From the NCBI GenBank assembly GCA_944355355.1, contig CALVQE010000002.1, positions 704 to 64,703 on the forward strand: a stretch of DNA of 64,000 nucleotides, given 5' to 3'. The notes under the pieces are model-generated. The model searched no databases and was not told where the DNA came from. It worked only from the letters and a program-made list of their open reading frames with translations. Both the position numbers and the translations under genes were made by a program. Numbering within the stretch: position 1 is the stretch's first letter; the number at the start of each line of letters is the position of its first letter. Origin of the DNA: an uncultured Bacilli bacterium (GTDB lineage: Bacteria; Bacillota_I; Bacilli_A; RF39; UBA660). This document shows positions 1 through 64,000 of the stretch, one piece after another.

Positions 1-197
1 TAAATCAAACGTATACTATTACTGTATATGATGATATAGGCAAATCTCATCAAATCGAAACATTGACCTATATGGAAGGTGAAGAAGTCCCAGTAGTAGA
101 AATAGAGGATTACATAGTTCAAGCAAGCACATACGAATACCATTTTGTCTTTGATGGTGAAACATTTATTTATAAAGCTATCGAAAAAGTTTCGTAG
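1..197 (+). CDS. 3' end of an unidentified gene (5' end outside window)
   Basis: Open frame from the window edge (codons from nt 3) to TAG at 195-197, followed directly by a hairpin terminator. No family recognised. Confidence 0.4.
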   Translation, partial: NQTYTITVYDDIGKSHQIETLTYMEGEEVPVVEIEDYIVQASTYEYHFVFDGETFIYKAIEKVS

Positions 198-228
198 AAA
201 GTGGGGAATAAGCTCACTTTCTTTTTTC
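196..228 (+). terminator. Rho-independent terminator
   Basis: agaaagtg (196-203) pairs with cactttct (215-222), followed by a T-run. Confidence 0.6.
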
Positions 229-267
229 GGTTTATGGTATAATGAATTAGAAAGTATTGGTGAAGTT

Positions 268-2844
268 ATGAAAAAGATTATATTAGTAGATGGAAACAAT
301 TTACTCTTTCGTAGTTATTATGCGACAGCATACCAAGGATCCTTATTAAAAAACTCTAAAGGATTTCCAACAAATGCTTTATACGGTTTTGTCGGAATGA
401 TGAATAAAATCATTCACGAAGAAAAACCAGAATATATTGCTGTTGCCTTTGATATTGGCAAAAACTTTCGCAAAGAAAAATATTCCTTTTATAAAGAAGG
501 TCGTAAAAAAACACCAGACGAACTTCATATGCAAGAACCTTATGCTAGGAAAATACTAAAAGCCATGGGAGTACCATACTTTGAACTAGCTCCTTATGAA
601 GCAGATGATATTATTGGTACATTTGCTAAGATGGTTGAAGAAGATCCAGATTTCGTTGGTACTATTATCAGTTCAGACCGTGACTTATTACAACTTGTAA
701 GTCCTCAACTTGATATGAAACTATTAAAGCAAAAAGACTACATTCGTTATGATGTTGCCTCATTTCAAAAAGACTATGGAATCGATCCCATTAAAATTAT
801 TGATTTAAAAGCATTAGCTGGAGATGCAAGTGACAATATTCCTGGCGTCAAAGGAATAGGGGAAAAAACAGCTTTGTCGTTATTACAACAATATGGTTCT
901 GTAGAAGGAATTTATGAACACATTGAAGAGATTAAAGGAAAAACGAAAGAAAAGCTTGTAAATGATAAAGAAAATGCTTTTATGAGTAAAGAAATTGCCA
1001 CAATATATAAAGAGGTTCCTTTAGAAGTGAAGGACTTAGAAGACATCAAATATGACCCAAAAGAAGATGCCGAATTATATGCTATCTATGAAGATTTAGA
1101 ATTCTATTCCTTCCTAAAAAATCTCAAAAAAGAAGAAAAAGAAGAACCGTTTACCTATAAAGAATTGGATAGTATCTCTTCATTGCCAAACGAAGAAGAA
1201 TATGCTTTTTATATTGAATTAGATGGCTCAAATTATCATCAAGCAAATATCGTTGGTATGGCACTTTCAACCAAAACAGAGAACTTCTTTGTCCCAACTG
1301 CTTTGATTCCTGAAGTCATGAACTTTTTACAAGATAAAGTAAACTATACCTATGACTATAAAAAAGCAATTGTCTCTTTACATCGTCAAGGAATTTCTAT
1401 TCCACCAGTGAATACCGACTTGATGATATGCTATGCTCTTTTACAAGATAGTAGCAAAGATGATTTAGCTTTTTATATGGTTCCAAGTAGCTATCAAGTA
1501 GAATTTTTAGAAACTCTTTGGAAAAAAGGACTTGTCTTGACTGAAGATATAAAAAAATATATTGCCATGAAAGCTCGTTTCATTTTCGATAGTCGTGATC
1601 GCGCTATTTTAGACTTAAAAAGAGATGATATGTATAACTTATTTAAAGAGATCGAAATGCCTTTATCGCCTGTTTTAGCCGACATGGAAATTACCGGTAT
1701 TATAGTAGATCGTAATGTCTTAGATAGCATGAAAGTAGAAATGAAAAAGAAAATTGATGACTTAACCAAAGAAATCTATGAATTAGCTGGGGAAGAGTTT
1801 AACATTTCTAGTCCAAAACAACTAGGAGAAATTCTCTTTATTAAACTAGGCTTACCTGGTGGAAAGAAAACCGAAAAAGGTTACAAAACCGATGTTAAAG
1901 TTTTACATAAACTCTTAGGTATGCATCCAATGATCGAGAAAATTTTGGAATACCGCAACGTAACAAAACTATATTCAACCTATTTAGAAGGAATGGAAGC
2001 TTATATATTAGATGATGGCAAAATCCATACAATTTTCAAACAAAACTTTGCCCGAACCGGACGACTTTCTTCAACCGAACCCAACTTACAAAACATCCCA
2101 GTTCGTGATGAAGAAGGAAAGAAAATCAGAAAAGCTTTCTTGCCTTGCAACGACTGTTTTCTAAGTGCTGATTACAGCCAAATCGAACTACGCATCTTAG
2201 CACATATCTCAGGCTCTAAAGAACTTCAAGAAGCCTTTATCCGAGATCAAGATATCCATACGAAAGTAGCAAGTGACATTTATAATGTCAAAGAAAGCGA
2301 AGTAACGAAGAAAATGCGCAGCACTGCTAAAGCCGTTATCTTTGGTATAGTTTATGGAATAAGTGGTTATGGCTTAGGTGAAAACTTGGAAATAAGTCAA
2401 AAAGAAGCCAAAGAATTCATTGAAAAATACTATGAACTCTATCCTGGTGTCAAAAAATACATGGATGAAATTGTTAAAGAAGCTATTCTAAATGGGGCCG
2501 TAAGAACTCTATTTAACCGTAGAAGAACCATTCCCGAATTAAATAGTCCTCAATATATGGTTAGACAAATGGGGGAGAGAATTGCCCTAAATACTCCAAT
2601 TCAAGGTACAAGCGCGGATATTATTAAGAAAGCTATGGTTGAAATCGATCAGAAATTTAAAGAAGAAAACATTAAGACAAAAGTGGTTTTACAAGTCCAT
2701 GATGAACTTATCTTTGATGTCGTAAAAGAAGAAAAAGAAAAAGTCGAAAGTATCGTAAAAGATATTATGACACATACAATAACCTTAGATGTACCTTTAA
2801 AAGTAAGTGCAGATTATGGAGAGAATTGGTATGATACGAAATAA
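268..2844 (+). CDS. polA: DNA polymerase I
   Basis: The ORF track starts at 145, but the conserved 5'-nuclease N-terminus MKKIILVDGNNLLFRSYYA starts at ATG 268. Pol A motifs present: DYSQIELRILAH, QVHDELIF. Confidence 0.95.
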   Translation: MKKIILVDGNNLLFRSYYATAYQGSLLKNSKGFPTNALYGFVGMMNKIIHEEKPEYIAVAFDIGKNFRKEKYSFYKEGRKKTPDELHMQEPYARKILKAMGVPYFELAPYEADDIIGTFAKMVEEDPDFVGTIISSDRDLLQLVSPQLDMKLLKQKDYIRYDVASFQKDYGIDPIKIIDLKALAGDASDNIPGVKGIGEKTALSLLQQYGSVEGIYEHIEEIKGKTKEKLVNDKENAFMSKEIATIYKEVPLEVKDLEDIKYDPKEDAELYAIYEDLEFYSFLKNLKKEEKEEPFTYKELDSISSLPNEEEYAFYIELDGSNYHQANIVGMALSTKTENFFVPTALIPEVMNFLQDKVNYTYDYKKAIVSLHRQGISIPPVNTDLMICYALLQDSSKDDLAFYMVPSSYQVEFLETLWKKGLVLTEDIKKYIAMKARFIFDSRDRAILDLKRDDMYNLFKEIEMPLSPVLADMEITGIIVDRNVLDSMKVEMKKKIDDLTKEIYELAGEEFNISSPKQLGEILFIKLGLPGGKKTEKGYKTDVKVLHKLLGMHPMIEKILEYRNVTKLYSTYLEGMEAYILDDGKIHTIFKQNFARTGRLSSTEPNLQNIPVRDEEGKKIRKAFLPCNDCFLSADYSQIELRILAHISGSKELQEAFIRDQDIHTKVASDIYNVKESEVTKKMRSTAKAVIFGIVYGISGYGLGENLEISQKEAKEFIEKYYELYPGVKKYMDEIVKEAILNGAVRTLFNRRRTIPELNSPQYMVRQMGERIALNTPIQGTSADIIKKAMVEIDQKFKEENIKTKVVLQVHDELIFDVVKEEKEKVESIVKDIMTHTITLDVPLKVSADYGENWYDTK

Positions 2845-3554
2845 ACCCGTTATCGGTATATTGCCTACCTATAACTTAACAAACGAAGCGAATGATCCAT
2901 ATCAAGATCGGGCAAGCTTTGTTTTGATGTACGAAGAAAAAATTGTAAAGTGTGGAGGAATTCCCATCGGCCTTCTAGATCAAAATATGGAAGATTATCT
3001 TATGCGATGGGTATCTATGGCCTGGTGGAAATAAAATATGGCCTGAATTTTATAGGGTAATCGAAGACGCAATAAATACCCATAAACCACTTCTTGGGAT
3101 TTGTCTTGGTATGCAAGCAATTACAACTTTCTTTAATGTTTTAGAAGATAAGACGGCCTCAAAATCTAAAACCTTTAGGGAAGTCTATGAAGAAGGACAA
3201 AAGAACAATCCATACTTGACTAAAGTAGAAGATATGACTTTACATAATCATTATGTAACCAAAAACGAAGAAACGATCAATGTAGCTAAACATCTTGTCA
3301 AGATAAAACCAAATACTCTTTTATCTTCATTATATAAAGAAAAAGAATTATTTGTGGTAAGCCTTCATTCCATTGGTGTAGCAAGAGTAAGTAAAACATT
3401 AACTTTAAGCGCAACAACAAAAGATCATCTTCCCGAAGCAGTGGAATATACGCAAAAGGATAATTCCATTATAGGCGTACAATGGCATCCTGAAATTACG
3501 GAAGATGACACTCTTTTTCATTGGTTAGTTGCCTCTAGTCGAAAGGAGAAATAA
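2831..3554 (+). pseudogene. Class I glutamine amidotransferase / peptidase C26-like (gamma-glutamyl-GABA hydrolase family), split by a frameshift
   Basis: Two ORFs in different frames (2807-3034 and 3111-3554). The N-terminal part is MIRNKPVIGILP...GGIPIGL. The second frame is already open from 2979 and reads LCDGYLWPGGNKIW...PLLGICLGMQ (nucleophile Cys) ...GVQWHPE. The frames join if about one nt near 2999 is skipped. Confidence 0.7.
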
Positions 3555-3556
3555 AA

Positions 3557-4378
3557 ATGCCAGAAATTGCTGAAGTAGAAACTGTCCGCAATACCCTAAA
3601 AAAACGTATTCTAAAAAAGAAAGTCAAAAACGTTCAAATCCTCTATAAACCGATCTTGTTAAACGAAGAACAAGAATTTATTCAAAATCTTATAGGAGAG
3701 TCATTTATTGATATCAAACGTATTGGAAAGTGGCTTATCTTTGAAACTGAACATTACGATTTATTAAGCCACTTGCGAATGGAAGGAAAGTTCTTTATCA
3801 AAGATGTAACAGAACCAATAGAAAAACATGAACACATTATAATTACCTTTGAAGATAACACAACTTTAAGATACCACGATACCCGTAAATTTGGCCGTAT
3901 GAAACTTATTCATAAAGAAGAACTTTATGAATTTGAAGGAATAAAAAAACAAGGTATTGAACCAATTGATAAAAAACTAACTAAAGAATATCTTTACGAA
4001 AAATTCCATCGTCATAACTTACCAATAAAAACCTTATTGTTAGATCAAACCATTATCAGTGGTCTAGGAAACATTTATGCAAACGAAGTCTTGTTTGCAG
4101 CGCGTATATATCCTTTAAAAAAAGGAAACAAGATAACCCTTGAAGAATGTGAAAAAATAAAAGAAGCTGCTTATAAAATTATTACTGAAGCAATAGAAAT
4201 GGGTGGTACAACCATCAGAAGCTATACAAGTTCTCTAGGCGTAACAGGACGTTTCCAACAACGTCTAATGGTTCATAAAAAAGAACAAGAACCCTGTTTA
4301 ATATGTAAAACACCAATATCTAAAATTTTCATAGGCGGAAGAAGTACATACTATTGTCCAAAATGTCAAAAAGAATAA
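3557..4378 (+). CDS. mutM: Formamidopyrimidine-DNA glycosylase
   Basis: N-terminal MPEIAEVE catalytic motif. C-terminal zinc finger CLICKTPI...YYCPKCQ. Sits in the common polA-mutM neighbourhood. Confidence 0.9.
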   Translation: MPEIAEVETVRNTLKKRILKKKVKNVQILYKPILLNEEQEFIQNLIGESFIDIKRIGKWLIFETEHYDLLSHLRMEGKFFIKDVTEPIEKHEHIIITFEDNTTLRYHDTRKFGRMKLIHKEELYEFEGIKKQGIEPIDKKLTKEYLYEKFHRHNLPIKTLLLDQTIISGLGNIYANEVLFAARIYPLKKGNKITLEECEKIKEAAYKIITEAIEMGGTTIRSYTSSLGVTGRFQQRLMVHKKEQEPCLICKTPISKIFIGGRSTYYCPKCQKE

Positions 4379-4393
4379 AAGGAGAGAAAAACT

Positions 4394-4930
4394 ATGCTAA
4401 TTGCTATTATTATAATATCTGTAGTCGGAACATTATTACATTTTACATATGAATTTAGTCATCACAATAAAATCATGGCCTTATTTGCTGCCGTGAATGA
4501 AAGTACCTGGGAACATATAAAAATCGCTTTAACACCAACCCTTTTATATTCCCTTTATGATGGCTTTTGCTATGGAACGAATCCAAATTACTTCTTTGCT
4601 AAAGTCCTAAGCTTACTAACCATCATTCTTGTAATTCCCCTTATTTTTTATTCCTACACAAGCCTAACCAAAAAACCAATCCTAGTTATTGATATCTTAT
4701 CTTTCTATATCACCATTGCCTTAAGCCAAATCGTTTTCTATGCTATTTTAAAAATGCCAGCCCTTCCATTTACCATAAACTACATTGGTGCTGTAGGTAC
4801 ATTTATTATTTTTGGTATTTATATGACCGCGACCTTATTCCCAGTCAAAAACTTTCTCTTTAAAGATCCTTTAACCAAAGAATATGGTCTTGAAGCCCAT
4901 GAAATATATGATAAACAAAAACATAAATAA
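4394..4930 (+). CDS. Multi-pass membrane protein (DUF6512-like)
   Basis: Four to five hydrophobic helices. The LHFTYEFS...AVNESTWEHIK motif is recalled from the DUF6512 family (from memory, unverified). Confidence 0.55.
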   Translation: MLIAIIIISVVGTLLHFTYEFSHHNKIMALFAAVNESTWEHIKIALTPTLLYSLYDGFCYGTNPNYFFAKVLSLLTIILVIPLIFYSYTSLTKKPILVIDILSFYITIALSQIVFYAILKMPALPFTINYIGAVGTFIIFGIYMTATLFPVKNFLFKDPLTKEYGLEAHEIYDKQKHK

Positions 4931-4934
4931 CGTC

Positions 4935-4970
4935 AAACAATTGTAAATTTACTTTACAGTTGTTTTTTTG
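4935..4970 (+). terminator. Rho-independent terminator
   Basis: Imperfect hairpin aaacaattgtaaa / tttacagttgttt followed by a T7 run. Confidence 0.5.
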
Positions 4971-5034
4971 ATATAATAATTATCGTAATAAATACGATAG
5001 TATGAATCATAATAGAAGTAGGAGTGTGTAGTAT

Positions 5035-6789
5035 ATGACCAAAGAGAAAAGTAAATATTTTTTAATAGGAGGATTAGTTCTTCTTATCTGTGTGTTTATA
5101 GGTATAACCTATGCTTACTGGCAATTAACTCTACAACAGACGAATACCAATGTGGTAACAACAGATTGTTTCAATATTACTTTTGTAGATAGTAATGATA
5201 TTAACTTACAAAAAGCATATCCCATTACTAATAGTGAAGGTTCCTCATTAACCCCATACACCTTCACCATTGAAAATACATGTGATGGACCAGCAAGCTA
5301 TCAAATTAACTTAGAGACAATGAGTCAAGATGAGGGTGTTAAAGTCTTACCAGATGAATACCTTAAAGCTAACTTAATTGAGAAAGATAGTAGTAATGTT
5401 AGTACGAATAACTTAACAAGTGATTATGAAGTGGGTACTACAATTGATGGGGCTATAAAAGCCTATAAATTAGATACAGGAATTATTCAAGGAAAGATGA
5501 GTAAAACTTTTGAATTAAGATTATGGTTAGATTATGATACGCCAGTTATTGATGAAGTTATGAATGCTACATATAACGGTAAGATATCTATTATAAGTAG
5601 TTATAGAGAGGCACCAAGTAATATGATCATGGCTAAAGACTTTACTATTGATCCAGAAACTGGAGAAGGAGATATAAATTGGGATACAATGCAAATAACT
5701 AGTGATTCTTTTTGGCAACATAATCTAAATATAAAAACCATTACTTTTGAGAGCACCTTAACTCCAAAAGATAATCCAGCATACACATATGATATCTCAG
5801 CAAATCAAGATGGAAGTATCATGGCTTATCTTGTGGAAAATGGAACGCTTGAAGATTTTTGGACTGGTGATACAATAGTTGCTTATGATATGTATATCCA
5901 GTCTAATAGTAAAGTGTATGCTAATTATGATAGTTCATGGTTATTTGGATTGTTTATGAACTTAACGGAAATTAATAATTTGGAAAATCTAGACACAAGC
6001 TATGTAAGCAATATGAGTGATATGTTTGATAGTGTATCATCTTTGACTACTTTAGATTTAAGCTCTTTTGATACTTCCAATGTTACAGATATGAGTCGTA
6101 TGTTTGGCGAAATGTTATCCTTAACTGCATTAGATTTAAGTTCATTTGATACCTCAAATGTTACAGATATGAGTAGTATGTTTTATAATGTGTCATCCTT
6201 AACCGAATTAGATCTAAGTTCCTTTGATACCTCGAATGTTACCAATATGAGTTATATGTTTTATACGGAATTCGTGCCCGACTTAACAAGTTTAAATTTA
6301 AGTTCCTTTGATACTTCTAATGTCACAAATATGAGTTATATGTTTAGAGGTATGGAATCTTTAATTGAATTAGATTTAAGTTCCTTTGATACTTCAAATG
6401 TCACGGATATGAGTGGTATGTTTCGGGCTACTTTCTTTACCGAATTAGATTTAAGTTCCTTTGATACCTCGAATGTTACCGATATGAGTGAAATGTTTAA
6501 TAATATGACTGCTCTAACAGAATTAGATTTAAGTCATTTTGATACTTCAAATGTCACGGATATGAGTTTTATGTTTACTGATATGTCTTCATTGACAAGG
6601 TTAAATTTAAGTCATTTTGATACTTCGAATGTTACGGATATGAGTTGGATGTTTGGAGGAGCTAGCAGTTTGACTAATATAACTTATGGCAATAATTTTA
6701 TTTATGCAAATAATGCGAATATTAGAGATATGTTTTCATATTGTCCTGCCAATAAACCAACAGATCCTTCTTGGGATGGAGTGGTATAG
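5035..6789 (+). CDS. Membrane-anchored surface protein with DUF285/BspA-type leucine-rich repeats
   Basis: N-terminal TM anchor (YFLIGGLVLLICVFIGITYAYW). Nine repeats of L(D/N)LSxFDTSNVT(D/N)MSxMF, the motif typical of the Mycoplasma DUF285 family. Confidence 0.8.
   Translation: MTKEKSKYFLIGGLVLLICVFIGITYAYWQLTLQQTNTNVVTTDCFNITFVDSNDINLQKAYPITNSEGSSLTPYTFTIENTCDGPASYQINLETMSQDEGVKVLPDEYLKANLIEKDSSNVSTNNLTSDYEVGTTIDGAIKAYKLDTGIIQGKMSKTFELRLWLDYDTPVIDEVMNATYNGKISIISSYREAPSNMIMAKDFTIDPETGEGDINWDTMQITSDSFWQHNLNIKTITFESTLTPKDNPAYTYDISANQDGSIMAYLVENGTLEDFWTGDTIVAYDMYIQSNSKVYANYDSSWLFGLFMNLTEINNLENLDTSYVSNMSDMFDSVSSLTTLDLSSFDTSNVTDMSRMFGEMLSLTALDLSSFDTSNVTDMSSMFYNVSSLTELDLSSFDTSNVTNMSYMFYTEFVPDLTSLNLSSFDTSNVTNMSYMFRGMESLIELDLSSFDTSNVTDMSGMFRATFFTELDLSSFDTSNVTDMSEMFNNMTALTELDLSHFDTSNVTDMSFMFTDMSSLTRLNLSHFDTSNVTDMSWMFGGASSLTNITYGNNFIYANNANIRDMFSYCPANKPTDPSWDGVV
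5990..6660 (+). repeat. Tandem coding repeats, 69-75 bp period (about 9 units)
   Basis: ttagatttaagttc(c/a)tttgatacttc(a/g)aatgt(t/c)ac(a/g)gatatgagt recurs along the DNA. Confidence 0.8.
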
Positions 6790-6800
6790 GCAAAAAATAC

Positions 6801-6829
6801 TTGCAATTCCTAATTAAAAGTGCTATTCT
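6801..6829 (+). promoter_or_regulatory. Sigma-A-type promoter for the thrS leader
   Basis: ttgcaa (6801-6806), 17-nt spacer, tattct (6824-6829) with an upstream TGc (extended -10). Confidence 0.45.
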
Positions 6830-6835
6830 AAGTTC

Positions 6836-7036
6836 ATAAATCGTTGATCAAAAGACACGATAAAAAGAAATTTTCTTTCAAGAGAGTTTAGAGTAGGTGG
6901 AAACTAGACAAGAAAAGCTTTTTGTTACTACTTTTGTAGAGATTTAATAAAATCCGGTTAGTTCCGTTATCAATAATAAAGTTAAAATAAGGATGGTACC
7001 GTCTTCATGACTCCTGAGGTTCCATCCTTTTTTTGA
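6836..7036 (+). promoter_or_regulatory. T-box leader, Thr specifier (ACU)
   Basis: Stem I elements agagag...agtaggtggaaac. ACU followed by A at 6927-6930. T-box sequence aaggatggtaccg (6989-7001). Terminator ggatggtacc / ggttccatcc plus a T7 run. Confidence 0.75.
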
Positions 7037-7098
7037 ATTTTAAAGACATTGTTCTCATAAAATAAGATAATGAACTCGAGGAAGAAAGGAAGAAGAAA

Positions 7099-8850
7099 AT
7101 GGAAAATATCAAAGAAAATGAAGAATTAAGCAAATTAAATCATAGCTGTGCCCATTTAATGGCTCAAGCAGTTAAGCATTTGTATCCTAATGCCAAATTT
7201 TGGGTTGGACCTGTTATAGAAGAAGGTTTTTACTATGACATGGATTTAGGAGATATAACCCTAACAGAAGAGGATTTAGAAAAAATTAGTAAAGAAATGA
7301 AAAAAATTGCCAAAGATGGCAAGAGAATCATTCGTAAAGAACTAACAAAAGAAGAAGCTTTAGAAATGTTCAAAGATGATGAATATAAAATTGATCTTAT
7401 TGAAAACATGCCTGAAGGGGAAGTGATTTCTTGTTATACGCAAGGTGACTTTACGGATCTATGTCGTGGCCCACATGTAGAAAGTGTTAAAGAATGCAAA
7501 CACTTTAAACTTTTACGTTTCAGTGGAGCATACTACAAAGGAGATTCAAACAACAAAGTTTTACAACGTGTTTATGGTGTATGTTTTAAAACTGAAGAAG
7601 AGCTAGAACAACACTTACAAGAACTTGAAGAGGCTAAAGAAAGAGATCATCGTAAATTAGGGAAAGAATTAGGAATATTTATGTTTTCTGATCTTGTTGG
7701 AAAAGGACTTCCTATGTGGCTCCCAAACGGATTTATTCTTCGCCGTACGCTTGTTGATTACATTACCGATAAAGAACTTGCTCATGGCTACAAACATGTC
7801 ATGACCCCTTCACTCGGAAGTGTTGATTTATATAAAACAAGTGGTCATTGGGATCACTATAAAGAAGATATGTTTCCAGCAATGGAACTAGATAATGAAG
7901 CATATGTCTTAAGACCAATGAATTGTCCTCATCATATGATGATGTTTAAAAACTCTCTACATTCTTATCGTGATTTACCTGTTCGTATAGCTGAGATTGC
8001 TAATGATTTTCGTTATGAATCAAGTGGCTCTTTATGTGGAATCGAAAGAACAAGAGCCTTTACTCAAAACGACTCACACATTTTCTGTACGAAAGACCAA
8101 ATCAAAGAAGAATTTAAAGCTGTTATTGATCTAATCTTAGATGTCTATAAAGATTTTGGTTTTAAAGACTTTCGTTTCCGTCTTTCTTTAAGAGATAAAA
8201 ATAATACCGAAAAATACTTTGGCAATGATGAGCTTTGGGAACAAAGTGAAAAAGAATTAAGAGAAGTATTAGAAAGCATGAATGCTGACTACTACGAAGC
8301 AGAAGGAGAAGCAGCCTTTTATGGACCTAAATTGGACGTTCAAGTCAAAAGTGCGATCGGTCATGATGTATCCTTATCTACTGTTCAATTAGATTATCAA
8401 CTTCCTGAACGCTTCGAATTAACTTATATAGATGAAGCTGGAGAAAAGCAAAGACCAGTAGTTATCCATCGCGCAATATTAGGTTCATTAGACCGTTTCG
8501 TAGCCTTCTTATTAGAAGAGACAAAAGGCGTTTTACCACTATGGCTTGCTCCTGTAGGAATAAACATCATTCCGGTTAACTTAGAACATCACCTAGCTTA
8601 TGCCAAAGAAATTCAAGCTGGGTTAGAACAAGCAGGATATCGTGTAACCCTAGATGATCGTAACGAAAAATTAAGTTATAGAATGCGTGAGTCTGTCGTC
8701 AAAAAAATTCCAATCACGGTTATTTTAGGCCAAAAAGAAGTCGACAACAAACAAATTAGCTATCGCAAGTCTGGCGGTGAAGAAACAACTACGGTCTCTA
8801 TAAATGAATTTAAAGATTATTTACAAAAACGAATTGAGGAGAAAAAATGA
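7099..8850 (+). CDS. thrS: Threonine--tRNA ligase (no N-terminal TGS domain)
   Basis: Editing-domain motif HSCAHLMAQAV. Class II core with RDHRKLGKEL, NCPHH and FRYE. At 583 aa it starts directly at the N2 domain. Confidence 0.95.
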   Translation: MENIKENEELSKLNHSCAHLMAQAVKHLYPNAKFWVGPVIEEGFYYDMDLGDITLTEEDLEKISKEMKKIAKDGKRIIRKELTKEEALEMFKDDEYKIDLIENMPEGEVISCYTQGDFTDLCRGPHVESVKECKHFKLLRFSGAYYKGDSNNKVLQRVYGVCFKTEEELEQHLQELEEAKERDHRKLGKELGIFMFSDLVGKGLPMWLPNGFILRRTLVDYITDKELAHGYKHVMTPSLGSVDLYKTSGHWDHYKEDMFPAMELDNEAYVLRPMNCPHHMMMFKNSLHSYRDLPVRIAEIANDFRYESSGSLCGIERTRAFTQNDSHIFCTKDQIKEEFKAVIDLILDVYKDFGFKDFRFRLSLRDKNNTEKYFGNDELWEQSEKELREVLESMNADYYEAEGEAAFYGPKLDVQVKSAIGHDVSLSTVQLDYQLPERFELTYIDEAGEKQRPVVIHRAILGSLDRFVAFLLEETKGVLPLWLAPVGINIIPVNLEHHLAYAKEIQAGLEQAGYRVTLDDRNEKLSYRMRESVVKKIPITVILGQKEVDNKQISYRKSGGEETTTVSINEFKDYLQKRIEEKK

Positions 8851-9476
8851 TTTATCCCTTAATAAACTATAGTACACTAGAAGAAGTGAAGAAAGAAGTA
8901 GAACGTCTTTCTTTTCTTCACTCTTATAAAACACTCGAAGAAATATTAAAGGCTATGCATGAAGAAAAGTGCATTCCAGTCCTTGCCATAAGTGATAATC
9001 AAAATAATTCTCGATTTTCATATGAATTAGATAAAGAAGTCATGAATTTAAATGTCATTTGTGACTATGATAAAGAAACTTTAAAAGAACTAACAATTCA
9101 TTTTTATGATTTGGCCCGTTCCTGTGGAACTTATCATGCCTATTTCCTTCAAAATGGTGTGACTAAAGTAACAATTGATGATGCTAAAAAACACGTTCTG
9201 ACTGAGGAATATTATATAAACGAGAAATTCATGGCATCTAAAGTATATTCTTATTCTTCTTATGATAATAAACAGCTAATTGGCAAGCAATATAGACATG
9301 GAAACGAGATTTATGAACGAAATTATTCAAAAGGAACCGATAGTTGTACTCAGCTAGTAAATGGAAAACCATACCTCATCCTTCCAACACTATACAGTAG
9401 CCATAACCAATTTGAAAAGAGACACAAAGGGATGTATAAAAGAATCCGGAAACTAGGCTATGGACATACAAAATAA
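8847..9476 (+). CDS. Hypothetical protein
   Basis: ATGA overlap with the thrS stop. No family recognised. Confidence 0.5.
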   Translation: MIYPLINYSTLEEVKKEVERLSFLHSYKTLEEILKAMHEEKCIPVLAISDNQNNSRFSYELDKEVMNLNVICDYDKETLKELTIHFYDLARSCGTYHAYFLQNGVTKVTIDDAKKHVLTEEYYINEKFMASKVYSYSSYDNKQLIGKQYRHGNEIYERNYSKGTDSCTQLVNGKPYLILPTLYSSHNQFEKRHKGMYKRIRKLGYGHTK

Positions 9477-9813
9477 GCTAGATACCTTAGCGCGTTCTAA
9501 ATTTCGTAGTCGTTTTCATTTAAAAGAAACGGATAAAGAATATATTAAAGAAAAAGGATGGACCACTATTGAAAGTCATGCCATAGATTTTATTACCAAA
9601 AGACTTGCTCCAGCTCATCCTTTAAACGATGGACATCAAACACCTTGGAAAGGACATCCAGTCTTTATTGCTCAGCATGCCACAGCCACTTGTTGTCGTG
9701 AATGTTTGTATAAATGGCATCACATAGCCAAAAACAAAGAATTAAATGGGGAAGAAATTAATTATATTGTGAACTTAATTAAAGCTTACTTAGAAAGAGA
9801 GATGAAACCATGA
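9460..9813 (+). CDS. DUF4186-like protein
   Basis: GHPVFIAQHATATCCRECLYKWH resembles the DUF4186 signature as I recall it. Overlaps the previous gene by 17 nt. Confidence 0.6.
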   Translation: MDIQNKLDTLARSKFRSRFHLKETDKEYIKEKGWTTIESHAIDFITKRLAPAHPLNDGHQTPWKGHPVFIAQHATATCCRECLYKWHHIAKNKELNGEEINYIVNLIKAYLEREMKP

Positions 9814-10328
9814 AATATTGGTACGATGGCCGAGGCCATTTAAATGAATTTTCCCCTGAAACACAAAGTGAATTATTATGTTACCCAGATCTTTTAGATC
9901 CACGCAACTATGCCTTAAACTATATTTGCAGTGAACAAGAAACTTATCAAGTCTTAAGAGGAAAGTTTTTAAAATATCATATGTGGGCTATTCGCGAACT
10001 ATATCGAACAATTCCAAATTTAACAAAGATACTAAATTATCGCGATCTAGCCGAAACTGTTCATCAAGAAAATGATTTTCATTTAGTTTCCAATCACTAT
10101 ATGCTTTTTTATTATGGAGATCCTAGTAACGAGATAAGCAATCCATGGGGCTATATCTATTTTCCAGAAACTCTTTCGGATTATAAAAAAAAATGCTTAG
10201 AAAACGTCCTTTCTTATTTTGAAGTGTATAACTTTCTTTTTCTAATGCAAAAAGAAGATGAGCGTCTTGTACCACTGAATAAGAATCCAGAAGATTTTAT
10301 GCCAACCTTAAGAAAAATGTGTCGTTAA
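9810..10328 (+). CDS. Hypothetical protein
   Basis: ATGA overlap with the previous gene. No family recognised. Confidence 0.5.
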   Translation: MKYWYDGRGHLNEFSPETQSELLCYPDLLDPRNYALNYICSEQETYQVLRGKFLKYHMWAIRELYRTIPNLTKILNYRDLAETVHQENDFHLVSNHYMLFYYGDPSNEISNPWGYIYFPETLSDYKKKCLENVLSYFEVYNFLFLMQKEDERLVPLNKNPEDFMPTLRKMCR

Positions 10329-10382
10329 TGGCATGGAATGGTTGCTTTTAATATATTCAAAAGTATCATAATGATTGAGGGC

Positions 10383-10496
10383 AAAAAAAGACACTCTAAC
10401 GCATTATTAGAGTGTCAAACCCAACTAAATTGGAGGTGACATTCGCTTGCAAAATCAAATGTTCCTCTTTTTTTATTTTATGCAAGTTTCCTTGAC
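10383..10496 (-). ncRNA. Predicted small RNA (~114 nt), orphan promoter-to-terminator unit
   Basis: A minus-strand promoter (next feature) is followed about 110 nt later by the hairpin gacactcta / tagagtgtc (10390-10416) and a U7 run (10383-10389). The RNA contains the anti-SD-like sequence gucaccuccaa. Confidence 0.4.
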
Positions 10497-10502
10497 ATAT
10501 TC

Positions 10503-10531
10503 ATAATACCAAAAAAACATGCTAAAATCAA
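10503..10531 (-). promoter_or_regulatory. Sigma-A-type promoter (minus strand) for the sRNA candidate
   Basis: On the minus strand: ttgatt (10531-10526), 17-nt spacer, tattat (10508-10503) preceded by TGg (extended -10). Confidence 0.5.
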
Positions 10532-10660
10532 TATTTTTCCAGCGTGGAATTATAGGTTATTCATTGAAAAAGTAAACAAAGTTCTCATATTTTAAGTGTT
10601 TTAATAAACAAAATTTAAGAAAAATATGCCACGAAAGAAAAAACGTGTTATAATACTTAT

Positions 10661-10855
10661 GAAATCGTTAAAGAAAGACAAGTAGTGAATGTTTTTTATT
10701 GTAGAGAGATTGTGGTTGGTGGAAACAATTATAAAATCATTCATGAATCTCCTTTCTAGAGAAATTAATCATTTCCGGGGGAGTCCCGTTATCACAGTGA
10801 GTAAAAATAAGGATGGTACCGTCTATATGACTCCTTTAAGTACTATCCTTTTTTC
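10661..10855 (+). promoter_or_regulatory. T-box leader, Ser specifier (UCU/UCC)
   Basis: Upstream extended -10, tgttataat (10646-10654). agagag...ggttggtggaaac aligns with the thrS leader, which places UCU/UCC (10748-10752) in the specifier position. T-box aaggatggtaccg (10809-10821). Terminator ggatggtac / gtactatcc plus a T-run. The ORF-track N-terminus (10689-10868) is this leader, not coding sequence. Confidence 0.7.
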
Positions 10856-10868
10856 TTTGGAGGCACAT

Positions 10869-11357
10869 ATGTTTACAGAAGAGCAAATCAAGTTTTATCG
10901 AAACAAAAGCATTTATAATCGATCCATGGTCTTAGTAAAAGCCCTTTTTAATGATAAAAGTGATAAAGCCCATAAAAACTATATGGACCATCTAAGACAT
11001 GTTAGCAACGATTTCAAAAATCCTAGATTAAAATCCATGGCTTTAATGCACGATGTTTTGGAAGACACACCTGTAACAAGTGAAGATTTACGAAATTTGG
11101 GTTATGACCACGACTTCATTACAGTATTAGAAATCCTGACAAATACATATGATTCTTATGATGAATATATTGATCACCTCGTTGCTTCGAATAACAAAAA
11201 TGCTTTGGCTATAAAACTAAAAGATTTGCTTCATAATATGGATTTATTAAGACTAGAAAAAGTCACAGAAAAAGACTTGCAAAGAACAAAAAAATACATA
11301 AAAGCATATTGTAAAATTATTGAAAAAATGAAAGGTGAGGAAAATGATAGATATTAA
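10869..11357 (+). CDS. HD-domain protein, small alarmone hydrolase (SpoT/Mesh1-type)-like
   Basis: Start at ggaggcacatATG. HLRHV...MALMHDVLEDTPVT matches the HD(p)ppGpp-hydrolase motif (H...HD...ED). Confidence 0.65.
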   Translation: MFTEEQIKFYRNKSIYNRSMVLVKALFNDKSDKAHKNYMDHLRHVSNDFKNPRLKSMALMHDVLEDTPVTSEDLRNLGYDHDFITVLEILTNTYDSYDEYIDHLVASNNKNALAIKLKDLLHNMDLLRLEKVTEKDLQRTKKYIKAYCKIIEKMKGEENDRY

Positions 11358-12636
11358 ATTAATTCGGGAAAATCCAGAAAAAGTAAAGGAAAATATTAAA
11401 AAGAAATTTCAAGAAGAAAAGTTGCCTCTAGTAGATGAGGTGGCTTTATTAGACGAACAAAATCGGACGTTAAAACTAAAAGGTGATACTTTAAGAAAAG
11501 AACGCAATGAAACGAGTAGCATGATTGGCGTTCTATTAAAAGAAGGAAAGAAAGAAGAAGCTGAAGAAAAGAAAAAAAGAGTAGGTAAAATCAACGAAGA
11601 ATTAGAAAACATTGAAAAAGAAGAATCTACTCTTACTGCTCAAATCAAAGAAAAAATGATGATTATTCCAAACATCATTGATGACAGTGTACCAATCGGT
11701 AAAGATGACTCTGAAAATGTTGAAATTGAAAAATTTGGAGAACCAGCTGTGCCAGATTACGAAATTCCATATCATGCCGATATCTTTGAACGAGTAGGTG
11801 GTTTAGATAAAGATTCTGCAGGTCGTGTAAGTGGTAATGGTTTTTATTATCTTATGGGCAATATTGCTAGACTTTCATCAGCTATGTTGTCTTATGCTAG
11901 AGACTTTATGATCGATAAAGGCTTCACATACTGTATACCACCATTTATGATTCGCAGCGATGTAGTTACTGGTGTTATGTCTTTTGCTGAAATGGATGCC
12001 ATGATGTATAAAATTGAAGGAGAAGACTTGTATCTAATTGGAACAAGTGAACATAGTATGATCGGTAAATTTAAAGGTCAACTGATCGATGAAAGTAAAC
12101 TTCCAATCACGATGACATCATATTCTCCATGTTTCCGTAAAGAAGTCGGGGCTCATGGTATTGAAGAACGTGGTATCTACCGTGTTCATCAGTTTGAAAA
12201 ACAAGAAATGATTGTTCTATGTAAACCAAAAGAGGCTATGGACTGGTATAATAAAATGTGGTCTTATACCGTTGAATTGTTCCGTAATATGGATATTCCA
12301 GTTCGCACTCTTGAATGTTGCTCAGGCGATTTAGCAGATTTAAAAGTAAAATCTTGTGATGTTGAAGCATGGAGTCCAAGACAACAAAAATATTTTGAAG
12401 TAGGTTCTTGCTCAACTCTAGGTGATGCGCAAGCAAGAAGATTGCAAATTAGAATGAAAACAGACCATGGCAACGAATACTTAGCAACTCTAAATAATAC
12501 AGTACTCGCCAATACAAGAGCTTTGATTGCCTTAGTAGAAAACAATTATTTGGAGGACGGCAGTATCAAAATTCCTAAAGTATTACAACCTTATATGGGT
12601 GGTTTAAAAGTCATTAAACCAGTAGATAACAAGTAG
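11344..12636 (+). CDS. serS: Serine--tRNA ligase
   Basis: MIDIKLIRENPEKV N-terminal coiled coil. Class II core with FRKE and YRVHQFEK. RBS aaaggtgagg. Confidence 0.95.
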   Translation: MIDIKLIRENPEKVKENIKKKFQEEKLPLVDEVALLDEQNRTLKLKGDTLRKERNETSSMIGVLLKEGKKEEAEEKKKRVGKINEELENIEKEESTLTAQIKEKMMIIPNIIDDSVPIGKDDSENVEIEKFGEPAVPDYEIPYHADIFERVGGLDKDSAGRVSGNGFYYLMGNIARLSSAMLSYARDFMIDKGFTYCIPPFMIRSDVVTGVMSFAEMDAMMYKIEGEDLYLIGTSEHSMIGKFKGQLIDESKLPITMTSYSPCFRKEVGAHGIEERGIYRVHQFEKQEMIVLCKPKEAMDWYNKMWSYTVELFRNMDIPVRTLECCSGDLADLKVKSCDVEAWSPRQQKYFEVGSCSTLGDAQARRLQIRMKTDHGNEYLATLNNTVLANTRALIALVENNYLEDGSIKIPKVLQPYMGGLKVIKPVDNK

Positions 12637-12665
12637 ACATTTTATGACGATTGTCTACTTTTTTG
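12633..12665 (+). terminator. Rho-independent terminator
   Basis: gtagaca / tgtctac hairpin overlapping the serS stop, followed by a T-run. Confidence 0.7.
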
Positions 12666-12686
12666 GCTTATTTCTAAAAAAATAGA

Positions 12687-12714
12687 TTGGCAACCCATTA
12701 AAGTATGGTACAAT
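12687..12714 (+). promoter_or_regulatory. Sigma-A-type promoter for the SPFH/zinc-ribbon module
   Basis: ttggca (12687-12692), 16-nt spacer, tacaat (12709-12714) preceded by TGg. Confidence 0.5.
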
Positions 12715-12820
12715 GAAAAAGGATAGAGAGATTATAAACGTTAAGTGTGGAGTTTAAACTAAGTATAACTCTCGTGTTAATCGACTATCAAAAGAAATGC
12801 TAAAGAAAAGAGGTATATTT

Positions 12821-14056
12821 ATGGGTTTTATTAAAGCATTTACTGGCGCATTGGGTGGCGCTTTTGCAGATCAATGGAAAGATTTCTATGGTCCAAGAGG
12901 AGGTGTGCCTAGTACTGCAGCCATTTTTGAAGCAGTTCCACAAGGGACGAATGCTGGACGTGGTTCAAATACTCAAGGTTCTGAAAATATCATTACCAAT
13001 GGTAGTAAAATCATTGTTCCTGAAGGAACAGCATTAATCACATTACAAGACGGAGCTATTACAGGATTAATAGCTGAACCAGGAGGATTTATTTATACAT
13101 CAGATGATCCAAATTCTAAATCAATGTTCTCAGGAAATGGTATTCTATCATCAACAATAGGACAATCTTGGGAAAGATTTAAATTTGGTGGTCAACCAGG
13201 ATCTGAACAAACAGCATTTTATGTTAACTTAAAAGAAATTCCAAATAATCGGTTTGGTACTCAATCTGAAATTTATTGGGATGATGCATACTTAAATGCT
13301 CAAGTAGGAGCAATGACAAGAGGAACATATACGTTAAAAATTGTTGATCCATTATTATTTGTCAAAAACTTTGTTCCTGCAAAATACTTACAACCAGGAG
13401 CACCTGTTTTCGATTTTGCAGATATGGATAATGACGCAGGAACACAATTATTTAATGAAGTAGTAAGTAGCTTATCCGCAGCTTTCTCACAATATACAAA
13501 TGATCCAAATAAAGGGAATCGTATTTCGAAAATTCAAGGTGATCAAATAGGCTTTGCTCAGTCTTTATCTGCTGCTGTAGAAGAAGGTTATCAATGGAAG
13601 TCTGATCGTGGCCTTGAAATTGTCAAAGTAGCAATTCAAGCAATTGAATACGATGAAGATTCTAAAGCATTACTAAGCGATGTTAAAAAGGCTGATGCCC
13701 TATCAGGTTCAAGAGGCAATGCTTTCATGCAACAAGCTGTTGCTCGTGGTGTTCAAGCTGCTGGTGAAAACGAAAATGGTGGCGGAGCTGCCATGGCCTT
13801 TATGGGAATGGGTATGAATGCTGCTGGCGGTATGATGCAAGGTGTTGCCCAACCTGCTACAAATCAACCAAATCCATTTATTAATGTTGGCCAAGCTCAA
13901 CCAAGCACTCAACCTGTTCAACCAACTCAAACATCAGCCCAACCAGCTCAAGAAGATCTATATGCAAAATTAACAGAACTAAAAAAACTATTAGATAATG
14001 GTGTGATTACTGCGGAAGATTTTGAGGCAGCCAAGAAAAAATTGCTAGGAATTTAA
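12821..14056 (+). CDS. SPFH (band-7) family protein of the COG4260 / YdjI 'virion core protein-like' type, with a C-terminal SHOCT domain
   Basis: N-terminus MGFIKAFTGALGGAFADQWKDFY is typical of this family. Gly/Met/Gln-rich linker. The C-terminal LYAKLTELKKLLDNGVITAEDFEAAKKKLLGI matches SHOCT. Confidence 0.8.
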   Translation: MGFIKAFTGALGGAFADQWKDFYGPRGGVPSTAAIFEAVPQGTNAGRGSNTQGSENIITNGSKIIVPEGTALITLQDGAITGLIAEPGGFIYTSDDPNSKSMFSGNGILSSTIGQSWERFKFGGQPGSEQTAFYVNLKEIPNNRFGTQSEIYWDDAYLNAQVGAMTRGTYTLKIVDPLLFVKNFVPAKYLQPGAPVFDFADMDNDAGTQLFNEVVSSLSAAFSQYTNDPNKGNRISKIQGDQIGFAQSLSAAVEEGYQWKSDRGLEIVKVAIQAIEYDEDSKALLSDVKKADALSGSRGNAFMQQAVARGVQAAGENENGGGAAMAFMGMGMNAAGGMMQGVAQPATNQPNPFINVGQAQPSTQPVQPTQTSAQPAQEDLYAKLTELKKLLDNGVITAEDFEAAKKKLLGI

Positions 14057-14058
14057 TT

Positions 14059-15549
14059 ATGCAAGGGAATAATTTAGAAAATTTATCTTCCCAAACTGAA
14101 TCTCCAACGATTGTAGAAACAGACATCGGGGCTAAAGACGGTCAAAACAAATGCCCAAAGTGTGGGGCGACTGATATCTCATTAAATCCGTCTAATGGAC
14201 GTTTGAGATGCAATTATTGTCGTCATGAATTTGATCCGGTTAAAGCTGTAGGAATAGATACAGATATTAGTAAACTTGAAGGACAAGTTTTAGGGTCTGG
14301 AGCACAGGACATAGTGGCCGATGCAAATGACATAGTTACTTTTAAGTGTAGTAGCTGCGGAGCAGAAGTTGTCATAGATACATCTTCTGCCTCTCAAGCT
14401 CGTTGTCACTGGTGCCGTAATACTTTATCTGTAAATCAACAGATTCCAAATGGTGCTATCCCCGATATGCTTTTGCCTTTTAAAATCACCAAAAGTGATG
14501 CAGAAGCAAAGATTCAGGACTTTGTTAAAAAAAGACAGTTTTATGCTCATCCAAAATTTAAAGCGGAATTTACTTCTGAAAATATTATGGGCGTTTATTT
14601 TCCTTATATGGTTGTTGATATGAATGCTCATGCCCTTTTAGTTGGGGAAGGGGAACATACAACACGTAAATATGTAAGAAGAAATGGTGATCATACTGAA
14701 ACGTATTATGATGCTGATGTTTATGCTGTTGAAAGAGAATTTGATGTCACCATTCATGGACTTACTGTTGAGTCTAATAAAGATCGACTAAATAAAAACG
14801 CCTCAGATAAAACAAATAACGTAATCAATGCCATCATGCCTTTTGACATTGAAAATTGTGTCCAATACAACGCTAACTATTTAAAGGGATATACATCTGA
14901 AAAAAGAGATGTGAACGTCGATGCCTTAAAAGGACATGTAACTAGTCAAGCGACCGATATTGCTAAATTTGCAGCCAACGATTCACTTTCCCAATACGAT
15001 CGTGGAGTAGCTTGGGCTACGCAAAACGTTAATGTTAGAGGTGAACAATGGAAATCGGCTTATTTGCCAGTTTGGCTATACAGTTATCAGCAAGTAAATG
15101 GAGATAAGAAAATCTTACACTATGTAGCTGTAAACGCAAGAACAAAAGAAACAATGGGCAGTGTGCCAATTTATATGCCAAAATTACTCGGAGTTTCATT
15201 CATCATTGAAATTTTAGGAATATTTGCAATGTTATTTATTGATTTTGATTATAGTTTTTTATTTGCTACAATAGGTTTTATTTATTTCTTTGTAATTTTA
15301 GCAAAATATCGTAATTTTAATGCTCGTCATAAGTACGAAACTGAGACCAAAACAAATGTCTCAAATATGAGAAAACAGGATCGTTTTATAACGAAAAGAA
15401 AAGGCTTATCAAATGCCAAAATTCATGGTGCAAACAACACAAGTGTAACCGGAGAAAGCCTAGGAAATGCCTTGATTAATTCTTTTGTCGACAATAGTAT
15501 TGTTTCTAGTTTTATAAAAGATGATTCAAATGAAAGTGAAGGGAAGTAG
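14059..15549 (+). CDS. Zinc-ribbon protein (two TFIIB-type ribbons) with a C-terminal TM hairpin, YdjG-like
   Basis: CPKCG...CNYCRHEF and CSSCG...CHWCRNTL. Hydrophobic stretch LLGVSFIIEILGIFAMLFIDFDYSFLFATIGFIYFFVILA. Only a 2-nt gap to the SPFH gene. Confidence 0.7.
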   Translation: MQGNNLENLSSQTESPTIVETDIGAKDGQNKCPKCGATDISLNPSNGRLRCNYCRHEFDPVKAVGIDTDISKLEGQVLGSGAQDIVADANDIVTFKCSSCGAEVVIDTSSASQARCHWCRNTLSVNQQIPNGAIPDMLLPFKITKSDAEAKIQDFVKKRQFYAHPKFKAEFTSENIMGVYFPYMVVDMNAHALLVGEGEHTTRKYVRRNGDHTETYYDADVYAVEREFDVTIHGLTVESNKDRLNKNASDKTNNVINAIMPFDIENCVQYNANYLKGYTSEKRDVNVDALKGHVTSQATDIAKFAANDSLSQYDRGVAWATQNVNVRGEQWKSAYLPVWLYSYQQVNGDKKILHYVAVNARTKETMGSVPIYMPKLLGVSFIIEILGIFAMLFIDFDYSFLFATIGFIYFFVILAKYRNFNARHKYETETKTNVSNMRKQDRFITKRKGLSNAKIHGANNTSVTGESLGNALINSFVDNSIVSSFIKDDSNESEGK

Positions 15550-15554
15550 TTTAT

Positions 15555-16508
15555 ATGATTTGTCCAAATTGTAAAGCCCAAAATATCGATGGCTCAAATT
15601 TCTGTGTAAAGTGTGGTAAAGCGATGACTACGCCACCTCAAAATGACAATATTTTTTCGAATGTCCAAACGCCAGTTACGCCAAATAATGTTGGGGTAGA
15701 ACCCGTACAAGTGAATTCTCCAAGTCAAAATATACCATCTGGGATGGCCAGTTTTGTTAGCGCAGGACCAAGTGTTTCTCCACAACCGACCCAAAATGTG
15801 GAATCACCTGCCGTTACTACACCAGTGGTTTCGAGAACTTCTAGTATAACCATAAAAAATTATTTCTTTATCATTTTAGCTGTAATTTTAAAACCATTTA
15901 CAGCTATAAAAGAAGAACTAGCCAAATTTAGTGATTTAAAAAACTCGGCTATTTTAACTGGAATTGTTGCTATAATTGCAACACTTGCGTCTTTAATTCA
16001 AACGATGATGAACGCCGTTGTTGTAACCAATTACAACATCTTAAAAGGAACGACAACCACTTGGGTATGGGACAATTTAAAAAATGTAGAATACGTTAAA
16101 GTGATTGGCACAAATCTTCTTGCTTATGCTGGAGGAATTGCCGCCATTGCAGCTGTTTATTATATTGCTAGTGCTATTTTAAAACGTCAAGCTAACTTTG
16201 CACGTCTTCTTGGATTAGGAGCTTTAAGTGCCGTTCCATTCTTACTTTGTGCTTTAGTAATAGCACCATTACTGTCTTTGATTTATGCTCCACTTGGAAT
16301 AGTCGTAACAATCTTTGGACTAGTATATACCATTTTAATTTTATATGAAGGTGTAGGTCAAGAAATTCCAATGGAAGGAAATCAAAAATATTATTTTCAT
16401 TTGATTTGCTTATCAATCTTACTTGTTGCTGCTTACTACGTTTACATTAAGTTTTTTACCGTAACTGTAAGTGATGAATTAGATAATATTTTGGATTTAT
16501 TAAAATAA
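15555..16508 (+). CDS. Zinc-ribbon, Pro-rich linker and five-TM (Yip1-like) membrane protein
   Basis: MICPNCKAQNIDGSNFCVKCG, then a P/Q/V-rich linker, then multiple TM helices. Confidence 0.7.
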   Translation: MICPNCKAQNIDGSNFCVKCGKAMTTPPQNDNIFSNVQTPVTPNNVGVEPVQVNSPSQNIPSGMASFVSAGPSVSPQPTQNVESPAVTTPVVSRTSSITIKNYFFIILAVILKPFTAIKEELAKFSDLKNSAILTGIVAIIATLASLIQTMMNAVVVTNYNILKGTTTTWVWDNLKNVEYVKVIGTNLLAYAGGIAAIAAVYYIASAILKRQANFARLLGLGALSAVPFLLCALVIAPLLSLIYAPLGIVVTIFGLVYTILILYEGVGQEIPMEGNQKYYFHLICLSILLVAAYYVYIKFFTVTVSDELDNILDLLK

Positions 16509-16522
16509 AAGGATGTGAGAAT

Positions 16523-19236
16523 ATGTTTTGTCCCAATTGTGGTCAAAAATTGAATGGTGACGAGGGGTTTGTCCAAACTGTGGTTATGAGATGTCACAAA
16601 TTAAAAAAAAACTAACAGTCGCTGAGCAACTTGAGCAAAAAAATCCTCTAAAGCCAATTGCTTTAAAAATAAAATCAGGTATTCAATATAGTGTGAATTT
16701 TATAAAACAACATCAAAAAAGCTTCTGGATAAGTGTAAGCAGTTTAACAGTTTTCATTATAGCATTTATATTATTTCAAACACTATATGATTTTTCTAAA
16801 ATTCAGTGGGACGAAGAAGCTAAAGACTATAATGTTTCCTATACTGAAGGTGGAGTGCTTTCTCTTGCGGTCTTAGCCTATGATAAAAATGAAGAACCTA
16901 TCACCAACATATCTTTTGAAGTAACTGGAGGAAATATAGAGTTTGAAGGTACAAATGTCCAATGGACTTTACCTGTTGAAACGGGTACCTATACCATTAC
17001 CGCCAAAACGCCAAGTGGTAAAAAGATAACCAAAGAAGTGACCGTAATTCAAACATTAAAAGAGTCAAATTTAAATGGTGTGGTAGCTGAAGAGAGTAGT
17101 GACGAAACCGACAGTGATAACGATGGTTTAACAGATGGTAAAGAAAAAAGTATCGGTACAAATATCCATTCTGCAGACAGCGACCAAGATGGACTATTAG
17201 ATTCTTATGAAGTGCAAGAAAGTCTAACAAATCCATTAAAAGCAGACAGTGATAATGAAGGCTTAAACGATGGGGATGAACTTGCCTTGGGCTTAAATCC
17301 TTTACTAGAAGATTCCAATGGTGATGGTCAAAAAGATGGTCAAAGATCTTTAACATATCAAATTATTGATGAAAAAAGTGGCATTTCCCTAAACATAAAT
17401 GGCAAAGGAAATATTCCAAGCTCAACGATAGATGTTTATGAAAGTGATGCTTTTGATGAGACAAATGGCTTATTAAACACAGTATATAACTTTTATACGA
17501 GTGGAACCTTAGAAAGTGCCACGGTAGAAATTCCTTATTCTATAGAAAAAGTAAATGCTAAAGAATTAAATGAGGATAATTTAACATTATATTATTTTAA
17601 TGAAGAAACAAAAGCATTAGAGCCAGTAGAAACAACAGTGAACAAAACAAATCAAACAATTACGGCAACATTAAATCATTTTTCAAAATATTTAATCGGC
17701 GATTCTAATACGGTATTAAAATCTCAAAAAACAGATTTATTATTTGTCATTGATAATTCCGTTTCAATGTATACGGAAGAACAAATGATTGAAGCCGGGT
17801 ATAACAATAGTGTTGGAACCGAAGGAAACGATTCGACATTCAAAAGGTTAACATTAACAAATCAACTCATGGATATGTTAGGAAAAGGCTATTTGTTTGG
17901 AGCTGCTGAATTTTCGGGAAATTATGTAAACATTCAAAATTTTACAGAAAATATAACTACAGCCAAAGAAAAAGTAAACAGCATGAAAGCAAATTGGGAA
18001 AGCAATACCAATGGTACAGATATCATTGAAGCCCTAGAAAAAGGAATTGCCGAGTTTGAAGATACGGAAAACGCTCATTATTTAATGCTCTTAACCGATG
18101 GTAAAAATACATCTGGGTCTCTTAGTGCTAACCGTCAAAAAATCATTTCGGCGGCTCAAGAGGAAAATGTAAGTATTTGTATAATTGGTCTAGGTAGTAA
18201 AATCGATACAGAAGATTTGACGGCTATAGCCAATGAAACAGGGTGTGCTTATTATAATGCGAAAGACGCTAATGCTTTAGATGAAATCTATGCGACGATC
18301 GCTTCGAAAATAAACTATAATCTCGTTGATATTGATCAGGATGGTACAGTAGATGGTACCGTTATCGCAGACAGTGGGTTCCTCGCTAATCGTGATGGCT
18401 TTTCCTTTTCGAATTTCCGAAGTAGTAAATCTGCAAATGGACATTGCTACGGTATGGCTTTGTTTGCCCAACTTTATTATACAAAACAATTACCTACTTC
18501 TTTAGACGCTGTTCACAAACATACAATCTTCAAGCAGTTTGAACCAGCTAATGCCTATGATTTAACAGATACCTATTTTGAAACCTATCAAAACTTATAC
18601 GACTATGAAATGACAACAGAGGCAATGCGTTTTCTTTTTTATGAACGACCTAACGATTATCGTGATCGGGTAGAAAATGAAACGTTAATGATTAAACAAG
18701 AATATTACGATCTTCTAATGGATATCGGAGCATCAGTTTATGATGTGGATTATAATGGAGATGGTTATTCTAAATATCAAAGCGGTCAAATTAACTTAGA
18801 CAGTGATAAATTTTATGAAAATACAACCAAAGAAGAAAATCAGCTTTTAAATGCAATTTATCGTTTGTTTGTTCTTCAAGTAGATGATTCTCGTTTATCA
18901 TTTTCATCAGATCCTGACAAAACATATGCTACTCTTGTTGAAAAACTTGATCAAAATATTCCTATTTTAACCATTATTTATGGTGAACATGCTATAAATG
19001 CAACGAAACTCATTCAAGATAACGAAGATGCCAATCGCTTTTATATCGAAGTGTATGACAACAATGGTCCAGGAGAAACTAGATATATTGAGATGCAACG
19101 TTCTAAAATGAACAAGATTCAACTATCTTGGACCGCATGGACAAATGACTATTCGTATACATTTAAATACGATAGAGATAATGATGGTACTTTAGACGAA
19201 ATAAGTGTTCAATTATCTGAGCCAGAAATAGAGTAA
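16523..19236 (+). CDS. Double zinc-ribbon / TM / TSP3-like Ca-binding repeats / vWA / putative papain-like domain surface protein (apparent 1-nt frameshift at 16568-16570)
   Basis: ATG 16523 encodes MFCPNCGQKLNGDEGF. The ORF-track frame (from 16591) is already open at 16561 and reads ..CPNCGYEMSQ. One extra T in the TTT run restores a double zinc ribbon. Other motifs: DSDNDGLTDG / DSDQDGLLD / DSDNEGLNDGDE repeats, vWA MIDAS DNSVS and LLTDGKNTSG, and GHCYGMA...GEHAINA. Confidence 0.8.
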
Positions 19237-19321
19237 TACAAGCATAAATGCTTAAATAGGTAGAATGGATTTCAATAAAGAAAGAGAAAAACAACTTTTT
19301 CTTTTTTTTAATGTAAAATGA

Positions 19322-19374
19322 ACGAACAAATGTACATAACACCGTTGACACGAACAAATGTTTCTTGGTAAAAT
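19322..19374 (+). promoter_or_regulatory. Promoter flanked and overlapped by two LexA-box-like repeats
   Basis: ttgaca (19345-19350), 18-nt spacer, taaaat (19369-19374) with an upstream TGg. The direct repeat acgaacaaatgt occurs at 19322-19333 and 19350-19361. Each copy gives GAAC-N4-GT(A/T)(C/T), one mismatch from the Cheo-box core GAAC-N4-GTTC. Confidence 0.45.
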
Positions 19375-19398
19375 GTTATCAGAAAGAAGGTAGTGTAT

Positions 19399-19548
19399 AT
19401 GGAAAAATTTATTAAAAAGTATGGAGTTTTAATCTTGTTATATTTCACAATCTTTTGTGGAATAGTAATGTTAAACGCAAGATGTCGTTATTTAAATGAA
19501 CAAAGTGAAGTTGCAATGAAAATGGAGAGTGAATTTTTGCAAAATTAG
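19399..19548 (+). CDS. Small membrane peptide (49 aa), below the ORF-track cutoff
   Basis: RBS gaagg 7 nt upstream. MEKFIKKYGVLILLYFTIFCGIVMLNARCRYLNEQSEVAMKMESEFLQN has one TM helix. Confidence 0.4.
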   Translation: MEKFIKKYGVLILLYFTIFCGIVMLNARCRYLNEQSEVAMKMESEFLQN

Positions 19549-19609
19549 ATTTTACTAAAGCCTGATTTTTTGTTATACTTATACATGTAAGATAAGGGAG
19601 TGACTAAGA

Positions 19610-21589
19610 GTGAATCAAAATGATATTCGTGCAGTAAATGAACTAAAAGTATTAGCAATTGATACCATTAATAGAGCAGGTGGAGGAAGTCCAGGTATAT
19701 GCCTTTCTATGGCTCCTGTAATGTATACTTTATTTACTCGGGTTTTAAATATCTTTCCAAATAATGAGCGTTTTTTTAACCGTGATCGGGTAATTTTATC
19801 ATGTGGCCATATTACCCCATTATACTATGCAATGTGTCATATGGCTGGATTCCCCTTAAAAAAAGAAGACCTAATGAACTATCGTCGTTGTGGATCAAAT
19901 ACGCCAGGTACTCCTGAATATCACAATCCTGTATTTAGTGAAGCAACAACCGGATATGCTGGAGATGGTGTAGGAATGGCTGTAGGTATTGCTTTAGCAA
20001 GACGTTATACCGAAGCATTAATTAAAGAAGAAGATCCCCGCATAAATCTTTTAGACTTCACAACATATTGTTTTATTAGTGATGCTGATATTATGAGTGG
20101 AGCTAGTGAAGAAGCCTTCAGTTTTGCTGGAAGTGAAAAATTAAATCACTTAGTCTTTCTTTATGATTGCAACAAAATGAGTGCTGAAGGTTCATTAGAT
20201 GGTGTATTAGATACCGATATCGAAAAGAATTTTGCAAGCAAAGGATTTTATGTAGATTCCCTTAAAGATGCCACAAATATCAAAGAAATTGCTCGCACAA
20301 TCGAAGCGGCTAAAAAAGCAGATAGACCAGCTTTACTTGTATTTAGAACGATCATTGGCAAAGATTCCTTTAACGAAGGAAAAAGTATTTTACATTCTGG
20401 TGTCCTATCTTTAGATGATGTAAACAATTTAAAGAAAAAATACAATATCTTTTTGCCACCATTTGAAATTTCCAAAGATTCTTTACTTCATGTCAGTAAC
20501 GCGATAAGCGAAAGAACAACGAAAATGTATACCAAATGGAAAGATAGTTATGCTAGAGCTAAAAATATAAATAGTCCTAATTTGAATACTGTTTTAAATA
20601 TGCTTGAAAGTAACATGTTTGATCCAGGATTTGATTCTTCTAATTATAAAATCAATGATGGCTATCGTGAATCTCTAATTGAAACAAATTACAAAATCAT
20701 GAATTTAATTGCGCCTAAAACAAACCTGTTTTTAGGGGGAAGTGCTGGTTTAGGACTCGTCTGTCAAACTGGTCTAAACAATACCGATTATATGACTTCT
20801 AAAACGCCGAAAGGCCGCAATATAAGATTTGGACCTCGGGAAAGAGCCATGAGTCACATATTAAATGGTATGAGCATGCTAGGTTTACATGTTTATGGGT
20901 CGACTTTTTTGTGCTATGCAGATGAAATGAAATCAGGGCTTCGTCTTTCAGCAATAATGAATTTACCTGTAACCTACATATTCACCCATGATAGTTTGTA
21001 TCACAGTGAAGAATCAATGGTCAAAATACCGGTAGAAGAGCTAACTATGCTTCGTAGTATTCCAAACTTTACAGTTTACAGGCCTGCTGATATCGAAGAA
21101 GTGATGGGCAGTTGGGAAGCAATATTAAAGTTAAATAAACCGAGTGCTTTAGTTGTTAGTCGCAATAGTATACCGAAATTACCAGGTTCAAACCCTAAAG
21201 AAGTAATGAATGGAGCATACATTATTAAACCAGAAAAAGTCCATTTAGACGGTATTATTATTGCCACGGGTAGTGAAGTAGTAAGCGCTTTACAAATTGC
21301 CTTTGATTTAGAAAGAGTAGGAATAGATTTGCGCGTAGTATCCATGCCATCTATGGAACTGTTCTTGAGCATGGGGAATACCTATATCAAAACGATTTTA
21401 CCAGATGGTGTAAAAACAGCTGTCATAGAAGCTGGGGATCCATCTTTGTGGTACCGTTTTGCCACTAATGAAGAATACATTTTAGGAATCAACGACTTTG
21501 CCTACAACGGTATTCCAATCGAAGTTCTTCAAAAAATGAGTTATGATTATGATTCATTAAAACTAAAAATTGAATCTCTAATGAGATAA
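19610..21589 (+). CDS. tkt: Transketolase
   Basis: GTG start after aagggag. Full-length collinear resemblance to transketolases (GHITPLYY, TTGYAGDGVGMAVG, GPRERAM). Confidence 0.9.
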   Translation: MNQNDIRAVNELKVLAIDTINRAGGGSPGICLSMAPVMYTLFTRVLNIFPNNERFFNRDRVILSCGHITPLYYAMCHMAGFPLKKEDLMNYRRCGSNTPGTPEYHNPVFSEATTGYAGDGVGMAVGIALARRYTEALIKEEDPRINLLDFTTYCFISDADIMSGASEEAFSFAGSEKLNHLVFLYDCNKMSAEGSLDGVLDTDIEKNFASKGFYVDSLKDATNIKEIARTIEAAKKADRPALLVFRTIIGKDSFNEGKSILHSGVLSLDDVNNLKKKYNIFLPPFEISKDSLLHVSNAISERTTKMYTKWKDSYARAKNINSPNLNTVLNMLESNMFDPGFDSSNYKINDGYRESLIETNYKIMNLIAPKTNLFLGGSAGLGLVCQTGLNNTDYMTSKTPKGRNIRFGPRERAMSHILNGMSMLGLHVYGSTFLCYADEMKSGLRLSAIMNLPVTYIFTHDSLYHSEESMVKIPVEELTMLRSIPNFTVYRPADIEEVMGSWEAILKLNKPSALVVSRNSIPKLPGSNPKEVMNGAYIIKPEKVHLDGIIIATGSEVVSALQIAFDLERVGIDLRVVSMPSMELFLSMGNTYIKTILPDGVKTAVIEAGDPSLWYRFATNEEYILGINDFAYNGIPIEVLQKMSYDYDSLKLKIESLMR

Positions 21590-21649
21590 GACATAATTCG
21601 ACAAAAAGTATGCATTTTCTTTGCTATTCTATAAACGGATGGTGATTTA

Positions 21650-22075
21650 ATGCGTACTTTTTATTTATTTGAAATTAAAGAAGATTTAAAACAAATGCTT
21701 AAAAAGACTCCCTACGAACTATATAGAACGCTAGAAACAATATACTATGAAACCAATGAAGTAGAAGTGAGTTTTCTATTTCTAAAACAACTAATCACAC
21801 CTATAAGTATCAAACAATTAGATGTAGCCATATTTAAACGATTTAAAGACAACTACTTTTATACAAAATTTAAAAATGTCCATTGCATGCACGATGTTTA
21901 TCGCAAAGAAAATACCACTTTGAAATTGTATAAGACTTATTTAAAACTAGAAACAAATGTGATCAAACCTCGTTTCTTAGAAGAACTACAAAAAAATCAC
22001 AACTTATTTGTTTGTGATTTTGCTGAAAAAGACTACTTTTGGCTAGATTCATTAGAACCAATGGTAATCGGATGA
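21650..22075 (+). CDS. Hypothetical protein
   Basis: Clean ORF. No family confidently recognised. Confidence 0.5.
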   Translation: MRTFYLFEIKEDLKQMLKKTPYELYRTLETIYYETNEVEVSFLFLKQLITPISIKQLDVAIFKRFKDNYFYTKFKNVHCMHDVYRKENTTLKLYKTYLKLETNVIKPRFLEELQKNHNLFVCDFAEKDYFWLDSLEPMVIG

Positions 22076-23151
22076 TTTTTCTTTTCAAAAGCATAAGCAT
22101 TACCATGAGTAAGCATATCATAAAGCTGGCTAGAGACAAGCTCAAAAGAGTAAATTTTACTTGTCCTATCTATATGTGTCGGCAACTTGATCTCTTTGCG
22201 ATGTTTTTTTAAGTATTCTTGACCACGCTTTGAAAATCCTAATATATGAATATAAGAAATAGGAATATTAGAGTCAGATTTCCGTATACCTAAAAGGATG
22301 TGACACAACATACGAGCAAGGCGATTATATGTATAACGACTACTTTTACAACGCCAAATAAGATCAGAATAACTAGTAGCCATTAAAATTTCCTTTCGAA
22401 GCTTGTTTTCTAAACCTTCTGTAACATCTAAGTATTCCTCTAAATGTGCATCAGTGAGAATTCGGAATTTTAGAAGTTCAAATAATTTATCCTCATCAAT
22501 CGGTTTAATCTCCTGATATGCACAAGCCGGAAGATAAAAAGAGACATCTTCATTATTCTTTAGTTTTTCCCGAATATTGGAAGCCGAAATAATAGAATTT
22601 GTACTTTTCAAATCATGGAAATCACTTGTTCTTTTGATACACTCATAAGAAAGGGCAAAACGATGTTCTAAAATAGCTTTAATATAAGAAATGCCGAGTA
22701 AGTCATTAGGTGGAATAACATCTATCTCAGCTAAAGAAGTCGCTAAATTTTGAGGATAGCTCTTATTTTTTCTTTCTAGAAAAGTAAACTTGGGATCTAA
22801 TTGTTTTAGGGCAATACTCTCTAAACGTGCAATGTCTTTAGATTCACTACCAAAGATAATGGTTTGAGCTCCAATTGCATCTAATAAGTATGTACTTGCA
22901 TAAGCAAACTTGTCTGCCGACTGAGTACCGTAAAGGAGAGGTAACTCAATAACCAAGTCGACTTGATATTGTAAAGCGATTTTTATTTTGCTTTCTTTAG
23001 AAAGAAGACTAACTTGACCACGTTCTAAAAAGTAACCGTTCAAACATAAAATCAAAAGGCTATCCGGATATTTTTCTTTAATTTTTTGAATATGATAAAT
23101 GTGTCCATTATGAAATGGAGAATATTCACAAATAATACCAATGATTTTCAT
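22033..23151 (-). CDS. tmcAL: tRNA(Met) cytidine acetate ligase (YlbM/UPF0348 nucleotidyltransferase)
   Basis: MKIIGIICEYSPFHNGHIYHIQKIKE N-terminal HxGH nucleotidyltransferase motif. Sits in the ylbM-ylbN-rpmF neighbourhood. Confidence 0.85.
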   Translation of the reverse strand: MKIIGIICEYSPFHNGHIYHIQKIKEKYPDSLLILCLNGYFLERGQVSLLSKESKIKIALQYQVDLVIELPLLYGTQSADKFAYASTYLLDAIGAQTIIFGSESKDIARLESIALKQLDPKFTFLERKNKSYPQNLATSLAEIDVIPPNDLLGISYIKAILEHRFALSYECIKRTSDFHDLKSTNSIISASNIREKLKNNEDVSFYLPACAYQEIKPIDEDKLFELLKFRILTDAHLEEYLDVTEGLENKLRKEILMATSYSDLIWRCKSSRYTYNRLARMLCHILLGIRKSDSNIPISYIHILGFSKRGQEYLKKHRKEIKLPTHIDRTSKIYSFELVSSQLYDMLTHGNAYAFEKKNHPITIGSNESSQK

Positions 23152-23194
23152 TTACATCACCTGGCTTTATTTTACCATAGTTCAAATCTTTTCG

Positions 23195-23223
23195 TTGCTT
23201 AAATTTAAAAATCCCTTTATAAT
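23195..23223 (+). promoter_or_regulatory. Sigma-A-type promoter for yceD-rpmF
   Basis: ttgctt (23195-23200), 17-nt spacer, tataat (23218-23223). Confidence 0.5.
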
Positions 23224-23239
23224 GAAGATGGTGATTCAT

Positions 23240-23722
23240 ATGGATATTGATTTACAAAATGTCCCAATTCGTGATATGGAATATCATGGAAAAATAACTA
23301 TTCCGGAATCTTACTATCAAAAAATTGATATTGTTGGTATTTCACCTGTGGATGTAAAAATTTCCATAAAGAAAGATTTAAACCAAGAAGACAATTTACA
23401 TTTAGAAGCAAAAGGAAATTTGTTATTAGAAGACGCTCGGACTACAGAAACAGTTGAATACCCATTTCAAATCGATTTGACAGAGAAAATCAACGAAGAA
23501 AGTGAAATTTGTGGCCGATTTCTTGAAAAATCAAAAAATACACTTGATATTCTGGCCATTTTATGGGAAAATATTGTACTGGAAATCCCAATTAGTTATA
23601 CCTTAGCTGATGAGTTGCATCTAGAAGGCGAAGGGTACCAAGTAAGTGGGAAAAAGAGTGGAGAGAATATTGATCCAAGACTAGCTCCTTTATTGGAGTT
23701 GCTGGATAAAGAAAAGGAGTGA
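23240..23722 (+). CDS. yceD: DUF177 / YceD (YlbN) family protein
   Basis: Directly upstream of rpmF, the conserved pairing. Acidic ~160-aa protein. The ORF-track upstream extension overlaps the promoter, so ATG 23240 was chosen. Confidence 0.75.
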   Translation: MDIDLQNVPIRDMEYHGKITIPESYYQKIDIVGISPVDVKISIKKDLNQEDNLHLEAKGNLLLEDARTTETVEYPFQIDLTEKINEESEICGRFLEKSKNTLDILAILWENIVLEIPISYTLADELHLEGEGYQVSGKKSGENIDPRLAPLLELLDKEKE

Positions 23723-23726
23723 AACT

Positions 23727-23939
23727 ATGAAACTTAACCTTCAATTATTTGCAGTTCCTTTCAGAAGAACAAGTAAGACAAAAAAGAGAATGCGTCGTAC
23801 TCATTTGAAAAAAGAAGTAGGAGCAATTACTATTTGTCCAAAATGTGGAGAAGCATTAAGACCACATCGTGCATGTGCTAAATGTGGATACTATAAAAAT
23901 GAAGATGTTTTACATGTAGTTAAAGACGACGAAAAGTAA
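23727..23939 (+). CDS. rpmF: 50S ribosomal protein L32 with an 8-residue N-terminal extension
   Basis: AVPFRRTSKTKKRMRR...CPKCGE...CAKCGYY. Strong RBS aaaggagtg upstream of ATG 23727. The extension is MKLNLQLF. Confidence 0.9.
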   Translation: MKLNLQLFAVPFRRTSKTKKRMRRTHLKKEVGAITICPKCGEALRPHRACAKCGYYKNEDVLHVVKDDEK

Positions 23940-23951
23940 AACAAAAAAATC

Positions 23952-23980
23952 TTGCATTTTTGATTGTCTTGGTATATAAT
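23952..23980 (+). promoter_or_regulatory. Sigma-A-type promoter for the tRNA pair
   Basis: ttgcat (23952-23957), 17-nt spacer, tataat (23975-23980). Confidence 0.55.
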
Positions 23981-23998
23981 CAATATGCAAGAACCAAT

Positions 23999-24075
23999 GT
24001 ACCCATAGCTCAATTGGATAGAGCGTTAGACTACGGATCTAAAGGTTGGGGGTTCGACTCCCTCTGGGTACACCA
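23999..24075 (+). tRNA. tRNA-Arg (anticodon ACG)
   Basis: Hand-folded cloverleaf. Acceptor gtaccca / tgggtac, anticodon loop ctACGga, T-loop ttcgact, encoded CCA. Confidence 0.9.
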
Positions 24076-24127
24076 CTTATTATAACTGGCACCTTTTAAG
24101 GGAGTCAGCGTATACTATACTAAAGAC

Positions 24128-24204
24128 CGAGAAGTAGCACAATTTGGTAGTGCACTACATTTGGGATGTAGGGGTTGCAGGTTCAAATCCTGTCTTCTCG
24201 ACCA
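24128..24204 (+). tRNA. tRNA-Pro (anticodon UGG)
   Basis: Acceptor cgagaag / cttctcg, anticodon loop ttTGGga, T-loop ttcaaat, encoded CCA. Confidence 0.9.
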
Positions 24205-24241
24205 TTGTGAATTAAAATATATATTTTCGAATATATATTTC

Positions 24242-24295
24242 AGACTGTTGACAAAGGAAGTCTATTGTGATTTTCAAAAAACAGTCTTTTTTTTA
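24242..24295 (+). terminator. Hairpin plus T8 terminator after the tRNA genes
   Basis: agactgtt / aacagtct with a large loop, followed by a T8 run. Confidence 0.5.
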
Positions 24296-24322
24296 AGCTA
24301 TAAAAATGATATACTAACTAAC

Positions 24323-24371
24323 GAGAGACGTCATTCCGACCTTAAAATGACATTAAGTCTCTCTTTTTTTT
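24323..24371 (+). terminator. Second hairpin plus T8; its loop is complementary to the transposase leader
   Basis: gagagac(gtcatt..aatgac)..gtctctc followed by a T8 run. The loop ccgaccttaaaa (24336-24347) is the reverse complement of ttttaaggtcgg (24390-24401). Confidence 0.55.
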
Positions 24372-24409
24372 GAGATTATGCTATACTGTTTTTAAGGTCG
24401 GGATGAATA

Positions 24410-24922
24410 ATGGTAATGTCAAGAATTGGAAAAAGAAAAAATAAAATTATAAATAAAACATTAGAGGAATTAGTCCCACAAAATCATTTGGTGAGAAAAT
24501 TAGAAAACTGTATAGACTTCCGTTTTATTGAAGAAGAAGTAAAGCATTTATATAGTTCTATAGGAGCTCCTAGCATACCACCGGTGATATTATTTAAGAT
24601 GGCATTTATTAATATAATATTTGACATTCATTCTATGAGAAAAACTGCAGAAGAATGCCAAGTTAATGTGGCATATCGTTGGTTTTTACATTTGGAAATG
24701 GATGAAACTATTCCTAATTTTTCCACATTTAGTCAAAACTATCGAAGAAAATACCAAAAGGACGATATCTTTTATAAAATATTTGTAAAAATTTTAAAAC
24801 AAGCAGAAAAATATGGATTACTTGATTATGAAAGTATTTATATAGATAGCACACATCAAAAAGCGATAACTCGCCATGTATGGGAAGAATACAAGGAAAT
24901 CACTCGAGAAAATAGATACTAA
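24410..24922 (+). pseudogene. IS1182-family transposase remnant (N-terminal DUF772-type region, internally deleted and truncated)
   Basis: LVPQNHLVRKLENCIDF...PSIPPVILFKMAFINIIF...RKTAEECQVNVAYRWFL is typical of the IS1182/IS5 N-terminus. YIDSTHQKA (first DDE Asp region) runs straight into ITRHVWEEYKE and then a stop at 170 aa. Confidence 0.7.
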
Positions 24923-25019
24923 AAGTGTCAAAGATGGGAATAAAAGCATTTGCTAATATTTATATCTATGCTATAATTTTAAGTAGAGAGTGAAGGGTGT
25001 TGTAGAGAGGAGTTTAGAT

Positions 25020-25430
25020 ATGAGAAACAGAAGATTTTTTCAAACATTTTTTTTGGCAACAGCTATCTCCATCATTTTAGGAGTTGCTGTTGTTGCAGCC
25101 GAAGAAGTTTATGAATTTGGCGCAGTTGCAAAATTTCAGCAATATTTTGAAACAATCGACCGTACGAAAACAACCGAGAGTATACAAAGATTTGGAGTTT
25201 CAAATGTATTTACGAGTATAACTAACCCTTGCAATGATTGTATGATTGGTGCAAAACTTAAAAGTGGTCAAAATGTAGACAGTGGTATCACTGTTAAAAA
25301 TGGGGAAACATCAGATTTTTGGCATAATTGGACGATCTTACCAGGAACTTATAAATTGTTATGGACTAGAATGGACTTTAGTCCTTTAAACGCAAACTTT
25401 AGAGGTCATTGGTATTATAATTTGCCATAA
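25020..25430 (+). CDS. Small secreted protein (signal peptide), unknown function
   Basis: RBS gaggag. MRNRRFFQTFFLATAISIILGVAVVAA looks like a signal peptide. Upstream extended -10, tgctataat. Confidence 0.6.
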   Translation: MRNRRFFQTFFLATAISIILGVAVVAAEEVYEFGAVAKFQQYFETIDRTKTTESIQRFGVSNVFTSITNPCNDCMIGAKLKSGQNVDSGITVKNGETSDFWHNWTILPGTYKLLWTRMDFSPLNANFRGHWYYNLP

Positions 25431-25498
25431 GTTTTATTAATTTAATTAAAAATATTCTTTACTTCTCTTTCTTATTATTGTATAGAAATGGTGGTTTT

Positions 25499-26422
25499 AT
25501 GAGTAAAAAGTTGAAAGAAAATCTTATTATTGTTATTGCGATTGTTTTGGGTGTAATATACATAGCTGTTCCTGTTTTTGAAAGTGCAAGAAATCAAAAA
25601 AACAGTAGTCAGTTGTCCTTAGAAACTCAAAAAATGTGTCAGCAAGTTCTTGACGACGGTACAGCTTCGGAAAGTCTAAAAAAAATCTGCCCCGATATTA
25701 TAAACCAAAAAATTTATGATCCTGATTTTTATTCTGTTTTAGCTGACGTGAATGCTTTTGATATAAAAAATCTAATTATTGTGATTAGTATACTTATTTT
25801 TATTACAGCAGCCTATAATTGTCATGGCTATTTAAAGCAAAAAGCTATTACAAATTATTTAAGCCGAGAAAGTTACTACAAGTTCTTAAAACGTTTTTTT
25901 AAAACTGCTTACAAGAGCATTTGGATTATGGGTGGAGTTACATTAATTTTGCTTGTTTTGTGCATTGCTAATACAACGATGGATCCTTCGTTTTCATTAG
26001 AACAGGCTGGGTTAGTAACTTGGCCGTCGGAACTACTTAAACAGCCTATTTTATTTTGCGGTCTTTACTTATTAAATACTATACTTCATGCGATATTTTA
26101 TGTAAATCTATATTTGATTGTTGTCCGCTATGTTCCTTCATTCTTTAAAAGTATTATTCTAAGTTTCATTTTCTTGATTGGCGGAGAAATATTCATTGAA
26201 GGCATTTTATCTGATGTGATTCTCCAAGGCATCTTTGGTATTGAATATAATACTTTATTGAACGTTATGAATGTATTCCGGTTTAATACAACTTATGGAA
26301 TTGGTCCTTTGTTTTTGTCTGTTGGGGGTGTTGCTGCAATATCGTCGATTGTGGTGTTCTTAGTTTATAAAGATAAAGAAAAATTGATTTTTACTTGCGA
26401 TAAGAATGGTGGAAGGGAGTAA
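25499..26422 (+). CDS. Multi-pass membrane protein (ABC-2-type permease-like)
   Basis: N-terminal TM, an extracytoplasmic segment, then five or more TM helices. Immediately upstream of the ABC ATPase. Confidence 0.55.
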   Translation: MSKKLKENLIIVIAIVLGVIYIAVPVFESARNQKNSSQLSLETQKMCQQVLDDGTASESLKKICPDIINQKIYDPDFYSVLADVNAFDIKNLIIVISILIFITAAYNCHGYLKQKAITNYLSRESYYKFLKRFFKTAYKSIWIMGGVTLILLVLCIANTTMDPSFSLEQAGLVTWPSELLKQPILFCGLYLLNTILHAIFYVNLYLIVVRYVPSFFKSIILSFIFLIGGEIFIEGILSDVILQGIFGIEYNTLLNVMNVFRFNTTYGIGPLFLSVGGVAAISSIVVFLVYKDKEKLIFTCDKNGGRE

Positions 26423-26427
26423 TTTTT

Positions 26428-27078
26428 ATGGAAATTATCATTCGAAATGTATCTAAACGATTTAAACAAAACACTATTTTGGAAGATGTTAATTTAACTT
26501 TGATTGATGGACATATTTATGGTTTTTACGGAAGAAACGGTTCAGGAAAATCTGTTCTATTAAAAATGATTTGTGATCTTTATCGTCCAAATGCAGGTGA
26601 AATTTTATTTGATGGAAAAAATTATGCTTCAGTCACCAAGATGGTTCCTGAGTTACGTGCTTTGATAGAGAAACCTAATTTTTTCCCTGATTTAAGTGGT
26701 ATGGAAAACTTGCGTTTACTGGCAAAGGTTCAAAATAAAATTTCCGATAAAGAAATAGAAGAAGCATTAAAACAAGTAAACCTTTATGAAGAGAGAAATA
26801 AAAGATTTGGAATATATTCTCTTGGGATGAAACAAAAGTTAGGTATTGCTCAAGTTATTATGGAAAACCCCAAAATCATGATCTTAGATGAGCCATTTAA
26901 TGGTGTTGAGGAAGAGACAGTTAAGAAAATTAAGGCATATCTTTTAGAAGAAAAGAAAAAAGGAAAAATCATTCTTTTTTCAACTCATATTTTGGAAGAT
27001 TTAACAAGTATGTCTGATGAAATTTATTATTTTGATAACAAAAAAGTGACTAGAATGGAAAGCTCTAATGCTTTATAA
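26428..27078 (+). CDS. ABC transporter ATP-binding protein
   Basis: Walker A GRNGSGKS. Degenerate signature YSLGMKQK. Walker B ILDEPFNG. Confidence 0.85.
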   Translation: MEIIIRNVSKRFKQNTILEDVNLTLIDGHIYGFYGRNGSGKSVLLKMICDLYRPNAGEILFDGKNYASVTKMVPELRALIEKPNFFPDLSGMENLRLLAKVQNKISDKEIEEALKQVNLYEERNKRFGIYSLGMKQKLGIAQVIMENPKIMILDEPFNGVEEETVKKIKAYLLEEKKKGKIILFSTHILEDLTSMSDEIYYFDNKKVTRMESSNAL

Positions 27079-27796
27079 CGAACTTTTTTCTGCATTTATT
27101 AATAGAAAAAAATTTCGGTTGTATTTTATTCCACTGACTATTGGTTTTTTAGGAGGGTTTCTTTCCGCAACTTTGGTGCCTCATTTTTATGTGAAATTAT
27201 TATCCATTTTTCGTTATAATTTACTCATATGGGCCTATTTTATTACTTTAGTATGGGCTGTATATGATTTGATTAAAATGCTGTTTGATCCAATGGTTTA
27301 TGTTCGATTAAGTTCATTAGACAATTTATGTGCTTTTTTAAAACATTCTATATGGAAATTATCATTAATTTTTTTGGCTTTTCTTCTTATTATATCTACT
27401 TGCACAGTTGCGATGCTATATGCCGATATTTTTGATTTCGAACTTAGTTACAATGGTATTCCTTTTGCCCTTTATATAGTATTATATTGCTTAAAAATGT
27501 ATTTTATTATAACTTTTTTAGCTCAGATTATTTGCGTCACTTTTTTGTTTTCACAGAAAAAAATTATGTTCTTGGGACCAGTTTTTGTTCTTTGCTTATT
27601 AAATAATAATGTTCCAAATTCTATTTCCGAGTTTTCTTTCTCCTTATTTTTGCCTAAATATTATTTAAGTGCTTCCAACTACTTTTCCGTTCCCTTTGAA
27701 ATTTCTGTATCTGTTGCCCAAATTTTCTTTTTAGGATGTTTGTTTATTATATTTCAGAAATTTTATTTTCATTTTTTTCGAGAAAGAAGGGTTTGA
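27068..27796 (+). CDS. Multi-pass membrane protein
   Basis: Highly hydrophobic. Overlaps the ATPase stop. Confidence 0.55.
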   Translation: MLYNELFSAFINRKKFRLYFIPLTIGFLGGFLSATLVPHFYVKLLSIFRYNLLIWAYFITLVWAVYDLIKMLFDPMVYVRLSSLDNLCAFLKHSIWKLSLIFLAFLLIISTCTVAMLYADIFDFELSYNGIPFALYIVLYCLKMYFIITFLAQIICVTFLFSQKKIMFLGPVFVLCLLNNNVPNSISEFSFSLFLPKYYLSASNYFSVPFEISVSVAQIFFLGCLFIIFQKFYFHFFRERRV

Positions 27797-27799
27797 TTT

Positions 27800-28282
27800 A
27801 TGTTATATCAAATGAAATGCCTTAAACACGTGTTAAAAAGCAAATTGTTCATTCTATTTATCTTGTTTTATATATTTTTCGTTTATTACTATTCTATTTC
27901 TGTATCAGAAGAATCGTTTTTCTCTGTTTTAGGGCTTATACATCTTTTAGACCATGACTATTTAATATTTTTATGGTATGTCTTTCAAGGAATGATTCTG
28001 GTGTATTTTCTTTATAAATATTTACATTTTGAATTGGTTCATTCCCCAGAAATGCTCTTTACTAGAACAACTAGATTAAAATTATATTTAATGAAAATAG
28101 TAATAGCAGTATTTCTTTTTACAATCTATCGAGGAATAATTTATTTTTTAACCATTTTCTTATTAAAAAATTTTTTTCATGTTTCTTACTTTAGCTGGGA
28201 GACTTTCATTCAGAATTTCATTCACTATTTTGTCTATTTTGGAATAGCTTTATGCGTTTGGTTCATCAAAATGTTTTTTTAA
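27800..28282 (+). CDS. Multi-pass membrane protein
   Basis: Highly hydrophobic. 3-nt gap to the previous gene. Confidence 0.5.
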   Translation: MLYQMKCLKHVLKSKLFILFILFYIFFVYYYSISVSEESFFSVLGLIHLLDHDYLIFLWYVFQGMILVYFLYKYLHFELVHSPEMLFTRTTRLKLYLMKIVIAVFLFTIYRGIIYFLTIFLLKNFFHVSYFSWETFIQNFIHYFVYFGIALCVWFIKMFF

Positions 28283-28579
28283 AAAAATAAGTACATCTTT
28301 GAGACAGGACTACCGCAAAATCCCTGGCTGGTAGTTCACATGGCCGTGAACAATATTATGAGTCAAGATTTTAAAACTTTAACAAACTGGATTAACAATT
28401 GACGAACAAAATCTTTAGGAAACAACTAGGGTAGACTATGTTAATATATCAGCTCAAAGTCAAATATTTAAACATAAATTAAAATGAAACTGTAATATTA
28501 AACATTGTTATTGTTTTAATTTCTTTGTGTTTTTAGAAAATTTATTGTATACTAGTTCTAGAATAGAGAGGGTTAGAGA

Positions 28580-30949
28580 ATGAAAAAAGTAGCTTTAAAC
28601 GAAGAAGAGTTAAAAAAAATTGATGGGTATTTTCGTGCGACGAATTATATTTCAGCAGCAGCCCTATATTTAAAAGATAATCCATTATTAAAAAGGCCTT
28701 TATCTTTTGATGATATTAAATCAAAATTAGTTGGCCATTGGGGAAGTGCGCCTGGTCAAAATTTTGTCTATGCGCATTGCAATCGTGTGATCGATAAATA
28801 CCATTTAAATATGCTATGGATAAGCGGACCTGGACATGCTGGTCAAGCAACAATGAGTAATGTTTATTTAGAGGGAAGTTATACAGAAAAGTATCCCGAG
28901 TTTACTCAAGATGAAGAGGGATTACGCAAATTTTTAAAACACTTTAGTTTTCCAGGTGGTACTTCAAGTCATGTTGCTCCTGAAGTTCCTGGAAGTATAA
29001 ATGAAGGTGGTGAACTAGGCTATAGTTTAGCCCATGCCTTTGGTGCCGTCCTAGATAATCCTAACTTAATTGCCACGGTAATTGTTGGCGATGGTGAAGC
29101 AGAAACCGGTCCCTTAGCCACATCATGGCATGGCAACAAGTTTCTAAATGCTAAAACTGATGGAGTAGTTTTACCCATTCTTCATTTAAATGGATATAAA
29201 ATCGCCAATCCATCTTTGTTTGCTCGTATTAGTAATGACGAACTAAAAAGCTTTTTCAGCGGATGTGGATGGGCACCATACATTGTAGAAGGCGATGATC
29301 CAATAAAGATGCATGAATTAATGGCTGAGACAATGGATACAGTGGTTGAACGTATTTTAGAAATCCAAACCCAAGCAAGAGAACAAAATGTATCTTCTAG
29401 ACCAATCTGGCCTATGATTATTTTAAAAACTCCAAAAGGATGGACTGGACCAAAAGAAATTGATGGCAAAAAAATTGAAGGAAGCTTTCGATCTCATCAA
29501 GTACCAATTGAAGTGACAAAAGAACATCCAGAAAGTTTAAAACGTTTAGAAGATTGGCTTAAAAGTTACCATCCAGAAGAATTATTCGATGAAAATGGTA
29601 CCTTAAAACAAGAATATCAAATAATTCCTGAAAAGTCTTTACGGATGGGTTCAAATGAAGTGGCTAACGGAGGCAAACTTTTAAAAGAACTAACTTTACC
29701 AGATGTCATGAACTTTGGTGTAAAAGTTGGCTATCCTGGATCAGTCAAAAAAGAAGATATGCGTGTACTAGGCGAATATTTAAGAGAAGTTGTTGCCTTA
29801 AACAAGAAAAACTATAACTTCCGCATTTTTGGACCAGACGAAGCCCTATCTAATCGTCTTCATGCCGTATTTGAAGTAACTAGTCGTCAATTTGAAGGTA
29901 AAAAATATAAAGATGATGAATACTTAAATAACGCGGGAAGAATAATTGATAGTTTTTTATCAGAACATATGTGTGAAGGGATGTTAGAAGGATATCTCTT
30001 AACAGGAAGACATGGCCTTTTTCATAGTTATGAATCGTTTATTCGGATCGTTGATTCCATGGTAAGTCAACATGCAAAATGGCTTAAAGTATCCAATGAA
30101 CTTTCATGGCGTGAACCAATTTCTTCCTTAAATCTTTTAGTAACAAGTCATTGTTGGCAACAAGATCATAATGGCTACACTCACCAAGACCCAGGAATGA
30201 TTAATCATCTATTAACAAAAAAATCAAGCATTTCTCGTATTTATCTGCCTTGTGATAGTAATACGTTAATATCTGTAGTAGACCATTGTTTACAAACCAA
30301 AAACTACATCAATCTTATTGTAGCAAGCAAACACCCAAGACCACAATGGCTCAGTATGAAACAAGCAATCCGTCATTGTGAGAAAGGACTAGGAATATGG
30401 GGCTTTGCAAGTAATGATTTAGATAATAATCCAGACTTAGTTTTTGCTTGTGCCGGAGATACACCTACACTTGAAGTCATGGCTGCTACAAGTATACTCC
30501 GAACTTGGCTTCCTAATTTAAAAGTAAGAGTCGTAAATATAGTTGATCTAATGAAATTAGAATCACACGACGTTCATCCTCATGGTCTTACTGATCAAGA
30601 ATATGATGCTATTTTTACCAAAAATAAGCCAATTGTCTTTGCTTTCCATGGCTATCCAAATGTCATTCATGAACTAACCTATAAAAGAACAAACCAAAAT
30701 CTTCATGTCCGTGGCTACATCGAAGAAGGAACGATTACAACTCCATTTGATATGCGTGTTCAAAACAAATTAGATCGCTTCCATTTAATTTTACTTGCTT
30801 TAAAACATTTGCCTCAATTTGATAGTTATAAATTACAACAATACTGTGAAGACATGTTAAAAAAACACCATGCATATATTGTCGAACATGGTGTGGACAT
30901 GGAAGAGATTGAAAATTGGCAATGGGATTTAGAAAAGCAAAATCCCTGA
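28580..30949 (+). CDS. xfp: Xylulose-5-phosphate/fructose-6-phosphate phosphoketolase
   Basis: 789 aa. GHWGSAPGQNF, EGGELGY and GDGEAETGPLA are characteristic phosphoketolase motifs. Confidence 0.9.
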   Translation: MKKVALNEEELKKIDGYFRATNYISAAALYLKDNPLLKRPLSFDDIKSKLVGHWGSAPGQNFVYAHCNRVIDKYHLNMLWISGPGHAGQATMSNVYLEGSYTEKYPEFTQDEEGLRKFLKHFSFPGGTSSHVAPEVPGSINEGGELGYSLAHAFGAVLDNPNLIATVIVGDGEAETGPLATSWHGNKFLNAKTDGVVLPILHLNGYKIANPSLFARISNDELKSFFSGCGWAPYIVEGDDPIKMHELMAETMDTVVERILEIQTQAREQNVSSRPIWPMIILKTPKGWTGPKEIDGKKIEGSFRSHQVPIEVTKEHPESLKRLEDWLKSYHPEELFDENGTLKQEYQIIPEKSLRMGSNEVANGGKLLKELTLPDVMNFGVKVGYPGSVKKEDMRVLGEYLREVVALNKKNYNFRIFGPDEALSNRLHAVFEVTSRQFEGKKYKDDEYLNNAGRIIDSFLSEHMCEGMLEGYLLTGRHGLFHSYESFIRIVDSMVSQHAKWLKVSNELSWREPISSLNLLVTSHCWQQDHNGYTHQDPGMINHLLTKKSSISRIYLPCDSNTLISVVDHCLQTKNYINLIVASKHPRPQWLSMKQAIRHCEKGLGIWGFASNDLDNNPDLVFACAGDTPTLEVMAATSILRTWLPNLKVRVVNIVDLMKLESHDVHPHGLTDQEYDAIFTKNKPIVFAFHGYPNVIHELTYKRTNQNLHVRGYIEEGTITTPFDMRVQNKLDRFHLILLALKHLPQFDSYKLQQYCEDMLKKHHAYIVEHGVDMEEIENWQWDLEKQNP

Positions 30950-30964
30950 AAAATAAATTTTTTG

Positions 30965-30988
30965 AGATACCCTAAGGTATCTTTTTTT
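30965..30988 (+). terminator. Rho-independent terminator
   Basis: agatacc ctaa ggtatct followed by a T7 run. Confidence 0.7.
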
Positions 30989-31228
30989 ACAGAACAAAAA
31001 GGAATTCATAGAAAATAAATTTTCTATTCTTCCTTTGGCGTACCTCGCGGTACTCCATTTCTCTTTTTATAAAGACCATATTCGTGATGTGTCGCCCCGT
31101 ACTTTTTTATTTAATTGTTATTATGCTAGACTTAACTCTTTTAATCCCTCTTCTAAAACGTTTCTACTAGCATTGTAATTTCACCAGTTGAATTCTACAT
31201 ACAGGACATTCATACTTTCTTATTGAAC

Positions 31229-31253
31229 AAAAAAGTTCACATCAAACGTGAAC
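31229..31253 (-). terminator. Rho-independent terminator of lexA
   Basis: On the minus strand: gttcac gtttgat gtgaac followed by a T6 run. Confidence 0.6.
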
Positions 31254-31258
31254 AATTT

Positions 31259-31885
31259 TTAAAACTTTCGAAATAATCCAATGGCTTTACCTAAAATAGT
31301 GACATTTGGAAAAATAAAAGGTTGCATAGTATCATTTTCTGGCTGTAAACGAATATGATCTTTTTCTTTATAAAAAGTTTTTAAAGTGACTTCATTTTCA
31401 TCAGTCATTGCCACCACAATATCACCATTAGAAGCTGTATTTTGTCTTTCAACAATAACATAATCCCCATCATAAATTCCTTTATTAATCATCGATTCAC
31501 CACTAACTTCAAGAGTAAAAATGGTTTTATTTAAAGGAACCAAGTCTGCAGGTAAAGAAAAGAATTCATTAGGTCTTTCAATAGCCTCAATAGGATTACC
31601 AGCCGTTATTTTTCCAAGTAATGGTACTTTAATTAAATCCTCATTTTGACTAGCATATTCATTATCAACTAAAAGTTCAATTGTCCGAAACTTATTACTA
31701 GAATTTTTAATGACACCAGCATCTTTTAAATGATTTAAATGAGCTTGAACAGTAGCCGGACTAGATAAACCTAATTCTTGACATATTTCACGTACAGAAG
31801 GAGGAAACCCATGCTCAGCCATATAACGCTTAATACAATCTAAAACCATTTCCTGCTTTTTTGTTAGCTTTTTTTCTTCTTTCAT
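31259..31885 (-). CDS. lexA: LexA repressor
   Basis: Start moved to MKEEKKLTKKQEMVLDCI (RBS ggag). wHTH segment PSVREICQELGLSSPATVQAHL. S24 peptidase core with VSGESM and the Lys in VTLKTF. Confidence 0.9.
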   Translation of the reverse strand: MKEEKKLTKKQEMVLDCIKRYMAEHGFPPSVREICQELGLSSPATVQAHLNHLKDAGVIKNSSNKFRTIELLVDNEYASQNEDLIKVPLLGKITAGNPIEAIERPNEFFSLPADLVPLNKTIFTLEVSGESMINKGIYDGDYVIVERQNTASNGDIVVAMTDENEVTLKTFYKEKDHIRLQPENDTMQPFIFPNVTILGKAIGLFRKF

Positions 31886-31907
31886 CTCTTTTTCAACTCC
31901 TATCACA

Positions 31908-31946
31908 ATCTTACCATAGTTATTCCAAACTGTCAAACAATTGTTT
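31908..31946 (-). promoter_or_regulatory. lexA promoter with an overlapping palindromic operator candidate
   Basis: On the minus strand: ttgaca (31936-31931), 17-nt spacer, taagat (31913-31908). The perfect palindrome aaacaattgttt (31935-31946) abuts and overlaps the -35. Confidence 0.5.
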
Positions 31947-32018
31947 AGTTTTTTTTGCGCATTTACATTTTTGGTATAAATAACCAATATCCCTTCATAA
32001 TAAAAATGGAGGAAAATT

Positions 32019-32456
32019 ATGAATAAAGAAGAATATCAAAAATTAGTGGATGAATTTACCCCAAAAGAAAAGAAACTGAAAAATGCTATAGTAGCCTTTG
32101 TCGTCGGAGGACTGGTAGGTTTTCTAGGACAAGTCTTTGTAACCATTCTGCAAAACAGTTTTGGAGTTGAAGTAACAGAGTCGTATGTGTGGTTATGTAT
32201 AACAATTATATTTATTGCAAGCCTATTTACAGCTTTAGGCTTCTTTGATAACTGGGTCAGTAAATGTAAAGCAGGACTTTTCTTGCCAACAACTGGTTTT
32301 GCTCATTCTGTAACGAGTTCAGCTCTAGACTATCGTCGTGATGGCTTAATTACCGGTCTGGGATCAAACTTTTTCAAATTAGCAGGAAGCGTTCTATTAT
32401 ATGGAATGATTAGTGGCTTTTTCTTTGCGGTTTTAGGAGTGATTATTTATGGCTAG
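32019..32456 (+). CDS. spoVAC: Stage V sporulation protein AC
   Basis: Four-TM protein with the typical N-terminus ...FTPKEKKLKNAIVAFVVGGLVGFLGQ. Followed by spoVAD and spoVAE. Confidence 0.85.
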   Translation: MNKEEYQKLVDEFTPKEKKLKNAIVAFVVGGLVGFLGQVFVTILQNSFGVEVTESYVWLCITIIFIASLFTALGFFDNWVSKCKAGLFLPTTGFAHSVTSSALDYRRDGLITGLGSNFFKLAGSVLLYGMISGFFFAVLGVIIYG

Positions 32457-33429
32457 TAAAAAACTAAATAGTGTATATATCAAAGATGCTTTTAGCATTG
32501 CTGGACCAGTAGAAAAAGAGGGGAGTATTAAAGACTATGATTTGGTCATGGACGATTATTACTATCGTGCGAAAACCTTTGAACAAGCAGAAATTCGTAT
32601 GCAAAGAGTAGTTATCGATAATCTTCTCAGAAAAAATCATCTACTTCATAGCGATATTGATTTACTAGTCAGTGGCGATTTATCAAATCAAATTAGTGTT
32701 TCTTGCTATGCCGCGAGCAACTATAACATTCCGTTTTTAGGCGTTTATTCCGCTTGTGCCTCATTCGTTGAAGGTCTAATATTAGCTAGCGAACTTATTG
32801 AAACACGAAGAAAAGCAAATGCCGTCTGTGTAACATCATCACATAACTTAGCTGCTGAAAAACAATTTCGTTTTCCAATCGAGTATGGCGCTCCAAAGCC
32901 AAAAACTACAACCTTTACAGCCACAGGTAGTGTCGCCGTTTTATTAACAAAAGATAAAACTGACTTGCGACTTGAAAGCTACACGATTGGCTCCGTAATT
33001 GACATGGGAATGATGGACGCTTCGCATATGGGTGCCGTGATGGCTCCAGCCGCCGCCAAAGTAATAACAAATCATTTACAAGAATTAAATCGCAGTATTG
33101 ACTACTATGATATGATTCTAACCGGTGATTTAGGTTGCATCGGTTCCAAAATATTAAAAGAATATATGAAAAGGAGTTATGGAATCAAAATGAGTAACCA
33201 TATAGATGCAGGATGTGAACTTTATTTGAAAAGTCAAGAAGAAACCTTTGCAGGTGCCAGTGGTCCAGTTGCCTTACCATTATATTTATTTAATAAAATT
33301 TTAAAACAAAAAAAGCCTAAAAAAATCTTGCTCATTGGTACAGGATCTTTACATAACCCGTTTTTGGTCAATCAGAAACTATCTATTCCTGCCATTGCGC
33401 ATGCAATTAGTTTGGAGGTGGTAGCATGA
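32449..33429 (+). CDS. spoVAD: Stage V sporulation protein AD
   Basis: Thiolase-fold-like, 326 aa, in the conserved spoVAC-AD-AE order. Confidence 0.85.
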   Translation: MASKKLNSVYIKDAFSIAGPVEKEGSIKDYDLVMDDYYYRAKTFEQAEIRMQRVVIDNLLRKNHLLHSDIDLLVSGDLSNQISVSCYAASNYNIPFLGVYSACASFVEGLILASELIETRRKANAVCVTSSHNLAAEKQFRFPIEYGAPKPKTTTFTATGSVAVLLTKDKTDLRLESYTIGSVIDMGMMDASHMGAVMAPAAAKVITNHLQELNRSIDYYDMILTGDLGCIGSKILKEYMKRSYGIKMSNHIDAGCELYLKSQEETFAGASGPVALPLYLFNKILKQKKPKKILLIGTGSLHNPFLVNQKLSIPAIAHAISLEVVA

Positions 33430-33776
33430 TCTTTCTAAATGCCTTTTTACTTTCTGGCGCATTTTGTCTAGTTGCTCAAATTATTTTAGATAACACCAAA
33501 ATGACTCCAGGTCACATTACATCCATCTTTACAGTTCTAGGAGCGTTACTTTCCTTTTTAGGTATCTATCCGAAGTTAATAGAGTGGGGTGGCGCTGGCG
33601 CGACCGCACAAATCTCTAATTTTGGCAATATGCTTTATTTAGGAGCTCTAGAAGGATACAAAGAGATGGGAGTTTTAGGACTTGTATCTGGCTTACTATC
33701 TAAAAGTTCAGCCGCCATTGCCAGTGCCGTAATCATTGCCTTTGTCCTATCTTTTATCTTCAAACCAAAAAATTAA
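33426..33776 (+). CDS. spoVAEB: Stage V sporulation protein AE (AEB-type)
   Basis: 116-aa three-to-four-TM protein following spoVAD. ATGA overlap. Confidence 0.8.
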   Translation: MIFLNAFLLSGAFCLVAQIILDNTKMTPGHITSIFTVLGALLSFLGIYPKLIEWGGAGATAQISNFGNMLYLGALEGYKEMGVLGLVSGLLSKSSAAIASAVIIAFVLSFIFKPKN

Positions 33777-33797
33777 GATCAGAAATGATCTTTTTTC
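33775..33797 (+). terminator. Rho-independent terminator
   Basis: aagatca gaaa tgatctt followed by a T-run. Confidence 0.6.
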
Positions 33798-33840
33798 TTT
33801 TTTTCAGCCCCAATCTTTGTTATAATAAATATGTTAAAGG

Positions 33841-34812
33841 GTGATGACTATGTCGAAAAGAAAGAAAAAGGAACCTGTTGTTATCGATAAAACACCGTTA
33901 ATGCCTACAACGGTAGGAAATTTAGAGACAAAAGAAAATGGGCCCATTGTCGCGATTATCTGGATATTTTTATTTGTGGCATGTATCATTGGACTTCCTT
34001 ATATAACGGACTTTGTTACGGAATTACAAAATCCAACCCCAACACCAAGTCCAAATCCACCATCTTCTGGAGGAGATTCACCTGTAACTCCACCATCTAC
34101 CGATAATGATGAATCAACTTACTATGATCTTTTGCCAACAACCGTAATAAATCTAGAAGCTTATCAAGTTAGTAATATAGCAATAAACGGTAGTAATTTG
34201 ACATTAACCATAACAAACATTAATGATTCTGGATCAATGTTTTTAGAAAATGATTACTACATCGAGCTTTATGATGATGACTTAACGCTTTTACAACGGA
34301 TTAAAATGGCAAATACAACGATCTCAGCAAGCCAAACATTCTCATACAACGTTGCACAAGCTATCCAAGAAGGAGTTCCAACAAAAATTATAATAGTTGA
34401 AAAAGCCGAACAAGATTATCCTCCAGTTTCTTTGGTTTTAAATGACGAAGACTTACCAATACTAACTTGCACCAAAACAAACGAGACCATAGAATACGTT
34501 TTCAAAAGTGAGACAGAATATAACCTTCAAAGCTTGACTAGAACTTATTCTTATGACAGCACAAATGCTGACTACAATGACGTTCTTACGCAGTACACCA
34601 CCTTAAGTGCAACATATAATAATATTGCTGGTGTAGAGTCCGCATTAACACCAACTGCAACAGGATTTACCTTTACAACAGAGATCGATTTAAATAGAAT
34701 ACCGGTTGGAACATATAACACGACTTTTACAGACACAATTTACTACCCATTAGATACTGAAGCACGCGTGATTGCTTTTGAACTAGAAACATCAGGTTAT
34801 ACTTGTAATTAG
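33841..34812 (+). CDS. Membrane-anchored extracytoplasmic protein with a Pro-rich linker
   Basis: TM helix IVAIIWIFLFVACIIGLPYI, then PTPTPSPNPPSSGGDSPVTPPS, then a beta-rich domain. The start is ambiguous (GTG 33841, ATG 33844 or ATG 33850). Confidence 0.55.
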   Translation: MMTMSKRKKKEPVVIDKTPLMPTTVGNLETKENGPIVAIIWIFLFVACIIGLPYITDFVTELQNPTPTPSPNPPSSGGDSPVTPPSTDNDESTYYDLLPTTVINLEAYQVSNIAINGSNLTLTITNINDSGSMFLENDYYIELYDDDLTLLQRIKMANTTISASQTFSYNVAQAIQEGVPTKIIIVEKAEQDYPPVSLVLNDEDLPILTCTKTNETIEYVFKSETEYNLQSLTRTYSYDSTNADYNDVLTQYTTLSATYNNIAGVESALTPTATGFTFTTEIDLNRIPVGTYNTTFTDTIYYPLDTEARVIAFELETSGYTCN

Positions 34813-34834
34813 GTCATTTTGACCTTTTTCTTTT
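34811..34834 (+). terminator. Rho-independent terminator
   Basis: aggtc atttt gacct followed by a T-run. Confidence 0.5.
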
Positions 34835-34870
34835 GGCGCTTTTTGTGTATAATAAAAAAGGGTGGGAGTT

Positions 34871-35593
34871 ATGGACTACAAAATTCATATTGAAAATTTT
34901 GACGGACCAATGGATTTATTGCTACATTTAGTCAAAGAAACAAAATTAGATATTTATGAAATCCAAATGAGTGAAATTATTGAAAGTTATTTAAATTATA
35001 TTCAATCCCTTCAAAGCTTAAATATTGATATTGGCAGTGAGTTTCTCCTAATGGCTTCAAGTTTAATTCATTTAAAAAGTAAAATGCTTATTGGTAAAAC
35101 AAACGAAGAGCCTGATAGTGAAGATGAATACAATATTACAAGTGAAGAAGATTTAAAACAAAAAATAATCGAATACGAAAAATATAAAAATATTATTAAA
35201 GATTTACAAGAACTTGAAGAAAAACGAAGTGAAATTTACACGAAATTGCCTGAACATCTAGAAAACTATGTAACCACACCAGAATTAGAAAATACTGGCT
35301 TAACTGCCGAAGATTTATTAAAAGCTTTACAAAATGTCCAAATAAGGTTACATTATAAAGAACCATTAGATACAAAAATTACTCGTAAAGAAATCAGTGT
35401 AAAAAAGCAAGTTTTAAAAATTCGTTCCATCTTACAAATTAGAAAATCTTGCCTTTTCGAAGAACTCTTTGATGTCCCTTCCAAAGACTATATCATAGCA
35501 ACCTTTTTAGCTATCTTAGAAATGAGTAAATCAAAAGAAATTAAACTATTTCAAAAAGAAAACTTTGAATCAATAGAAGTGGAGATGATCTAA
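34871..35593 (+). CDS. scpA: Segregation and condensation protein A
   Basis: ENFDGPMDLLLHLVKETKLDIYEI is the canonical ScpA N-terminus. ATG 34871 follows gggtggga. Confidence 0.85.
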   Translation: MDYKIHIENFDGPMDLLLHLVKETKLDIYEIQMSEIIESYLNYIQSLQSLNIDIGSEFLLMASSLIHLKSKMLIGKTNEEPDSEDEYNITSEEDLKQKIIEYEKYKNIIKDLQELEEKRSEIYTKLPEHLENYVTTPELENTGLTAEDLLKALQNVQIRLHYKEPLDTKITRKEISVKKQVLKIRSILQIRKSCLFEELFDVPSKDYIIATFLAILEMSKSKEIKLFQKENFESIEVEMI

Positions 35594-35594
35594 A

Positions 35595-36176
35595 ATGGAT
35601 TTAGAAGGAGTATTAGAAGGCCTTTTATTTGTCCAAGGCGATGAAGGAATTACATTAAATGAAATCTGTAAAATATTAGAAATTGATATGCATGAAGCAA
35701 AAGCCCTATTACTAAAACTTAAAAGTTCATATGAAGAAAAAAATAGAGGCTTACGTATCCGTTTTTTAGGAAATGCCTTTAAACTAACAACCAAAGAAGA
35801 ACATAAAGCCTACTATCAAAAACTATTTACAATTCCAGAAAATCGTGAACTTAGTGCTCAAGCTTTAGAAGTATTAGCCATTATAGCCTATAATGAACCA
35901 ATTACAAGAGTAGAAATAGATGAAATGAGAGGTCTTTCCTCAGACTATACTTTACGTAGACTAATTGCTAAAGGTTTAGTCAAAGAAGCAGGAAAAAGCA
36001 CTATGCCAGGTCGACCAAATCTTTATAAAACAACTCATGAATTTTTAGATTACTTTGGTTTAGCAACCCTTGAAGATTTACCTAAATTACCTGAAAACGA
36101 AGAAAAACAAGAAGAATCAGAATTATTTACATCAATTTATAAAGAAAATGATGAAGTTTTACTGGAAAATGTATAA
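35595..36176 (+). CDS. scpB: Segregation and condensation protein B
   Basis: LEGLLFVQGDEGITL...ALEVLAIIAYNEPITRVEIDEMRG. Follows scpA. Confidence 0.85.
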   Translation: MDLEGVLEGLLFVQGDEGITLNEICKILEIDMHEAKALLLKLKSSYEEKNRGLRIRFLGNAFKLTTKEEHKAYYQKLFTIPENRELSAQALEVLAIIAYNEPITRVEIDEMRGLSSDYTLRRLIAKGLVKEAGKSTMPGRPNLYKTTHEFLDYFGLATLEDLPKLPENEEKQEESELFTSIYKENDEVLLENV

Positions 36177-36203
36177 TTTTTTTGTTATACTTTTCTTGTA
36201 CTT

Positions 36204-36290
36204 GCTCTTGTGGCGGAATTGGTAGACGCGCTGGACTCAAAATCCAGTAGTAGCGATACTGTGTGGGTCCGAGTCCCACCAAGAGCACCA
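36204..36290 (+). tRNA. tRNA-Leu (anticodon CAA)
   Basis: Acceptor gctcttg / caagagc, D-arm tggcggaattggtagacgcgc, anticodon loop ctCAAaa, long variable arm, encoded CCA. Confidence 0.9.
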
Positions 36291-36301
36291 GATTGAAACT
36301 A

Positions 36302-36329
36302 AGCTCGACCTGTTATGGCTCGAGCTTTT
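36302..36329 (+). terminator. Rho-independent terminator after tRNA-Leu
   Basis: agctcga / tcgagct followed by ttt. Confidence 0.5.
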
Positions 36330-36331
36330 AT

Positions 36332-36541
36332 ATGCATTATGGAGCAAGACTTAAACATGTGTGGAATGTAATAACGATCGACGGTTTGCACAAGCATCTT
36401 GATGTTACATATGGAATTTATAACAGAGAAAAAGGAAAGAATCCTTTAGATTATTGCTTAATAAGTGACGAAACATTGCAACAATTGAGTCCACATTGTA
36501 ATTATGATGAAACAATCTTTAATAATAAATCTCTAAAATAA
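36332..36541 (+). pseudogene. Possible C-terminal remnant of a transglutaminase-like (His/Asp half) protein
   Basis: HVWNVITIDGLHKHLDVTYGI resembles the H...W..V...G.W...D.T segment of the transglutaminase core. There is no Cys-containing N-terminal half. The upstream part of the ORF-track entry overlaps the tRNA. Confidence 0.3.
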
Positions 36542-36818
36542 AAGTTGTTGTACGTCCTCCCTTAGGTAACCATCGAAAAATCTGTTCGAATAATTCGAAC
36601 TTTATATATAATTCAGTCTGAGATATGACTGAATTTTTATTTGATGACAATAAGTAGTTTTGGCGCTTGTTAAAATACCTAAAAGGTTAAATATTTTGCC
36701 ATAACAAAATATTAATAAAAACGAAATACCAAAAAAATGATTTGGAATTATAAAATTTTATAAAAAATGATACATTCATGTTATAATAGATGGAAATTAT
36801 TAGTCAGTGAGGGATAAT

Positions 36819-37424
36819 ATGGTTATTTTTGATACTACAAACAATTTTAATAATCAAATAAAAGGAATGTTATACATAAGTATAATGGATGTTGATTATT
36901 TGATGCAGAAATATCAAGCATCAGTTTTAAAGTCAATGATTCCATCAGATTATGTTGAAGCGTTTGAAGATGAATTAGAGCAAAGAAAAAATGAATATAG
37001 TTTATCTGTACAATATTATTCGGTTTTGCGTTTAGGAATTGAATCGACTGAAGATGAAGAGTTGCTACGGCTCATCAAAAATGAAGTAGAACAGGGAAAT
37101 TTATTTACTAGGAGCCATCTACAATCTATAAGTCGTGAAGATTCGAAAGAATTGATAAGAACGTTAAGAATTAGTCTTGCACAATTAAGTAATGAAGAGT
37201 TATATAAATTACGGTCATATATGATGTCAGAATATATATTTGGTGCAATAGAACTAGCAAATAAATATGTAAAAAAATTATATGGTCATTCTGCTTTGCC
37301 TGGAACTTTAGATTCATATGAAAATATAATTTCAAATTTAGAATTTATGGGGGCGTCTTCTGAAATAATTGAATCTGATTATTTTAATAGTGTCGAAGTA
37401 TTAAGTAAACATAAGGAAGTATAA
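36819..37424 (+). CDS. Hypothetical protein
   Basis: ATG after gaggga. Upstream extended -10, tgttataat. No family recognised. Confidence 0.5.
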   Translation: MVIFDTTNNFNNQIKGMLYISIMDVDYLMQKYQASVLKSMIPSDYVEAFEDELEQRKNEYSLSVQYYSVLRLGIESTEDEELLRLIKNEVEQGNLFTRSHLQSISREDSKELIRTLRISLAQLSNEELYKLRSYMMSEYIFGAIELANKYVKKLYGHSALPGTLDSYENIISNLEFMGASSEIIESDYFNSVEVLSKHKEV

Positions 37425-37498
37425 AATTATTATAGTGATCTTATCAGAACTATTGCATGAATCAGCAATTCGTTACTAAAAATGAGCAAGAAGACTAC

Positions 37499-37527
37499 TT
37501 GTCAAAAAGAAAAATCATGACTATAAT
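37499..37527 (+). promoter_or_regulatory. Sigma-A-type promoter for queH
   Basis: ttgtca (37499-37504), 17-nt spacer, tataat (37522-37527). Confidence 0.55.
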
Positions 37528-37544
37528 AAAGGCAAGTGATATCT

Positions 37545-38207
37545 ATGGAAAAGAAAAATTATGATAAATTGATGCAAGAGATTATCGAAAAAAATCAAGA
37601 GTTAGAAATGGTTCCAACTCTTCTTTTGCATACTTGCTGTGCTCCTTGTTCCTCTGCTGTTATAGAACGACTTTCAAAGTATTTTCATATCACCGTATTC
37701 TATTACAACCCAAATATAGAGCCATTAGAAGAATACGTAAAAAGAAAAGAAGAGCAAAAAAGATTTTTAAGTGAAGTAACCACACCATATCCAATCAATT
37801 TTTTAGATTGTGACTATGAGCATGAAGAATTTATAAAATTGTCAAAAGGCCTAGAGAAAGAAAAAGAAGGGGGTCCAAGATGCTTAAAGTGTTATCGTCT
37901 TCGTCTTTTAAAAACTGCTCAGAAAGCTCATGAGCTTCATTTTGATTATTTTGGTACCAGTCTAACAGTAAGTCCGTATAAAAATGCTCAAGCCCTAAAC
38001 CAAATAGGGGAAGAACTTCAAAAAGAATTCAATATAAAGTATTTATACAGCGATTTCAAAAAAAGAAATGGTTATAAAAGAAGTATAGAACTTTCCAAAG
38101 AGTATCATTTATATCGTCAAGATTACTGTGGTTGTTTTTTTTCTCAAATTCAAAGAGAACAAGAAAAAAAGGATAGTTATGGAAGTAGTTTTAAAGAGAA
38201 TAACTGA
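37545..38207 (+). CDS. queH: Epoxyqueuosine reductase QueH (DUF208)
   Basis: LLLHTCCAPCSS...YYNPNI...CLKCYRLRL...DYCGC cysteine pattern typical of QueH. Confidence 0.85.
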   Translation: MEKKNYDKLMQEIIEKNQELEMVPTLLLHTCCAPCSSAVIERLSKYFHITVFYYNPNIEPLEEYVKRKEEQKRFLSEVTTPYPINFLDCDYEHEEFIKLSKGLEKEKEGGPRCLKCYRLRLLKTAQKAHELHFDYFGTSLTVSPYKNAQALNQIGEELQKEFNIKYLYSDFKKRNGYKRSIELSKEYHLYRQDYCGCFFSQIQREQEKKDSYGSSFKENN

Positions 38208-38363
38208 TTTAATGGAGTAAAAGATATCTTCATTAGAGATGAGAAAAAACTGTTAAAAATATTTTATGGGGCAAATGGAGACTTATATTTTGATATATTC
38301 GGTAGTCTCAATAAAAATGAAAATAATTTATATACAGCTACATTCAGTATCAAGAAGAGTGAA

Positions 38364-38660
38364 ATGATTTATTCCTATTTTGAACAACTCGTTAATGATA
38401 TAATATCTTGCAAAGTATTTGAACCCTGTGAAGTAAGGGATGCTGAAAGAAAAAATGAATATTTAAAAACTAAGCAAGCAAATAAAAAGTTAGTAGATAA
38501 TGACACTATTATTTGGTATAGTGACAATATATATGATGAAAGTGAGGATAAATTATCTAAGCAAAATATGAATTCCTATTTTGTTCGTAAACATTTAGAT
38601 AAACAGTTGGCCCAATATGAAGGAAAAGGTAGAATTTTAATAAAAGATAAAACGTTTTAA
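38364..38660 (+). CDS. Hypothetical protein (the reading frame is open upstream to 38208; the true start is uncertain)
   Basis: The first in-frame ATG is at 38364, but the same frame is open and looks coding from the queH stop onward. An out-of-frame ATG at 38239 would join it with one extra A in the A6 run at 38244-38249. Confidence 0.4.
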   Translation: MIYSYFEQLVNDIISCKVFEPCEVRDAERKNEYLKTKQANKKLVDNDTIIWYSDNIYDESEDKLSKQNMNSYFVRKHLDKQLAQYEGKGRILIKDKTF

Positions 38661-38683
38661 GAGTATTCTTAGACGTTTTTTTT
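38652..38683 (+). terminator. Rho-independent terminator
   Basis: acgttttaaga gtat tcttagacgt (one G-U pair) followed by a T8 run. Confidence 0.55.
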
Positions 38684-38720
38684 GCAATTGTGAGAATTTG
38701 GTGAAACTTTTGTTAGGGAG

Positions 38721-38769
38721 TTGACAAAATAATAAAAAAAGCATAATATGTTTAAGTAAGGCAACTTAC
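38721..38769 (+). promoter_or_regulatory. Promoter plus palindromic MarR-operator candidate
   Basis: ttgaca (38721-38726), 17-nt spacer, taatat (38744-38749). Inverted repeat gtaag gcaa cttac (38756-38769) at about +1. Confidence 0.5.
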
Positions 38770-38783
38770 AAAAGGGTGGTATT

Positions 38784-39233
38784 ATGAAAAGGATAGATGT
38801 TTTATATCAAATAAAAACATTAGAAAATTTAATTTTTCGTAATTTTATTTTGGATAAACCTAGTCTGAAAACAATACCAACTCCTACTCAAGTTCAAATA
38901 ATGGAGTATATTTTAACACATCAAAATGAGGAAATCTATCAACGAGATTTAGAAAGCATTTTAAATCTTCGCAGAGCAACTGTCTCGGGGGTTTTACAAA
39001 CAATGGAAAAACATGAATTGATTGAAAGAGTTACTTCTAATGAAGATGCCAGGGCCAAAAAGATTATTCTAAATTCTCAAGCTAAAGAAATGTTTCTTGC
39101 TCATCGTAAGAAAATATTAGCTTTTGAACAGATTTTATTACAAGATCTTACAGAAGAAGAACTAGAAGTATTTTGTAAAGTTTTAAATAAAATGCAAGGT
39201 AATGTTTTAAAATATACTGCTCAAAAAAAGTAG
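38784..39233 (+). CDS. MarR family transcriptional regulator
   Basis: 149 aa. wHTH segment QRDLESILNLRRATVSGVLQTMEKHELIER. Confidence 0.85.
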   Translation: MKRIDVLYQIKTLENLIFRNFILDKPSLKTIPTPTQVQIMEYILTHQNEEIYQRDLESILNLRRATVSGVLQTMEKHELIERVTSNEDARAKKIILNSQAKEMFLAHRKKILAFEQILLQDLTEEELEVFCKVLNKMQGNVLKYTAQKK

Positions 39234-39260
39234 TTGCTGAAAAAAAGGAAGGTAGGTTTT

Positions 39261-41024
39261 ATGTTAAAATTATTAAAGAATTTTGGAAAACGTGAATGGT
39301 GTTTCATTCTGATTTCCTTTGTCTTAATATTCGGACAAGTATGGTTAGAATTAAAAGTACCAGACTATATGTCTCAAATTACTATTCTAGTTCAAACTGA
39401 AGGTAGTAGCATGAAAGATATTCTGATAAATGGAGGATATATGCTTTTATGTACGCTCGGTAGTTTGATTTTAGCTATTATCGTTGGTTATATTACAGCA
39501 AACCTTTCAGCTTCTTTTTCTAAAAAAACACGCAGTAAATTATTTCGGAAAATAGAAGAACTAGGAATGCAAGAAGTAAAACAATTTTCAACAAGCAGTT
39601 TAATTACTCGTACAACCAATGATATTACTCAACTAGAAATGCTTATTGCTATGGGTTTACAACTCTTAATTAAAGCACCAATCACGGCAGTATGGGCGAT
39701 TACGAAAATCGTCAACAAAAGCGTAGAGTGGAGTATGATCACAGCCATTGCTGTTGTTATATTGCTTGCTGTGATAGGTGTTTTGATTGTTATTGTAATG
39801 CCACGTTTCAAAATTGTTCAAAAAATGACAGACCGTTTAAATGGCGTTACGAGAGAAAACTTGACAGGAATCCGTGTTGTAAGAGCATTTAATGCGGAAG
39901 AATATCAAGAAGAAAAATTTGCGGATGTAAATAATCGCTTAACGAAACTTCAAATGTTTAATCAAAAGTCCTTAGCGATTCTTTCACCAGTCATGTACTT
40001 AATCATGTATATGCTAACTCTAGCAATTTATCTTGTTGGTGCTTCATTAATTAAAGAAGTAATGCTTGCTGATAAATTGACTTTATTTAGTAATATGATC
40101 GTCTTCTCATCTTATGCAATGCAAGTCATTATGTCATTTTTGATGCTCGCAATGATCTTTATGATGGTCCCAAGAGCACAAGTTTCTGCAAAACGTATCA
40201 ATGAGGTTATGGATACAGAAGTGACCATAAAAGATGGTACAGTAAAAGAAGGAAAACCAGGTGAAGTAGGAACTGTAGAATTTAAAAACGTTTCCTTTAA
40301 ATACCCCGATGCCGAAGAATACTTATTAAAAAATATTTCTTTTAAAGCCAATCGAGGAGAAACTGTTGCCTTCATTGGATCAACTGGCTCAGGAAAAAGT
40401 ACTCTAATCAATTTAATTCCAAGATTCTATGATGTCTCAGAAGGCAGTGTCCTAGTTGACGGTGTTGACGTTAGAGAATATAACCAAGAATTCTTAAGAA
40501 ACAAACTAGGATATGTTCCTCAAAAAGCTGTTATGTTTGATGGAACAGTTGCTTCAAATGTTTCCTATGGAGACAATGGTAAAGGAGATATTACAAGAGA
40601 AAAGGTAATCGAAGCTATTCGTGTAGCTCAAGGTACAGAATTTGTTGAAAAAATGGACGAAAAATATGATACACATATTGCTCAAGGTGGAACCAATGTT
40701 TCTGGTGGTCAAAAACAACGTCTAGCTATAGCAAGAGCCGTTGCCAGAGACCCTGAAATTTATATTTTTGACGATTCATTTTCAGCTTTGGATTACAAAA
40801 CAGATGCGACTTTACGTCATGAATTAAAAGAATATACCAAAGATGCAACAAGCCTAATTGTTGCTCAAAGAATTGGTACAATTATGAATGCCAATAAAAT
40901 ATTAGTTTTAGATAATGGCGAATGTGTCGGTATGGGAACACATAAAGAACTCTTAAAAAACTGTGAAGTCTACCGTCAGATTGCCTTATCACAATTATCA
41001 AAGGAGGAACTTGAAAATGCATAA
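39261..41024 (+). CDS. ABC exporter, fused permease/ATPase subunit (heterodimer partner 1)
   Basis: Six-TM domain, Walker A GSTGSGKST, signature VSGGQKQR, Walker B IYIFDDSFSALD. ATG 39261 follows aggaagg. Confidence 0.85.
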   Translation: MLKLLKNFGKREWCFILISFVLIFGQVWLELKVPDYMSQITILVQTEGSSMKDILINGGYMLLCTLGSLILAIIVGYITANLSASFSKKTRSKLFRKIEELGMQEVKQFSTSSLITRTTNDITQLEMLIAMGLQLLIKAPITAVWAITKIVNKSVEWSMITAIAVVILLAVIGVLIVIVMPRFKIVQKMTDRLNGVTRENLTGIRVVRAFNAEEYQEEKFADVNNRLTKLQMFNQKSLAILSPVMYLIMYMLTLAIYLVGASLIKEVMLADKLTLFSNMIVFSSYAMQVIMSFLMLAMIFMMVPRAQVSAKRINEVMDTEVTIKDGTVKEGKPGEVGTVEFKNVSFKYPDAEEYLLKNISFKANRGETVAFIGSTGSGKSTLINLIPRFYDVSEGSVLVDGVDVREYNQEFLRNKLGYVPQKAVMFDGTVASNVSYGDNGKGDITREKVIEAIRVAQGTEFVEKMDEKYDTHIAQGGTNVSGGQKQRLAIARAVARDPEIYIFDDSFSALDYKTDATLRHELKEYTKDATSLIVAQRIGTIMNANKILVLDNGECVGMGTHKELLKNCEVYRQIALSQLSKEELENA

Positions 41025-43320
41025 TGGACCAAGAGGAAAAGACGCGACAAATGAAAAAGCAAAAGACTTTAAGTCAGCAATGCTTCGTTTATTTAGTGAA
41101 TTAAAAGAATATCGTAAATTAGTTTACTTAGGCTTAATCATGGCTGCTTTAGGTTCAATCTTATCAATATTTGCTCCAAACCATTTATCAAGCCTAACCG
41201 ATGAAATTCAAGCAGGCTTAGTTGTAAATAGTGATAACCTTACAACAATTGCCACTAGTGTTACAGAAAACTTAGAAACAAACATAATGACGTATTTAAA
41301 TCTATCAATGGATGCCAATACGCTTACTGAAGTTGTGATGTCAAATGAAATATCGGAAGACGAGAAAGCTTCTTTTCAAACATTCTTAAATAACTTGCAG
41401 ACTTCTAATGAGAGTATAGATTATGAAACCTTCTTAGGTTTTTCAGACAACCTTTTAAAGATTCTATTAGATGACTCTACATACAAAGGAGTCCCTATTT
41501 CGGAAGAAGAAAAAATTAATTTTCTAAACGGTTTAAAAAACAATGAAATTCATTTAAGTGAAGAAGTGCAAAATGTTTTCTTTGAGTCCATCGAAGTCAA
41601 TGGTGTGACTATATCTTCACAAGACCAAATAGAATTTTTAAACGTAGCGAGTACTTTAACGGCAGAAGATACAAGTACAAGCCTTTATCAAAAAATAGAT
41701 ACAATGCCTGAAAGTGTTCGTCTAGTAGTTGAACCATTTATGGATATGGATGCAATTTGGGATATTGCAACATTTTTAATTACTTTATATCTTATCAGTG
41801 CCTTATGTACATACATTGAATCTATTTCAATGACCCATGTCGCCAACAAATTTGCTAATCGCCTAAGAGATAACATTTCTAAAAAAATTAATCGCTTACC
41901 ATTAAAATATTTTGATGCCCATCAATCCGGAGATACACTATCTCGTGTAACGAACGATGTGGATATGATTGCCCAATCTATGAACCAATCACTATCAACC
42001 TTCGTCAGTGCTGTAACATTATTTGTCGGAACAACCATCATGATGTTTTATACCAACTGGATCTTAGCTTTAACTGCAATTGGCTCAAGTATTTTAGGTT
42101 TTATCTTCATGTTCTTAGTATTAGGAAAGTCACAAAAATACTTCGTTTCTAGACAAATCGAATTAGGTAACTTAAACGGTCACATTGAAGAAGTTTATTC
42201 AGGACTAAATGTCGTTAAAGCATACAATGGTCAAAAGATTTCCGATGTTAAATTTGATGAATTAAACAACAAAGTTTACAACGCTAACCGTAAAAGTCAA
42301 TTCCTATCTGGACTTATGATGCCAATGATGAGTTTTATTGGTAACTTTGGTTATGTTGCTGTATGTATCGTTGGAGCTTTATTAACCATGAATGATATCA
42401 TTAGTTTCGGTGTTATCGTAGCCTTCATTACCTATGTAAGAATGTTTACTTCGCCACTTTCTCAAATCGCTCAATCAATGACTTCTTTCCAATCAACAGC
42501 CGCAGCCAGTGAAAGAGTATTTGAATTCTTAGATGAAGAAGAAATGGATACGGAAGAAAATATTACTAAGAGTTTATCAAGAGCGGAAGCAAAAGGAAAC
42601 ATTGAATTTAAAAACGTTCTATTCCAATATGATGGCAATGACAAACCAACCATTCATGATTTCAGTGCCAAAGCAAGTGCGGGTCAAAAAATTGCCATTG
42701 TTGGTCCAACCGGAGCAGGTAAAACAACTATGGTTAACCTATTAATGAAATTCTATGAAATAAATGGTGGAGACATTCTAATTGATGGAATAAGCATCCA
42801 CGATCTATCTCGGGCAAACGTTCATGATTTATTTACTATGGTTTTACAAGATACATGGTTGTTTAGAGGAACTTTAAGAGAAAACATCGTTTACAATCGT
42901 CAAAACATAAGCAATGAACAAGTAGAAGAAGTAAGTAAAACGGTTGGTTTAGACCATTTCGTCAAAACACTTTCAGATGGCTATGACACAGAAATATCAG
43001 ACAATGATAGTGTTTCAGCTGGTCAAAGACAACTTCTTACCATTGCTAGAGGAATGCTAAATGATGCACCATTCCTAATTTTAGACGAAGCAACTAGTAA
43101 CGTTGATACAAGAACTGAAGAACTTGTTCAAAAAGCTATGGATAAACTTACAGAAGGAAAAACATCCTTTATTATCGCTCATCGCTTGTCGACGATCAAA
43201 AATGCCGATTTAATATTAGTAATGAAAGATGGAAATATTATCGAAACAGGAAACCATGAAGAATTAATGAAGAAAAATGGTTTCTATGCGGATTTATACA
43301 ATTCGCAATTTGAAGGGTAG
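41017..43320 (+). CDS. ABC exporter, fused permease/ATPase subunit (partner 2) with a large insertion in the first extracytoplasmic loop
   Basis: Walker A GPTGAGKTT, signature VSAGQRQ, Walker B LILDEATSNVD. A hydrophilic segment of about 190 aa lies between TM1 and TM2. Confidence 0.85.
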   Translation: MHNGPRGKDATNEKAKDFKSAMLRLFSELKEYRKLVYLGLIMAALGSILSIFAPNHLSSLTDEIQAGLVVNSDNLTTIATSVTENLETNIMTYLNLSMDANTLTEVVMSNEISEDEKASFQTFLNNLQTSNESIDYETFLGFSDNLLKILLDDSTYKGVPISEEEKINFLNGLKNNEIHLSEEVQNVFFESIEVNGVTISSQDQIEFLNVASTLTAEDTSTSLYQKIDTMPESVRLVVEPFMDMDAIWDIATFLITLYLISALCTYIESISMTHVANKFANRLRDNISKKINRLPLKYFDAHQSGDTLSRVTNDVDMIAQSMNQSLSTFVSAVTLFVGTTIMMFYTNWILALTAIGSSILGFIFMFLVLGKSQKYFVSRQIELGNLNGHIEEVYSGLNVVKAYNGQKISDVKFDELNNKVYNANRKSQFLSGLMMPMMSFIGNFGYVAVCIVGALLTMNDIISFGVIVAFITYVRMFTSPLSQIAQSMTSFQSTAAASERVFEFLDEEEMDTEENITKSLSRAEAKGNIEFKNVLFQYDGNDKPTIHDFSAKASAGQKIAIVGPTGAGKTTMVNLLMKFYEINGGDILIDGISIHDLSRANVHDLFTMVLQDTWLFRGTLRENIVYNRQNISNEQVEEVSKTVGLDHFVKTLSDGYDTEISDNDSVSAGQRQLLTIARGMLNDAPFLILDEATSNVDTRTEELVQKAMDKLTEGKTSFIIAHRLSTIKNADLILVMKDGNIIETGNHEELMKKNGFYADLYNSQFEG

Positions 43321-43327
43321 GATTTTT

Positions 43328-43945
43328 ATGCAAAATATAGTAATTACAATTGGTCGTGAATTTGGAAGTGGGGGAAAATACATTGGTTCTGAAGTAGCCA
43401 AACGTCTAAACATTCCCTTTTACGATAAAGAAATATTAGTGAAAACTTATGAACGAAACAACATAAATTATTCTAAACTAGAAGAATTTGATGAAACAAA
43501 GAAAAATAGTATCTTAAACATCTTGGATATTCTAAGAAATGATGCTTACAATGAAGTAGCTCTAAACGAAGTTTATCAAGACTTAATTCGCAAGACAATT
43601 GAGGACTTAGCTTTATCTTCTTGTGTTATCTTAGGAAGAAATTCTAATAATATTTTAAAAAATAAAAAGAATGCCATTCATATTTTCTTATATTCTAAAG
43701 ATCTTGAATTTAAGATTCAAAGAAAAATGGAAGTAGAAGGCTTAACACATAAAGAAGCACATGAAAAGCTAAAGAAAATTGATAAACAACGAGAAGAATA
43801 CTATGAGTTCTTAAATCCTAATGAAAATTGGAAAGACAAAGATCATTATGATTTATGTATAGACACCGGTAAAATAGGTGTTGAAAAAACAATTGAACTC
43901 ATTGTAAATTTATATCAAATTCTAAGTCAAGAAGAAGCTGTCTAA
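43328..43945 (+). CDS. Cytidylate kinase-like family protein
   Basis: MQNIVITIGREFGSGGKYIGSEVAKRLNIPFYDKEIL is typical of this P-loop-like family. Confidence 0.75.
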   Translation: MQNIVITIGREFGSGGKYIGSEVAKRLNIPFYDKEILVKTYERNNINYSKLEEFDETKKNSILNILDILRNDAYNEVALNEVYQDLIRKTIEDLALSSCVILGRNSNNILKNKKNAIHIFLYSKDLEFKIQRKMEVEGLTHKEAHEKLKKIDKQREEYYEFLNPNENWKDKDHYDLCIDTGKIGVEKTIELIVNLYQILSQEEAV

Positions 43946-43960
43946 AAAGCTTCTTTTTTT
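43931..43960 (+). terminator. Rho-independent terminator
   Basis: gaagc...gcttc hairpin followed by a T7 run. Confidence 0.6.
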
Positions 43961-44028
43961 GACTTTTAGAAGAAAAGCATAGTCAAGCTTTCTTCTTTTG
44001 TGCTACAATTAACATAGGTGATGCAAAA

Positions 44029-44946
44029 ATGTATCAGAAACTAAAAAAGAAAAATAGACTCATTATGATCTTAATCCTGCTTTGCTTGAGTCTTCTATTT
44101 CTATGGGGTTATACATTTCATAAATATTTAAGTGAACAAGAAAAAGTAAAAAATACGATCGTTCCATCCCTGTCCGATGATTATTTTACTAGTCAACTTA
44201 TTTTAACTCGAAATGCTATGAAAGCTGAACAAGAAGAAAAACTTTTTTATCAAAGATGGTTTACTTATCACCCTGAATATCAAGAAGCATATAATAATGA
44301 AAGAAATTATTATCAAAACGTCACCTTTACTTTAGAAGCAAATCGGTTAGCCCAGTTACCCGATTATCCTAATGGGTGCGAAGCCGTAAGTGCTGTAATG
44401 CTTTTAAATTATCACGGCGTAGATATTTCGATAGAAGAGTATATTAATAACTACTTGCCGACGGAAGAAGTTTATGAAAAAGATGGCATTCGTTACGGCC
44501 CAGACCCGTCCCAAGTTTACGCCGGCGATCCTAAGGATCCTTACCGTGGATGGGGAACTTTTGCTCCAGTTATATTTAATTCTATTCAAAATGTATTGAA
44601 GTCTCAGACTGGCTTTTCTGTAATAGATTTATCAAGTACAAGTTTAGAAAACTTGATCTTTGAGTTACCTGTAGTGATCTGGACAACAATAGATTACGAA
44701 GAAGCAACAGAAATCTATGAATGGCAAAGTTATGATGGAGCTAAAACCTATACTTACCCTAAAAATGCGCATGCCGTCTTAGTTGTTGGAGTAGACAAAG
44801 ATAATTTTTATATTAATGATCCCTTAAAGCCAGAAAGCACCGTGCAAGTCCCAAAAGAAACCTTAGAAAAAAGTTACAATTCAATGGGAAGACAAGCTAT
44901 AGGAATCTATAGAGTTTATAACGATGAGGATATGTTGGTATGGTAA
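44029..44946 (+). CDS. Membrane-anchored C39-like (Peptidase_C39_2-type) cysteine peptidase family protein
   Basis: N-terminal TM. YPNGCEAVSAVMLLNYHG (Cys) ... NAHAVLVVGVDKDNFYINDP (His/Asp). Confidence 0.65.
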   Translation: MYQKLKKKNRLIMILILLCLSLLFLWGYTFHKYLSEQEKVKNTIVPSLSDDYFTSQLILTRNAMKAEQEEKLFYQRWFTYHPEYQEAYNNERNYYQNVTFTLEANRLAQLPDYPNGCEAVSAVMLLNYHGVDISIEEYINNYLPTEEVYEKDGIRYGPDPSQVYAGDPKDPYRGWGTFAPVIFNSIQNVLKSQTGFSVIDLSSTSLENLIFELPVVIWTTIDYEEATEIYEWQSYDGAKTYTYPKNAHAVLVVGVDKDNFYINDPLKPESTVQVPKETLEKSYNSMGRQAIGIYRVYNDEDMLVW

Positions 44947-45806
44947 GAAAAATCTTTTTAAGCCTAGTTAGCTTAAGTCTAACTCTTGGACTTCTTTATA
45001 TTACGATTTCAGGATTGTTAAAATACAATTTACAAGAAGAACAATTTCTAAACTACCTCAAAGATAACGACATTAGCTTTTTACTCCGGACTCAATTTGG
45101 TGAAGAGAGCTCCTTTTATAAAGACTTAACTGCAGGACTTTCCCAAATTCAAATTCCCGAAGAAACCATCATTCCCATTCTAAACAGTGGACCCACCAAA
45201 GAATTTCTAGCTACATATATTTACAATGCCGTCTTATCCTATATATACGACGATGAACAACCAAAAGTGACCTCTGAAGAAATTCTCTCTCTTTTAGAAA
45301 GCAACTTTCCTGTTATTGAGCAAACCCTAGGTGAAGAACTAACTGAAGTCAAACAAAGCGAAATCTTAAACTATGCTAATATTTACATGGAAGATTTACA
45401 AGGTGCTTTACCGACCATAAATGAAGTCATTCAAAAAGTGGGGCTTACTTCTTTAGAAAACTTAAAAATTCTTATTCGTATCATGCAAAATAAAACCATC
45501 TTTATTTTAGTTAGTCTAGGATCACTTCTATTCCTTGGCTTACTAATCTTATTTACCCACGTAGCAAAAACCGATGAACACTATATTAAACGGAGTATTA
45601 CTTTATATGTAGCTATTTTGCTTGTTGTAGAAGTCTTAATTGGCACCATTTTAAAAGACTACTTTATGAGCGAAATTGCAATTATAAAAGTTTTCATCAA
45701 CTATCTATGTAATATCTTGGCCAAAGAAATCTGGTTATTTGTTTTCCTTGGCTTAGGAATTACACTTCTAATCAATCTCAATAATAAAAGGAGGAAAAAA
45801 ATATGA
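44940..45806 (+). CDS. Membrane protein, unknown function
   Basis: N-terminal TM plus a C-terminal three-to-four-TM block. Overlaps its neighbours. Confidence 0.5.
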   Translation: MVRKIFLSLVSLSLTLGLLYITISGLLKYNLQEEQFLNYLKDNDISFLLRTQFGEESSFYKDLTAGLSQIQIPEETIIPILNSGPTKEFLATYIYNAVLSYIYDDEQPKVTSEEILSLLESNFPVIEQTLGEELTEVKQSEILNYANIYMEDLQGALPTINEVIQKVGLTSLENLKILIRIMQNKTIFILVSLGSLLFLGLLILFTHVAKTDEHYIKRSITLYVAILLVVEVLIGTILKDYFMSEIAIIKVFINYLCNILAKEIWLFVFLGLGITLLINLNNKRRKKI

Positions 45807-46132
45807 GAAAATATATGGAAGAATATACCGAAGAAGTTTTAACAAAATTAAAAGGAAAAGTGACCAAAGAAGATCTAGAAGAGTTAAAACTCAAAATCAC
45901 ATACTTTCAACATGAACGACTAATTCATTTACTTGTCACCATTGCTTTTGCTATTTTTACAGTAATTTTTCTATGTTTGGGCATGATCTCTTATGTCTTC
46001 TTAATTCCCTTTACAAGCTTCATTATCTTTTTAATTTTCTACATCTTGCATTATTTCTTTTTAGAAAATCATGTTCAATATTTATACCGTTTGTATGACG
46101 AGATGAAAGCAAAATTGAAAGGTGGCAATTGA
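45803..46132 (+). CDS. Small two-TM membrane protein
   Basis: ATGA overlap. Hydrophobic core LIHLLVTIAFAIFTVIFLCLGMISYVFLIPFTSFIIFLIFYIL. Confidence 0.5.
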   Translation: MRKYMEEYTEEVLTKLKGKVTKEDLEELKLKITYFQHERLIHLLVTIAFAIFTVIFLCLGMISYVFLIPFTSFIIFLIFYILHYFFLENHVQYLYRLYDEMKAKLKGGN

Positions 46133-46437
46133 TAAAGAAGAAATCTGAGTTACGCAAAGAAAGCATATGATAAAAAGGACATAAGATATACCTAAACTAT
46201 GCTTGTTTATTTGTAAGTGACGGCGTGAATCAAAACAATTCAAGTCCATTTACAATTGTTTTACATTTGACTTTTTCAAGAGTTTTTAGTAGTATACAAG
46301 CTAATATTTTTTGTATTGATTATCTTTATATTGAAAATCATCCAAAAAATGTTATAATGTCTATAGAAAGCAATCTGTTTGTCTTTCTGTATGCTGTATG
46401 TATTATGTTTTTTGTTGCATAATATATTTTAGGACAT

Positions 46438-46474
46438 AAAAAAAGAGATACATTAGCCGTTAAGTGCTTATCTC
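46438..46474 (-). terminator. Rho-independent terminator (minus strand)
   Basis: On the minus strand: gagataagcacttaacggctaatgtatctc followed by a T7 run. Confidence 0.6.
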
Positions 46475-46632
46475 CGCCTTATGTTTCTATGTTTCGAGTG
46501 AAGAGCACCTTTCAAAGTCGCTATGACCAAGATTAGGTGCTCCTTTTTTAATGCTTCTGGTTGTGATCTCTTTGTAGAATATATAAAATCACTATTAAAG
46601 CAATTAAATATTCCAAATTGATCCTCTCTCAT
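46468..46632 (-). CDS. Candidate small ORF (54 aa) with its SD held in a hairpin
   Basis: ggaggtg SD (46645-46639) 6 nt upstream of ATG 46632. The SD lies in the 3' arm of the hairpin cctccgt / acggagg (46671-46641). Below the ORF-track cutoff. The stop lies inside the minus-strand terminator stem. Confidence 0.3.
   Translation of the reverse strand: MREDQFGIFNCFNSDFIYSTKRSQPEALKKEHLILVIATLKGALHSKHRNIRRR
46503..46550 (+). terminator. Rho-independent terminator (plus strand), convergent with the previous one
   Basis: gagcacct (46503-46510) / aggtgctc (46535-46542) followed by cttttttaa. Confidence 0.6.
46548..46616 (-). CDS. Alternative candidate ORF: 22-aa hydrophobic peptide (type I toxin-like)
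   Basis: TTG start 5 nt after agagga. (M)EYLIALIVILYILQRDHNQKH is a single TM helix with a charged tail. Overlaps the other candidate in a different frame. Confidence 0.3.
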   Translation of the reverse strand: MEYLIALIVILYILQRDHNQKH

Positions 46633-47044
46633 AGGCATCACCTCCGTTCTATCGCCATTGGATGACGGAGGAAAAGCACCTAACCAATGTATCTCGGATT
46701 AATTATATTATATAAAGTATAAAATAGCTAGATTTTTTGGTCTTGAATTGTTTGAAAAAAATGAAACATATAAAGCTTACAGTTTTGATAAGCATAAGTA
46801 TGTATTACGATACTTAAAAAAATAATATAACGAAACCTTATCTTGATAAAGTATAGCAAAGATGCTTCAATTCGCAAAATTCATAAATTGTTAAAAAATC
46901 TAGGAAAATAAAGGGATAAAAATATTTTGAATGTAAAAAAACTGAAAATTTCACTAATTTTTATTTTAAACCAGAAGCCAATCATACTAAATTTTCATTA
47001 ACTTATATAAGTTTTTAGTACATATTTGTTCATAAAATCCCTTA

Positions 47045-47265
47045 TTTTTTCTTAAAAACTAAATTTTGCGAATTGAAGAGCAAAGATGAAATCATACTTG
47101 CCAAACAAAAATGAATCTGATACAATGAAGGTGTTGATGAAGATGTTGCCTTACAACCAACGGAGTCAAATCGCTTATCGGCGTTACAGAAAGAGGTAGT
47201 TAATTCTATGAAATAGGGTGGTACCACGGGTATATTGCTCGTCCCTAGGTCATAGAATTTTTTTC
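47045..47265 (+). promoter_or_regulatory. T-box leader, Tyr specifier (UAC)
   Basis: UAC followed by A at 47152-47155. T-box aatagggtggtaccacgg (47212-47229). Terminator ctatgaaataggg / ccctaggtcatag followed by a T7 run. Confidence 0.75.
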
Positions 47266-47290
47266 ATTAAAAAGAGAAAGTGAGGATATT

Positions 47291-47635
47291 ATGAATCAAA
47301 CGGATATTTATAACGTACCTGTAAAAACTATGACAGAAGAGGGGACTATCCAGTCTTTTGATCATCTTTACTGTACCTATGATGAACTTTCCAACTGCTT
47401 TGTAGAGTGTATTACAAATACCTCTATTCCCAAAATACAAACCAAAGATGCAAAAGATTTAGACTTGCCCTTATTTGCTTTAGAGGAAGACAAATTCCTA
47501 AAAGTTCCTTTAAAAGACTATCAAAATTATTTGAAAAAAATGCGCAACCCGAGAGTAAGACAAACCTTAGAAAATAGGATTCACAACATTCTTTTGATAT
47601 CAGAAACACAAAAAGAAAAGAGGATAACATTATGA
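47291..47635 (+). CDS. Hypothetical protein between the T-box and tyrS
   Basis: RBS gaaagtgagg. ATGA overlap with tyrS. No family recognised. Confidence 0.5.
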   Translation: MNQTDIYNVPVKTMTEEGTIQSFDHLYCTYDELSNCFVECITNTSIPKIQTKDAKDLDLPLFALEEDKFLKVPLKDYQNYLKKMRNPRVRQTLENRIHNILLISETQKEKRITL

Positions 47636-48846
47636 CATTATATGAAGATTTGATGTGGCGTGGATTAATTAAAGACGTATCCACTCCAAATTTAAAAGAT
47701 ATTTTAGATAATCAAAAAATAACCTTTTATTGGGGAACCGACCCCTCAGCTGATAGCCTTCACTTAGGACACTACAGTTCTTTAGTGACAGCCAAAAGAT
47801 TAAGTAACTATGGCCATCATCCAATTTTATTGATTGGAGGATCAACCGGTTTAATTGGCGATCCACGTCCAACTGCCGAAAGAGAAATAATCTCCAAAGA
47901 AGCCGTTTTAAAAAATGCTGCTGGTATTAAAGCGCAAGTAGATAAAATCTTTGAAGGCAAAGCCAAAATCGTCAACAATTACGATTGGACCAAAGACGTA
48001 AGTCTCTTAGATTTCTTGCGAGACATTGGTAAATACATCAATGTAAACTATATGCTAGATAAAGATATCATTAAAAGAAGATTAGAAACCGGAATTACAT
48101 ATGCAGAGTTTTCTTATACACTTTTACAAGGCTATGATTTTCTTCATCTGTTTGAACACGAAAATTGTGTTTTACAAGCAGAAGGTTCAGATCAATGGGG
48201 AAATATTACAACCGGTATAGAACTCATTAAGAAGAAAACTGGAAAAGAAGCTTATGGTTTTACCATGCCATTAATTGTCGATAAAAATGGCAAAAAGTTT
48301 GGTAAAAGTGAAGGCAATGCTTTATGGTTAGACAAAGAAAAAACAAGTTCCTATGAACTATATCAATACCTAGTAAATACTGATGATGCTCTTGTTATTG
48401 ACTATTTAAAAGTATTTACCTTCTTAACTAAAGAAGAAATTGAAGAAATTGAAAGAAAACAAAAAGAAACACCAGAACTAAGAATTGCCCAAAAACGTCT
48501 AGCTGAAGAAATTATAACCGATTTACATGGTAAAGAAGAGTGGGAAAGAGCCTTAGAAATATCTGAATGCTTGTTTACGGGCAAAATAACTTCTTTAACA
48601 GACAAAGAAATAGAAACAGCTTTCAAAGGCGTTCCAATTCTAGCTTACCAAGATAAAAACTTATTAGATTTTTTAGTTGATGAACATGTTGCCTCATCCA
48701 AAAGAGAAGCAAGAGAATTTTTATCTGGCAATGCCATTACGATTAATGGAGAAATCGTGAATGAGGAAGATTATCATTTAGATGACACTCGTACTTATAA
48801 CGTTCTAAGAAGAGGCAAGAAAAAGTATTATTTAATCAAAAAGTAA
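47632..48846 (+). CDS. tyrS: Tyrosine--tRNA ligase
   Basis: HIGH motif (HLGHY), KMSKS variant (KFGKS), C-terminal S4-like domain. Confidence 0.95.
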   Translation: MTLYEDLMWRGLIKDVSTPNLKDILDNQKITFYWGTDPSADSLHLGHYSSLVTAKRLSNYGHHPILLIGGSTGLIGDPRPTAEREIISKEAVLKNAAGIKAQVDKIFEGKAKIVNNYDWTKDVSLLDFLRDIGKYINVNYMLDKDIIKRRLETGITYAEFSYTLLQGYDFLHLFEHENCVLQAEGSDQWGNITTGIELIKKKTGKEAYGFTMPLIVDKNGKKFGKSEGNALWLDKEKTSSYELYQYLVNTDDALVIDYLKVFTFLTKEEIEEIERKQKETPELRIAQKRLAEEIITDLHGKEEWERALEISECLFTGKITSLTDKEIETAFKGVPILAYQDKNLLDFLVDEHVASSKREAREFLSGNAITINGEIVNEEDYHLDDTRTYNVLRRGKKKYYLIKK

Positions 48847-48877
48847 GATGAACATCCAGTCATCTTCTTTTTTTTGG
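48845..48877 (+). terminator. Rho-independent terminator
   Basis: aagatga acatccag tcatctt followed by a T-run. Confidence 0.7.
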
Positions 48878-48908
48878 CATATTTCTATCTTAGAAGGAGA
48901 AAGTTTTT

Positions 48909-50363
48909 ATGAATTTAAATGAATTTCAAAAAAGTGGAGTGGGAACTATTAACGTTACCGACTCTTTAAAAGCGCCCTTATTGGGCCTAAAAATTGAGTT
49001 AAATGAAAACTCAAGTATTCCACAGACAAATGATTTAATCATTTCTGTCTCAAAAGGAGAGGATACCAAAGAAATAAAGTATCCGTTGACGTCACCTTTA
49101 TACCGAATAAATTCGGTAAGTGATGTATTTCTTATTGAACCAAGTTTTGAAGGCAACAAAGTGTCTATGAAAGCTAAAGTAAGTCGCAAAATTGGTATTC
49201 AACATGTTGAAAGTGAAATCCACGTTGGAGACGATCTCAGTGGTAAAACTATTAGAACAATTGAAGGACTAAGTGCGATTAAATCACTCGTAAATGAATC
49301 ACTAATTACAACAAATAATTACGAGATAAAAGTGCAAGCTCGTGATATTTATGATAATGGAGTTTTAAAAGCCACAAGATATGAATTAATAGAAACCCAA
49401 AATAATGCGATATTATACTGGGAAGAAGATTCTGATACAATTGGTATAACTACTTCTGGATTTTCTTCGTATATATTACCAGCTGACTTTGGAGTTGTTA
49501 CAGCTATACATAGTAGTGCAAATACCTGTTTAGTATTTTATAATACAAATACAAATATTTTAGACGAAGAAACAATAGAAGAGCTAGATTACCAGCCTAT
49601 TATTCTATTTGAAGGAGAAAATAGTATTTCATGTAACTATGAGAACGCTTCGATTGAACTTGTTTATCCTAAAAATAATGACTTAACGAAGTATTTTCTC
49701 GCAAATACCTATACCTATAGTCTAAACAATGAAGATAAATTCTTGACTTTAGATGATCTATATTTTAAAAACTGTTTCACAGAAATTGAAGAAAATATTA
49801 TCAATGCAATTTTTAATAAATTAACGATAAAATGTCTTGATTCGACAACAGGAAATTTTTCTTTAGACTGTGATGGAAACTTAGTTGTTAATAGCATTAC
49901 AACCAAAGTTCAAGATGAAGCGTCATCGGATATAGACTTTGATCAAATTTATCCGATAGGTTCTATTTACATGAGTGTAAATAATGTGAATCCAAGTACT
50001 TTATTTGGTGGTACTTGGCAGGCCTTTGCATCAGGAAGAACAATTGTAGGTGTAGACGCATCTCAAACAGAATTTAATACAGTTCAAAAAGCTGGTGGTT
50101 CTAAAATGCAGACCTTGACTGAAGCTCAATTGCCTTTAGTAGGAGGACAAATTGCAATTCACGGTGGGGAAAGCGGATCGAATTTATGGCAACCAACAGG
50201 CGTCTTCTCTTCGTCAGCAGTTAATGCAGGAAAGTATAAAACCATGAATCAAGCTTCTGGAGCATCTTCTATTGGTGTGTTAGATTTCCGATTTGGTAGT
50301 GGAGAAGCACATAATAACTTACCACCATATATTACAGTGTATATGTGGAAAAGGGTAGCATAA
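48909..50363 (+). CDS. Phage tail-fibre/baseplate-like protein with a C-terminal tail-collar-type domain (MdpB/COG4675-like)
   Basis: C-terminus IYPIGSIYMSVNNVNPSTLFGGTWQAF...GGSKMQTLTEAQLP...GEAHNNLPPYITVYMWKR matches the tail-collar signature (HNN.PPY..VY.W.R). The N-terminal 330 aa are unrecognised. Strong RBS gaaggag. Confidence 0.7.
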   Translation: MNLNEFQKSGVGTINVTDSLKAPLLGLKIELNENSSIPQTNDLIISVSKGEDTKEIKYPLTSPLYRINSVSDVFLIEPSFEGNKVSMKAKVSRKIGIQHVESEIHVGDDLSGKTIRTIEGLSAIKSLVNESLITTNNYEIKVQARDIYDNGVLKATRYELIETQNNAILYWEEDSDTIGITTSGFSSYILPADFGVVTAIHSSANTCLVFYNTNTNILDEETIEELDYQPIILFEGENSISCNYENASIELVYPKNNDLTKYFLANTYTYSLNNEDKFLTLDDLYFKNCFTEIEENIINAIFNKLTIKCLDSTTGNFSLDCDGNLVVNSITTKVQDEASSDIDFDQIYPIGSIYMSVNNVNPSTLFGGTWQAFASGRTIVGVDASQTEFNTVQKAGGSKMQTLTEAQLPLVGGQIAIHGGESGSNLWQPTGVFSSSAVNAGKYKTMNQASGASSIGVLDFRFGSGEAHNNLPPYITVYMWKRVA

Positions 50364-50373
50364 GGTGATTTCT

Positions 50374-53300
50374 ATGAAAGAAATTATTTCCCTTAGAAAA
50401 CCCAGAGAAAAACATTTTCTAAATGAAGATGGCACATTCACAGTGCAAATGTATGATCATGATATTCATTATTTAGCAAATGGTGAATATAAAGAAATCG
50501 ACAATTCATTAATAGAATTGGATTCTTGTTATCAAACGAGTTCTAATGCATTTATTGTTTCTTTTGCAAAACAAAAAAATCAAGAATTGCTTAAAATAGA
50601 AAAGGATAATCATTATTTAAAATTTTTTCTGGATACAAATCAAACTTTTAAATTATTGGCTCAAAAGTATTCAATAACATATCAAGATATTTTAAAAGAT
50701 ATAGACATAAAGTATTCTTTAAAAAACAATCAAATAAAGGACACTATATGGATAAATAAACCAACAGAAGATTTACCCAAAATAAAATATATTATTGAAA
50801 CAGATTTGAAATTAATCTTAAAAAACAACTCTATTTTTATATATGATGGTGATAAGTTTATTTCTAAAATAGAACCACCAACATTGATGGATAGCCAAAA
50901 GAATAAGTACAATATCGTTTACAATTTAGTGGAATCTGAATCGGGATACGTTTTAACCTTTAAATTTGAATCAAATATATTTCATAATCGAGAACTATAT
51001 CCTTTTATAATAGATCCAACGATTACAAATTCAGAAGAAAAAACAGTTTATGATACTTATATTTATTCTGGAGAAGAAAATAAAAATTACAATTTGGAAG
51101 ATTCGTTGCATGTTGGAGTAAATGAATCAAATAAAATATATAGATCATTAATAAAGTTTACATTGCCAACCATAGGTACTGGATATGAAATCGTTGATGC
51201 TACGGCATCTTTGGTAAGTCATGTAAGTGATTTTGTTGCCTTAAATTCTATTTACACCCATCAAACATTAGAAGCGCATCAGATCAATACAGAATGGAAT
51301 GAGGAAAGTGCCACATGGAATACAATGCATAATAAATATAATGAGCACATTGAAGATTACTTTCAGGCTTATAAAACTGAATATGACGCACCAAATAATA
51401 CCTATAACTTAAAAACAACTTCATTTAATATCACAAATATAGTAAAAAAGTGGTATGCTGGTGAAGCAAACAATGGTGTTTTATTGAAATTAGAAGATGA
51501 AATATATGGCGAAAATAGTGAACACATTTTTTATTCTAAAAACAATACTATCACGGAAACTAATGATGATATAGAAGATCCAAAACCATACCTCATCATT
51601 CGTTATAAAAACTTTAACGGACTAGAAGACTATATGACTTATCAAACAATCGATTTTCAAAACGGCAAAGGATACGTAAACAATTTAACAGGAAATTTAA
51701 CAACCGTATTTCATGTGAATCAAACAATAGGTGGGAAATTCCCTGTTAATTTAAATCTTATTTATAATAGTAACGATGCCGTTTTAAAGAAAAATATAGG
51801 TTTAGGTTTAGGTTATCGTTGGAATTTTTCTCAAACTATTGAGGAAATAACAATAGGAGAAGAACCATATTTGGCCTATATTGATGCCGATGGTACAACG
51901 CATTATTTTTATCAGTCAGATGAACATACATATCAAGACGAAGATGGATTAAATCTTACTATAAGTAAGGATAATTCTACATATGTTATGACGGATGCTT
52001 ATAAAAATAAAAAAATCTTTGAAAAAAAAGAGAATACTTATTATCTGGTTAAGATGATTGATACTTATCAAAATGAAGTTCATTTAGAATATGGCGAAAA
52101 TAATCGTTTGATTAAAATCACTGATGCTAATAATGAAACAATAAATATTTCGTATGGAATAATAAAAATCACAACAACAAGTTCTTATACGACAAGTACC
52201 TTAAATAGACCACTTATAAAAATTACTGATTTAATAACCAAAACAGGTACAACCGTATTTTCTTACAACTCATCAAATTTAATCGATAATATAACAGATG
52301 AAAACGGCTTGAAAACAGAATTTGACTATTATAATAATAGCCCTTATCGAATGAAGAAAATAACCGAAAAAAGTCTTCAGGATACAACCGGAAATAGTTT
52401 GGAATTTTTCTATTCTTTCCTTGTAACAAAAGTAGTCAATCAAAAAAATCAAATTTTGACTTATGCTTTTAATGAACAAGGAAATACCATAAGTGTAACA
52501 AATCTAGATGAATCCTTAGATTTGAAAAATGCTTATGGAACAGAAAATATTTATGTTCAAAATAAATTAGCTTTAAATATTCCTTTAACAAAATATGTAA
52601 AAAATTTATTTGAAGATCCAAGTTTTGAAAATAAAACGGGTACAATTATCTATGATGTGGGTGTTATAGATACTACAAACGCTAGAAGTGGTCAAAAGTG
52701 TGTTCGGACAAATGGTTATGAAATAGAAATTCCTTTACCAATGGTAGAAACAGCAGGATATTATACCTTCAGTGGCTATTTCAAACACACAAGCGCCATG
52801 GAAATAAGCTTGCACAGTTCTTCCACAAGTATAACAGAAACGAAACATTATTTGAAAGCAGATGAATATCAAAGATATTTTTTGACGGCTCATTTAGAAG
52901 CAAATACGCCGTATTATATAAACGTTTTTCCTGTAAATAACGCAACGATTTATATGGACGACTTTCAATTTGAAAGCGGTCAGGTAGCAAATTACTTTAA
53001 TTTAATTAATAATTCAGATTTCAGCAATGGTATGGAAGGATATGAAAGTGCTGTGTTTAGTTTATCTGGCGAAGAAGTCGTAAACGATGATTCAGTAGTA
53101 ACAATAGCAAATAATCAAAAAGCATATCAAATGAATTGTAAATCAAAATTAAGTAAAAGTTTAACAAAACGATTAAATATTGAAGGAAAAAAAGGAGATA
53201 CATATCGTCTATCCTTCTGGTATAAAAACGAAGGGTTAAGAGAAGGAACAATGGCTAGTGGTAATATTGCTTTACTAGGGTTTAGTTATAAAGTCGAAGT

Positions 53301-56300
53301 GCCTCATGGTGTACCAACATACGGTTTAAACTGTCATGCAACTGAATGGCAATATTTTGAACGAATTATCGTGGCAGAAGAGGATTACTCAAGTATTCTA
53401 TTAAGTATTATGGCACAATTTAATGTGAATAAATTGTATATTACAAACCTTTACCTTGTTAAAGATTTTGGCGGTAGTTCATATACTTATGATGAAAATG
53501 GTAATCTTATATCAGCTACGGATACCTCTAATTCTACAAATACATTTCAATATGATTCCAACAATCAATTAGTAAGTAATTTTTCTCCTAAGGGTAACCA
53601 TTTTCAATTTGAATATGATAATAATGATCCGGAACAGTTGAGACAAGGAATTTCGTCAAAAGGAATAGCCAATCGTCTTTACTATGATGAAAATGGAAAT
53701 CCTATACAAACCATTATTAAAAATGTTAAAAATATTAAGGATTTTACAAAAGAATACTTTTATATTCGTAAAAAAGCAACAGACAAATATTTATTTTCTG
53801 ATTTCCATGGTAATATACCTGTTTTAAAAGACTTTGAATGTAACCTAAGTAAATTTCGACTGGAAAGTGATGAAGATAATTACTATTATATAAAAACAGA
53901 TCTTATGCCTTATTATTTTGCCTATCGTGAAAGCATTAGTGAAAAGGTCGTTCTTACTAAGAATAAAGAAGAAGCAAGCTTGTTTGAACTGATTGAAAAT
54001 AAAAACGGAAGTTATACTTTACGAATCAAAAAAGTTTACGCTAATGATTCAGGAGAACTAACTTATGATGCCTGTATTAGTTTTGATGAAAATGATAGTT
54101 TAATTATTGAAAATTATATTATGGATAATCCAGATCAAGAATTGTTTCTTGAAAGCGCCGAGACTCCATTATATATTGAATCTAAAGCTATTTATCAAAA
54201 TAACGGCAAATTTATCTCTAAAACAATAGATGCCTTAGATAAAGTGACAACTTATGATATTAATGAAATCACTGGTCTAACAAATTCCATCACAGATCCG
54301 TCGCAAACAACTACGTATTACGAATATAATCAAAAAGAGCAAATATCAAAAATTAAGAAAAATGAAAAAGAGATACTTTACGCATATAATACTCAAAACC
54401 TACTAGAAAAAATTACAAGCAATAACAAAGAATATACATTTACCTATGATGAATTTCTAAATCGTCTTCAAACAAAAATAAACAATCAAATTCTAGCAAC
54501 CAATAACTATGATGAGAACAATGGTGGATTAACTCGTATTGATTATGGAAACAATACATCTATATCCTATACTTACGATGAATTTAATCGTTTGAAAACA
54601 AACATAAGAGATGATTCTATTTACAGTTATTACTACGATAATATGAATAATTTAAGCAAAATTACTTCAAATAATGAAACATATGAATACAGTTATGATT
54701 TTGCAGGCAGACTAATTAGTTATTTATATAACCAAAAAGACTATTTCACAGGAAAAAATAGTATTGACTATGAGTATGATATTAATAGCAATGTTACAAA
54801 AAAAAGTCTCAATAATTTGATTGTAACAGAATATGATTACGATGAAGACGACGAAATTGTGAAAGTCACCATTGGGGATATAAACTTAAATTATCAAAGA
54901 GATTATTTAGGAAGACTTACTTCAAAAAACATTAACAACCAACTTCCAGTAGAATATACTTATTATACAAATGGAAACAAGACATCATTAATTCTTAAAA
55001 GCATGAAAATAGAAGATGATTTATATGAATACTATTATGATGATGTCTATAATTTATCAAAAGTATTTAAAAACCACAGTCTATTATATGAATATCAATA
55101 TGATGCTTTTCATGAATTACTGAGTGAACACAATTATGAAACAAAAAGAACTTATCGCTATGTTTATGATGGAGCCGGAAATATTCTTTCAAAGAAAGAA
55201 TATGAACTAAACACTTCAAATTTACTACACGAAGACACATATACTTATAACAATACAACTTGGGAAGATCAACTAACCAAATTTAATGATACTTCTATAA
55301 CTTATGATGAAATTGGAAATCCGATTTCTATTGGCAATGTGACTTTATCTTGGAAAAACGGAAGAGAGTTAAGATCATTAATAGCAGACAATTTAAATGT
55401 GAATTATTTTTACAATAAAGATGGAATTCGTCGTAAAAAAATAGTAAATAATATCGAAACAGAATACTTTACAGAAAACGGAGCTATATTAATTGAAAAA
55501 AGTGGAAATAATGTGATATATTATTTACGAGATGACAATAATAATTTATTAGGATTTATGTATAATGGGACAACCTATTATTATCAAAAAAACTTACAAG
55601 AAGACATTATTGGAATCTATAATAACAACTATGAACTAATTGCTAAATATCAATACGATGCTTGGGGCAAACTACTAAAAATTACAAATGCAAGTGGCGA
55701 AGAAATTACTGATACTAACCATATTGCTTATATCAATCCTTATCGTTATCGTTCATACTATTATGATTCAGAAACAAAACTATACTACTTAAACAGCAGA
55801 TATTACAATCCAGAATGGGGTAGATTTATTAATGCGGATAATTTAATATTGCAAAACACTGATACTATAATTAGTAATAATATGTATTTATATTGTGATA
55901 ATAATTGTGTTAATAAACTAGATCAGAATGGTCATCATATTTCTCGGACAACTTTGAGAATTTTAAAGGAATATTCATATGAAATTGTCAAGATCGATGA
56001 TAATGCAGCATATACGGAAATACAAATTGGAGAAAGTTATTATGTTGCTATCATTTCTGGTAATGCCATACATTTTGATTTTAATCAAAATCCAAAACTT
56101 ACTGATAATTCGTATACGATCGCTCATGCTCTATATAACGCATACACTGATTATTATGGAGAAAAGATGGTAGGTAGAACATTTGGTGGGCTTGAGTTGG
56201 AGTTAGGATTGCATGAGACGGCATATCGACTTGGAATAATGGAAGAAAATTCGAAAGTGGCTGATCTGGGAACGGTAAAAACCGATTCTAATGCAATTGT

Positions 56301-56451
56301 GTTCGAAATGGCAGCTTCAGTATCAAAACCAGTTTCAAAAGTGGTACAAGAAGAAACTAAAAATTATTGTCCCATGCCCAAGCGTATAAGTCCAAAGCGT
56401 TTAGTTCGATCATTTTTAGGATGGGTATCAAAATTATTTATGATAATTTAA
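50374..56451 (+). CDS. Rhs/YD-repeat polymorphic toxin (DNRLRE-type N-terminal domain, CBM-like inserts, Rhs shell, novel C-terminal toxin domain)
   Basis: Many YD repeats (YTYDENGNLIS, FQYDSNNQLVS, YSYDFAGRLIS...). The core ends with YRYRSYYYDSETKLYYLNSRYYNPEWGRFINADN...NMYLYCDNNCVNKLDQNGH, followed by a 170-aa unrecognised C-terminus. No signal peptide or LXG domain is evident. ATG 50374 follows aaggtga, 10 nt after the upstream stop. Confidence 0.9.
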   Translation: MKEIISLRKPREKHFLNEDGTFTVQMYDHDIHYLANGEYKEIDNSLIELDSCYQTSSNAFIVSFAKQKNQELLKIEKDNHYLKFFLDTNQTFKLLAQKYSITYQDILKDIDIKYSLKNNQIKDTIWINKPTEDLPKIKYIIETDLKLILKNNSIFIYDGDKFISKIEPPTLMDSQKNKYNIVYNLVESESGYVLTFKFESNIFHNRELYPFIIDPTITNSEEKTVYDTYIYSGEENKNYNLEDSLHVGVNESNKIYRSLIKFTLPTIGTGYEIVDATASLVSHVSDFVALNSIYTHQTLEAHQINTEWNEESATWNTMHNKYNEHIEDYFQAYKTEYDAPNNTYNLKTTSFNITNIVKKWYAGEANNGVLLKLEDEIYGENSEHIFYSKNNTITETNDDIEDPKPYLIIRYKNFNGLEDYMTYQTIDFQNGKGYVNNLTGNLTTVFHVNQTIGGKFPVNLNLIYNSNDAVLKKNIGLGLGYRWNFSQTIEEITIGEEPYLAYIDADGTTHYFYQSDEHTYQDEDGLNLTISKDNSTYVMTDAYKNKKIFEKKENTYYLVKMIDTYQNEVHLEYGENNRLIKITDANNETINISYGIIKITTTSSYTTSTLNRPLIKITDLITKTGTTVFSYNSSNLIDNITDENGLKTEFDYYNNSPYRMKKITEKSLQDTTGNSLEFFYSFLVTKVVNQKNQILTYAFNEQGNTISVTNLDESLDLKNAYGTENIYVQNKLALNIPLTKYVKNLFEDPSFENKTGTIIYDVGVIDTTNARSGQKCVRTNGYEIEIPLPMVETAGYYTFSGYFKHTSAMEISLHSSSTSITETKHYLKADEYQRYFLTAHLEANTPYYINVFPVNNATIYMDDFQFESGQVANYFNLINNSDFSNGMEGYESAVFSLSGEEVVNDDSVVTIANNQKAYQMNCKSKLSKSLTKRLNIEGKKGDTYRLSFWYKNEGLREGTMASGNIALLGFSYKVEVPHGVPTYGLNCHATEWQYFERIIVAEEDYSSILLSIMAQFNVNKLYITNLYLVKDFGGSSYTYDENGNLISATDTSNSTNTFQYDSNNQLVSNFSPKGNHFQFEYDNNDPEQLRQGISSKGIANRLYYDENGNPIQTIIKNVKNIKDFTKEYFYIRKKATDKYLFSDFHGNIPVLKDFECNLSKFRLESDEDNYYYIKTDLMPYYFAYRESISEKVVLTKNKEEASLFELIENKNGSYTLRIKKVYANDSGELTYDACISFDENDSLIIENYIMDNPDQELFLESAETPLYIESKAIYQNNGKFISKTIDALDKVTTYDINEITGLTNSITDPSQTTTYYEYNQKEQISKIKKNEKEILYAYNTQNLLEKITSNNKEYTFTYDEFLNRLQTKINNQILATNNYDENNGGLTRIDYGNNTSISYTYDEFNRLKTNIRDDSIYSYYYDNMNNLSKITSNNETYEYSYDFAGRLISYLYNQKDYFTGKNSIDYEYDINSNVTKKSLNNLIVTEYDYDEDDEIVKVTIGDINLNYQRDYLGRLTSKNINNQLPVEYTYYTNGNKTSLILKSMKIEDDLYEYYYDDVYNLSKVFKNHSLLYEYQYDAFHELLSEHNYETKRTYRYVYDGAGNILSKKEYELNTSNLLHEDTYTYNNTTWEDQLTKFNDTSITYDEIGNPISIGNVTLSWKNGRELRSLIADNLNVNYFYNKDGIRRKKIVNNIETEYFTENGAILIEKSGNNVIYYLRDDNNNLLGFMYNGTTYYYQKNLQEDIIGIYNNNYELIAKYQYDAWGKLLKITNASGEEITDTNHIAYINPYRYRSYYYDSETKLYYLNSRYYNPEWGRFINADNLILQNTDTIISNNMYLYCDNNCVNKLDQNGHHISRTTLRILKEYSYEIVKIDDNAAYTEIQIGESYYVAIISGNAIHFDFNQNPKLTDNSYTIAHALYNAYTDYYGEKMVGRTFGGLELELGLHETAYRLGIMEENSKVADLGTVKTDSNAIVFEMAASVSKPVSKVVQEETKNYCPMPKRISPKRLVRSFLGWVSKLFMII

Positions 56452-56474
56452 TAAAAAAGCAAAAGAGGTTATAA

Positions 56475-57140
56475 ATGAAAAATAAAAATTCTAAGGAAAG
56501 AAATAAATATACATTTCAAAGCAAGCTATATTATGTCATAGATATAGTTCTTGTGATATTTGCGTTAGCTCGTTACTATTTTTACCCTTTGCAAATTGGC
56601 TTTTCAATCAAAGGCGTCAATGTTTTAGTATTAGGGTTTACTATAATTTGGTTTTTTGTTCGTTTGAGTTCAATATTTAAAGAAAACAGAATCTCTTTAA
56701 AAACAATTAATATCGTCATAACTTGCTTTCTATTTATAACAATAGGTCGAGGTGTTTTTTGCGAATTTGTAAATAATGCAGTCTTTCCGGAATTTATTAG
56801 AGATATTTATGTTTTTCCAAATAGTACAAGCGAAAGATTTGTTGTGACTTCAAACATTGAAATTATTCCAACAGCTACTACTATTGTATATTATGAAAAA
56901 ACGTTGTTTCCCGGAATCACTTGTAAAACGGTTATAGATACATTTTCGGAAGAGATTCATATGGATACAAATACTGAATATACATTTAAATTTTATAAAG
57001 AATATTTTAAGAGTCAAAATTTAAATCTTAATTATGATAAATATATAGAGTATATGAATAATCAAGAAGATAAAGGATTTTGTAATCTCGATATAGCTAG
57101 AATGAATACTCAGAAAGAAATTCATTATTATATTAAATGA
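56475..57140 (+). CDS. Multi-TM membrane protein, candidate cognate immunity protein
   Basis: The first gene after the Rhs stop (23-nt gap, RBS aagagg). Three to four TM helices, then a soluble C-terminal part. Confidence 0.5.
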   Translation: MKNKNSKERNKYTFQSKLYYVIDIVLVIFALARYYFYPLQIGFSIKGVNVLVLGFTIIWFFVRLSSIFKENRISLKTINIVITCFLFITIGRGVFCEFVNNAVFPEFIRDIYVFPNSTSERFVVTSNIEIIPTATTIVYYEKTLFPGITCKTVIDTFSEEIHMDTNTEYTFKFYKEYFKSQNLNLNYDKYIEYMNNQEDKGFCNLDIARMNTQKEIHYYIK

Positions 57141-57155
57141 TTGGCGGAGGTATAA

Positions 57156-57890
57156 ATGGTAAGAAGATTTGAAGAACTTAAAACAGGAGATACATTCGCT
57201 TGGCAAATCACAACAGAAGAATACCCGGATTTTAAAAATAGATATTTAATAATAACCTATTATTATAATAAGTATTCTGAAAATGATCAGTGCAAAATAT
57301 TTAGGGTGAAAATAACAAAAACGGATAAAATACCTCAAAATATTGAAGAAATAAGTAAGTTAGAAAGTATTAAACTAGCTTATAATATTTATGATTTAGC
57401 CACTCAAGAATATAGTGAGGCTAAAGCCGTAAAACCGGACAAATATGGATATATTTATCAATATACAGTCGAAGTATTATGTAAACGTAAAACGATACCA
57501 AAACAAATGATTTATATAGGTAATTTTAAAATAAATGCCATTGAAAACGAGTTTTACTTTGCTAAAGGCCCTAGAAATCAATATCAAGCTTCATGGAAAT
57601 ATTTTGAGGAAAATATATTGCAATCCTATGTACTTTATAATCAAAAACAATTTATTGGTTACACTAAAGAAGGAAATAAAGAAATCTATGCCCGTCAGTT
57701 AGATTTTGAAAATTTTAGAAAACACTTAAAAAAATTAGGAGATGCTATTGATGGACCAAATGGCAACGAAGTGTTAAAAAAATTAGGCATTGATATTGAA
57801 AATGAGGTTCCTCTAGCAGACGCTTTAACTTATGTAGGACCGGATAAAGATGAAGGTATTAAAAAAAATCTTAGTGCTTTTATCAAATAA
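57156..57890 (+). CDS. 244-aa cassette protein, family A (divergent member)
   Basis: Shares GDTFA...YL(I/L)(I/L)T...KIT/LTKTxxIP...LTYVGPDKDEGIKK with the two other 244-aa ORFs. Confidence 0.6.
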   Translation: MVRRFEELKTGDTFAWQITTEEYPDFKNRYLIITYYYNKYSENDQCKIFRVKITKTDKIPQNIEEISKLESIKLAYNIYDLATQEYSEAKAVKPDKYGYIYQYTVEVLCKRKTIPKQMIYIGNFKINAIENEFYFAKGPRNQYQASWKYFEENILQSYVLYNQKQFIGYTKEGNKEIYARQLDFENFRKHLKKLGDAIDGPNGNEVLKKLGIDIENEVPLADALTYVGPDKDEGIKKNLSAFIK

Positions 57891-57912
57891 TTGACGGAGG
57901 AATAATATGGTA
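57826..57912 (+). repeat. Cassette junction repeat, type A (copy 1)
   Basis: cttatgtaggaccggataaagatgaaggtattaaaaaaaatcttagtgcttttatcaaataattgacggaggaataatatggta. Confidence 0.8.
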
Positions 57913-58641
57913 ACAAAAAATAAAAGATTATCAAAAAAGTGTGATATTGGAGATACATTTGCTATAGAAATAAAAAGTGATAAATATCCAGAGTATAATG
58001 GCAAATATCTTATTCTAACAAAAAGTAAGTATGGTGATTTTGTTTGGGATATAAAAGGTTATGCGTCTTTCTATGTTAAACTTACTAAGACAAAGGAAAT
58101 TCCAAAAACCCAAGAAGAGTTAGATGAACTTGAATATATTATTAGTTCTGCTAATGCTCCAGTACTTGAAGAAAGGTATGTTGCCCCAGGTTATGAAATG
58201 CCTATACCAGATCAATATGGCTTAATTTATTCTTATTCGTTTTCTTACATGAATTTGAGTAGAGAAACTATAAATTCTGCATGTTATCTTGGAAATTATC
58301 CTGTGAAATATCCTCAGAATGAATACATTTCTTCTACCGGATTTAGAGGAGAAAGTAGCATTGATAAATGGACATTTCCTGATAAAACTCTTAGTCATTA
58401 TAAATGGTATAATTTAAAACAAAACGATCTTTATACTAAAGAGGGAAATGAATTATTTCATCAAAGAACTCAAAGTGAGGCCCAATTTTACAAAGAAATG
58501 TTAGAAAGAGAAAAACTAATCTTTGGCCATGAAGAAGAATATTTAGCATGGATGGGAATTGATACATCACAAGAAGAGGAAGAAGATAGCCTTACTTATG
58601 TAGGACCTGATAAAGATGAAGGTACTAAGAGAAAATCTTAG
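57907..58641 (+). CDS. 244-aa cassette protein, family A (paralog 2)
   Basis: About 90% identical by eye to 60046-60780. Confidence 0.65.
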   Translation: MVTKNKRLSKKCDIGDTFAIEIKSDKYPEYNGKYLILTKSKYGDFVWDIKGYASFYVKLTKTKEIPKTQEELDELEYIISSANAPVLEERYVAPGYEMPIPDQYGLIYSYSFSYMNLSRETINSACYLGNYPVKYPQNEYISSTGFRGESSIDKWTFPDKTLSHYKWYNLKQNDLYTKEGNELFHQRTQSEAQFYKEMLEREKLIFGHEEEYLAWMGIDTSQEEEEDSLTYVGPDKDEGTKRKS

Positions 58642-58695
58642 TGCTTTTTTCTTAAACATCAGGTATACTTTTGATAGAAAGAAGTATTCAAAATG
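58591..58695 (+). repeat. Cassette junction repeat, type B (copy 1)
   Basis: ...gatgaaggtactaagagaaaatcttagtgcttttttcttaaacatcaggtatacttttgatagaaagaagta...atg. Confidence 0.8.
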
Positions 58696-59175
58696 AAAAA
58701 GAAGAAAAAGATTTTAATTATTAGCATTGTATTAGCCGTAATTGGGATTATAGTTTATTATTTGCATGAAGATACTATTGTATTTAAAATAAACTATGGT
58801 GTATCTATTCCACAATCTATAGAGTATAACGATATTTTACCCGGAGACGGATATGCTGACTTGCCTATGTATAATCAATTAGTATTTCGAAAACAATTCA
58901 CTCAAAAACATCTAAGTTCTTTTAAAAAAATTGATCAAAATAATAAAGAAAAACTTATCCAACTTATTGAAGTATATTACAATAATTTGGATTGTGAAGG
59001 CCAAGTGCTTTTCAAAGAATCATTTCCTCCGGAAAGTACAAATGAGAACAACTACTTTTTTGTGAAAATGACTGAAAAAAGGTTATCAATTCTAATATAT
59101 GATAAGAATAATAAAACTCTTCATGAACTATCAACTGTATCTCATCAAGGATTCAATATTAATTTGGATTGGTAA
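58693..59175 (+). CDS. N-terminally anchored 160-aa cassette protein (family B1)
   Basis: MKKKKKILIISIVLAVIGIIVYYL anchor. Preceded by a type-B junction repeat. Confidence 0.55.
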   Translation: MKKKKKILIISIVLAVIGIIVYYLHEDTIVFKINYGVSIPQSIEYNDILPGDGYADLPMYNQLVFRKQFTQKHLSSFKKIDQNNKEKLIQLIEVYYNNLDCEGQVLFKESFPPESTNENNYFFVKMTEKRLSILIYDKNNKTLHELSTVSHQGFNINLDW

Positions 59176-59189
59176 ATGGCTTCCAATAA

Positions 59190-59263
59190 GTACTAAGAAA
59201 AAATCTTAGTGCTTTTTTCTTAAACATCAGGTATACTTTTGTTAGAAAGAAGTAAGCATAATG
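59190..59263 (+). repeat. Cassette junction repeat, type B (copy 2)
   Basis: gtactaagaaaaaatcttagtgcttttttcttaaacatcaggtatacttttgttagaaagaagta...atg. Present even though the preceding gene is not a family-A member. Confidence 0.8.
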
Positions 59264-60013
59264 AAAAAGAAGAAAAAAAGAAATTATTATAATTTAATTG
59301 TTCATGCTATTAGAATTTTTAGTATTATGGGCTGTGTAACAGGATTTTCGCTTATATTTGTTACTGACGAAAAATATACAAGATATCTTATCATTATGCT
59401 TTTTACTTTTTTTGTCCTAATGTATATCTCTATAATATTAGCTGATAAATATAAGAACAAAATTACTATAGATATAGAAAAACCAAGAGCTCCTCATACC
59501 TATAAGATAATAGATGAATATCAAATGAAACAAAACATCAAAGATAAACTAAACATGATGAATTATCAAGTAATACCTGATGTTTTAACTGATACAACAT
59601 TATATGGCATGAAACAATATAAATGGTATTATGCTAAAGGTCATAAAAATGTATTTAATCTATGGGCTGAATTTGATATTCCTGAATTTACTAAAGAAAC
59701 ATCAGATTATCTAATTACACAAAGAGAGAATATTCAAAAGAAGCTTAAACAAAAAGAAAGATGTTTTTGTATCATCTTTCTCATAAGAGTAGAAAAGAAA
59801 AACAAAGAGTTATCCAAGTATTTAAAAAGAAGAACAGTTGAGGGATATCAAAACTATGGATTAATGGCAATCCTTATAGAAGAAGAACAAAGAATATATG
59901 TACCATTACCAGAATGGGCAGATGTTGATTGTTATTTGATCCGTAGAAGATTTGAAAAGATATTAAAGGGAAGTGTAATAAAAGAAAAGAGAGATACTAA
60001 GAAAAACTCTTAA
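59261..60013 (+). CDS. Two-TM 250-aa cassette protein (family B2)
   Basis: MKKKKKRNYY..., two TM helices. Preceded by a type-B junction repeat. Its last codons and stop lie inside a type-A junction repeat. Confidence 0.55.
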   Translation: MKKKKKRNYYNLIVHAIRIFSIMGCVTGFSLIFVTDEKYTRYLIIMLFTFFVLMYISIILADKYKNKITIDIEKPRAPHTYKIIDEYQMKQNIKDKLNMMNYQVIPDVLTDTTLYGMKQYKWYYAKGHKNVFNLWAEFDIPEFTKETSDYLITQRENIQKKLKQKERCFCIIFLIRVEKKNKELSKYLKRRTVEGYQNYGLMAILIEEEQRIYVPLPEWADVDCYLIRRRFEKILKGSVIKEKRDTKKNS

Positions 60014-60051
60014 TGCTTTTATCAAATAACTGACGGAGGAATAATATGGTA
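59996..60051 (+). repeat. Cassette junction repeat, type A (copy 2)
   Basis: actaagaaaaactcttaatgcttttatcaaataactgacggaggaataatatggta. Confidence 0.8.
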
Positions 60052-60780
60052 GCAAAAAATAAAAGATTATCAAAAAAATGTGATATTGGAGATACATTTG
60101 CTATAGAAATAAAAAGTGATAAATATCCAGAGTATAATGGCAAATATCTTATCCTAACAAAAAGCAAGTATGGTGATTTTGTTTGGGATATAAAAGAAAG
60201 AATTTCCTTTTACATTAAACTTACTAAGACAAAGGAAATTCCTAAAACCCAAGAAGAGTTAGATAAACTTGAATATGTTATTAGTTCTGCTAAGGCTCCA
60301 GTACTTGAAGAAAGGTATGTTGCCCCAGGTTATGAAATGCCTATACCAGATCAATATGGCTTGATATATTCCTATTCTTTTTCTTACATGAATTTGAGTA
60401 GAGAAACTATAAATTCTGCATGTTATCTTGGGAATTATCCTGTGAAATATCCTCAGAATGAATACATTTCTTCTACTGGATTTAGAGGAGAGGGGAGAAT
60501 AAATAAATGGACATTTCCTGATGAAATTATTGATTGCTATAATTTGTATAATTTAAAACAAAACGATCTTTATACTAAAGAGGGAAATGAATTATTTCAT
60601 CAAAGATCTCAAAGTGAGGCCCAATTTTATAAAGAGATGCTAGAAAGAGAAAAACTAATCTTTGGCCATGAAGAAGAATATTTAGCATGGATGGGAATTA
60701 ATACATCACAAGAAGAGGAAGAAGATAGCCTTACTTATGTAGGACCGGATAAAGATGAAGGTATTAAGAAAAAAACTTAG
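60046..60780 (+). CDS. 244-aa cassette protein, family A (paralog 3)
   Basis: Near-duplicate of 57907-58641. Confidence 0.65.
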   Translation: MVAKNKRLSKKCDIGDTFAIEIKSDKYPEYNGKYLILTKSKYGDFVWDIKERISFYIKLTKTKEIPKTQEELDKLEYVISSAKAPVLEERYVAPGYEMPIPDQYGLIYSYSFSYMNLSRETINSACYLGNYPVKYPQNEYISSTGFRGEGRINKWTFPDEIIDCYNLYNLKQNDLYTKEGNELFHQRSQSEAQFYKEMLEREKLIFGHEEEYLAWMGINTSQEEEEDSLTYVGPDKDEGIKKKT

Positions 60781-60823
60781 TGCTTTTTTCTCAAATATTA
60801 GGTATACTTTTGTTAGAAAGAAG
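60730..60823 (+). repeat. Cassette junction repeat, type B (copy 3, more diverged)
   Basis: ...gaaggtattaagaaaaaaacttagtgcttttttctcaaatattaggtatacttttgttagaaagaag. Confidence 0.75.
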
Positions 60824-60877
60824 CATTCATTATTCTATTATTATAATTATTTATTCATGAAGTTAGGAGGTGGAAGG

Positions 60878-61033
60878 ATGTATAAAACGATTGTGATTAG
60901 TTATTCACCAAAGGCAGATGATATGGCACAAAAAATAGAAGAAAAAGCAAATGAAATGTTAGAAAAAGGATATGAGTTAGTTACTATGTCCATTACTGGA
61001 ACAGCAAAAGCAATTTTAGTATTTAAAAAGTAA
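60878..61033 (+). CDS. Small 51-aa protein
   Basis: Strong RBS taggaggtgg. MYKTIVISYSPKADDMAQKIEEKANEMLEKGYELVTMSITGTAKAILVFKK. The ORF-track entry 60755-61033 is this ORF extended upstream through the junction repeat. Confidence 0.55.
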   Translation: MYKTIVISYSPKADDMAQKIEEKANEMLEKGYELVTMSITGTAKAILVFKK

Positions 61034-61055
61034 GTAAAAAATAAGGAGGCCAACT

Positions 61056-61589
61056 ATGAATAAAATTATAATTTATGGATCTTGCTATGGGACTACAAAA
61101 CAATATGCTGAAGAACTTTCGAAAAGAACCAATATAAAGGCGGTGTCTTTTAAAGAAGTTACTTCCCAAATAAATGAGTATGATAATATTATTTACTTAG
61201 GAGGATTATACGCTGGTGGCGTATTAGGCCTTTTAAAAACACTAAAAAAGATAAAGAATATATCAGATAAAAAAATTATTCTTGTAACAGTTGGTCTTGC
61301 AGACCCGACAATTGAAGAAAATAAAACAAATATTCGGAAACAGCTAAAGAGTCAGATATCTAAAGAAATTTTTGAAAACATAACAATATTTCATTTAAGA
61401 GGTGGGATAGATTATTCAAAATTAAACTTTGGTCATAAGACAATGCTGAAATTACTATATAATTCAGTTAAAAGATTACCGGAAGATGCCCAAACAGCAG
61501 AAGATAGGGCGATGATTGAAACGTATAATAAAAAGGTCAATTTCGTTGATTTTTCCTCTTTGGATAAAATCATCAACGAAATAGAATAG
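61056..61589 (+). CDS. Flavodoxin-domain protein
   Basis: MNKIIIYGSCYGTTKQYAEEL matches the flavodoxin-like FMN-binding N-terminus. RBS aaggagg. Confidence 0.65.
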   Translation: MNKIIIYGSCYGTTKQYAEELSKRTNIKAVSFKEVTSQINEYDNIIYLGGLYAGGVLGLLKTLKKIKNISDKKIILVTVGLADPTIEENKTNIRKQLKSQISKEIFENITIFHLRGGIDYSKLNFGHKTMLKLLYNSVKRLPEDAQTAEDRAMIETYNKKVNFVDFSSLDKIINEIE

Positions 61590-61709
61590 TTTGTATAAGT
61601 AAATTGTTTCTAATTTTTGGGTAAAGGTTTGCAAATAAAACGCTATTTACTAAAAAGAGATTGAGAGTTTAAGTAAATTCTGATACAATTTTAGTAAGAG
61701 GTGTTCGCT

Positions 61710-62288
61710 ATGTATTTAGAAGATAAAACAATTTTAGCAAATGTAAAGAAAAGCGTAAAAGAATCCTTTATTGCTCCTTTACTTATTATCATTTTTGCAA
61801 TCGTTTTATATCGTAATCCCGAGAACTTTATCTCGGTAGCTGTGAGTATTTTTGGCTATGGAGCAATATTCATTGGTGTACTAGATTTAGTATTTTACTT
61901 TCGTTTAAATGAGAGTGAAAAACTTTTAAGTAAACATATGAATCAAGGTATTTTATTAATTGCCTTTGGGATTATTGCTTTCTTTGAAAACGCCTTGCTA
62001 AGTGAAATGATCACGGTTTTACTAGGAGGATATATCTTATTTCAAAACGCCAGTCGGATTGGTCTAGCTCTATACTTAAAAAATAAAACCAAAAATGCTT
62101 GGATTTATGTCCTTGTCATGGCTTTAATCAATCTTATTATTGGTTTATTTGTTATCATCAATCCGTTTCAAAATGTTCAACTAAATCTTTATTTGGCAAG
62201 CCTTTTAGTAATCGCTGAAGTCTTTTTAATCATTCAAAATATTCTCATTTTAATAGGAATCCGTAGTCATGACAAAGAAGATAAGTAA
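61710..62288 (+). CDS. HdeD/DUF308-like six-TM membrane protein
   Basis: Repeated paired-helix pattern. ATG 61710 follows agaggtg. Confidence 0.55.
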   Translation: MYLEDKTILANVKKSVKESFIAPLLIIIFAIVLYRNPENFISVAVSIFGYGAIFIGVLDLVFYFRLNESEKLLSKHMNQGILLIAFGIIAFFENALLSEMITVLLGGYILFQNASRIGLALYLKNKTKNAWIYVLVMALINLIIGLFVIINPFQNVQLNLYLASLLVIAEVFLIIQNILILIGIRSHDKEDK

Positions 62289-63822
62289 GATTGTTGCTAT
62301 ACCTTTTAAGCTTCTTTTCAGTCGTTTTACTTTAGCGTTACTATCCGTTTTAATTCAAGCTGCTATTATTGGAGCCATATTCTTTTTCTTTGATAAATAT
62401 CTGCTCTATTATGTCGGCAGCGTTGTTCTTTTTCAAATAGGTTTAACCATCTATATTATCAATTCTAGTATCCAAAGTGAATTTAAGACAGCTTGGATTA
62501 TTTTAGTCTTGTCTTTACCTGTTGTTGGAGGTTTCTTTTTTCTTTTTTGCAAGATTGAACCGACGGTTAAAGCCATGCAAGAAAGATTAAAACGAAGTAA
62601 AAATGAAAATTATAAATATTTACCCCAAAACAGAGAAATTATTGAAAAATTAACGGAAGAAGACCAATCGTTTATAAGTCATGCCAATTACCTTTATAAG
62701 GTTGGTCATTTCCCTGTTTATTATGGCGAAGATATGAAATATTTTGCTTGTGGTGAAGAGGCTTATCCTGATTTGCTTTTCAAACTAAAAGAGGCTAAAA
62801 AATTTATCTTTTTAGAATTCTTTATTATTGCTAATGATGAGATGTGGCAAGAAATTTTAGATATTTTGATTTCAAAGGCTCAAAGTGGTGTTGAAGTCCG
62901 TGTTTTATATGATGGCACTTGTTCTTTTACCCTTTTACCTCGCAACTACCCGGAACTATTAAAAGAGAAGGGGATTAAGTGTTTAATTTTCTCACCAATT
63001 GTTCCTTTGATTTCAACCCATTATAACAATCGTGATCACCGTAAAATCATTGTAATTGATGGAAAATATGGCTATACAGGAGGAATGAATTTAGCAAGTG
63101 AATACATTAACAAAAAGGAAAGATTCGGCTATTGGAAAGATAATCTTTTCCGGTTCTCTGGCGCGGCCGTAAATAGTTTGACCGTTCTTTTTTTAGAATC
63201 TTGGTATCTCTCTCAAAGAAAAAAAGAGATTGCTTACGAACCTTATTTAACGGCTACAAATAATCATAAGAAAGATGGCTACCTTGTTGTTTTAGGGGAT
63301 GATCCATGTGACAATGAGCCAATTAGTAAGATGACTTACATTCATTTACTATATACAGCAAAGAAGAGCATTGACATTGTTACACCATATTTTATTGTCG
63401 ATGGCGAATTTTTAAATGCTTTGTTTTACGCGACAAAAAGAGGTGTTCGCATCCGTTTGATTTTACCAGGAATTCCGGACAAAAAACTCATTAATTACGT
63501 AGCTAAAACATATTACAAGGAACTAGTGACGCACAATGTCAAATTGTATGAATATTCCAAAGGATTCACGCATTTAAAAGAAATGATTTGTGATGATAGC
63601 TCATGTTTTCTTGGCACCTCAAACTTAGACTACCGTAGTTTATACCTTCATTATGAAGATGGTTTGTATTTATATAAAAGTGAGGAAGTCCAAAGAATTA
63701 AGGAAGATTATGATCAAATGATTGCCTCTTCAAAGCTCATCACTTTTGAGGAAATAAAAAAAATAAGCAAAGTAAAAATCTTTTTAGGAAAAATTTTGAG
63801 AATATTTGGACCATTATTATAA
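62269..63822 (+). CDS. cls: Cardiolipin synthase
   Basis: N-terminal two TM helices. Two HKD motifs (HRKIIVIDG...GGMNL and HLKEMICDDSSCFLGTSNLDYRS). Confidence 0.9.
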   Translation: MTKKISKIVAIPFKLLFSRFTLALLSVLIQAAIIGAIFFFFDKYLLYYVGSVVLFQIGLTIYIINSSIQSEFKTAWIILVLSLPVVGGFFFLFCKIEPTVKAMQERLKRSKNENYKYLPQNREIIEKLTEEDQSFISHANYLYKVGHFPVYYGEDMKYFACGEEAYPDLLFKLKEAKKFIFLEFFIIANDEMWQEILDILISKAQSGVEVRVLYDGTCSFTLLPRNYPELLKEKGIKCLIFSPIVPLISTHYNNRDHRKIIVIDGKYGYTGGMNLASEYINKKERFGYWKDNLFRFSGAAVNSLTVLFLESWYLSQRKKEIAYEPYLTATNNHKKDGYLVVLGDDPCDNEPISKMTYIHLLYTAKKSIDIVTPYFIVDGEFLNALFYATKRGVRIRLILPGIPDKKLINYVAKTYYKELVTHNVKLYEYSKGFTHLKEMICDDSSCFLGTSNLDYRSLYLHYEDGLYLYKSEEVQRIKEDYDQMIASSKLITFEEIKKISKVKIFLGKILRIFGPLL

Positions 63823-63864
63823 AATATCTGATATAATAACAAATAGAGAGTAAGGGGTGGACGT

Positions 63865-64000
63865 ATGCGTAAGAAAAATGGTTTTATTGCCACATCATTA
63901 ATCTATTCGTTTTTTCTAGTCTTTGGCTTACTTATGGCCGCAATTTTAGCTAAGAGTGTTGAAAATCGTATCTTAGTCAGAGCTATCCAAGAAGATATAA
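63865..64000 (+). CDS. 5' end of a small-TM protein gene (runs off the window)
   Basis: RBS aaggggtgg. MRKKNGFIATSLIYSFFLVFGLLMAAILAK has a weakly prepilin-like N-terminus (very tentative). Confidence 0.35.
   Translation, partial: MRKKNGFIATSLIYSFFLVFGLLMAAILAKSVENRILVRAIQEDI

Follow-up and report, generated by a model that had tools for sequence, protein, structure and literature searches.

We found that a minus-strand gene for a 22-residue hydrophobic peptide and a plus-strand antisense gene, both located in the 64,000-nucleotide stretch of uncultured Bacilli DNA analysed here (the window), most probably form an intact type I toxin-antitoxin-like module, the family of which is absent from Pfam, NCBIfam and Rfam. 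The type I interpretation is well supported at the sequence level by comparison with relatives, as the whole layout is kept in dozens of copies elsewhere.

Organisation of the locus and distribution of the family

The module lies in a gap of about 0.93 kb between the end of the upstream ORF (46132) and a Tyr T-box. The distance from the same ORF end to the next ORF is about 1.16 kb; a preliminary description of this DNA had given a gene-poor gap of ~1.1 kb. All motifs of that description were found where it had placed them when the sequence was checked on both strands. Its two convergent terminators are present, and the 3′ overlap of the transcripts, proposed as about 110 nt, comes to 113 nt (46438-46550). 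The overlap begins at the toxin stop codon and therefore the toxin coding sequence lies outside it. The main features are the following.

46331..46358, plus strand: antitoxin promoter TTGAAA-16-TGtTATAAT, 11 of 12 consensus positions, with TG extension
~46364..46550, plus strand: predicted antitoxin RNA, ~187 nt, ends placed from the promoter and the terminator
46503..46550, plus strand: antitoxin intrinsic terminator, GAGCACCT (46503-10) and AGGTGCTC (46535-42), then T6; the terminal hairpin of the predicted fold
46702..46712, minus strand: −10 region of the toxin promoter, two overlapping TATAAT boxes, poor −35
46695->46438, minus strand: predicted toxin mRNA, ~258 nt, with putative ends
46468..46632, minus strand: leader ORF (frame A), 54 codons, ATG at 46632, 7 nt after the GGAGG Shine-Dalgarno (SD) sequence
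46548..46616, minus strand: putative toxin ORF (M)EYLIALIVILYILQRDHNQKH, 22 aa, TTG start, SD-like AGAGAGGA at 46629-22
46474-46438, minus strand: toxin terminator, GAGATA (46474-69) and TATCTC (46450-45), then T7; a weak local hairpin of −8.3 kcal/mol
46438..46550, both strands: overlap of the convergent RNAs, 113 nt, perfect duplex predicted at −206 kcal/mol
46233..46248 and 46738-46753: arms of a 16-nt inverted repeat (15/16 complementary) that brackets the whole module
47059-47249: Tyr T-box, from the Rfam scan

By a rough estimate, about 0.1 inverted repeats like the bracketing one would be expected by chance in the stretch.

Homologues were searched using BLAST, a peptide HMM and a local nhmmer DNA profile. 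BLAST recovered copies of the module in 24 of the 47 genomes of the genus, frequently several per genome or in tandem, and the nhmmer profile delimited 43 distinct copies in the fetched loci. The predicted toxin mRNA of the window matches this profile with E = 1.7e-67. Within the GTDB family, about 15 of 214 genera sampled (~7 %) gave matches to the peptide HMM, and most matches in other genera were also hit by the DNA profile. The copies are situated in varied genomic contexts, frequently at contig ends, and decayed or 5′-truncated copies (e.g. copy G022) retain the antisense gene. The genome itself and its relatives had both been suggested as places to look for paralogous copies. In relatives the module is indeed multi-copy, but we recovered no paralogue in the window's own genome, where it is single-copy. 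The ORFs and complementary segments on which the preliminary description was built are conserved in the relatives.

The Rfam scan of 45800-47700 (E ≤ 10) resulted in the Tyr T-box and chance microRNA and snoRNA matches, with no antitoxin RNA family among them. Seven peptides, the 54-aa frame among them, were scanned against Pfam and NCBIfam with no match at E ≤ 10. Judged by sequence comparison, the module is a member of a so far uncatalogued family with multiple copies, found in uncultured gut Bacilli.

The 22-residue peptide

The tiny hydrophobic ORF that had been read from TTG 46616, preceded by AGAGAGGA, is present, conserved and under selection. The consensus of the family peptides, M[DET]YLI[IVA]LIV[IL]L..LSKIY..KKD, is 20-23 aa long and is kept in more than 40 copies. 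Codon-pair comparisons in this frame gave 1538 synonymous and 1870 non-synonymous differences (45 % synonymous), while the ratios in the other two frames were 150/3109 (~5 %) and 634/2753 (19 %). Within the 22-aa frame, codon position 2 has the lowest entropy, and different copies start with ATG, GTG or TTG. According to these comparisons, the 22-aa ORF is under purifying selection and is the selected product of the two candidate ORFs on this strand. We also considered whether ribosomes shift from the leader into the toxin frame and rejected this, because a valid ATG, GTG or TTG heads the toxin frame in every copy.

The peptide is composed of a hydrophobic core of ~12 residues followed by a polar basic tail, and no Pro or Gly was found in the core among intact family peptides. 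A core of ~12 residues is short for a membrane span.

Many small membrane proteins in Gram-positive bacteria are non-toxins. The peptide could be harmless, for instance a small membrane-bound regulator or a subunit of a membrane complex, and its expression could be adjusted by a cis-antisense RNA with no toxin-antitoxin pair involved. The shortness of the hydrophobic stretch speaks for this reading, and the toxicity of the peptide is itself a prediction. We nevertheless consider it unlikely. The distribution is patchy, with matches in ~7 % of the family genera and half of the genus genomes. The tandem copies, the varied contexts and the decayed or 5′-truncated forms that retain the antisense gene fit a selfish toxin-antitoxin-like module better than a housekeeping subunit. 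Moreover, the layered silencing described below (closed mRNA ends, a buried SD, and a weak toxin promoter facing a strong antisense promoter) is a hallmark of type I toxin mRNAs.

The predicted toxin mRNA and the pairing of its ends

In 21 of 21 copies, a TATAAT box without a good −35 element is located 6-8 nt upstream of the conserved mRNA 5′ end. Folding of both predicted RNAs had been proposed earlier as a check. The toxin mRNA reached a minimum free energy (MFE) of −81.8 kcal/mol (z = −6.65), and none of 200 shuffled sequences folded as well; the antitoxin RNA reached −46.4 kcal/mol (z = −3.8). A simple terminator scan picked up neither of the two terminators as their hairpin loops exceed 8 nt, and folding was used instead. 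The elements of the toxin mRNA that take part in the long-range and local pairings are given below.

46664..46695, minus strand: closure 5′ strand, consisting of H1 GAGAUACAU (46695-87), H2 UUAGGUGCUU (46684-75) and H3 CUCCGUC (46670-64)
46445..46478, minus strand: closure 3′ strand, consisting of GGCGGAG (46478-72), AAGCACUUAA (46469-60) and AUGUAUCUC (46453-45)
46641..46671, minus strand: anti-SD hairpin, CCUCCGU (46671-65) with ACGGAGG (46647-41), burying the SD GGAGGUG (46645-39)

The 5′-3′ pairing supported by the family joins the extreme ends of the mRNA, 46695-46664 with 46478-46445, and its 5′ strand is paired in both the MFE and the centroid structures. The 3′ strand adjoins the U7 tail and doubles as the weak local terminator hairpin (GAGAUA/UAUCUC). 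In the family alignment, 98.9 % of the cells of H1 are paired, with 5 of 13 pairs changed on both sides, while controls with the partner slid by 1-3 columns gave only 34-40 %; H2 and H3 are paired in 95 % and 89 %, respectively. As these covariation counts were drawn from related sequences, the independent events are fewer than the cells counted. All five homologues that were folded close end to end, and compensatory variants of the closure are found in other genera, e.g. GAUGCAUCUAAAU/AUUUAGAUGCAUC and GAGUAA..CCUAG/CUAGG..UUACUC. The closure helices contain 46 G.U pairs and 8 A.C mismatches, from which it follows that the constraint acts on the minus-strand RNA.

The preliminary description had located a 9-nt lock between TTAGGTGCT (46683-75) and AGCACCTAA (46541-33). 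These segments are conserved and perfectly and genuinely complementary, but theirs is not the favoured pairing. Both in the MFE structure and in the family, the 5′ segment UUAGGUGCUU pairs instead with AAGCACUUAA (46469-46460) in the 3′-terminal closure. When 46683-75:46541-33 was enforced as the main 5′-3′ pairing, the fold reached −75.1 kcal/mol compared with −81.8 kcal/mol, a cost of 6.7 kcal/mol, and this candidate was rejected. The folding model leaves it possible as an alternative conformer.

Paired ends of this kind could in principle be the terminal inverted repeats of a small non-autonomous MITE-like mobile element that were taken for RNA pairing, with the ORFs being incidental. In its favour, the module is multi-copy, occurs in different contexts, is frequently positioned at contig ends and carries ~30-nt terminal inverted repeats, with the further 16-nt inverted repeat bracketing the window's copy. 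This explanation is very improbable given that the excess of G.U over A.C (46 vs 8) indicates a constraint on one RNA strand and not on DNA, and that the peptide frame is under clear purifying selection with synonymous change. Furthermore, two promoters and the SD sequences sit at fixed conserved positions, and the inverted repeat exactly adjoins the U-tract and the predicted transcription start. As a toxin-antitoxin cassette, the module could still be mobile.

The predicted antisense RNA

The strong plus-strand promoter, absent from the preliminary description, is found in nearly all of the 21 full-length copies, with TTGAAT, TTGAAA or TTGCAA as the −35 element, a spacer of ~17 nt and TGnTATAAT as the −10 element. 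The predicted antitoxin RNA starts with two 5′ hairpins (~46364-46389 and 46398-46427), continues with the stretch antisense to the toxin 3′ part and ends with its own terminator. The stems of the 5′ hairpins, AGAAAG/CTTTCT and ATTATG/CATAAT, are kept in the family, while the loops vary. The terminator sequence, when read on the minus strand, is the hairpin HP1 of the toxin 3′ UTR, and the stem shared by the two (helix 4) is paired in 96.7 % of the cells in the family.

Global complementarity between the 5′ domain of the antitoxin RNA and the toxin 5′ region gave no consistent signal, with z ranging from −3.4 to +0.9. In this search, a short direct repeat, (AT)GTCCTA(T), alone stood out. Of 21 copies, 14 carry the repeat, and in 11 of the 21 it has at least 7 nt, compared with 6.6 % of control windows. 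The window's copy displays a degenerate, interrupted form, ATGCCTA vs ATGTCCTA.

The predicted Shine-Dalgarno switch

The reading of the strong SD (46645-39) as hidden in a hairpin (46671-65/46647-41) is borne out, as both elements are present and conserved in the family. The anti-SD hairpin and H3 are mutually exclusive. A fold with the hairpin enforced has −81.6 kcal/mol, i.e. within 0.2 kcal/mol of the MFE of −81.8 kcal/mol. When the 3′ overlap was blocked in silico, the anti-SD hairpin formed, and the probability of the SD being unpaired dropped from 0.40 to 0.01 in the window's copy. The mean over 21 copies showed a modest change, from 0.23 to 0.11. The folding model thus predicts that binding of the antisense RNA frees the 5′ end of the mRNA and locks the strong SD in the hairpin.

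The probable overlapping leader frame

The second candidate of the preliminary description, the 54-aa ORF from ATG 46632, is present and conserved, but it did not hold as a selected product, with only 4.6 % of its codon-pair differences being synonymous. The frame crosses the toxin ORF and HP1 and reaches into the closure strand. Its start and the SD before it are conserved, and so is the +1 register relative to the toxin ORF: the offsets between the two starts are 10, 13, 16, 19, 22 and 28 nt, all 1 mod 3. From the toxin stop to the closure strand it is open in 18 of 20 copies, compared with 26 % of shuffles. Nearly all intact copies preserve an open frame of 37-59 codons, and the overall length of the frame ranges from 23 to 59 aa.

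The reverse reading, with the 54-aa ORF as the true product and the 22-aa frame as a by-product, is hardly credible: the 54-aa ORF has the best ribosome-binding site of the locus (GGAGG-7 nt-ATG) and the long open frame just described, but its sequence is unconserved beyond the constraint imposed by the overlap and HP1 (4.6 % synonymous vs 45 % for the 22-aa ORF), it varies in length and at the C-terminus, and it has no Pfam or NCBIfam match. Instead, the comparison of copies suggests that the frame is a leader ORF, conserved and overlapping the toxin ORF in the manner of mok in hok/sok. By analogy with mok and hok, it probably gates or couples the translation of the toxin.

A more detailed scheme can be offered tentatively, and we consider it possible rather than likely. 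The leader would be translated under the control of the SD/anti-SD switch, and its ribosomes would move across the toxin ORF and HP1 as far as the 3′ closure strand, thereby unfolding the closed mRNA and licensing the toxin start. The antisense RNA would act at two points. The first action would be displacement of the closure strand, as by SR4. The second would be direct pairing with the leader start in many copies via the GTCCTA repeat, like Sok and RNA II. We know of no mok-like coupling device so far described in Gram-positive type I systems. Should the leader ORF prove functional, the mok principle would no longer be confined to enterobacterial systems, and the locus would provide a natural example of the translation of one frame controlling another.

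Proposed mechanism

We propose that a weak promoter, consisting of a −10 element only, produces the ~258-nt minus-strand mRNA for the 22-residue peptide. Once transcription has terminated, the 34 nt that precede the U-tail would pair with the first 32 nt, and both ends would be hidden. The strong SD would then sit at a balance point, as two partners compete for the anti-SD CCUCCGU, the SD itself and the 3′ closure strand, and the resulting states are predicted to be isoenergetic. The strong promoter would produce the ~187-nt plus-strand RNA, a perfect complement of the last 113 nt of the mRNA, which comprise HP1 and the closure strand. Binding of this RNA would strip the closure strand off the 5′ end. 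The freed anti-SD would lock the SD and block translation, the mRNA 5′ end would be laid open to RNase J, and the long RNA duplex would be a substrate of RNase III, leading to decay. A gene for RNase III and two genes for RNase J were identified in the same genome. In cells lacking the antisense RNA, translation of the stable closed mRNA would yield the peptide, whose insertion into the membrane would arrest growth.

Catalogues of type I systems, e.g. T1TAdb with 24 families, have been built on a few cultured lineages. The locus anchors a new family in the small-genome uncultured gut Bacilli, and each of its regulatory elements has unusually clear comparative support. The family profile can be used to annotate such modules and to account for contig breaks in metagenome-assembled genomes from the gut.

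Comparison with known type I systems

The Ibs toxins of E. coli, which are 18-19 aa long, extremely hydrophobic and rich in I, L and V, resemble the 22-aa peptide. Their antisense RNA, Sib, extends over the entire ORF (PMC8594479). The peptide described here has a longer polar tail, and neither end-to-end closure nor a leader ORF has been described for Ibs/Sib.

With hok/mok/sok of plasmid R1, and also with Ldr/Rdl, the locus shares the pairing of the extreme 5′ and 3′ ends of the mRNA. A further likeness to hok/mok/sok is the leader frame, which begins upstream of the toxin ORF and overlaps it. The antisense RNA, however, is positioned at the 3′ end of the mRNA, whereas Sok lies over the leader start, and we see no sign of a 3′ processing step here. 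The peptide is unrelated, much shorter and without a Pfam match, and the host is Gram-positive-derived, unlike the Gram-negative hosts of hok.

The par system of E. faecalis pAD1 (Fst/RNA I-RNA II) is similar in its convergent promoters, in an intramolecular helix over the mRNA 5′ end and in a 5′ stem-loop over the SD, the last two being predicted here. In Fst/Ldr, the 5′-UH hides the 5′ end, the 5′-SL hides the SD and the hydrophobic domain contains a PXXXG motif (PMC7472228). Both peptides are small and combine a hydrophobic core with a charged tail at the C-terminus (PMC7472228), but PXXXG is missing from the peptide described here. The (AT)GTCCTA(T) repeat of many copies would allow pairing of the antisense RNA with the translation start and recalls DRa/DRb. 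In contrast to par, there is no shared bidirectional terminator but one for each RNA (plus strand, 46503-46550; minus strand, 46474-46438). The antisense RNA has ~187 nt compared with ~40 nt, and its main complementarity is in the 3′ UTR.

Close parallels also exist in B. subtilis, and the likeness to txpA/RatA and bsrG/SR4 seen in the preliminary description was apt. The B. subtilis systems have overlaps of 100-140 nt, antitoxin RNAs of 163-222 nt and toxin mRNAs of 255-294 nt (PMC6562991). The ~187-nt antitoxin RNA and the ~258-nt toxin mRNA fall within these ranges, and as in bsrG/SR4 (SPbeta prophage) and the structurally similar bsrE/SR5 the genes are convergent, with a cis-antisense RNA over the toxin 3′ end (113 nt here). 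In bsrG, helix P1 pairs nt 1-35 with nt 232-262, and it was shown experimentally that nt 1-33 are released upon SR4 binding and that the SD helix grows from 4 to 8 bp (PMC3834814). For our locus, the same kind of long helix between the 5′ end and the near-3′ region is predicted, and extension of the SD helix upon antisense binding is predicted. Several features set the locus apart from bsrG/SR4. The peptide has 22 aa, not 38 aa, and there is no detectable similarity of peptide or RNA. Neither the toxin nor the antitoxin showed homology to TxpA/BsrG or BsrE/BsrH in Pfam, NCBIfam and Rfam at E ≤ 10. The closure strand adjoins the U-tail and forms an arm of the terminator, whereas bsrG has a separate terminator after P1. 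The overlap ends at the toxin stop, a conserved overlapping leader ORF is present, and the host belongs to an uncultured lineage of small-genome gut Bacilli. The module would provide an independent example, without detectable homology, of the displacement and SD-lock known from bsrG/SR4, and the recurrence of this design suggests that it is either ancient or repeatedly reinvented.

Elements of the locus and predicted RNAs

The candidate module is built from the following elements, of which the antisense promoter was absent from the preliminary description.

Features of the module in the window (coordinates, strand, description)
46331-46358, plus: antisense promoter, near-consensus (TTGAAA, 16 nt, TGtTATAAT)
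46503-10 / 46535-42, plus: terminator hairpin GAGCACCT / AGGTGCTC, then T6
46712-46702, minus: toxin promoter, two overlapping TATAAT boxes just upstream of 46695
46671-65 / 46647-41, minus: anti-SD hairpin CCTCCGT / ACGGAGG, whose 3′ arm holds the Shine-Dalgarno (SD) sequence GGAGGTG (46645-39)
46683-75 and 46541-33, minus: perfectly matching complementary words TTAGGTGCT and AGCACCTAA
46632, minus: ATG opening the putative leader ORF, 54 codons
46616, minus: TTG opening the putative toxin ORF, 22 codons, (M)EYLIALIVILYILQRDHNQKH, with AGAGAGGA just upstream
46474-69 / 46450-45, minus: terminator GAGATA / TATCTC, then T7; weak local hairpin, -8.3 kcal/mol
46695-87 / 46453-45, minus: closure segment (5′ strand / 3′ strand)
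46684-75 / 46469-60, minus: closure segment (5′ strand / 3′ strand)
46670-64 / 46478-72, minus: closure segment (5′ strand / 3′ strand)

Both convergent terminators were located by script exactly where the preliminary description had placed them, and the SD inside the hairpin arm and the two candidate ORFs that it had reported are likewise present. Transcription from the 46331-46358 promoter to 46550 would give an antisense RNA of about 187 nt, with the plus-strand terminator as its terminal hairpin in the folding. It would share 46438-46550 with the predicted toxin mRNA (46695 to 46438), an overlap of 113 nt where about 110 nt had been estimated. Folding of the predicted RNAs, proposed earlier as a check, gave -81.8 kcal/mol and z = -6.65 for the toxin mRNA (200 dinucleotide-preserving shuffles) and z = -3.8 for the antisense RNA.

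Nearly all 21 full-length copies of the module carry the antisense promoter, with a TTGAAA-type -35 box, a spacer of about 17 nt and an extended -10 box (TGnTATAAT), while the toxin promoter shows a good -10 box only. Such an imbalance between a strong antisense and a weak toxin promoter is usual in type I systems.

The whole module, including both promoters, is enclosed by a 16-nt inverted repeat (46233-46248 / 46738-46753, AAACAATTCAAGTCCA / TGGTCTTGAATTGTTT, complementary at 15/16 positions), which may be a mobile-cassette boundary or a chance match, with about 0.1 expected here by a rough estimate. A second inverted repeat (35 nt, 77% complementary, 46865-46899 / 47044-47078, arms 144 nt apart) lies in the AT-rich stretch that separates the module from the tyrS T-box. 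This whole region, about 46640-47075, is missing from the close relative G022. The T-box leader (47059-47249) scored 51 bits, under the Rfam gathering score of 93 bits, with E = 8e-10. Downstream of it come a 114-aa ORF (47291-47635) and tyrS (47632-48846), the stop of the former overlapping the start of the latter.

Selection on the overlapping reading frames

We compared the three frames over the first 16 codons of 28 distinct sequences.

Codon-pair differences by frame
22-aa frame: 1538 synonymous, 1870 non-synonymous, 45% synonymous
54-aa frame: 150 synonymous, 3109 non-synonymous, 4.6% synonymous
Third frame: 634 synonymous, 2753 non-synonymous, 19% synonymous

The summed entropy at codon positions 1, 2 and 3 was 12.2, 4.8 and 15.3, and the toxin-ORF start codon varies among copies (ATG, GTG or TTG). 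From the synonymous share, the codon-position entropy and the alternating start codon we infer that the tiny hydrophobic 22-aa ORF is the selected product. The consensus across the family, M[DET]YLI[IVA]LIV[IL]L..LSKIY..KKD, is 20-23 aa long, and the peptide had no family match in Pfam or NCBIfam at E ≤ 10.

No selection was seen on the amino-acid sequence of the leader frame (4.6% synonymous), but its start site, its register and its freedom from stops are conserved. Nearly every intact copy has a GGAGG-type SD 7-8 nt ahead of the ATG of this frame. The toxin start lies 10, 13, 16, 19, 22 or 28 nt from that ATG, all 1 mod 3, and the distance from the ATG to HP1, the toxin 3′ UTR hairpin opposite the antitoxin terminator, takes six values (89, 92, 95, 98, 101, 104), all 2 mod 3, in 20/26 copies. 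From the toxin stop up to the closure strand, the leader frame is stop-free in 18/20 copies (mean 0.10 stops), compared with means of 1.75 and 1.65 and no stop-free copy in either of the other two frames, and a mean of 1.30 with 26% stop-free in shuffled segments. The leader frame thus spans 37-59 codons, crossing the toxin ORF and HP1 before it terminates within the closure strand, which holds stops in all three frames. With moderate confidence, this arrangement suggests that the 54-aa frame is a mok-like leader.

Predicted end-to-end closure of the toxin mRNA

The minimum-energy folds of all five homologues examined pair the first ~30 nt with the last ~35 nt before the U-tail. We counted pairs in three long-range helices (H1-H3) and HP1 in an alignment of the 21 full-length copies.

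Pairing in the alignment
H1: 13 pairs, 98.9% of cells paired, both-side change in 5 pairs
H2: 11 pairs, 95.2% of cells paired, both-side change in 0 pairs
H3: 8 pairs, 89.3% of cells paired; unpaired cells mostly from the window's subfamily, whose two copies are misaligned at this helix
HP1: 6 pairs, 96.7% of cells paired, both-side change in 0 pairs

As a control, a shift of the 3′ partners by 1-3 columns left 34-40% paired. In the fold, H3 of the window's subfamily is CUCCGUC/GGCGGAG. Compensatory variants of H1 in other genera are GAUGCAUCUAAAU/AUUUAGAUGCAUC, GAGAUACUUAAU/AUUAAGUAUCUC and GAGUAA..CCUAG/CUAGG..UUACUC. The covariation counts are inflated by the relatedness of the copies; the distinct H1 variants nevertheless stand for several independent changes. 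G.U pairs outnumber A.C mismatches in the closure helices (46 vs 8), which argues that the constraint acts on the toxin-strand RNA rather than on DNA inverted repeats. The 3′ closure strand directly abuts the U-tail, and in the weak local terminator hairpin it serves as the 3′ arm.

The preliminary description had instead paired 46683-75 with 46541-33. The complementarity is perfect and the pairing possible, as the complementary word is repeated in HP1, but enforcing this pairing costs 6.7 kcal/mol. The word UAGGUGCU occurs twice in the toxin RNA, at the 5′ end (46675-46684) and in the HP1 3′ arm (46503-46512), as does its complement, in the HP1 5′ arm (46533-46542) and the 3′ closure strand (46460-46469). 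Most copies have GGUGU/ACACC and the window's subfamily GGUGC/GCAC in all four segments; this joint change fits an alternative cross-paired conformer or repeat homogenisation.

Predicted SD switch and possible antisense contacts

CCUCCGU has two possible partners, the SD (ACGGAGG) or the 3′ closure strand (H3), and the two predicted states are 0.2 kcal/mol apart (-81.6 and -81.8 kcal/mol, respectively). With the 113 antisense-covered nt blocked, the predicted fold contains the SD hairpin, and the predicted probability of an unpaired SD falls from 0.40 to 0.01 in the window copy and from 0.23 to 0.11 in the mean of 21 copies. In bsrG mRNA, helix P1 pairs nt 1-35 with nt 232-262, and SR4 binding turns nt 1-33 single-stranded and lengthens the SD-holding helix from 4 to 8 bp (Jahn and Brantl, PMC3834814). 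The switch predicted here matches that behaviour. The window's genome encodes RNase III and has two genes for RNase J.

The word (AT)GTCCTA(T) is found at two sites in 14/21 copies, one immediately ahead of the leader ATG and the other immediately beyond the toxin terminator, inside the antisense gene; with the repeat in both places, the antisense RNA could also pair with the leader start region. Repeat words of at least 7 nt were found in 11/21 copies and in 6.6% of control windows. The repeat probably contributes little in the window copy, because it is interrupted there (ATGCCTA vs ATGTCCTA). It is reminiscent of par with its direct repeats (PMC7472228).

Family and distribution

The paralogue search proposed earlier gave a single copy in the window's genome (1.37-Mb assembly, 80 contigs). 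BLAST with a more typical copy as query found matches in 24/47 genomes of the genus. Multiple copies per genome are frequent, e.g. three in tandem on contig C69 of G047, and an nhmmer profile recovered 43 distinct copies within the fetched loci. The peptide profile matched in 17/301 genomes and 15/214 genera of the same GTDB family, and most of these loci also match the DNA profile across nearly full length. The hosts are gut metagenome-assembled genomes, one explicitly from chicken, recorded as "uncultured Bacilli bacterium" or "uncultured Tenericutes bacterium".

The nearest relative, G022, is 96% identical to window 46300-46514 and divergent beyond. It keeps a 22-codon ORF at the same position, (M)EYLIALIVILALLVKFFDHKN, whose first 11 residues are identical to the window's, with 6 of those codons differing synonymously. 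This copy (L009, G022:C72, 1381-1720) is orthologous to window 46300-47100; the antisense gene and toxin 3′ UTR are 96% identical, and the toxin part differs from a breakpoint in HP1 near 46514. That part lacks the promoter, 5′ closure strand and leader SD and adjoins the T-box promoter; the copy looks like a 5′-truncated toxin with an orphan antitoxin. Another copy (L012, G002:C95, 1235-1604) is probably decaying, since a 10-nt deletion in the toxin ORF has joined its hydrophobic core with a 41-aa frame and cut the leader frame to 28 codons. Several further copies are 5′-truncated or located at contig ends.

Similar peptides (MEYL[IV]IL...), e.g. MEYLVILVVILYLITKDGNDDHDNK, are also encoded in a further two GTDB families of the class (L049 in G429, L050 in G240, L047 in G212, L053 in G251). 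The RNA layout differs there and is closer to par: a hairpin AGUUC...GAACU stands at the 5′ end, the toxin ATG directly follows a strong SD, the leader ORF is missing, and a bidirectional terminator has a direct repeat on either side.

Comparison with known type I systems

The preliminary description had likened the geometry to bsrG/SR4, and the predicted sizes agree: about 187 nt (antitoxin), 258 nt (toxin mRNA) and 113 nt (overlap), with 163-222, 255-294 and 100-140 nt in the B. subtilis systems (PMC6562991). The module resembles bsrG/SR4 in its working logic, and no Rfam, Pfam or NCBIfam match assigns its RNAs or peptide to that family. With par/Fst it shares the predicted 5′ helix and SD stem-loop, but the PXXXG motif and a bidirectional terminator common to both RNAs are absent. 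Its predicted end-to-end pairing and putative leader ORF are like those of hok/mok/sok, whereas its antisense RNA lies at the opposite mRNA end. Because of these likenesses and differences, we file the locus as a putative type I toxin-antitoxin module, a variant new at the level of family, with predicted RNAs, RNA structures and toxicity.

Follow-up and report, generated by a model that had tools for sequence, protein, structure and literature searches.

A gene for a 484-aa phage-fibre-like protein, here named TC, and a gene for a leaderless 2025-aa Rhs/YD toxin directly behind it recur together across uncultured gut Bacilli, and we see an even chance that the two act as a single conserved toxin module that descends from phages. 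The pair lies in a 64-kb stretch of DNA from an uncultured Bacilli bacterium, referred to here as the window, and all features described below are on its plus strand. An earlier note on this DNA had proposed that TC is a dedicated receptor-binding partner of the Rhs protein, in an arrangement not previously described, and the comparisons of sequences presented here support that interpretation: each of the note's predictions that they could address was borne out.

Organization and conservation of the TC-Rhs gene pair

The TC ORF (48909-50363) encodes a protein without a signal peptide and is the next gene after tyrS, whose stop codon occupies positions 48844-48846; its Shine-Dalgarno sequence (GAAGGAG, 48893-48899) is located 9 nt upstream. 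Directly 3′ of the tyrS stop we read from the sequence a terminator-like hairpin (48845-48875) with an AAGATGA/TCATCTT stem, an 8-nt loop and a T8 run, which is predicted to set the toxin operon apart from tyrS. The hairpin was not listed by a consensus terminator scan because its stem contains only 2 G-C pairs. The Rhs ORF (50374-56451) begins exactly 10 nt after the TC stop codon (TAA at 50361-50363, ATG at 50374); in this spacing, and in the presence of both ORFs, the earlier note was accurate. The Shine-Dalgarno sequence of the Rhs gene (AAGGTGA, 50362-50368) overlaps the TC stop and ends 5 nt before the ATG, an arrangement that could permit translational coupling. The ATG at 50374 was confirmed as the start because all homologues begin with MKE[IL]I.LRK, and the sequence allows no in-frame extension upstream of the ORF starts.

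The genes upstream of TC encode a MarR protein, two ABC exporters, a cytidylate-kinase-like protein, a C39-like peptidase and TyrS, while immunity-like ORFs, flavodoxin, DUF308 and PLD genes lie downstream of Rhs and the remainder of the window carries housekeeping genes. No phage genes lie within 10 kb of the pair, in agreement with the earlier note.

TC and Rhs genes proved to be conserved neighbours in 65 of 71 related TC-family loci, from about 60 species-level genomes, with an Rhs gene of this subfamily starting −41 to +508 nt downstream of TC; the larger gaps are filled by an ORF for a coiled-coil protein of ~120 aa or by a second TC copy. The pair persists between loci whose TC sequences share about 32-48% identity, and its surroundings vary, the flanking genes being tyrS, the dnaK operon, rplU-rpmA, RNase Y or yabP/yqfD. 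When loci were fetched via the Rhs N-domain (n = 9), all 8 for which upstream sequence was available carried one to three TC genes upstream. Some loci contain 2-3 TC heads in tandem, like multi-receptor-binding-protein systems. One locus (L102) has a leaderless Rhs gene and no TC within the 896 nt upstream, and another (L031) has TC and no Rhs. All carriers of the pair are uncultured bacteria.

Prophage tail proteins in gut Clostridia often carry heads of the TC type, and TC could in principle be what is left of a degenerating prophage tail fibre that by chance came to sit next to Rhs. Against this stand the persistence of the pair over such divergence and in so many contexts, the overlap of the Rhs Shine-Dalgarno sequence with the TC stop, and the finding that phage-type fibres sharing only the TC head were followed by Rhs in 0 of 21 loci. 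Moreover, TC differs from its 95%-identical orthologue in L012 by 54 synonymous and 23 non-synonymous codons and is therefore under purifying selection. We consider a decaying remnant extremely improbable; chance adjacency of the two genes is effectively refuted by the comparative data.

TC joins a phage-type head to a part seen beside Rhs only

Gp10_C-type heads occur in phage short-fibre, baseplate and receptor-binding proteins. Such a head forms the C-terminal part of TC (aa 344-483, 49938-50357; Pfam PF21939, 6.4e-30), and the TC family profile matched the structure of the T4 gp10 C-terminal domain (2fkk, 4.9e-17), with further matches to PHROG tail and tail-fibre families. The tail-collar signature previously noted at the C terminus therefore holds as a phage-type head of the gp10/gp12 type but not as Pfam 'Collar'. 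The C-terminal ~140-165 aa are homologous to heads of the T4 gp10/gp12 type and to Gp10_C tail proteins of Gram-positive phages, whereas TC is encoded on the chromosome in association with Rhs and differs from such fibres in its N-terminal 300 aa. While 814 phage records share the head alone, no homologue of aa 1-300 was found in 50,697 phage records, IMG/VR hits or PHROGs, and the part preceding the head was seen beside Rhs only, never in phages.

Alignment of the TC family delimited a conserved N-terminal beta domain (aa 1-95, 48909-49193) with the motif MNL..DSL.APLL...EP.F.GNKV.MKA.V.R, which we propose to be the docking or adaptor part. Its AF2 pLDDT is about 79-94, PHROG, phage and viral-contig searches returned no homologue, and at loci with short TC forms it is encoded as a standalone ORF (cluster c14). 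An insertion follows (aa ~96-215, 49194-49553) that, in the alignment, is limited to the clade of 465-540-aa TC proteins and is missing from homologues of 340-400 aa. Two alignments defined the conserved middle and shaft region (aa 216-343, 49554-49937), which carries the motifs LFEG.N.I.TNY...YPKN, DD[IL]YFK..FT and NFSLD..GNL.VNSITT; the middle/shaft motif is present in two copies in P0019 and P0025, and in split forms the counterpart of this region is a separate ORF (c32). A fold search with the AF2 model gave no structural match for the N-terminal fold, and the monomer model is of low confidence beyond aa 260. TC would probably form a trimeric fibre.

Domains of the Rhs protein and its variable tip

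The Rhs protein starts with an all-beta N-domain (aa 1-225, 50374-51048), as revealed by profile searches and by an AF2 model of aa 1-449 that is all-beta throughout (pLDDT of the N-domain, 85). This domain matched BFVD entry A0A8S5MN12 (E value of 4e-23), phrog_37549 (3e-8) and gp18 of Bacillus phage PBC1 (28% identity, E value of 1e-12) and is homologous to the N terminus of siphophage tail-tip proteins. It is followed by a DNRLRE/CBM96-type carbohydrate-binding module (aa 226-409, 51049-51600; NCBIfam NF033679, DNRLRE_dom, 7e-22) that also matches phage CBM96 proteins and, in Foldseek, the chondroitin-sulfate-binding CBM 8wab (TM 0.71-0.73). The same order of N-domain and CBM96/DNRLRE module is found in the tail-tip proteins PBC1 gp18 and vB_BceS_LY1 gp40; in proteins of the gp18 type, which are about 1060 aa long and encoded after the tape-measure gene, Ig and fn3 domains come next, whereas in Rhs the module is instead fused to a cocoon. 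The tail-tip homology of the Rhs N-terminal module is an addition to the earlier note.

The shell (51676-55935) comprises a DUF6531 plug (aa 435-512; a weak match in Pfam/NCBIfam), YD/RHS repeats (PF05593, 1.7e-20; TIGR01643, 2e-19) and the Rhs-associated core (aa 1761-1854; Rhs_assc_core, TIGR03696, 2.2e-16), in which the motif ...RYYNPEWGRFINAD... is visible. It is interrupted by two less conserved insertions at aa ~750-850, with weak CBM_4_9 similarity, and aa ~1150-1250. Past aa 1850, conservation falls to 0.12-0.24 from a previous 0.66-0.69, marking aa 1855-2025 (55936-56448) as the putative variable C-terminal toxin domain, for which there was no Pfam or PDB match. In three related loci (L001, L004 and L012) the core is 97% identical up to aa 1854 and is then joined to a different tip, and the first downstream gene differs as well. 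With repeats, core and swapped C-terminal tip all present, the 2025-aa protein is classified from its sequence as an Rhs/YD-repeat polymorphic toxin, and the joint exchange of tip and first downstream gene between near-identical strains suggests an interbacterial toxin.

Directly downstream of the toxin, a 221-aa multi-pass membrane protein is encoded (56475-57140) that matched no Pfam/NCBIfam family or structure and represents the candidate cognate immunity protein. Next comes an array of immunity-like or orphan ORFs (57156-60780). Three of them are paralogues from one family of 244-aa proteins (57156-57890, 57907-58641 and 60046-60780), and the array also encodes an anchored protein of 160 aa (58693-59175) and a membrane protein of 250 aa (59261-60013). 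ORFs of this array were matched at 1e-72 to 5e-112 by the HMMs for two clusters from related Rhs loci, c2 and c11, and orphan toxin cassettes are present in relatives.

Export signals are absent from TC and Rhs

Neither TC nor Rhs contains a leader or membrane segment. The highest 15-residue Kyte-Doolittle mean within the first 80 aa was 0.55 for Rhs and 0.73 for TC, compared with 1.8-2.95 for Sec-bearing homologues, and the Rhs N-domain begins at residue 1; the previously reported lack of a signal peptide was hence confirmed. The same applies to the lack of an LXG or PrsW/T6SS-type N terminus, since Pfam and NCBIfam gave no LXG, PAAR or PrsW match, nor did they reveal a wall-anchoring LysM or CWB domain. 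A profile search with the N-domain matched 6320 representatives. In the top ~110 matches the domain begins at residue 1-5, while in lower-scoring ones it begins at aa 55-130, after Sec leaders. Leader absence is therefore a trait of the whole TC-paired Rhs subfamily, homologues outside it having Sec leaders, and since the same N-domain follows a Sec leader in other Bacillota Rhs proteins, the paired subfamily appears to be a leaderless derivative. The presence of the N-terminal module in Sec-dependent homologues also means that it is not a TC-specific docking domain. These Sec-bearing relatives had not figured in the earlier note.

With no PAAR match and with monoderm Bacilli as producers, Rhs does not have the features of a T6SS effector. 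A dedicated secretion system encoded elsewhere, such as T7SSb, might export Rhs, in which case TC would serve as chaperone or adaptor and not for receptor binding; Sec-less Rhs proteins near EssC variants are predicted T7SS substrates in other Bacillota (PMC12704120). However, the all-beta Rhs N terminus differs from the helical LXG and WXG domains, small helical genes of the WXG100 or Lap type do not consistently flank the pair, and the sole small conserved ORF (c8) is placed after TC, like a fibre chaperone. No essC, esxA or Lap genes were detected in the window or in the ±10-kb flanks of relatives, the extent of this search, and the 64 kb hold no EssC-sized ORF. Given also that known export adaptors do not look like a fibre of 484 aa that carries a receptor-binding-type head, we regard such a system as improbable.

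Phage and lysis genes beside the pair in relatives

No tube, tape-measure, portal or capsid genes were found within ±10 kb of the pair in the window and almost all relatives. That the locus is not simply a prophage tail module, as initially stated, is true of the window and most relatives, and the part of TC preceding the head is foreign to phage collections. Two distant loci (L063 and L078) adjoin a prophage. Here the intact pair directly follows the prophage holin and endolysin genes at the end of the late operon, a position that points to a phage origin of the pair.

It is conceivable that TC and Rhs are accessory parts of a virion or tailocin encoded elsewhere, TC being a side fibre and Rhs a toxin-bearing tail-tip protein. 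Besides the phage fibre head of TC and the siphophage-like late operon in L063 and L078, this is favoured by the resemblance of the Rhs N-terminal module to the N terminus of the product of the gene after the tape measure in Bacillus phages PBC1, LY1 and LY5 and by its homology to a 1379-aa Siphoviridae protein. Nevertheless, the structural genes are missing around the pair, and TC aa 1-300, which would have to serve as the baseplate plug, is without phage counterparts. Furthermore, the place of the L078 pair after the lysis cassette is a cargo (moron) position and not a structural one, and Rhs proteins that are secreted via Sec share this N-module. On balance, we find this explanation unlikely.

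Downstream of Rhs, where ≤4 kb of sequence could be inspected, at least 19 of ~38 related loci carry lysis genes. The genes beside the pair in relatives encode Phage_holin_4_1 (1.6e-37), an M23/LysM endolysin (phrog_9066) and small membrane proteins, along with regulators, namely sigma-70 region 4 and phrog_248 activators and a divergent CI-like repressor. This recurrent set of holin, endolysin and activator genes was not part of the earlier note. In contrast, even HMM searches found no holin, endolysin or activator homologue in the 64-kb window, and the closest relatives (L001 and L012), as well as other loci, likewise lack them, which counts against release by lysis.

About half of the loci, the window included, are without adjacent lysis genes, and one could imagine that Rhs leaves the cell by non-classical export and is anchored by TC to wall polymers of the producer itself, TC taking the role that LysM or wall-binding domains have in WapA, with contact-dependent killing of the WapA kind. 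The N-domain and DNRLRE module of Rhs are indeed those of Sec-exported, wall-associated WapA-type proteins (PMC12704120). Yet the lack of leaders and membrane segments in both proteins, the absence of an exporter conserved beside the pair and the frequent linkage to holin, endolysin and phage-type activator genes, which argues for release, make such surface display rather unlikely, though slightly less so than virion or tailocin parts.

Comparison with known systems

A module of fibre and leaderless Rhs was not described in the searchable literature. With WapA-type Rhs proteins (B. subtilis WapA; S. suis WapA, PMC12704120) the present one shares the N-domain and DNRLRE module at the front, the YD cocoon, the Rhs core, the swappable toxin and the downstream candidate immunity genes. 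Unlike them, it lacks both the Sec signal peptide and any LysM or wall-binding domain, and it adds a near-constant upstream fibre-like partner and frequent holin, endolysin and activator genes.

Tc (ABC) complexes such as Yersinia entomophaga YenTc (PMC10847048, PMC10847046) likewise combine a leaderless Rhs-family cocoon with a separately encoded receptor-binding partner, and YenTc is a large leaderless toxin released via the type 10 secretion system in a lysis/holin-dependent manner (PMC10847048). The analogy we propose is phage-derived holin/endolysin release from a subpopulation. In contrast to Tc complexes, TC, Rhs and their neighbours include no TcA-like pentameric translocator or channel, and TcB/SpvB and beta-propeller domains are likewise absent. 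The partner here is a fibre of ~350-490 aa that ends in a gp10-type head, and the producers are Gram-positive and carry candidate immunity genes, so that the targets would be bacteria.

The C. difficile PaLoc, a large clostridial toxin locus (TcdR sigma factor, TcdE holin, TcdL endolysin remnant; PMC3369941, PMC6200909), from which TcdA/TcdB are released via the holin TcdE (PMC3369941), is resembled by relatives that combine a leaderless giant toxin, a small sigma-70-region-4 regulator, a phage holin and an endolysin-type gene. The toxin here is, however, an Rhs cocoon and not a glucosyltransferase, the receptor binder is separately encoded, candidate immunity genes are present, and the window locus has no regulator/holin/endolysin cassette. 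R- and F-type tailocins (diffocin, monocin; PMC11329794, PMC11830787) are similar in being phage-derived and lysis-released, in taking their specificity from a receptor-binding protein and in sometimes having several receptor-binding genes in tandem. They differ in that the present module lacks tube, sheath, tape-measure and baseplate genes and in that killing would be by an enzymatic polymorphic toxin with immunity, not by membrane puncture.

Proposed mechanism

The reading we prefer is that of a phage-derived, lysis- or holin-released Rhs bacteriocin with TC as its receptor-binding subunit, for and against which we would give equal weight. Rhs would be a WapA-like YD-repeat cocoon that has lost its Sec leader and hence builds up in the cytoplasm, where the downstream immunity protein would shield the producer from it. 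Release would occur via phage-style holin/endolysin action or lysis of some producer cells; in the window genome, the release cassette may reside elsewhere, or autolysis may take its place. The N-terminal and middle parts of TC would attach it to Rhs, competitor cells would be recognized by the gp10-type head through a surface glycan or a polymer of their wall, and the carbohydrate-binding modules of Rhs would add avidity. The C-terminal toxin would then be cleaved off and enter the target cell. More tentatively, and with somewhat less than an even chance in our estimate, the product could be a tail-less minimal toxin particle, a trimeric fibre docked on leaderless Rhs that is released by lysis or holin and kills Gram-positive bacteria without a secretion system. 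If so, it would constitute a fourth mode of Rhs delivery beside Sec/WapA, T6SS/T7SS and Tc complexes, and the module, carried from host to host as phage cargo, would be widely distributed among uncultured Bacilli of the gut.

How Gram-positive Rhs/YD toxins, including WapA, exit the producer and reach their target is a question to which the module offers a compact, testable genetic answer. It connects Rhs toxins with receptor-binding proteins of phages and, in many of the genomes, also with the control of phage lysis, and the leaderless and Sec-bearing sister families provide a natural experiment on a switch of toxin export route. With a swappable head and a swappable tip on two proteins, it would suit programmable narrow-spectrum antibacterials. 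Our results point to fibre-targeted, probably lysis-released Rhs delivery between Gram-positive bacteria as an undescribed mode, and the module may stand for a class of high-molecular-weight bacteriocins that has so far been overlooked in the abundant uncultured Bacilli of the gut.

Organization of the TC-Rhs locus

The TC gene, which encodes a phage-fibre-like protein of 484 amino acids (aa), occupies positions 48909 to 50363, and the Rhs gene, encoding 2,025 aa counted from its ATG, follows on the same (plus) strand at positions 50374 to 56451. Upstream of TC lies the stop codon of tyrS (48844 to 48846), with a hairpin and a T8 run (48845 to 48875) between that stop codon and TC. TC has its own ribosome-binding site (GAAGGAG); its TAA stop codon (50361 to 50363) is overlapped by the ribosome-binding site of Rhs (AAGGTGA) and is separated from the Rhs ATG by 10 nt, and an alternative GTG start at 50365 would add three residues to the Rhs protein. 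The pair is preceded by genes for MarR, ABC exporters, a C39-like peptidase and tyrS and is followed by immunity-like ORFs and by flavodoxin, DUF308 and PLD genes; the remaining genes of the window are housekeeping genes (polA, thrS, serS, tkt and xfp). An Rfam scan of 43 to 64 kb returned no family, a T-box upstream of tyrS being absent at the gathering score, and a promoter scan of this AT-rich DNA did not outperform the same scan of shuffled sequence. Since both ORFs, the 10-nt gap, the leaderless N termini and the housekeeping flanks were all verified, the description of the locus in an earlier note was correct, including the order of the ORFs, and its view that this is not a prophage tail module agrees with flanks devoid of phage genes.

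Several other features of the window were recorded. The region from 39234 to 46132, upstream of tyrS, carries the MarR gene, two ABC exporter genes, a cytidylate-kinase-like gene, and genes for a membrane-anchored Peptidase_C39_2 protein and two small membrane proteins. C39-ABC bacteriocin exporters are also found upstream of the pair in three related loci (L022, L044 and L089), but nothing points to a functional link. Positions 46133 to 47290 comprise approximately 1.1 kb without a convincing ORF, in which neither a T-box nor another Rfam family was detected at the gathering score, and a 114-aa ORF comes next, overlapping the start of tyrS. Two probable surface proteins, one with DUF285 ("Mycoplasma" leucine-rich repeat; 5035 to 6789) and one of 881 aa with VWA/TSP3 repeats (16591 to 19236), are consistent with a Mollicutes-like lineage of gut Bacilli.

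TC carries a gp10-type head on a distinct N-terminal part

The C terminus of TC had been described as a tail-collar signature. A phage head domain is indeed present, but it is of the gp10/gp12 type and not Pfam "Collar": aa 344 to 483 match Pfam Gp10_C (6.4e-30), and the TC family profile matches the solved C-terminal domain of T4 gp10 (4.9e-17). Alignment of the family revealed four regions, namely, a conserved N-terminal domain (aa 1 to 95), an insertion restricted to the clade of long TC proteins (aa ~96 to 215), a conserved middle-and-shaft region that carries fibre-like motifs (aa 216 to 343), and the head (aa 344 to 483), the last also delimited by Pfam. At loci with a short TC (~200 aa), the front parts are separate small ORFs belonging to the neighbour-ORF clusters c14 and c32, and some loci carry two or three TC heads in tandem.

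More than 1,200 TC relatives were found among metagenomic proteins, with Gp10_C in all but one of the best 120. No homologue of the region preceding the head was found among 50,697 phage records (all matches there were confined to aa 318 to 484), in IMG/VR (75 of 86 matches restricted to the head) or in PHROGs. A search with the N-terminal profile retrieved this region almost always fused to Gp10_C and revealed no alternative head types. The full-length monomer model had no Foldseek match in the PDB at an E value of ≤0.001; the sole recognizable match, T4 gp10, stood low in the list (E value of 0.14). TC is under purifying selection, since it differs from its 95%-identical orthologue by 54 synonymous and 23 nonsynonymous codons. 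A rival explanation assigns TC and Rhs, as accessory components, to a phage or tailocin whose genes lie at another site; TC has the head type of phage fibres, yet it sits outside any phage structural module.

TC and Rhs are conserved neighbours

A scan with one genome per species yielded 79 loci, and these and later loci were covered by ORF and BLAST analysis. Relatives with 41 to 44% TC identity also encode TC followed by an Rhs protein of ~2,000 aa, in neighbourhoods as different as RNase Y, the dnaK operon and rplU-rpmA. With a TC-family gene defined by a match extending upstream of the head (n = 71 loci), Rhs starts −41 to +508 nt downstream of TC in 65 of the 71 loci, and the alignment of the Rhs proteins of these 65 loci with that of the window starts at residue 1 and extends to about residue 1853. 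Chance adjacency was excluded, and the two genes passed the conserved-neighbour check proposed in the earlier note. The larger gaps are filled by a coiled-coil ORF of ~120 aa (cluster c8) or by a second TC copy. Of the remaining six loci, two run out at a contig edge, two contain additional TC paralogues between TC and Rhs, L059 is rearranged (Rhs first and TC 1.3 kb later), and L031 has an orphan TC. The 21 loci matching only the head encode long (350- to 960-aa) Clostridia prophage tail proteins, and the gene behind them is for a holin and never for Rhs. Reverse searching with the Rhs N-terminal profile revealed one to three TC genes directly upstream in all eight metagenomic loci with upstream sequence; in the IMG/VR contig L102, whose sequence extends 896 nt upstream of Rhs, an activator gene is all that precedes it.

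All carriers of the pair are uncultured gut Bacilli, including Ca. Ventrenecus, Ca. Caccenecus, Ca. Onthocola, "Mycoplasma sp. CAG:776" and "Clostridium sp. CAG:1000"; the closest relative of the window is a "Bacilli bacterium" MAG (95% TC identity). In at least 14 loci (L021 to L026, L032 to L042, L058, L183 and others), the c8 ORF (~110 to 160 aa) separates TC from Rhs, and in phages this is the position of the genes for tail-fibre assembly chaperones. No family match was obtained for c8, and tblastn and HMM searches did not detect it in the window.

The Rhs protein is leaderless

The domain content of the 2,025-aa protein places it in the Rhs/YD polymorphic toxin family. The protein contains a DNRLRE domain (aa 226 to 409; 7e-22), a weak match to DUF6531, YD/RHS repeats and an Rhs-associated core (aa 1761 to 1854); the middle insertions gave only a subthreshold CBM_4_9 match. 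The AF2 model of aa 1 to 449 is all-beta and confident (pLDDT of 85). In Foldseek, the match of the N terminus was confined to the DNRLRE part, which superposes on a chondroitin-sulfate-binding carbohydrate-binding module (TM of 0.71 to 0.73).

The whole N-terminal module matches a 1,379-aa Siphoviridae protein (E value of 4e-23) and, with 28% identity (E value of 1e-12), a protein encoded just after the tape-measure gene of Bacillus phages PBC1, LY1 and LY5, in which CBM96 comes next, as in Rhs. These phage proteins, PBC1 gp18 (locus L091, 8983 to 12174) and vB_BceS_LY1 gp40 (L092, 7983 to 11180), have ~1,060 aa and share their first ~225 aa and CBM96 with Gram-positive Rhs toxins; PBC1 gp18 was at one time labelled "putative YD repeat protein" in GenBank, although Pfam finds no YD repeats in it. 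Because the phage homologue follows the tape-measure gene, a distal-tail-protein (Dit) fold was tried for the N-domain and dropped, as Foldseek returned no Dit match in the PDB and only a weak, nonsignificant one in BFVD (E value of 4.8e-3, TMq of 0.15). The next PBC1 gene product, gp19, was likewise rejected as a TC relative (hhalign probability of 0.4%).

Neither the TC nor the Rhs N terminus is hydrophobic, which confirmed the absence of a signal peptide. An exhaustive profile search found the N-domain in 6,320 representative proteins. It begins at residue 1 to 5 in the top ~110 (mostly ~2,000 aa), whereas in lower-scoring Rhs proteins it begins at aa 55 to 130, behind an obvious Sec signal peptide and linker; from this comparison, the TC-linked Rhs proteins are judged to be an offshoot of the Sec-dependent WapA-like toxins that lacks the leader. 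One rival explanation is display on the producer surface; the signal peptide and wall anchor that define WapA-type toxins are both missing from the window Rhs. Export by an unlinked T7SS is another rival. Searches of Rhs gave no match to LXG or a PrsW N terminus, as the earlier note had held, or to PAAR, and the protein lacks the defining features of T7SS LXG, T6SS and Tc systems.

Polymorphic toxin tips and candidate immunity genes

Conservation over 44 full-length Rhs homologues peaks at aa 1 to 50 and in the core and collapses after aa 1850. The C-terminal toxin had no Pfam or PDB match. In strains that are nearly identical, the core is shared up to aa 1854, beyond which both the toxin and the first downstream gene differ, and for this reason the 221-aa membrane protein encoded at 56475 to 57140 is likely the cognate immunity protein. 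The ORFs behind it belong to families that recur downstream of Rhs genes in relatives. Two nearly identical 244-aa paralogues (57907 to 58641 and 60046 to 60780) and a third, diverged copy (57156 to 57890) are members of cluster c2, a family that in related loci often comes behind Rhs genes and whose longer proteins have an additional domain at the N terminus, opening with MGVWGAG. The c2 proteins are candidates for immunity or another accessory role.

At the same tyrS locus of three relatives (L001, L004 and L012), TC is 95 to 100% identical and Rhs is broken into two ORFs (914 and 1,111 aa in L001 and L004; 553 and 1,470 aa in L012), which could reflect pseudogenization, misassembly or a genuine variant in two parts. 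Their C-terminal toxin differs after aa 1854 and has a hydrophobic stretch followed by a putative GIY-YIG-like motif.

Lysis genes and phage linkage

Clustering of neighbouring ORFs revealed a common layout, in which a sigma-70-region-4 protein or phrog_248-type activator may precede TC, the c8 coiled coil may separate TC from Rhs, and Rhs is followed by immunity, in some cases small membrane proteins, an M23/LysM endolysin, Phage_holin_4_1 and, optionally, the activator. In the 3 to 4 kb covered downstream of each Rhs, lysis-type genes occur in at least 19 of ~38 loci, an activator adjoins the pair in 24 of 57, and one locus has an additional divergent CI-like repressor. A compact island (L185/L186, 18143 to 20507) consists of TC, Rhs, immunity, M23/LysM, holin and 173-aa genes followed by a divergent CI-like repressor, with conjugation genes (PrgI, VirB4-like and CHAP) a few kilobases upstream. 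Holin, endolysin and activator families were not detected in the window by tblastn and HMM searches, and the lysis and activator genes are also missing from its close relatives and some other loci (L183).

In two loci, L063 (4585 to 10582) and L078 (102 to 10579), a siphophage-like late operon immediately precedes the pair, which consists of a short TC and Rhs. The operon specifies a major tail protein, a putative tape measure and a tail protein of 649 aa that carries a Gp10_C head, together with a holin and an endolysin. Cargo genes of phages usually lie at this position, and the arrangement suggests that the pair travels as phage cargo. Clusters c18 and c28, found upstream of several pairs and considered as tail genes, were identified as a LysR regulator and an oxidoreductase.

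A proposed phage-derived Rhs bacteriocin

The locus is read most economically as a phage-derived Rhs bacteriocin. In this model, holin/endolysin action or lysis would free a cocoon toxin that has no leader, and a dedicated fibre would direct the toxin to targets through its receptor-binding-type head, with help from the carbohydrate-binding modules of Rhs itself. The architecture, the pairing, the missing leader, the polymorphism and the gene linkage were observed; complex formation, receptor binding, the release route and entry are inferred. The absence of the lysis cassette from this window is among the main weaknesses of the model. Lysis- or holin-dependent release of giant leaderless toxins has precedents in YenTc (PMC10847048, PMC10847046) and the large clostridial toxins (PMC3369941, PMC6200909). 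Full-text literature searches turned up no report in which an Rhs toxin has a Gp10_C or tail-fibre partner, and the TC-Rhs arrangement is also absent from a 2012 survey of the trafficking modes of polymorphic toxins. The TC-Rhs module is widespread and compact, and it bears on the export and targeting of Gram-positive Rhs toxins.

Follow-up and report, generated by a model that had tools for sequence, protein, structure and literature searches.

The 3′ end of the Rhs polymorphic-toxin locus described here likely carries an orphan (poly-)immunity array, which homologous recombination probably reshuffles, acting between paralogues and at the terminator/leader segments that cassettes share. The locus lies in a 64-kb stretch of DNA (the window) from an uncultured Bacilli or Tenericutes-like bacterium of the gut. 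It adds one more case to a class of loci already known and does not define a new type of system. A first-pass annotation of the window had described a modular array of immunity-like genes beside an Rhs toxin gene; such an array is present, and it varies between strains, a conspecific MAG (L002) differing in cassette number and order. Under our proposal, the Rhs gene has an exchangeable C-terminal toxin tip and the next gene, here encoding a 221-aa membrane protein, would provide the matching immunity. The five genes that follow (A1, A2, B1, B2 and A3) are probably spare immunity genes, which would be retained because they protect against tips fired by related strains.

The Rhs gene and its immunity-like neighbours

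The Rhs protein has a DNRLRE domain at its N terminus (E 3.7e-23 in a domain search) and a YD shell with RHS_repeat and TEN_YD-shell matches. Its variable tip had no family match in Pfam, NCBIfam or PADLOC and no homology to the GIY-YIG tip at the same position in L002. The adjoining 221-aa protein, with hydrophobic segments at residues 14–99, is by position a candidate cognate immunity protein of the window tip; a 96% identical copy of its gene occurs as an orphan in L002, L047 and L048.

Downstream, the co-directional genes listed by the first-pass annotation (A1, A2, B1, B2, A3 and a 51-aa ORF) are all present, but five cassettes, not six, lie between 57156 and 61033. The 51-aa ORF was rejected as a cassette, because this small gene is widespread and, in other genomes, forms a pair with a flavodoxin gene. 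It belongs to 346 clusters (the best 120 of the 346, those listed, are 78–98% identical), and in L057–L059 a Flavodoxin_5 gene comes immediately after it; the window's own Flavodoxin_5 domain scores E 1.6e-23.

A1, A2 and A3 are paralogues, as proposed, with 91% identity between A2 and A3 and 35% between A1 and A2. A profile search of this family (family A) recovered 287 representatives, none of them in Pfam. In five independent loci (L001, L002, L050, L052/L053 and L056), family A lies directly 3′ of the same GIY-YIG-like Rhs C-terminal toxin, its start overlapping the 3′ end of the homologous tip by 4–7 nt. The five tips have 35–49% mutual identity and are all linked by BLASTP, and those of L001, L002 and L050 reach the Pfam GIY-YIG cut-off. 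Because it adjoins the same toxin in five independent loci, family A is probably the immunity protein of the GIY-YIG-like nuclease tip, and gene neighbourhood thus supports the suggested link to toxin neutralisation. The tip itself is absent from the window strain and present in L002.

B1 and B2 had been placed in one family. Both start MKKKKK and have N-terminal hydrophobic segments (residues 3–31 in B1, two segments in B2), but we found no mutual homology and treat them as two families. B1 resembles a 145-aa gene located after an orphan Rhs tip in a related species (L004). B2, which has only 12 close database clusters, is a candidate immunity gene by its position.

Table 1 Features of the Rhs locus and its array, in window coordinates
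Feature	Position	Strand	Remark
Rhs/YD-repeat toxin gene, conserved part	50365..55839	+	2028-aa ORF
Variable C-terminal toxin tip of the Rhs protein	55840..56451	+	type unassigned by family searches
221-aa membrane protein gene	56475..57140	+	directly 3′ of Rhs stop codon
A1, orphan family A gene, subtype of L001	57156..57890	+	64% identical to gene after L001 GIY-YIG Rhs tip
J1 hairpin (core)	57852..57881	+	RNA fold −13.6 kcal/mol, z −4.0; stem columns from alignment
Type-A leader	57882..57906	+	contains GGAGGAATAAT, matching last codons of GIY-YIG toxin gene
A2, orphan family A gene	57907..58641	+	97% identical to last family A gene of L002
J2 hairpin	58618..58648	+	13-bp stem, fold −25.4 kcal/mol, z −5.6, then UUUUUUCUU
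Type-B leader	58649..58692	+	repeat family D3; TATACT box and purine-rich Shine–Dalgarno region
B1, 160-aa N-terminally anchored immunity-like gene	58693..59175	+	BLASTP E 2e-6 to L004 gene
J3 hairpin	59186..59216	+	non-coding, 11 nt 3′ of B1 stop codon; fold z −2.95
Type-B leader	59217..59260	+	repeat family D3
B2, 250-aa membrane-anchored gene	59261..60013	+	last codons and stop codon from junction
J4 hairpin, weakened by G>A (cttaAtgc)	59990..60020	+	z −0.13
Type-A leader	60021..60045	+	homology to L002 Rhs gene 3′ end begins at 60035
A3, orphan family A gene	60046..60780	+	97% identical to L002 family A gene directly after GIY-YIG Rhs tip
J5 hairpin	60757..60787	+	present in minimum-free-energy fold; whole 137-nt segment only z −1.4
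Diverged type-B leader, AT-rich stretch and strong Shine–Dalgarno site of 51-aa gene	60788..60877	+	75% identical D3 member
51-aa gene and Flavodoxin_5 gene	60878..61589	+	conserved pair bounding array; 51-aa ORF 60878–61033

The junction repeat and its predicted hairpin

The 23-nt core TAAGAAAAAATCTTAGTGCTTTT occurs five times in the 64-kb window (≤3 mismatches), always on the plus strand and at the junctions where it had been reported, against 0.00 copies expected from shuffles. It does not mark every boundary, as had been claimed: the 221-aa/A1 boundary and five boundaries in L002 are without it, and the supposed diverged copy before 57156 has the common ~25-nt Shine–Dalgarno/start leader but no core. 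The exact core is restricted to a single species and its sister lineage L001, and a metagenome scan for it gave 1 true match of 41.

What the first-pass annotation had overlooked is the predicted fold of the core, a hairpin with a U-run after it. At the end of each cassette, GAAGGTACTAAGA, an A-rich loop and TCTTAGTGCTTTT form a stem-loop of ~30 nt with a T-run next. The stem-loop takes in the final five or six codons of the cassette together with its stop codon; the A2 stop codon TAG, for instance, falls within the 3′ arm of J2. Pairing holds in 95% of stem cells across 12 core copies, and these copies contain no compensatory double changes within the lineage. The 3′ arm is U-rich, so that any purine-rich 5′ arm pairs with it. 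The L001 copy folds with z −3.0, and J3 was the sole terminator-like site from a scan of 55800–61700 (59188–59214, 11 pairs plus a T tail). The window copy of J4 has no stable fold; its ortholog in L002, at 9964, retains the G, and the window's A is shared by an independent contig (L060). The gtactaag after B1, previously interpreted as a scar of cassette shuffling, is the 5′ arm of the hairpin.

Distant family A genes (L050, L051, L055 and L056) also have a hairpin and U-run that cover or adjoin the stop codon, and the sequence of the stem differs from one to the next. Judged from sequence and predicted folding, the core is most likely an intrinsic terminator-like hairpin or attenuator at family A 3′ ends, and the junction is best read as this ancestral hairpin plus an ordinary leader. 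Because the distant genes keep the hairpin and not the stem sequence, the junction would serve as passive homology and not as a dedicated recombination site; of the ‘defined junction element’ proposed earlier, the repeat is real. Termination may nevertheless be weak or absent, given AU-rich stems and, for type A, no more than U4 downstream. A terminator after every cassette would, in addition, leave the source of downstream transcription unexplained.

The two alternative continuations of the core, type A (two copies) and type B (three copies), were found as described (Table 1). Type A provides a strong Shine–Dalgarno site and an ATG, and it also contains the last codons of a toxin gene: the matching segment of L002 (3560–3577) is the 3′ end of its Rhs gene. 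In our reading, the type-A leader is a remnant of the 3′ end of the GIY-YIG toxin gene, of which ~19 nt are left before both A2 and A3. The type-B leaders, ~45 nt long, combine a TATACT box with a purine-rich Shine–Dalgarno region and belong to an 88-nt family with 94% and 75% identity (repeat families D3 and D4 were found in the window), and the L041 copy of the diverged leader has the canonical type-B form. The TATACT box of the first type-B leader was not flagged as a promoter by a consensus scan.

The hairpin also contributes coding sequence. The 3′ end of B2, which encodes DTKKNS and the stop codon, is nucleotide-homologous to family A gene 3′ ends, in agreement with the idea that B2 borrowed its C terminus and stop codon from the repeat. 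The claim that the core is read in different frames applies to A1, whose A-run is shorter by 1 nt than those of the other copies and gives the shifted tail NLSAFIK, but not to A2 (tct TAG), B2 (tct TAA) and A3 (act TAG), which share stop codon and register. Since the A-run in the loop ranges from 4 to 8 A between copies, it might be a programmed frameshift or phase-variation site that extends or fuses products: the +1 frame is open from A3 through the 51-aa ORF (ORF 60755–61033), and the +1 frame of J2 closes with an ATGA that overlaps the B1 start codon. We consider this extremely improbable. All database homologues end in KKKS at the same stop codon, and A-run length and sequence do not differ among the window, L060 and L061; the C-terminal 20 residues are modelled with low confidence (pLDDT 51–57), so short shifted tails are probably neutral, and the 51-aa gene is an independent conserved gene with its own strong Shine–Dalgarno site.

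Rearrangement between strains

L002 has the same flanks as the window and a different, GIY-YIG tip. Nucleotide identity of the Rhs core is 99.2% across 52891–55839, after which homology stops, and the cassette genes of L002 number ten, where the window has six (221-aa gene included), and stand in a different order; the fixed gene order that the first-pass annotation had named as its counter-case was thus not observed. The orphans are reciprocal, L002 retaining the 221-aa gene and the window three family A genes, such that the orphan of each strain is the gene found after the other strain's toxin tip. Genes for a 241-aa and a 173-aa protein, a GNAT gene and the GIY-YIG tip are present in L002 and missing in the window. 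A third arrangement occurs in L049, and L004 has classic orphan tip/immunity repeats. The array is flanked by housekeeping genes.

Chimeric contigs, assembled from metagenomes across repeats, could in principle mimic such differences: the array contains 88-nt and 735-nt repeats, contig L041 terminates inside a family A gene, and the differences between L060 and the window are limited to paralogues. Yet L060, an independent 19.5-kb contig from another sample, repeats the window arrangement, contigs L046, L047 and L048, likewise from other samples, share the 3′ part of the L002 arrangement, and L002 has its unique genes, leaving an assembly artefact with almost no weight in our estimate. All 44 differences between L060 and the window fall inside A2 or A3, and each (44/44) is the base of the other paralogue, which points to exchange inside the A genes as well, although bubble-popping in metagenome assembly could also be the source.

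Between L002 and the window, every internal homology-block end falls in a junction element. Such ends are partly expected when whole-gene cassettes share flanking repeats and do not prove crossovers there. The junction might be a conserved regulatory module (terminator or attenuator, leader and ribosome-binding site) that travels with the cassettes without causing their rearrangement, which would proceed by block-wise horizontal transfer and illegitimate recombination, the route suggested for V. cholerae. The hairpin and U-run are ancestral to family A 3′ ends, block ends in shared flanks are expected by construction, and immunity arrays of V. cholerae have been accounted for without specific sites (PMC5361080). 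We regard this as unlikely, because it explains neither the near-identical family A 3′ ends on the unrelated B1, B2 and L002 GNAT genes nor the replacement of B2's own last codons, and because gain and loss of esaG in S. aureus is driven by homology blocks over the 3′ gene end and intergenic region (PMC9484751).

More doubtful still is a role of the hairpin as a genuine site for site-specific recombination, like integron attC or the rAID-1 repeats, at which a recombinase encoded elsewhere in the genome would insert and excise cassettes. An imperfect inverted repeat common to unrelated genes at each cassette 3′ end and between-strain variation in cassette content and order would suit such a site, and Bacteroidales rAID-1 arrays do pair repetitive intergenic sequences with a XerD-family recombinase (10.1101/471110). 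However, none of the 16 flanking ORFs scanned (36.8–45.8 kb and 48.9–63.8 kb) has a recombinase domain, and the flanks are housekeeping genes. The loop/spacer varies from 5 to 8 nt between core copies, the conservation of hairpin over sequence in distant family A genes fits a terminator and not a protein-binding site, the element is missing from the five L002 boundaries, and exchange extends into the A genes.

We favour homologous recombination by the host. The family A 3′ hairpin would have moved onto unrelated cassettes in this lineage, and the resulting 30–90-nt segments common to otherwise unrelated cassettes would be the recombination substrate. Recombination at these segments and between A2 and A3 could then duplicate, delete, reorder and convert cassettes, and toxin tips would be swapped by recombination in the conserved Rhs core.

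Comparison with known systems

The first-pass annotation drew an analogy with orphan toxin/immunity arrays; the array is a member of that class, but immunity-only arrays are already known and no new class is needed. One parallel is with the rAID-1 clusters of Bacteroidales, which consist mostly of immunity genes with repetitive sequence between ORFs and a XerD-family recombinase (Ross et al. 2019), and with integron cassettes. Here, by contrast, the ORFs scanned included no linked tyrosine recombinase, the array does not sit on any recognisable mobile element, and the repeat is terminator-like, without attC-type boxes.

Displacement of Rhs C termini and orphan rhs-CT/immunity modules (Jackson et al. 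2009; Poole et al. 2011, PMC3150448; Koskiniemi et al. 2014, via PMC5361080) resemble, as far as the cited accounts go, the sharp homology break after the conserved core, beyond which a 99%-identical strain has its own tip and immunity gene, and the orphan tip/immunity repeats of L004. Unlike those modules, the window has no orphan toxin tips beyond the residual GIY-YIG gene end before A2 and A3.

Among Firmicutes, the tandem T7SS immunity paralogues of esaG/tipC arrays expand, are deleted and form mosaics through recombination between blocks (Garrett et al. 2022, PMC9484751), comparable to the A2/A3 mosaics and junction-bounded blocks seen here. All genes in those arrays belong to one family (DUF600), whereas here no fewer than four unrelated gene families have the 3′ block, a hairpin plus U-run, in common, and the toxin is an Rhs protein and not an LXG/T7SS substrate.

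Among the closest parallels are the orphan immunity arrays of V. cholerae T6SS clusters, generated by sequential effector displacement (Kirchberger et al. 2017, PMC5361080), and the poly-immunity regions downstream of Rhs effectors at Stenotrophomonas vgrG6 (bioRxiv 10.64898/2026.07.13.738213). The host here is a gut Bacilli/Tenericutes-like bacterium with no T6SS genes among the window ORFs scanned, and the Rhs gene, with its DNRLRE N terminus, follows a gp10_C baseplate-like gene. Like those arrays, the locus has a conserved delivery gene whose toxin end varies, then a probable cognate immunity gene and after it strain-variable, toxin-free immunity genes, and its orphans correspond to toxins that are active in other strains; unlike in V. 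cholerae, where the study detected no specific sites (PMC5361080), a defined repeat here joins unrelated cassettes.

The Rhs locus and its strain variants

Upstream of the array lies a gene for a large YD/Rhs-repeat protein with a conserved core, as expected of an Rhs polymorphic toxin locus, followed on the same strand by a row of small genes. A DNRLRE domain occupies the N-terminus of the Rhs protein (E 3.7e-23; 50365-51900) and its C-terminal 350 aa give a weak RHS_repeat match; the orthologue in L060, an independent 19.5-kb contig from another sample, matches both RHS_repeat and TEN_YD-shell. The toxin tip, the exchangeable C-terminal domain of the window's Rhs protein, matched no family above cut-off in Pfam, NCBIfam or PADLOC. 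The 221-aa gene is, by its position alone, a candidate for the cognate immunity gene of this tip. The array has a GC content of 27-30%, its downstream flank 29-33%.

Features of the Rhs locus, and blocks shared between the window and the conspecific genome L002
Feature	Window	Strand	L002	Remark
484-aa protein, phage baseplate Gp10_C domain	48909-50363	+		phage T4 Gp10 C-terminal domain, E 6e-30
Rhs/YD-repeat protein, 2028 aa	50365-56451	+		ORF
221-aa membrane protein	56475-57140	+
A1	57156-57890	+
A2	57907-58641	+
B1	58693-59175	+
B2	59261-60013	+
A3	60046-60780	+
51-aa ORF	60878-61033	+
Flavodoxin_5 gene, DUF308-like membrane protein, cardiolipin synthase-like gene	3' of 51-aa ORF	+
Shared block	56465-57884		7754-9174
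Shared block	57854-58690		9947-10784
Shared block	58668-60028		5696-7076
Shared block	59193-63809		9148-13764
Shared block	60035-60829		3560-4354

The Gp10 baseplate-domain gene stops 1 nt before the Rhs start, a pairing found again in L060, and the Gp10/DNRLRE pairing hints at a delivery route. Further upstream, a T-box leader match at 47059-47249 (E 6.6e-10; its 51 bits fall short of the gathering score, 93) precedes a tyrosyl-tRNA synthetase gene by about 380 nt, with a 114-aa ORF in between. Next to it, about 0.9 kb (46130-47050) holds only short ORFs on both strands and has the lowest GC of the neighbourhood (0.28); its sole Rfam match, to mir-753, is weak and probably spurious. A search of the array itself against Rfam gave no match even at E 1.

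We compared the locus with that of L002, an uncultured Bacilli genome of the same species. The flanks are the same and the Rhs cores are 99.2% identical up to position 55839, just past ...GRFINAD, where homology ends sharply and the two tips differ. The L002 tip is a GIY-YIG domain, directly followed by an A3-type gene. Behind this gene come a 241-aa relative of B2, a 173-aa relative of B1, B1, a 256-aa B2 and a GNAT acetyltransferase gene, and then the 221-aa gene, a frameshifted A1-type pseudogene, B2, an A2-type gene and the 51-aa and flavodoxin genes. Each strain thus has, as an orphan (a predicted immunity gene without its toxin), the gene found right behind the tip of the other strain. 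Five blocks are shared by the two arrays in a different order (Table), and all of their internal ends lie either within a junction or 10 nt ahead of the 221-aa gene.

Content and order vary further among close strains, as the first-pass annotation had proposed to check. L060 has the window order (99.7% identity), three contigs (L046, L047 and L048) carry the 3' part of the L002 order, and L049 shows a third arrangement, in which the 256-aa B2 and its core are joined directly to the DUF308 gene. Since arrangements recur in independent contigs, the differences in order are unlikely to stem from assembly error. L049 (800-980) lacks the last family A gene together with the 51-aa and flavodoxin genes, so the right end of the variable region can extend past the flavodoxin gene.

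Exchange also affects the paralogues. A2 and A3 are 91% identical as proteins (A1 and A2, 35%); A2-type and A3-type genes have swapped positions between the window strain and L002, and are mosaics. Between the window and L060, all 44 differences over 14.8 kb fall in A2 or A3 and all 44 carry the base of the other paralogue, which could be either gene conversion or bubble-popping by the assembler. These differences lie at 58014-58501 and 60363-60545, and the two copies in L060 differ from each other at only about 7 sites.

The junction repeat and its predicted hairpin

The core of the junction repeat, searched in a 23-nt form, occurs five times in the window at up to 3 mismatches, at the ends of A1, A2, B1, B2 and A3 (J1-J5), and shuffled sequences give no copy, which bears out the repeat that had been read by eye. 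The accompanying claim that the core stands at every boundary does not hold: in a boundary alignment only the leader ...GGCGGAGGTATAAATGGTA precedes A1, and in L002 the core is present at six boundaries and absent at five. One of two alternative leaders follows each core; type B has three copies, which make up an 88-nt repeat family with identities of 94% and 75%.

RNA folding places the core in a stem of 11-14 bp, with the arms GAAGGUACUAAGA and UCUUAGUGCUUUU around an A-rich loop. J2 folds at -25.4 kcal/mol (91-nt segment; z -5.6), and z is -4.0 for J1, -2.95 for J3 and -3.0 for the copy in L001, a sister lineage. Directly 3' of the stem, type-B copies read UUUUUUCUU (U6CUU) and type-A copies UUUUAUC (U4 only). 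A stable stem-loop with a U-run, the form of an intrinsic terminator, is therefore present on the coding strand at these copies. J4 is broken in the window, where a G>A change in the 3' arm abolishes the fold (z -0.13); the L002 orthologue retains the G. A consensus scan of 55800-61700 flagged J3 as the sole terminator-like site. Across 12 core copies 95% of stem cells pair. Compensatory changes are absent from these copies, which are too similar and show one-sided changes only, so that the structural evidence within the lineage is thermodynamic.

The exact core is restricted to this species plus the L001 lineage: a metagenome scan with the query AAWCTTAGTGCTTTTWTCWNA gave 41 matches, of which all but one (L041), the single real relative, are due to chance. 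It is absent from the family A genes of L003 and L004 (34% identical), from a related Tenericutes-like species. Distant family A genes nevertheless have a hairpin and U-run over or at the stop codon, built from different stems when compared by eye without formal alignment: CUUCAAG/CUUGAAG in L050 (z -4.2), GCAUCAAG/CCUGAUGU in L051 and L055, where the stop codon after ...KKKS again lies in the 3' arm, and CUUUGAAG/CUUCAAAG in L056. Structure that is kept while its sequence changes would fit a terminator or attenuator ending a toxin-immunity unit, and would not fit a site recognised by a protein. We infer that the hairpin is a weak terminator or attenuator brought along by family A modules, and the junction element is probably normal regulatory DNA which also provides homology for recombination.

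A different reading makes the hairpin a dedicated cassette-end element copied onto unrelated genes, either an integron-like site served by an unlinked recombinase or a translation-sensitive attenuator; we consider this very improbable. If the attenuator version were true, the position of the stop codon within the 3' arm would give ribosomes control over transcriptional read-through to the spare immunity genes. Among the scanned ORFs (at 36.8-45.8 kb and 48.9-63.8 kb, plus just two minus-strand ORFs from 1-36 kb) none has a recombinase domain. Reading the junctions for an attC or dif-like site found no R-box-like motifs, and the spacer varies in length.

The first-pass annotation had also proposed to check whether the type-B segment, which contains TATACT, acts as an internal promoter. 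The consensus scan lends this no support: the type-B leader was not flagged, and the region has 33 promoter-like sites, against 36.9 in shuffles. On reading, the TATACT has neither a -35 hexamer nor a TG extension. Transcription behind successive terminators could come from read-through or from a weak type-B promoter, the latter without support from the scan.

The core had been described as read in different frames. This is true of A1, which alone, with one base fewer in its A-run, continues to NLSAFIK before its stop; A2 (aga aaa tct TAG), B2 (aaa aac tct TAA) and A3 (aaa aaa act TAG) use the identical core stop codon in one register. All six database clusters of family A end in ...KKKS. The last 20 residues of the A2 structure model are of low confidence, so short tail variants are probably harmless. 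A-run lengths are the same in two independent contigs (L060 and L061), and there is thus no sign of phase variation. Coding by the type-B segment in the +1 frame (LSAFFLNIRYTF...) was considered as two of three differences between type-B copies are synonymous in that frame, and was rejected as all homologues stop after ...KKKS.

Family A, the GIY-YIG tip and the other cassettes

A word-indexed search for relatives of family A returned six clusters, and a profile search of 1.84 billion representatives returned 287 matches at E <= 0.001. None of 48 sampled representatives contains a Pfam domain. An AlphaFold model of A2 built from 9 sequences was poor (pLDDT 54); one built from 48 is confident (pLDDT 87), and its fold has no match in the PDB below E 0.48 (Foldseek).

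In five loci (L001, L002, L050, L052/L053 and L056) a family A gene overlaps the 3' end of the preceding gene by 4-7 nt. The C-terminal domains encoded there form one family, with 35-49% mutual identity and the motif ...Y.VYTL...YVGRT...ARG.EQ...ETYVGGI.W; the domain reaches the Pfam GIY-YIG cut-off in three of the five loci, and it forms an Rhs tip in L001, L002 and L056. This adjacency to one tip family suggests that family A is likely the immunity partner of a GIY-YIG-like Rhs nuclease tip. A place directly 3' of a candidate matching toxin is thus seen for family A, and weakly for B1, which resembles (BLASTP E 2e-6) a 145-aa gene 3' of an orphan Rhs tip in L004.

The toxin and family A genes overlap. 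The Shine-Dalgarno sequence (GGAGG) of family A genes lies in the conserved ...YVGG codons that end the GIY-YIG toxin gene, and the W-stop of the toxin overlaps the immunity ATG (ATGGTAA; L002 3557-3577); the conserved VGG codons supply the ribosome-binding site of the immunity gene. Orphan family A genes retain just about 19 nt of the toxin gene (window 57893-57912 and 60032-60051). The window block from 60035 begins at GGAGGAATAAT, which encodes the final G-G-I-I-W of the toxin in L002, and the type-A leader is therefore a relic of a displaced toxin gene.

Tandem expansion of family A is not limited to the window's species: L055 (2603-4971), an unrelated contig, has tandem family A-like genes of 240, 242 and 254 aa, each of them ending in a hairpin. 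L004 (3008-9889) holds a classic orphan Rhs tip/immunity array with a near-exact 3.9-kb duplication, and its conspecific L003 (2925-6192) a shorter, mostly immunity-only version; these arrays end with or include a family A gene without the junction core.

Family A, B1, B2 and the 221-aa gene have no family above the cut-offs of Pfam, NCBIfam and PADLOC. A weak match of B2 to ThsA (E 4e-4) sits on the hydrophobic N-terminus and was dismissed. B2 has close relatives only; it shows no similarity to the 230-aa gene after the L004 orphan Rhs tip, and no link to a toxin was found. In L002 the GNAT gene (7111-7710; E 1.8e-9) lies inside the array directly 3' of a type-B junction, and is either cargo unrelated to immunity or an immunity gene of a kind not yet recognised.

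The 51-aa ORF, originally counted among the cassettes, is better set apart: in unrelated contigs (L057-L059; 4001-4707) it stands directly upstream of a Flavodoxin_5 gene. The protein has 346 clusters, and the best 120 listed are 78-98% identical. The two genes (60878-61589) form a conserved pair, and many other genomes and metagenome contigs, one annotated Intestinibacter, encode the small protein at about 80-90% identity; such identity across taxa is unusually high for so short a protein. A phage-integrase gene lies near the pair in L057, and the pair may be mobile.

Proposed recombination and comparison with known arrays

We propose that the downstream genes are retained immunity genes that would guard the cell against tips carried by related strains. 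Cassettes would be reordered, duplicated, deleted and converted by homologous recombination of the host, acting on the junction segments of 30-90 nt as well as on paralogues. The first-pass annotation was largely right: the outline of its modular cassette system stands, with the changes that the element is probably ordinary regulatory DNA and that the class of locus is already known.

The value of the locus lies in the candidate pair of GIY-YIG tip and family A and in a clean two-allele comparison. It would extend toxin-displacement immunity arrays to uncultured gut Bacilli of low GC, in which Rhs systems have received little study, and it offers as candidate partner of a GIY-YIG-like Rhs tip an unannotated family of about 240 aa, with 287 representative clusters, no Pfam model and a confident predicted fold without PDB match. 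As a case of shuffling, it presents unrelated cassettes with a common 30-90-nt terminator-plus-leader, at which the homology of two conspecific arrays breaks.

Orphan immunity arrays behind a variable effector are known from Vibrio cholerae, where specific sites were not found and homology-facilitated illegitimate recombination was proposed (PMC5361080), and behind Rhs effectors of Stenotrophomonas (10.64898/2026.07.13.738213); the window locus fits this class. In the esaG arrays of Staphylococcus aureus, also a Firmicute, gain and loss are mediated by a homology block that covers the 3' part of the gene plus intergenic DNA (PMC9484751). The rAID-1 arrays of Bacteroidales have repetitive sequences between genes together with a XerD-family recombinase (10.1101/471110). 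Unlike rAID-1 arrays and integrons, the window locus has no linked tyrosine recombinase among the scanned ORFs, and lacks the core at the 221-aa/A1 boundary as well as at the five boundaries in L002. It works instead like the esaG arrays, with a block over the 3' gene end and intergenic region (repeat families D3 and D4, which cover the junctions) and exchange, of which the L060 part may be an assembly artefact. It differs from them in that A, B1 and B2 have no Pfam family, DUF600/EsaG included, and in that the toxin is an Rhs protein without T7SS linkage. What sets it apart from both the effector-linked and the esaG classes is the nature of its shared block, a terminator-like hairpin, and the spread of that block to at least four unrelated gene families. 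The locus is thus a clean new instance of these arrays with one interesting detail; it introduces no new mechanism, and current ideas stand.
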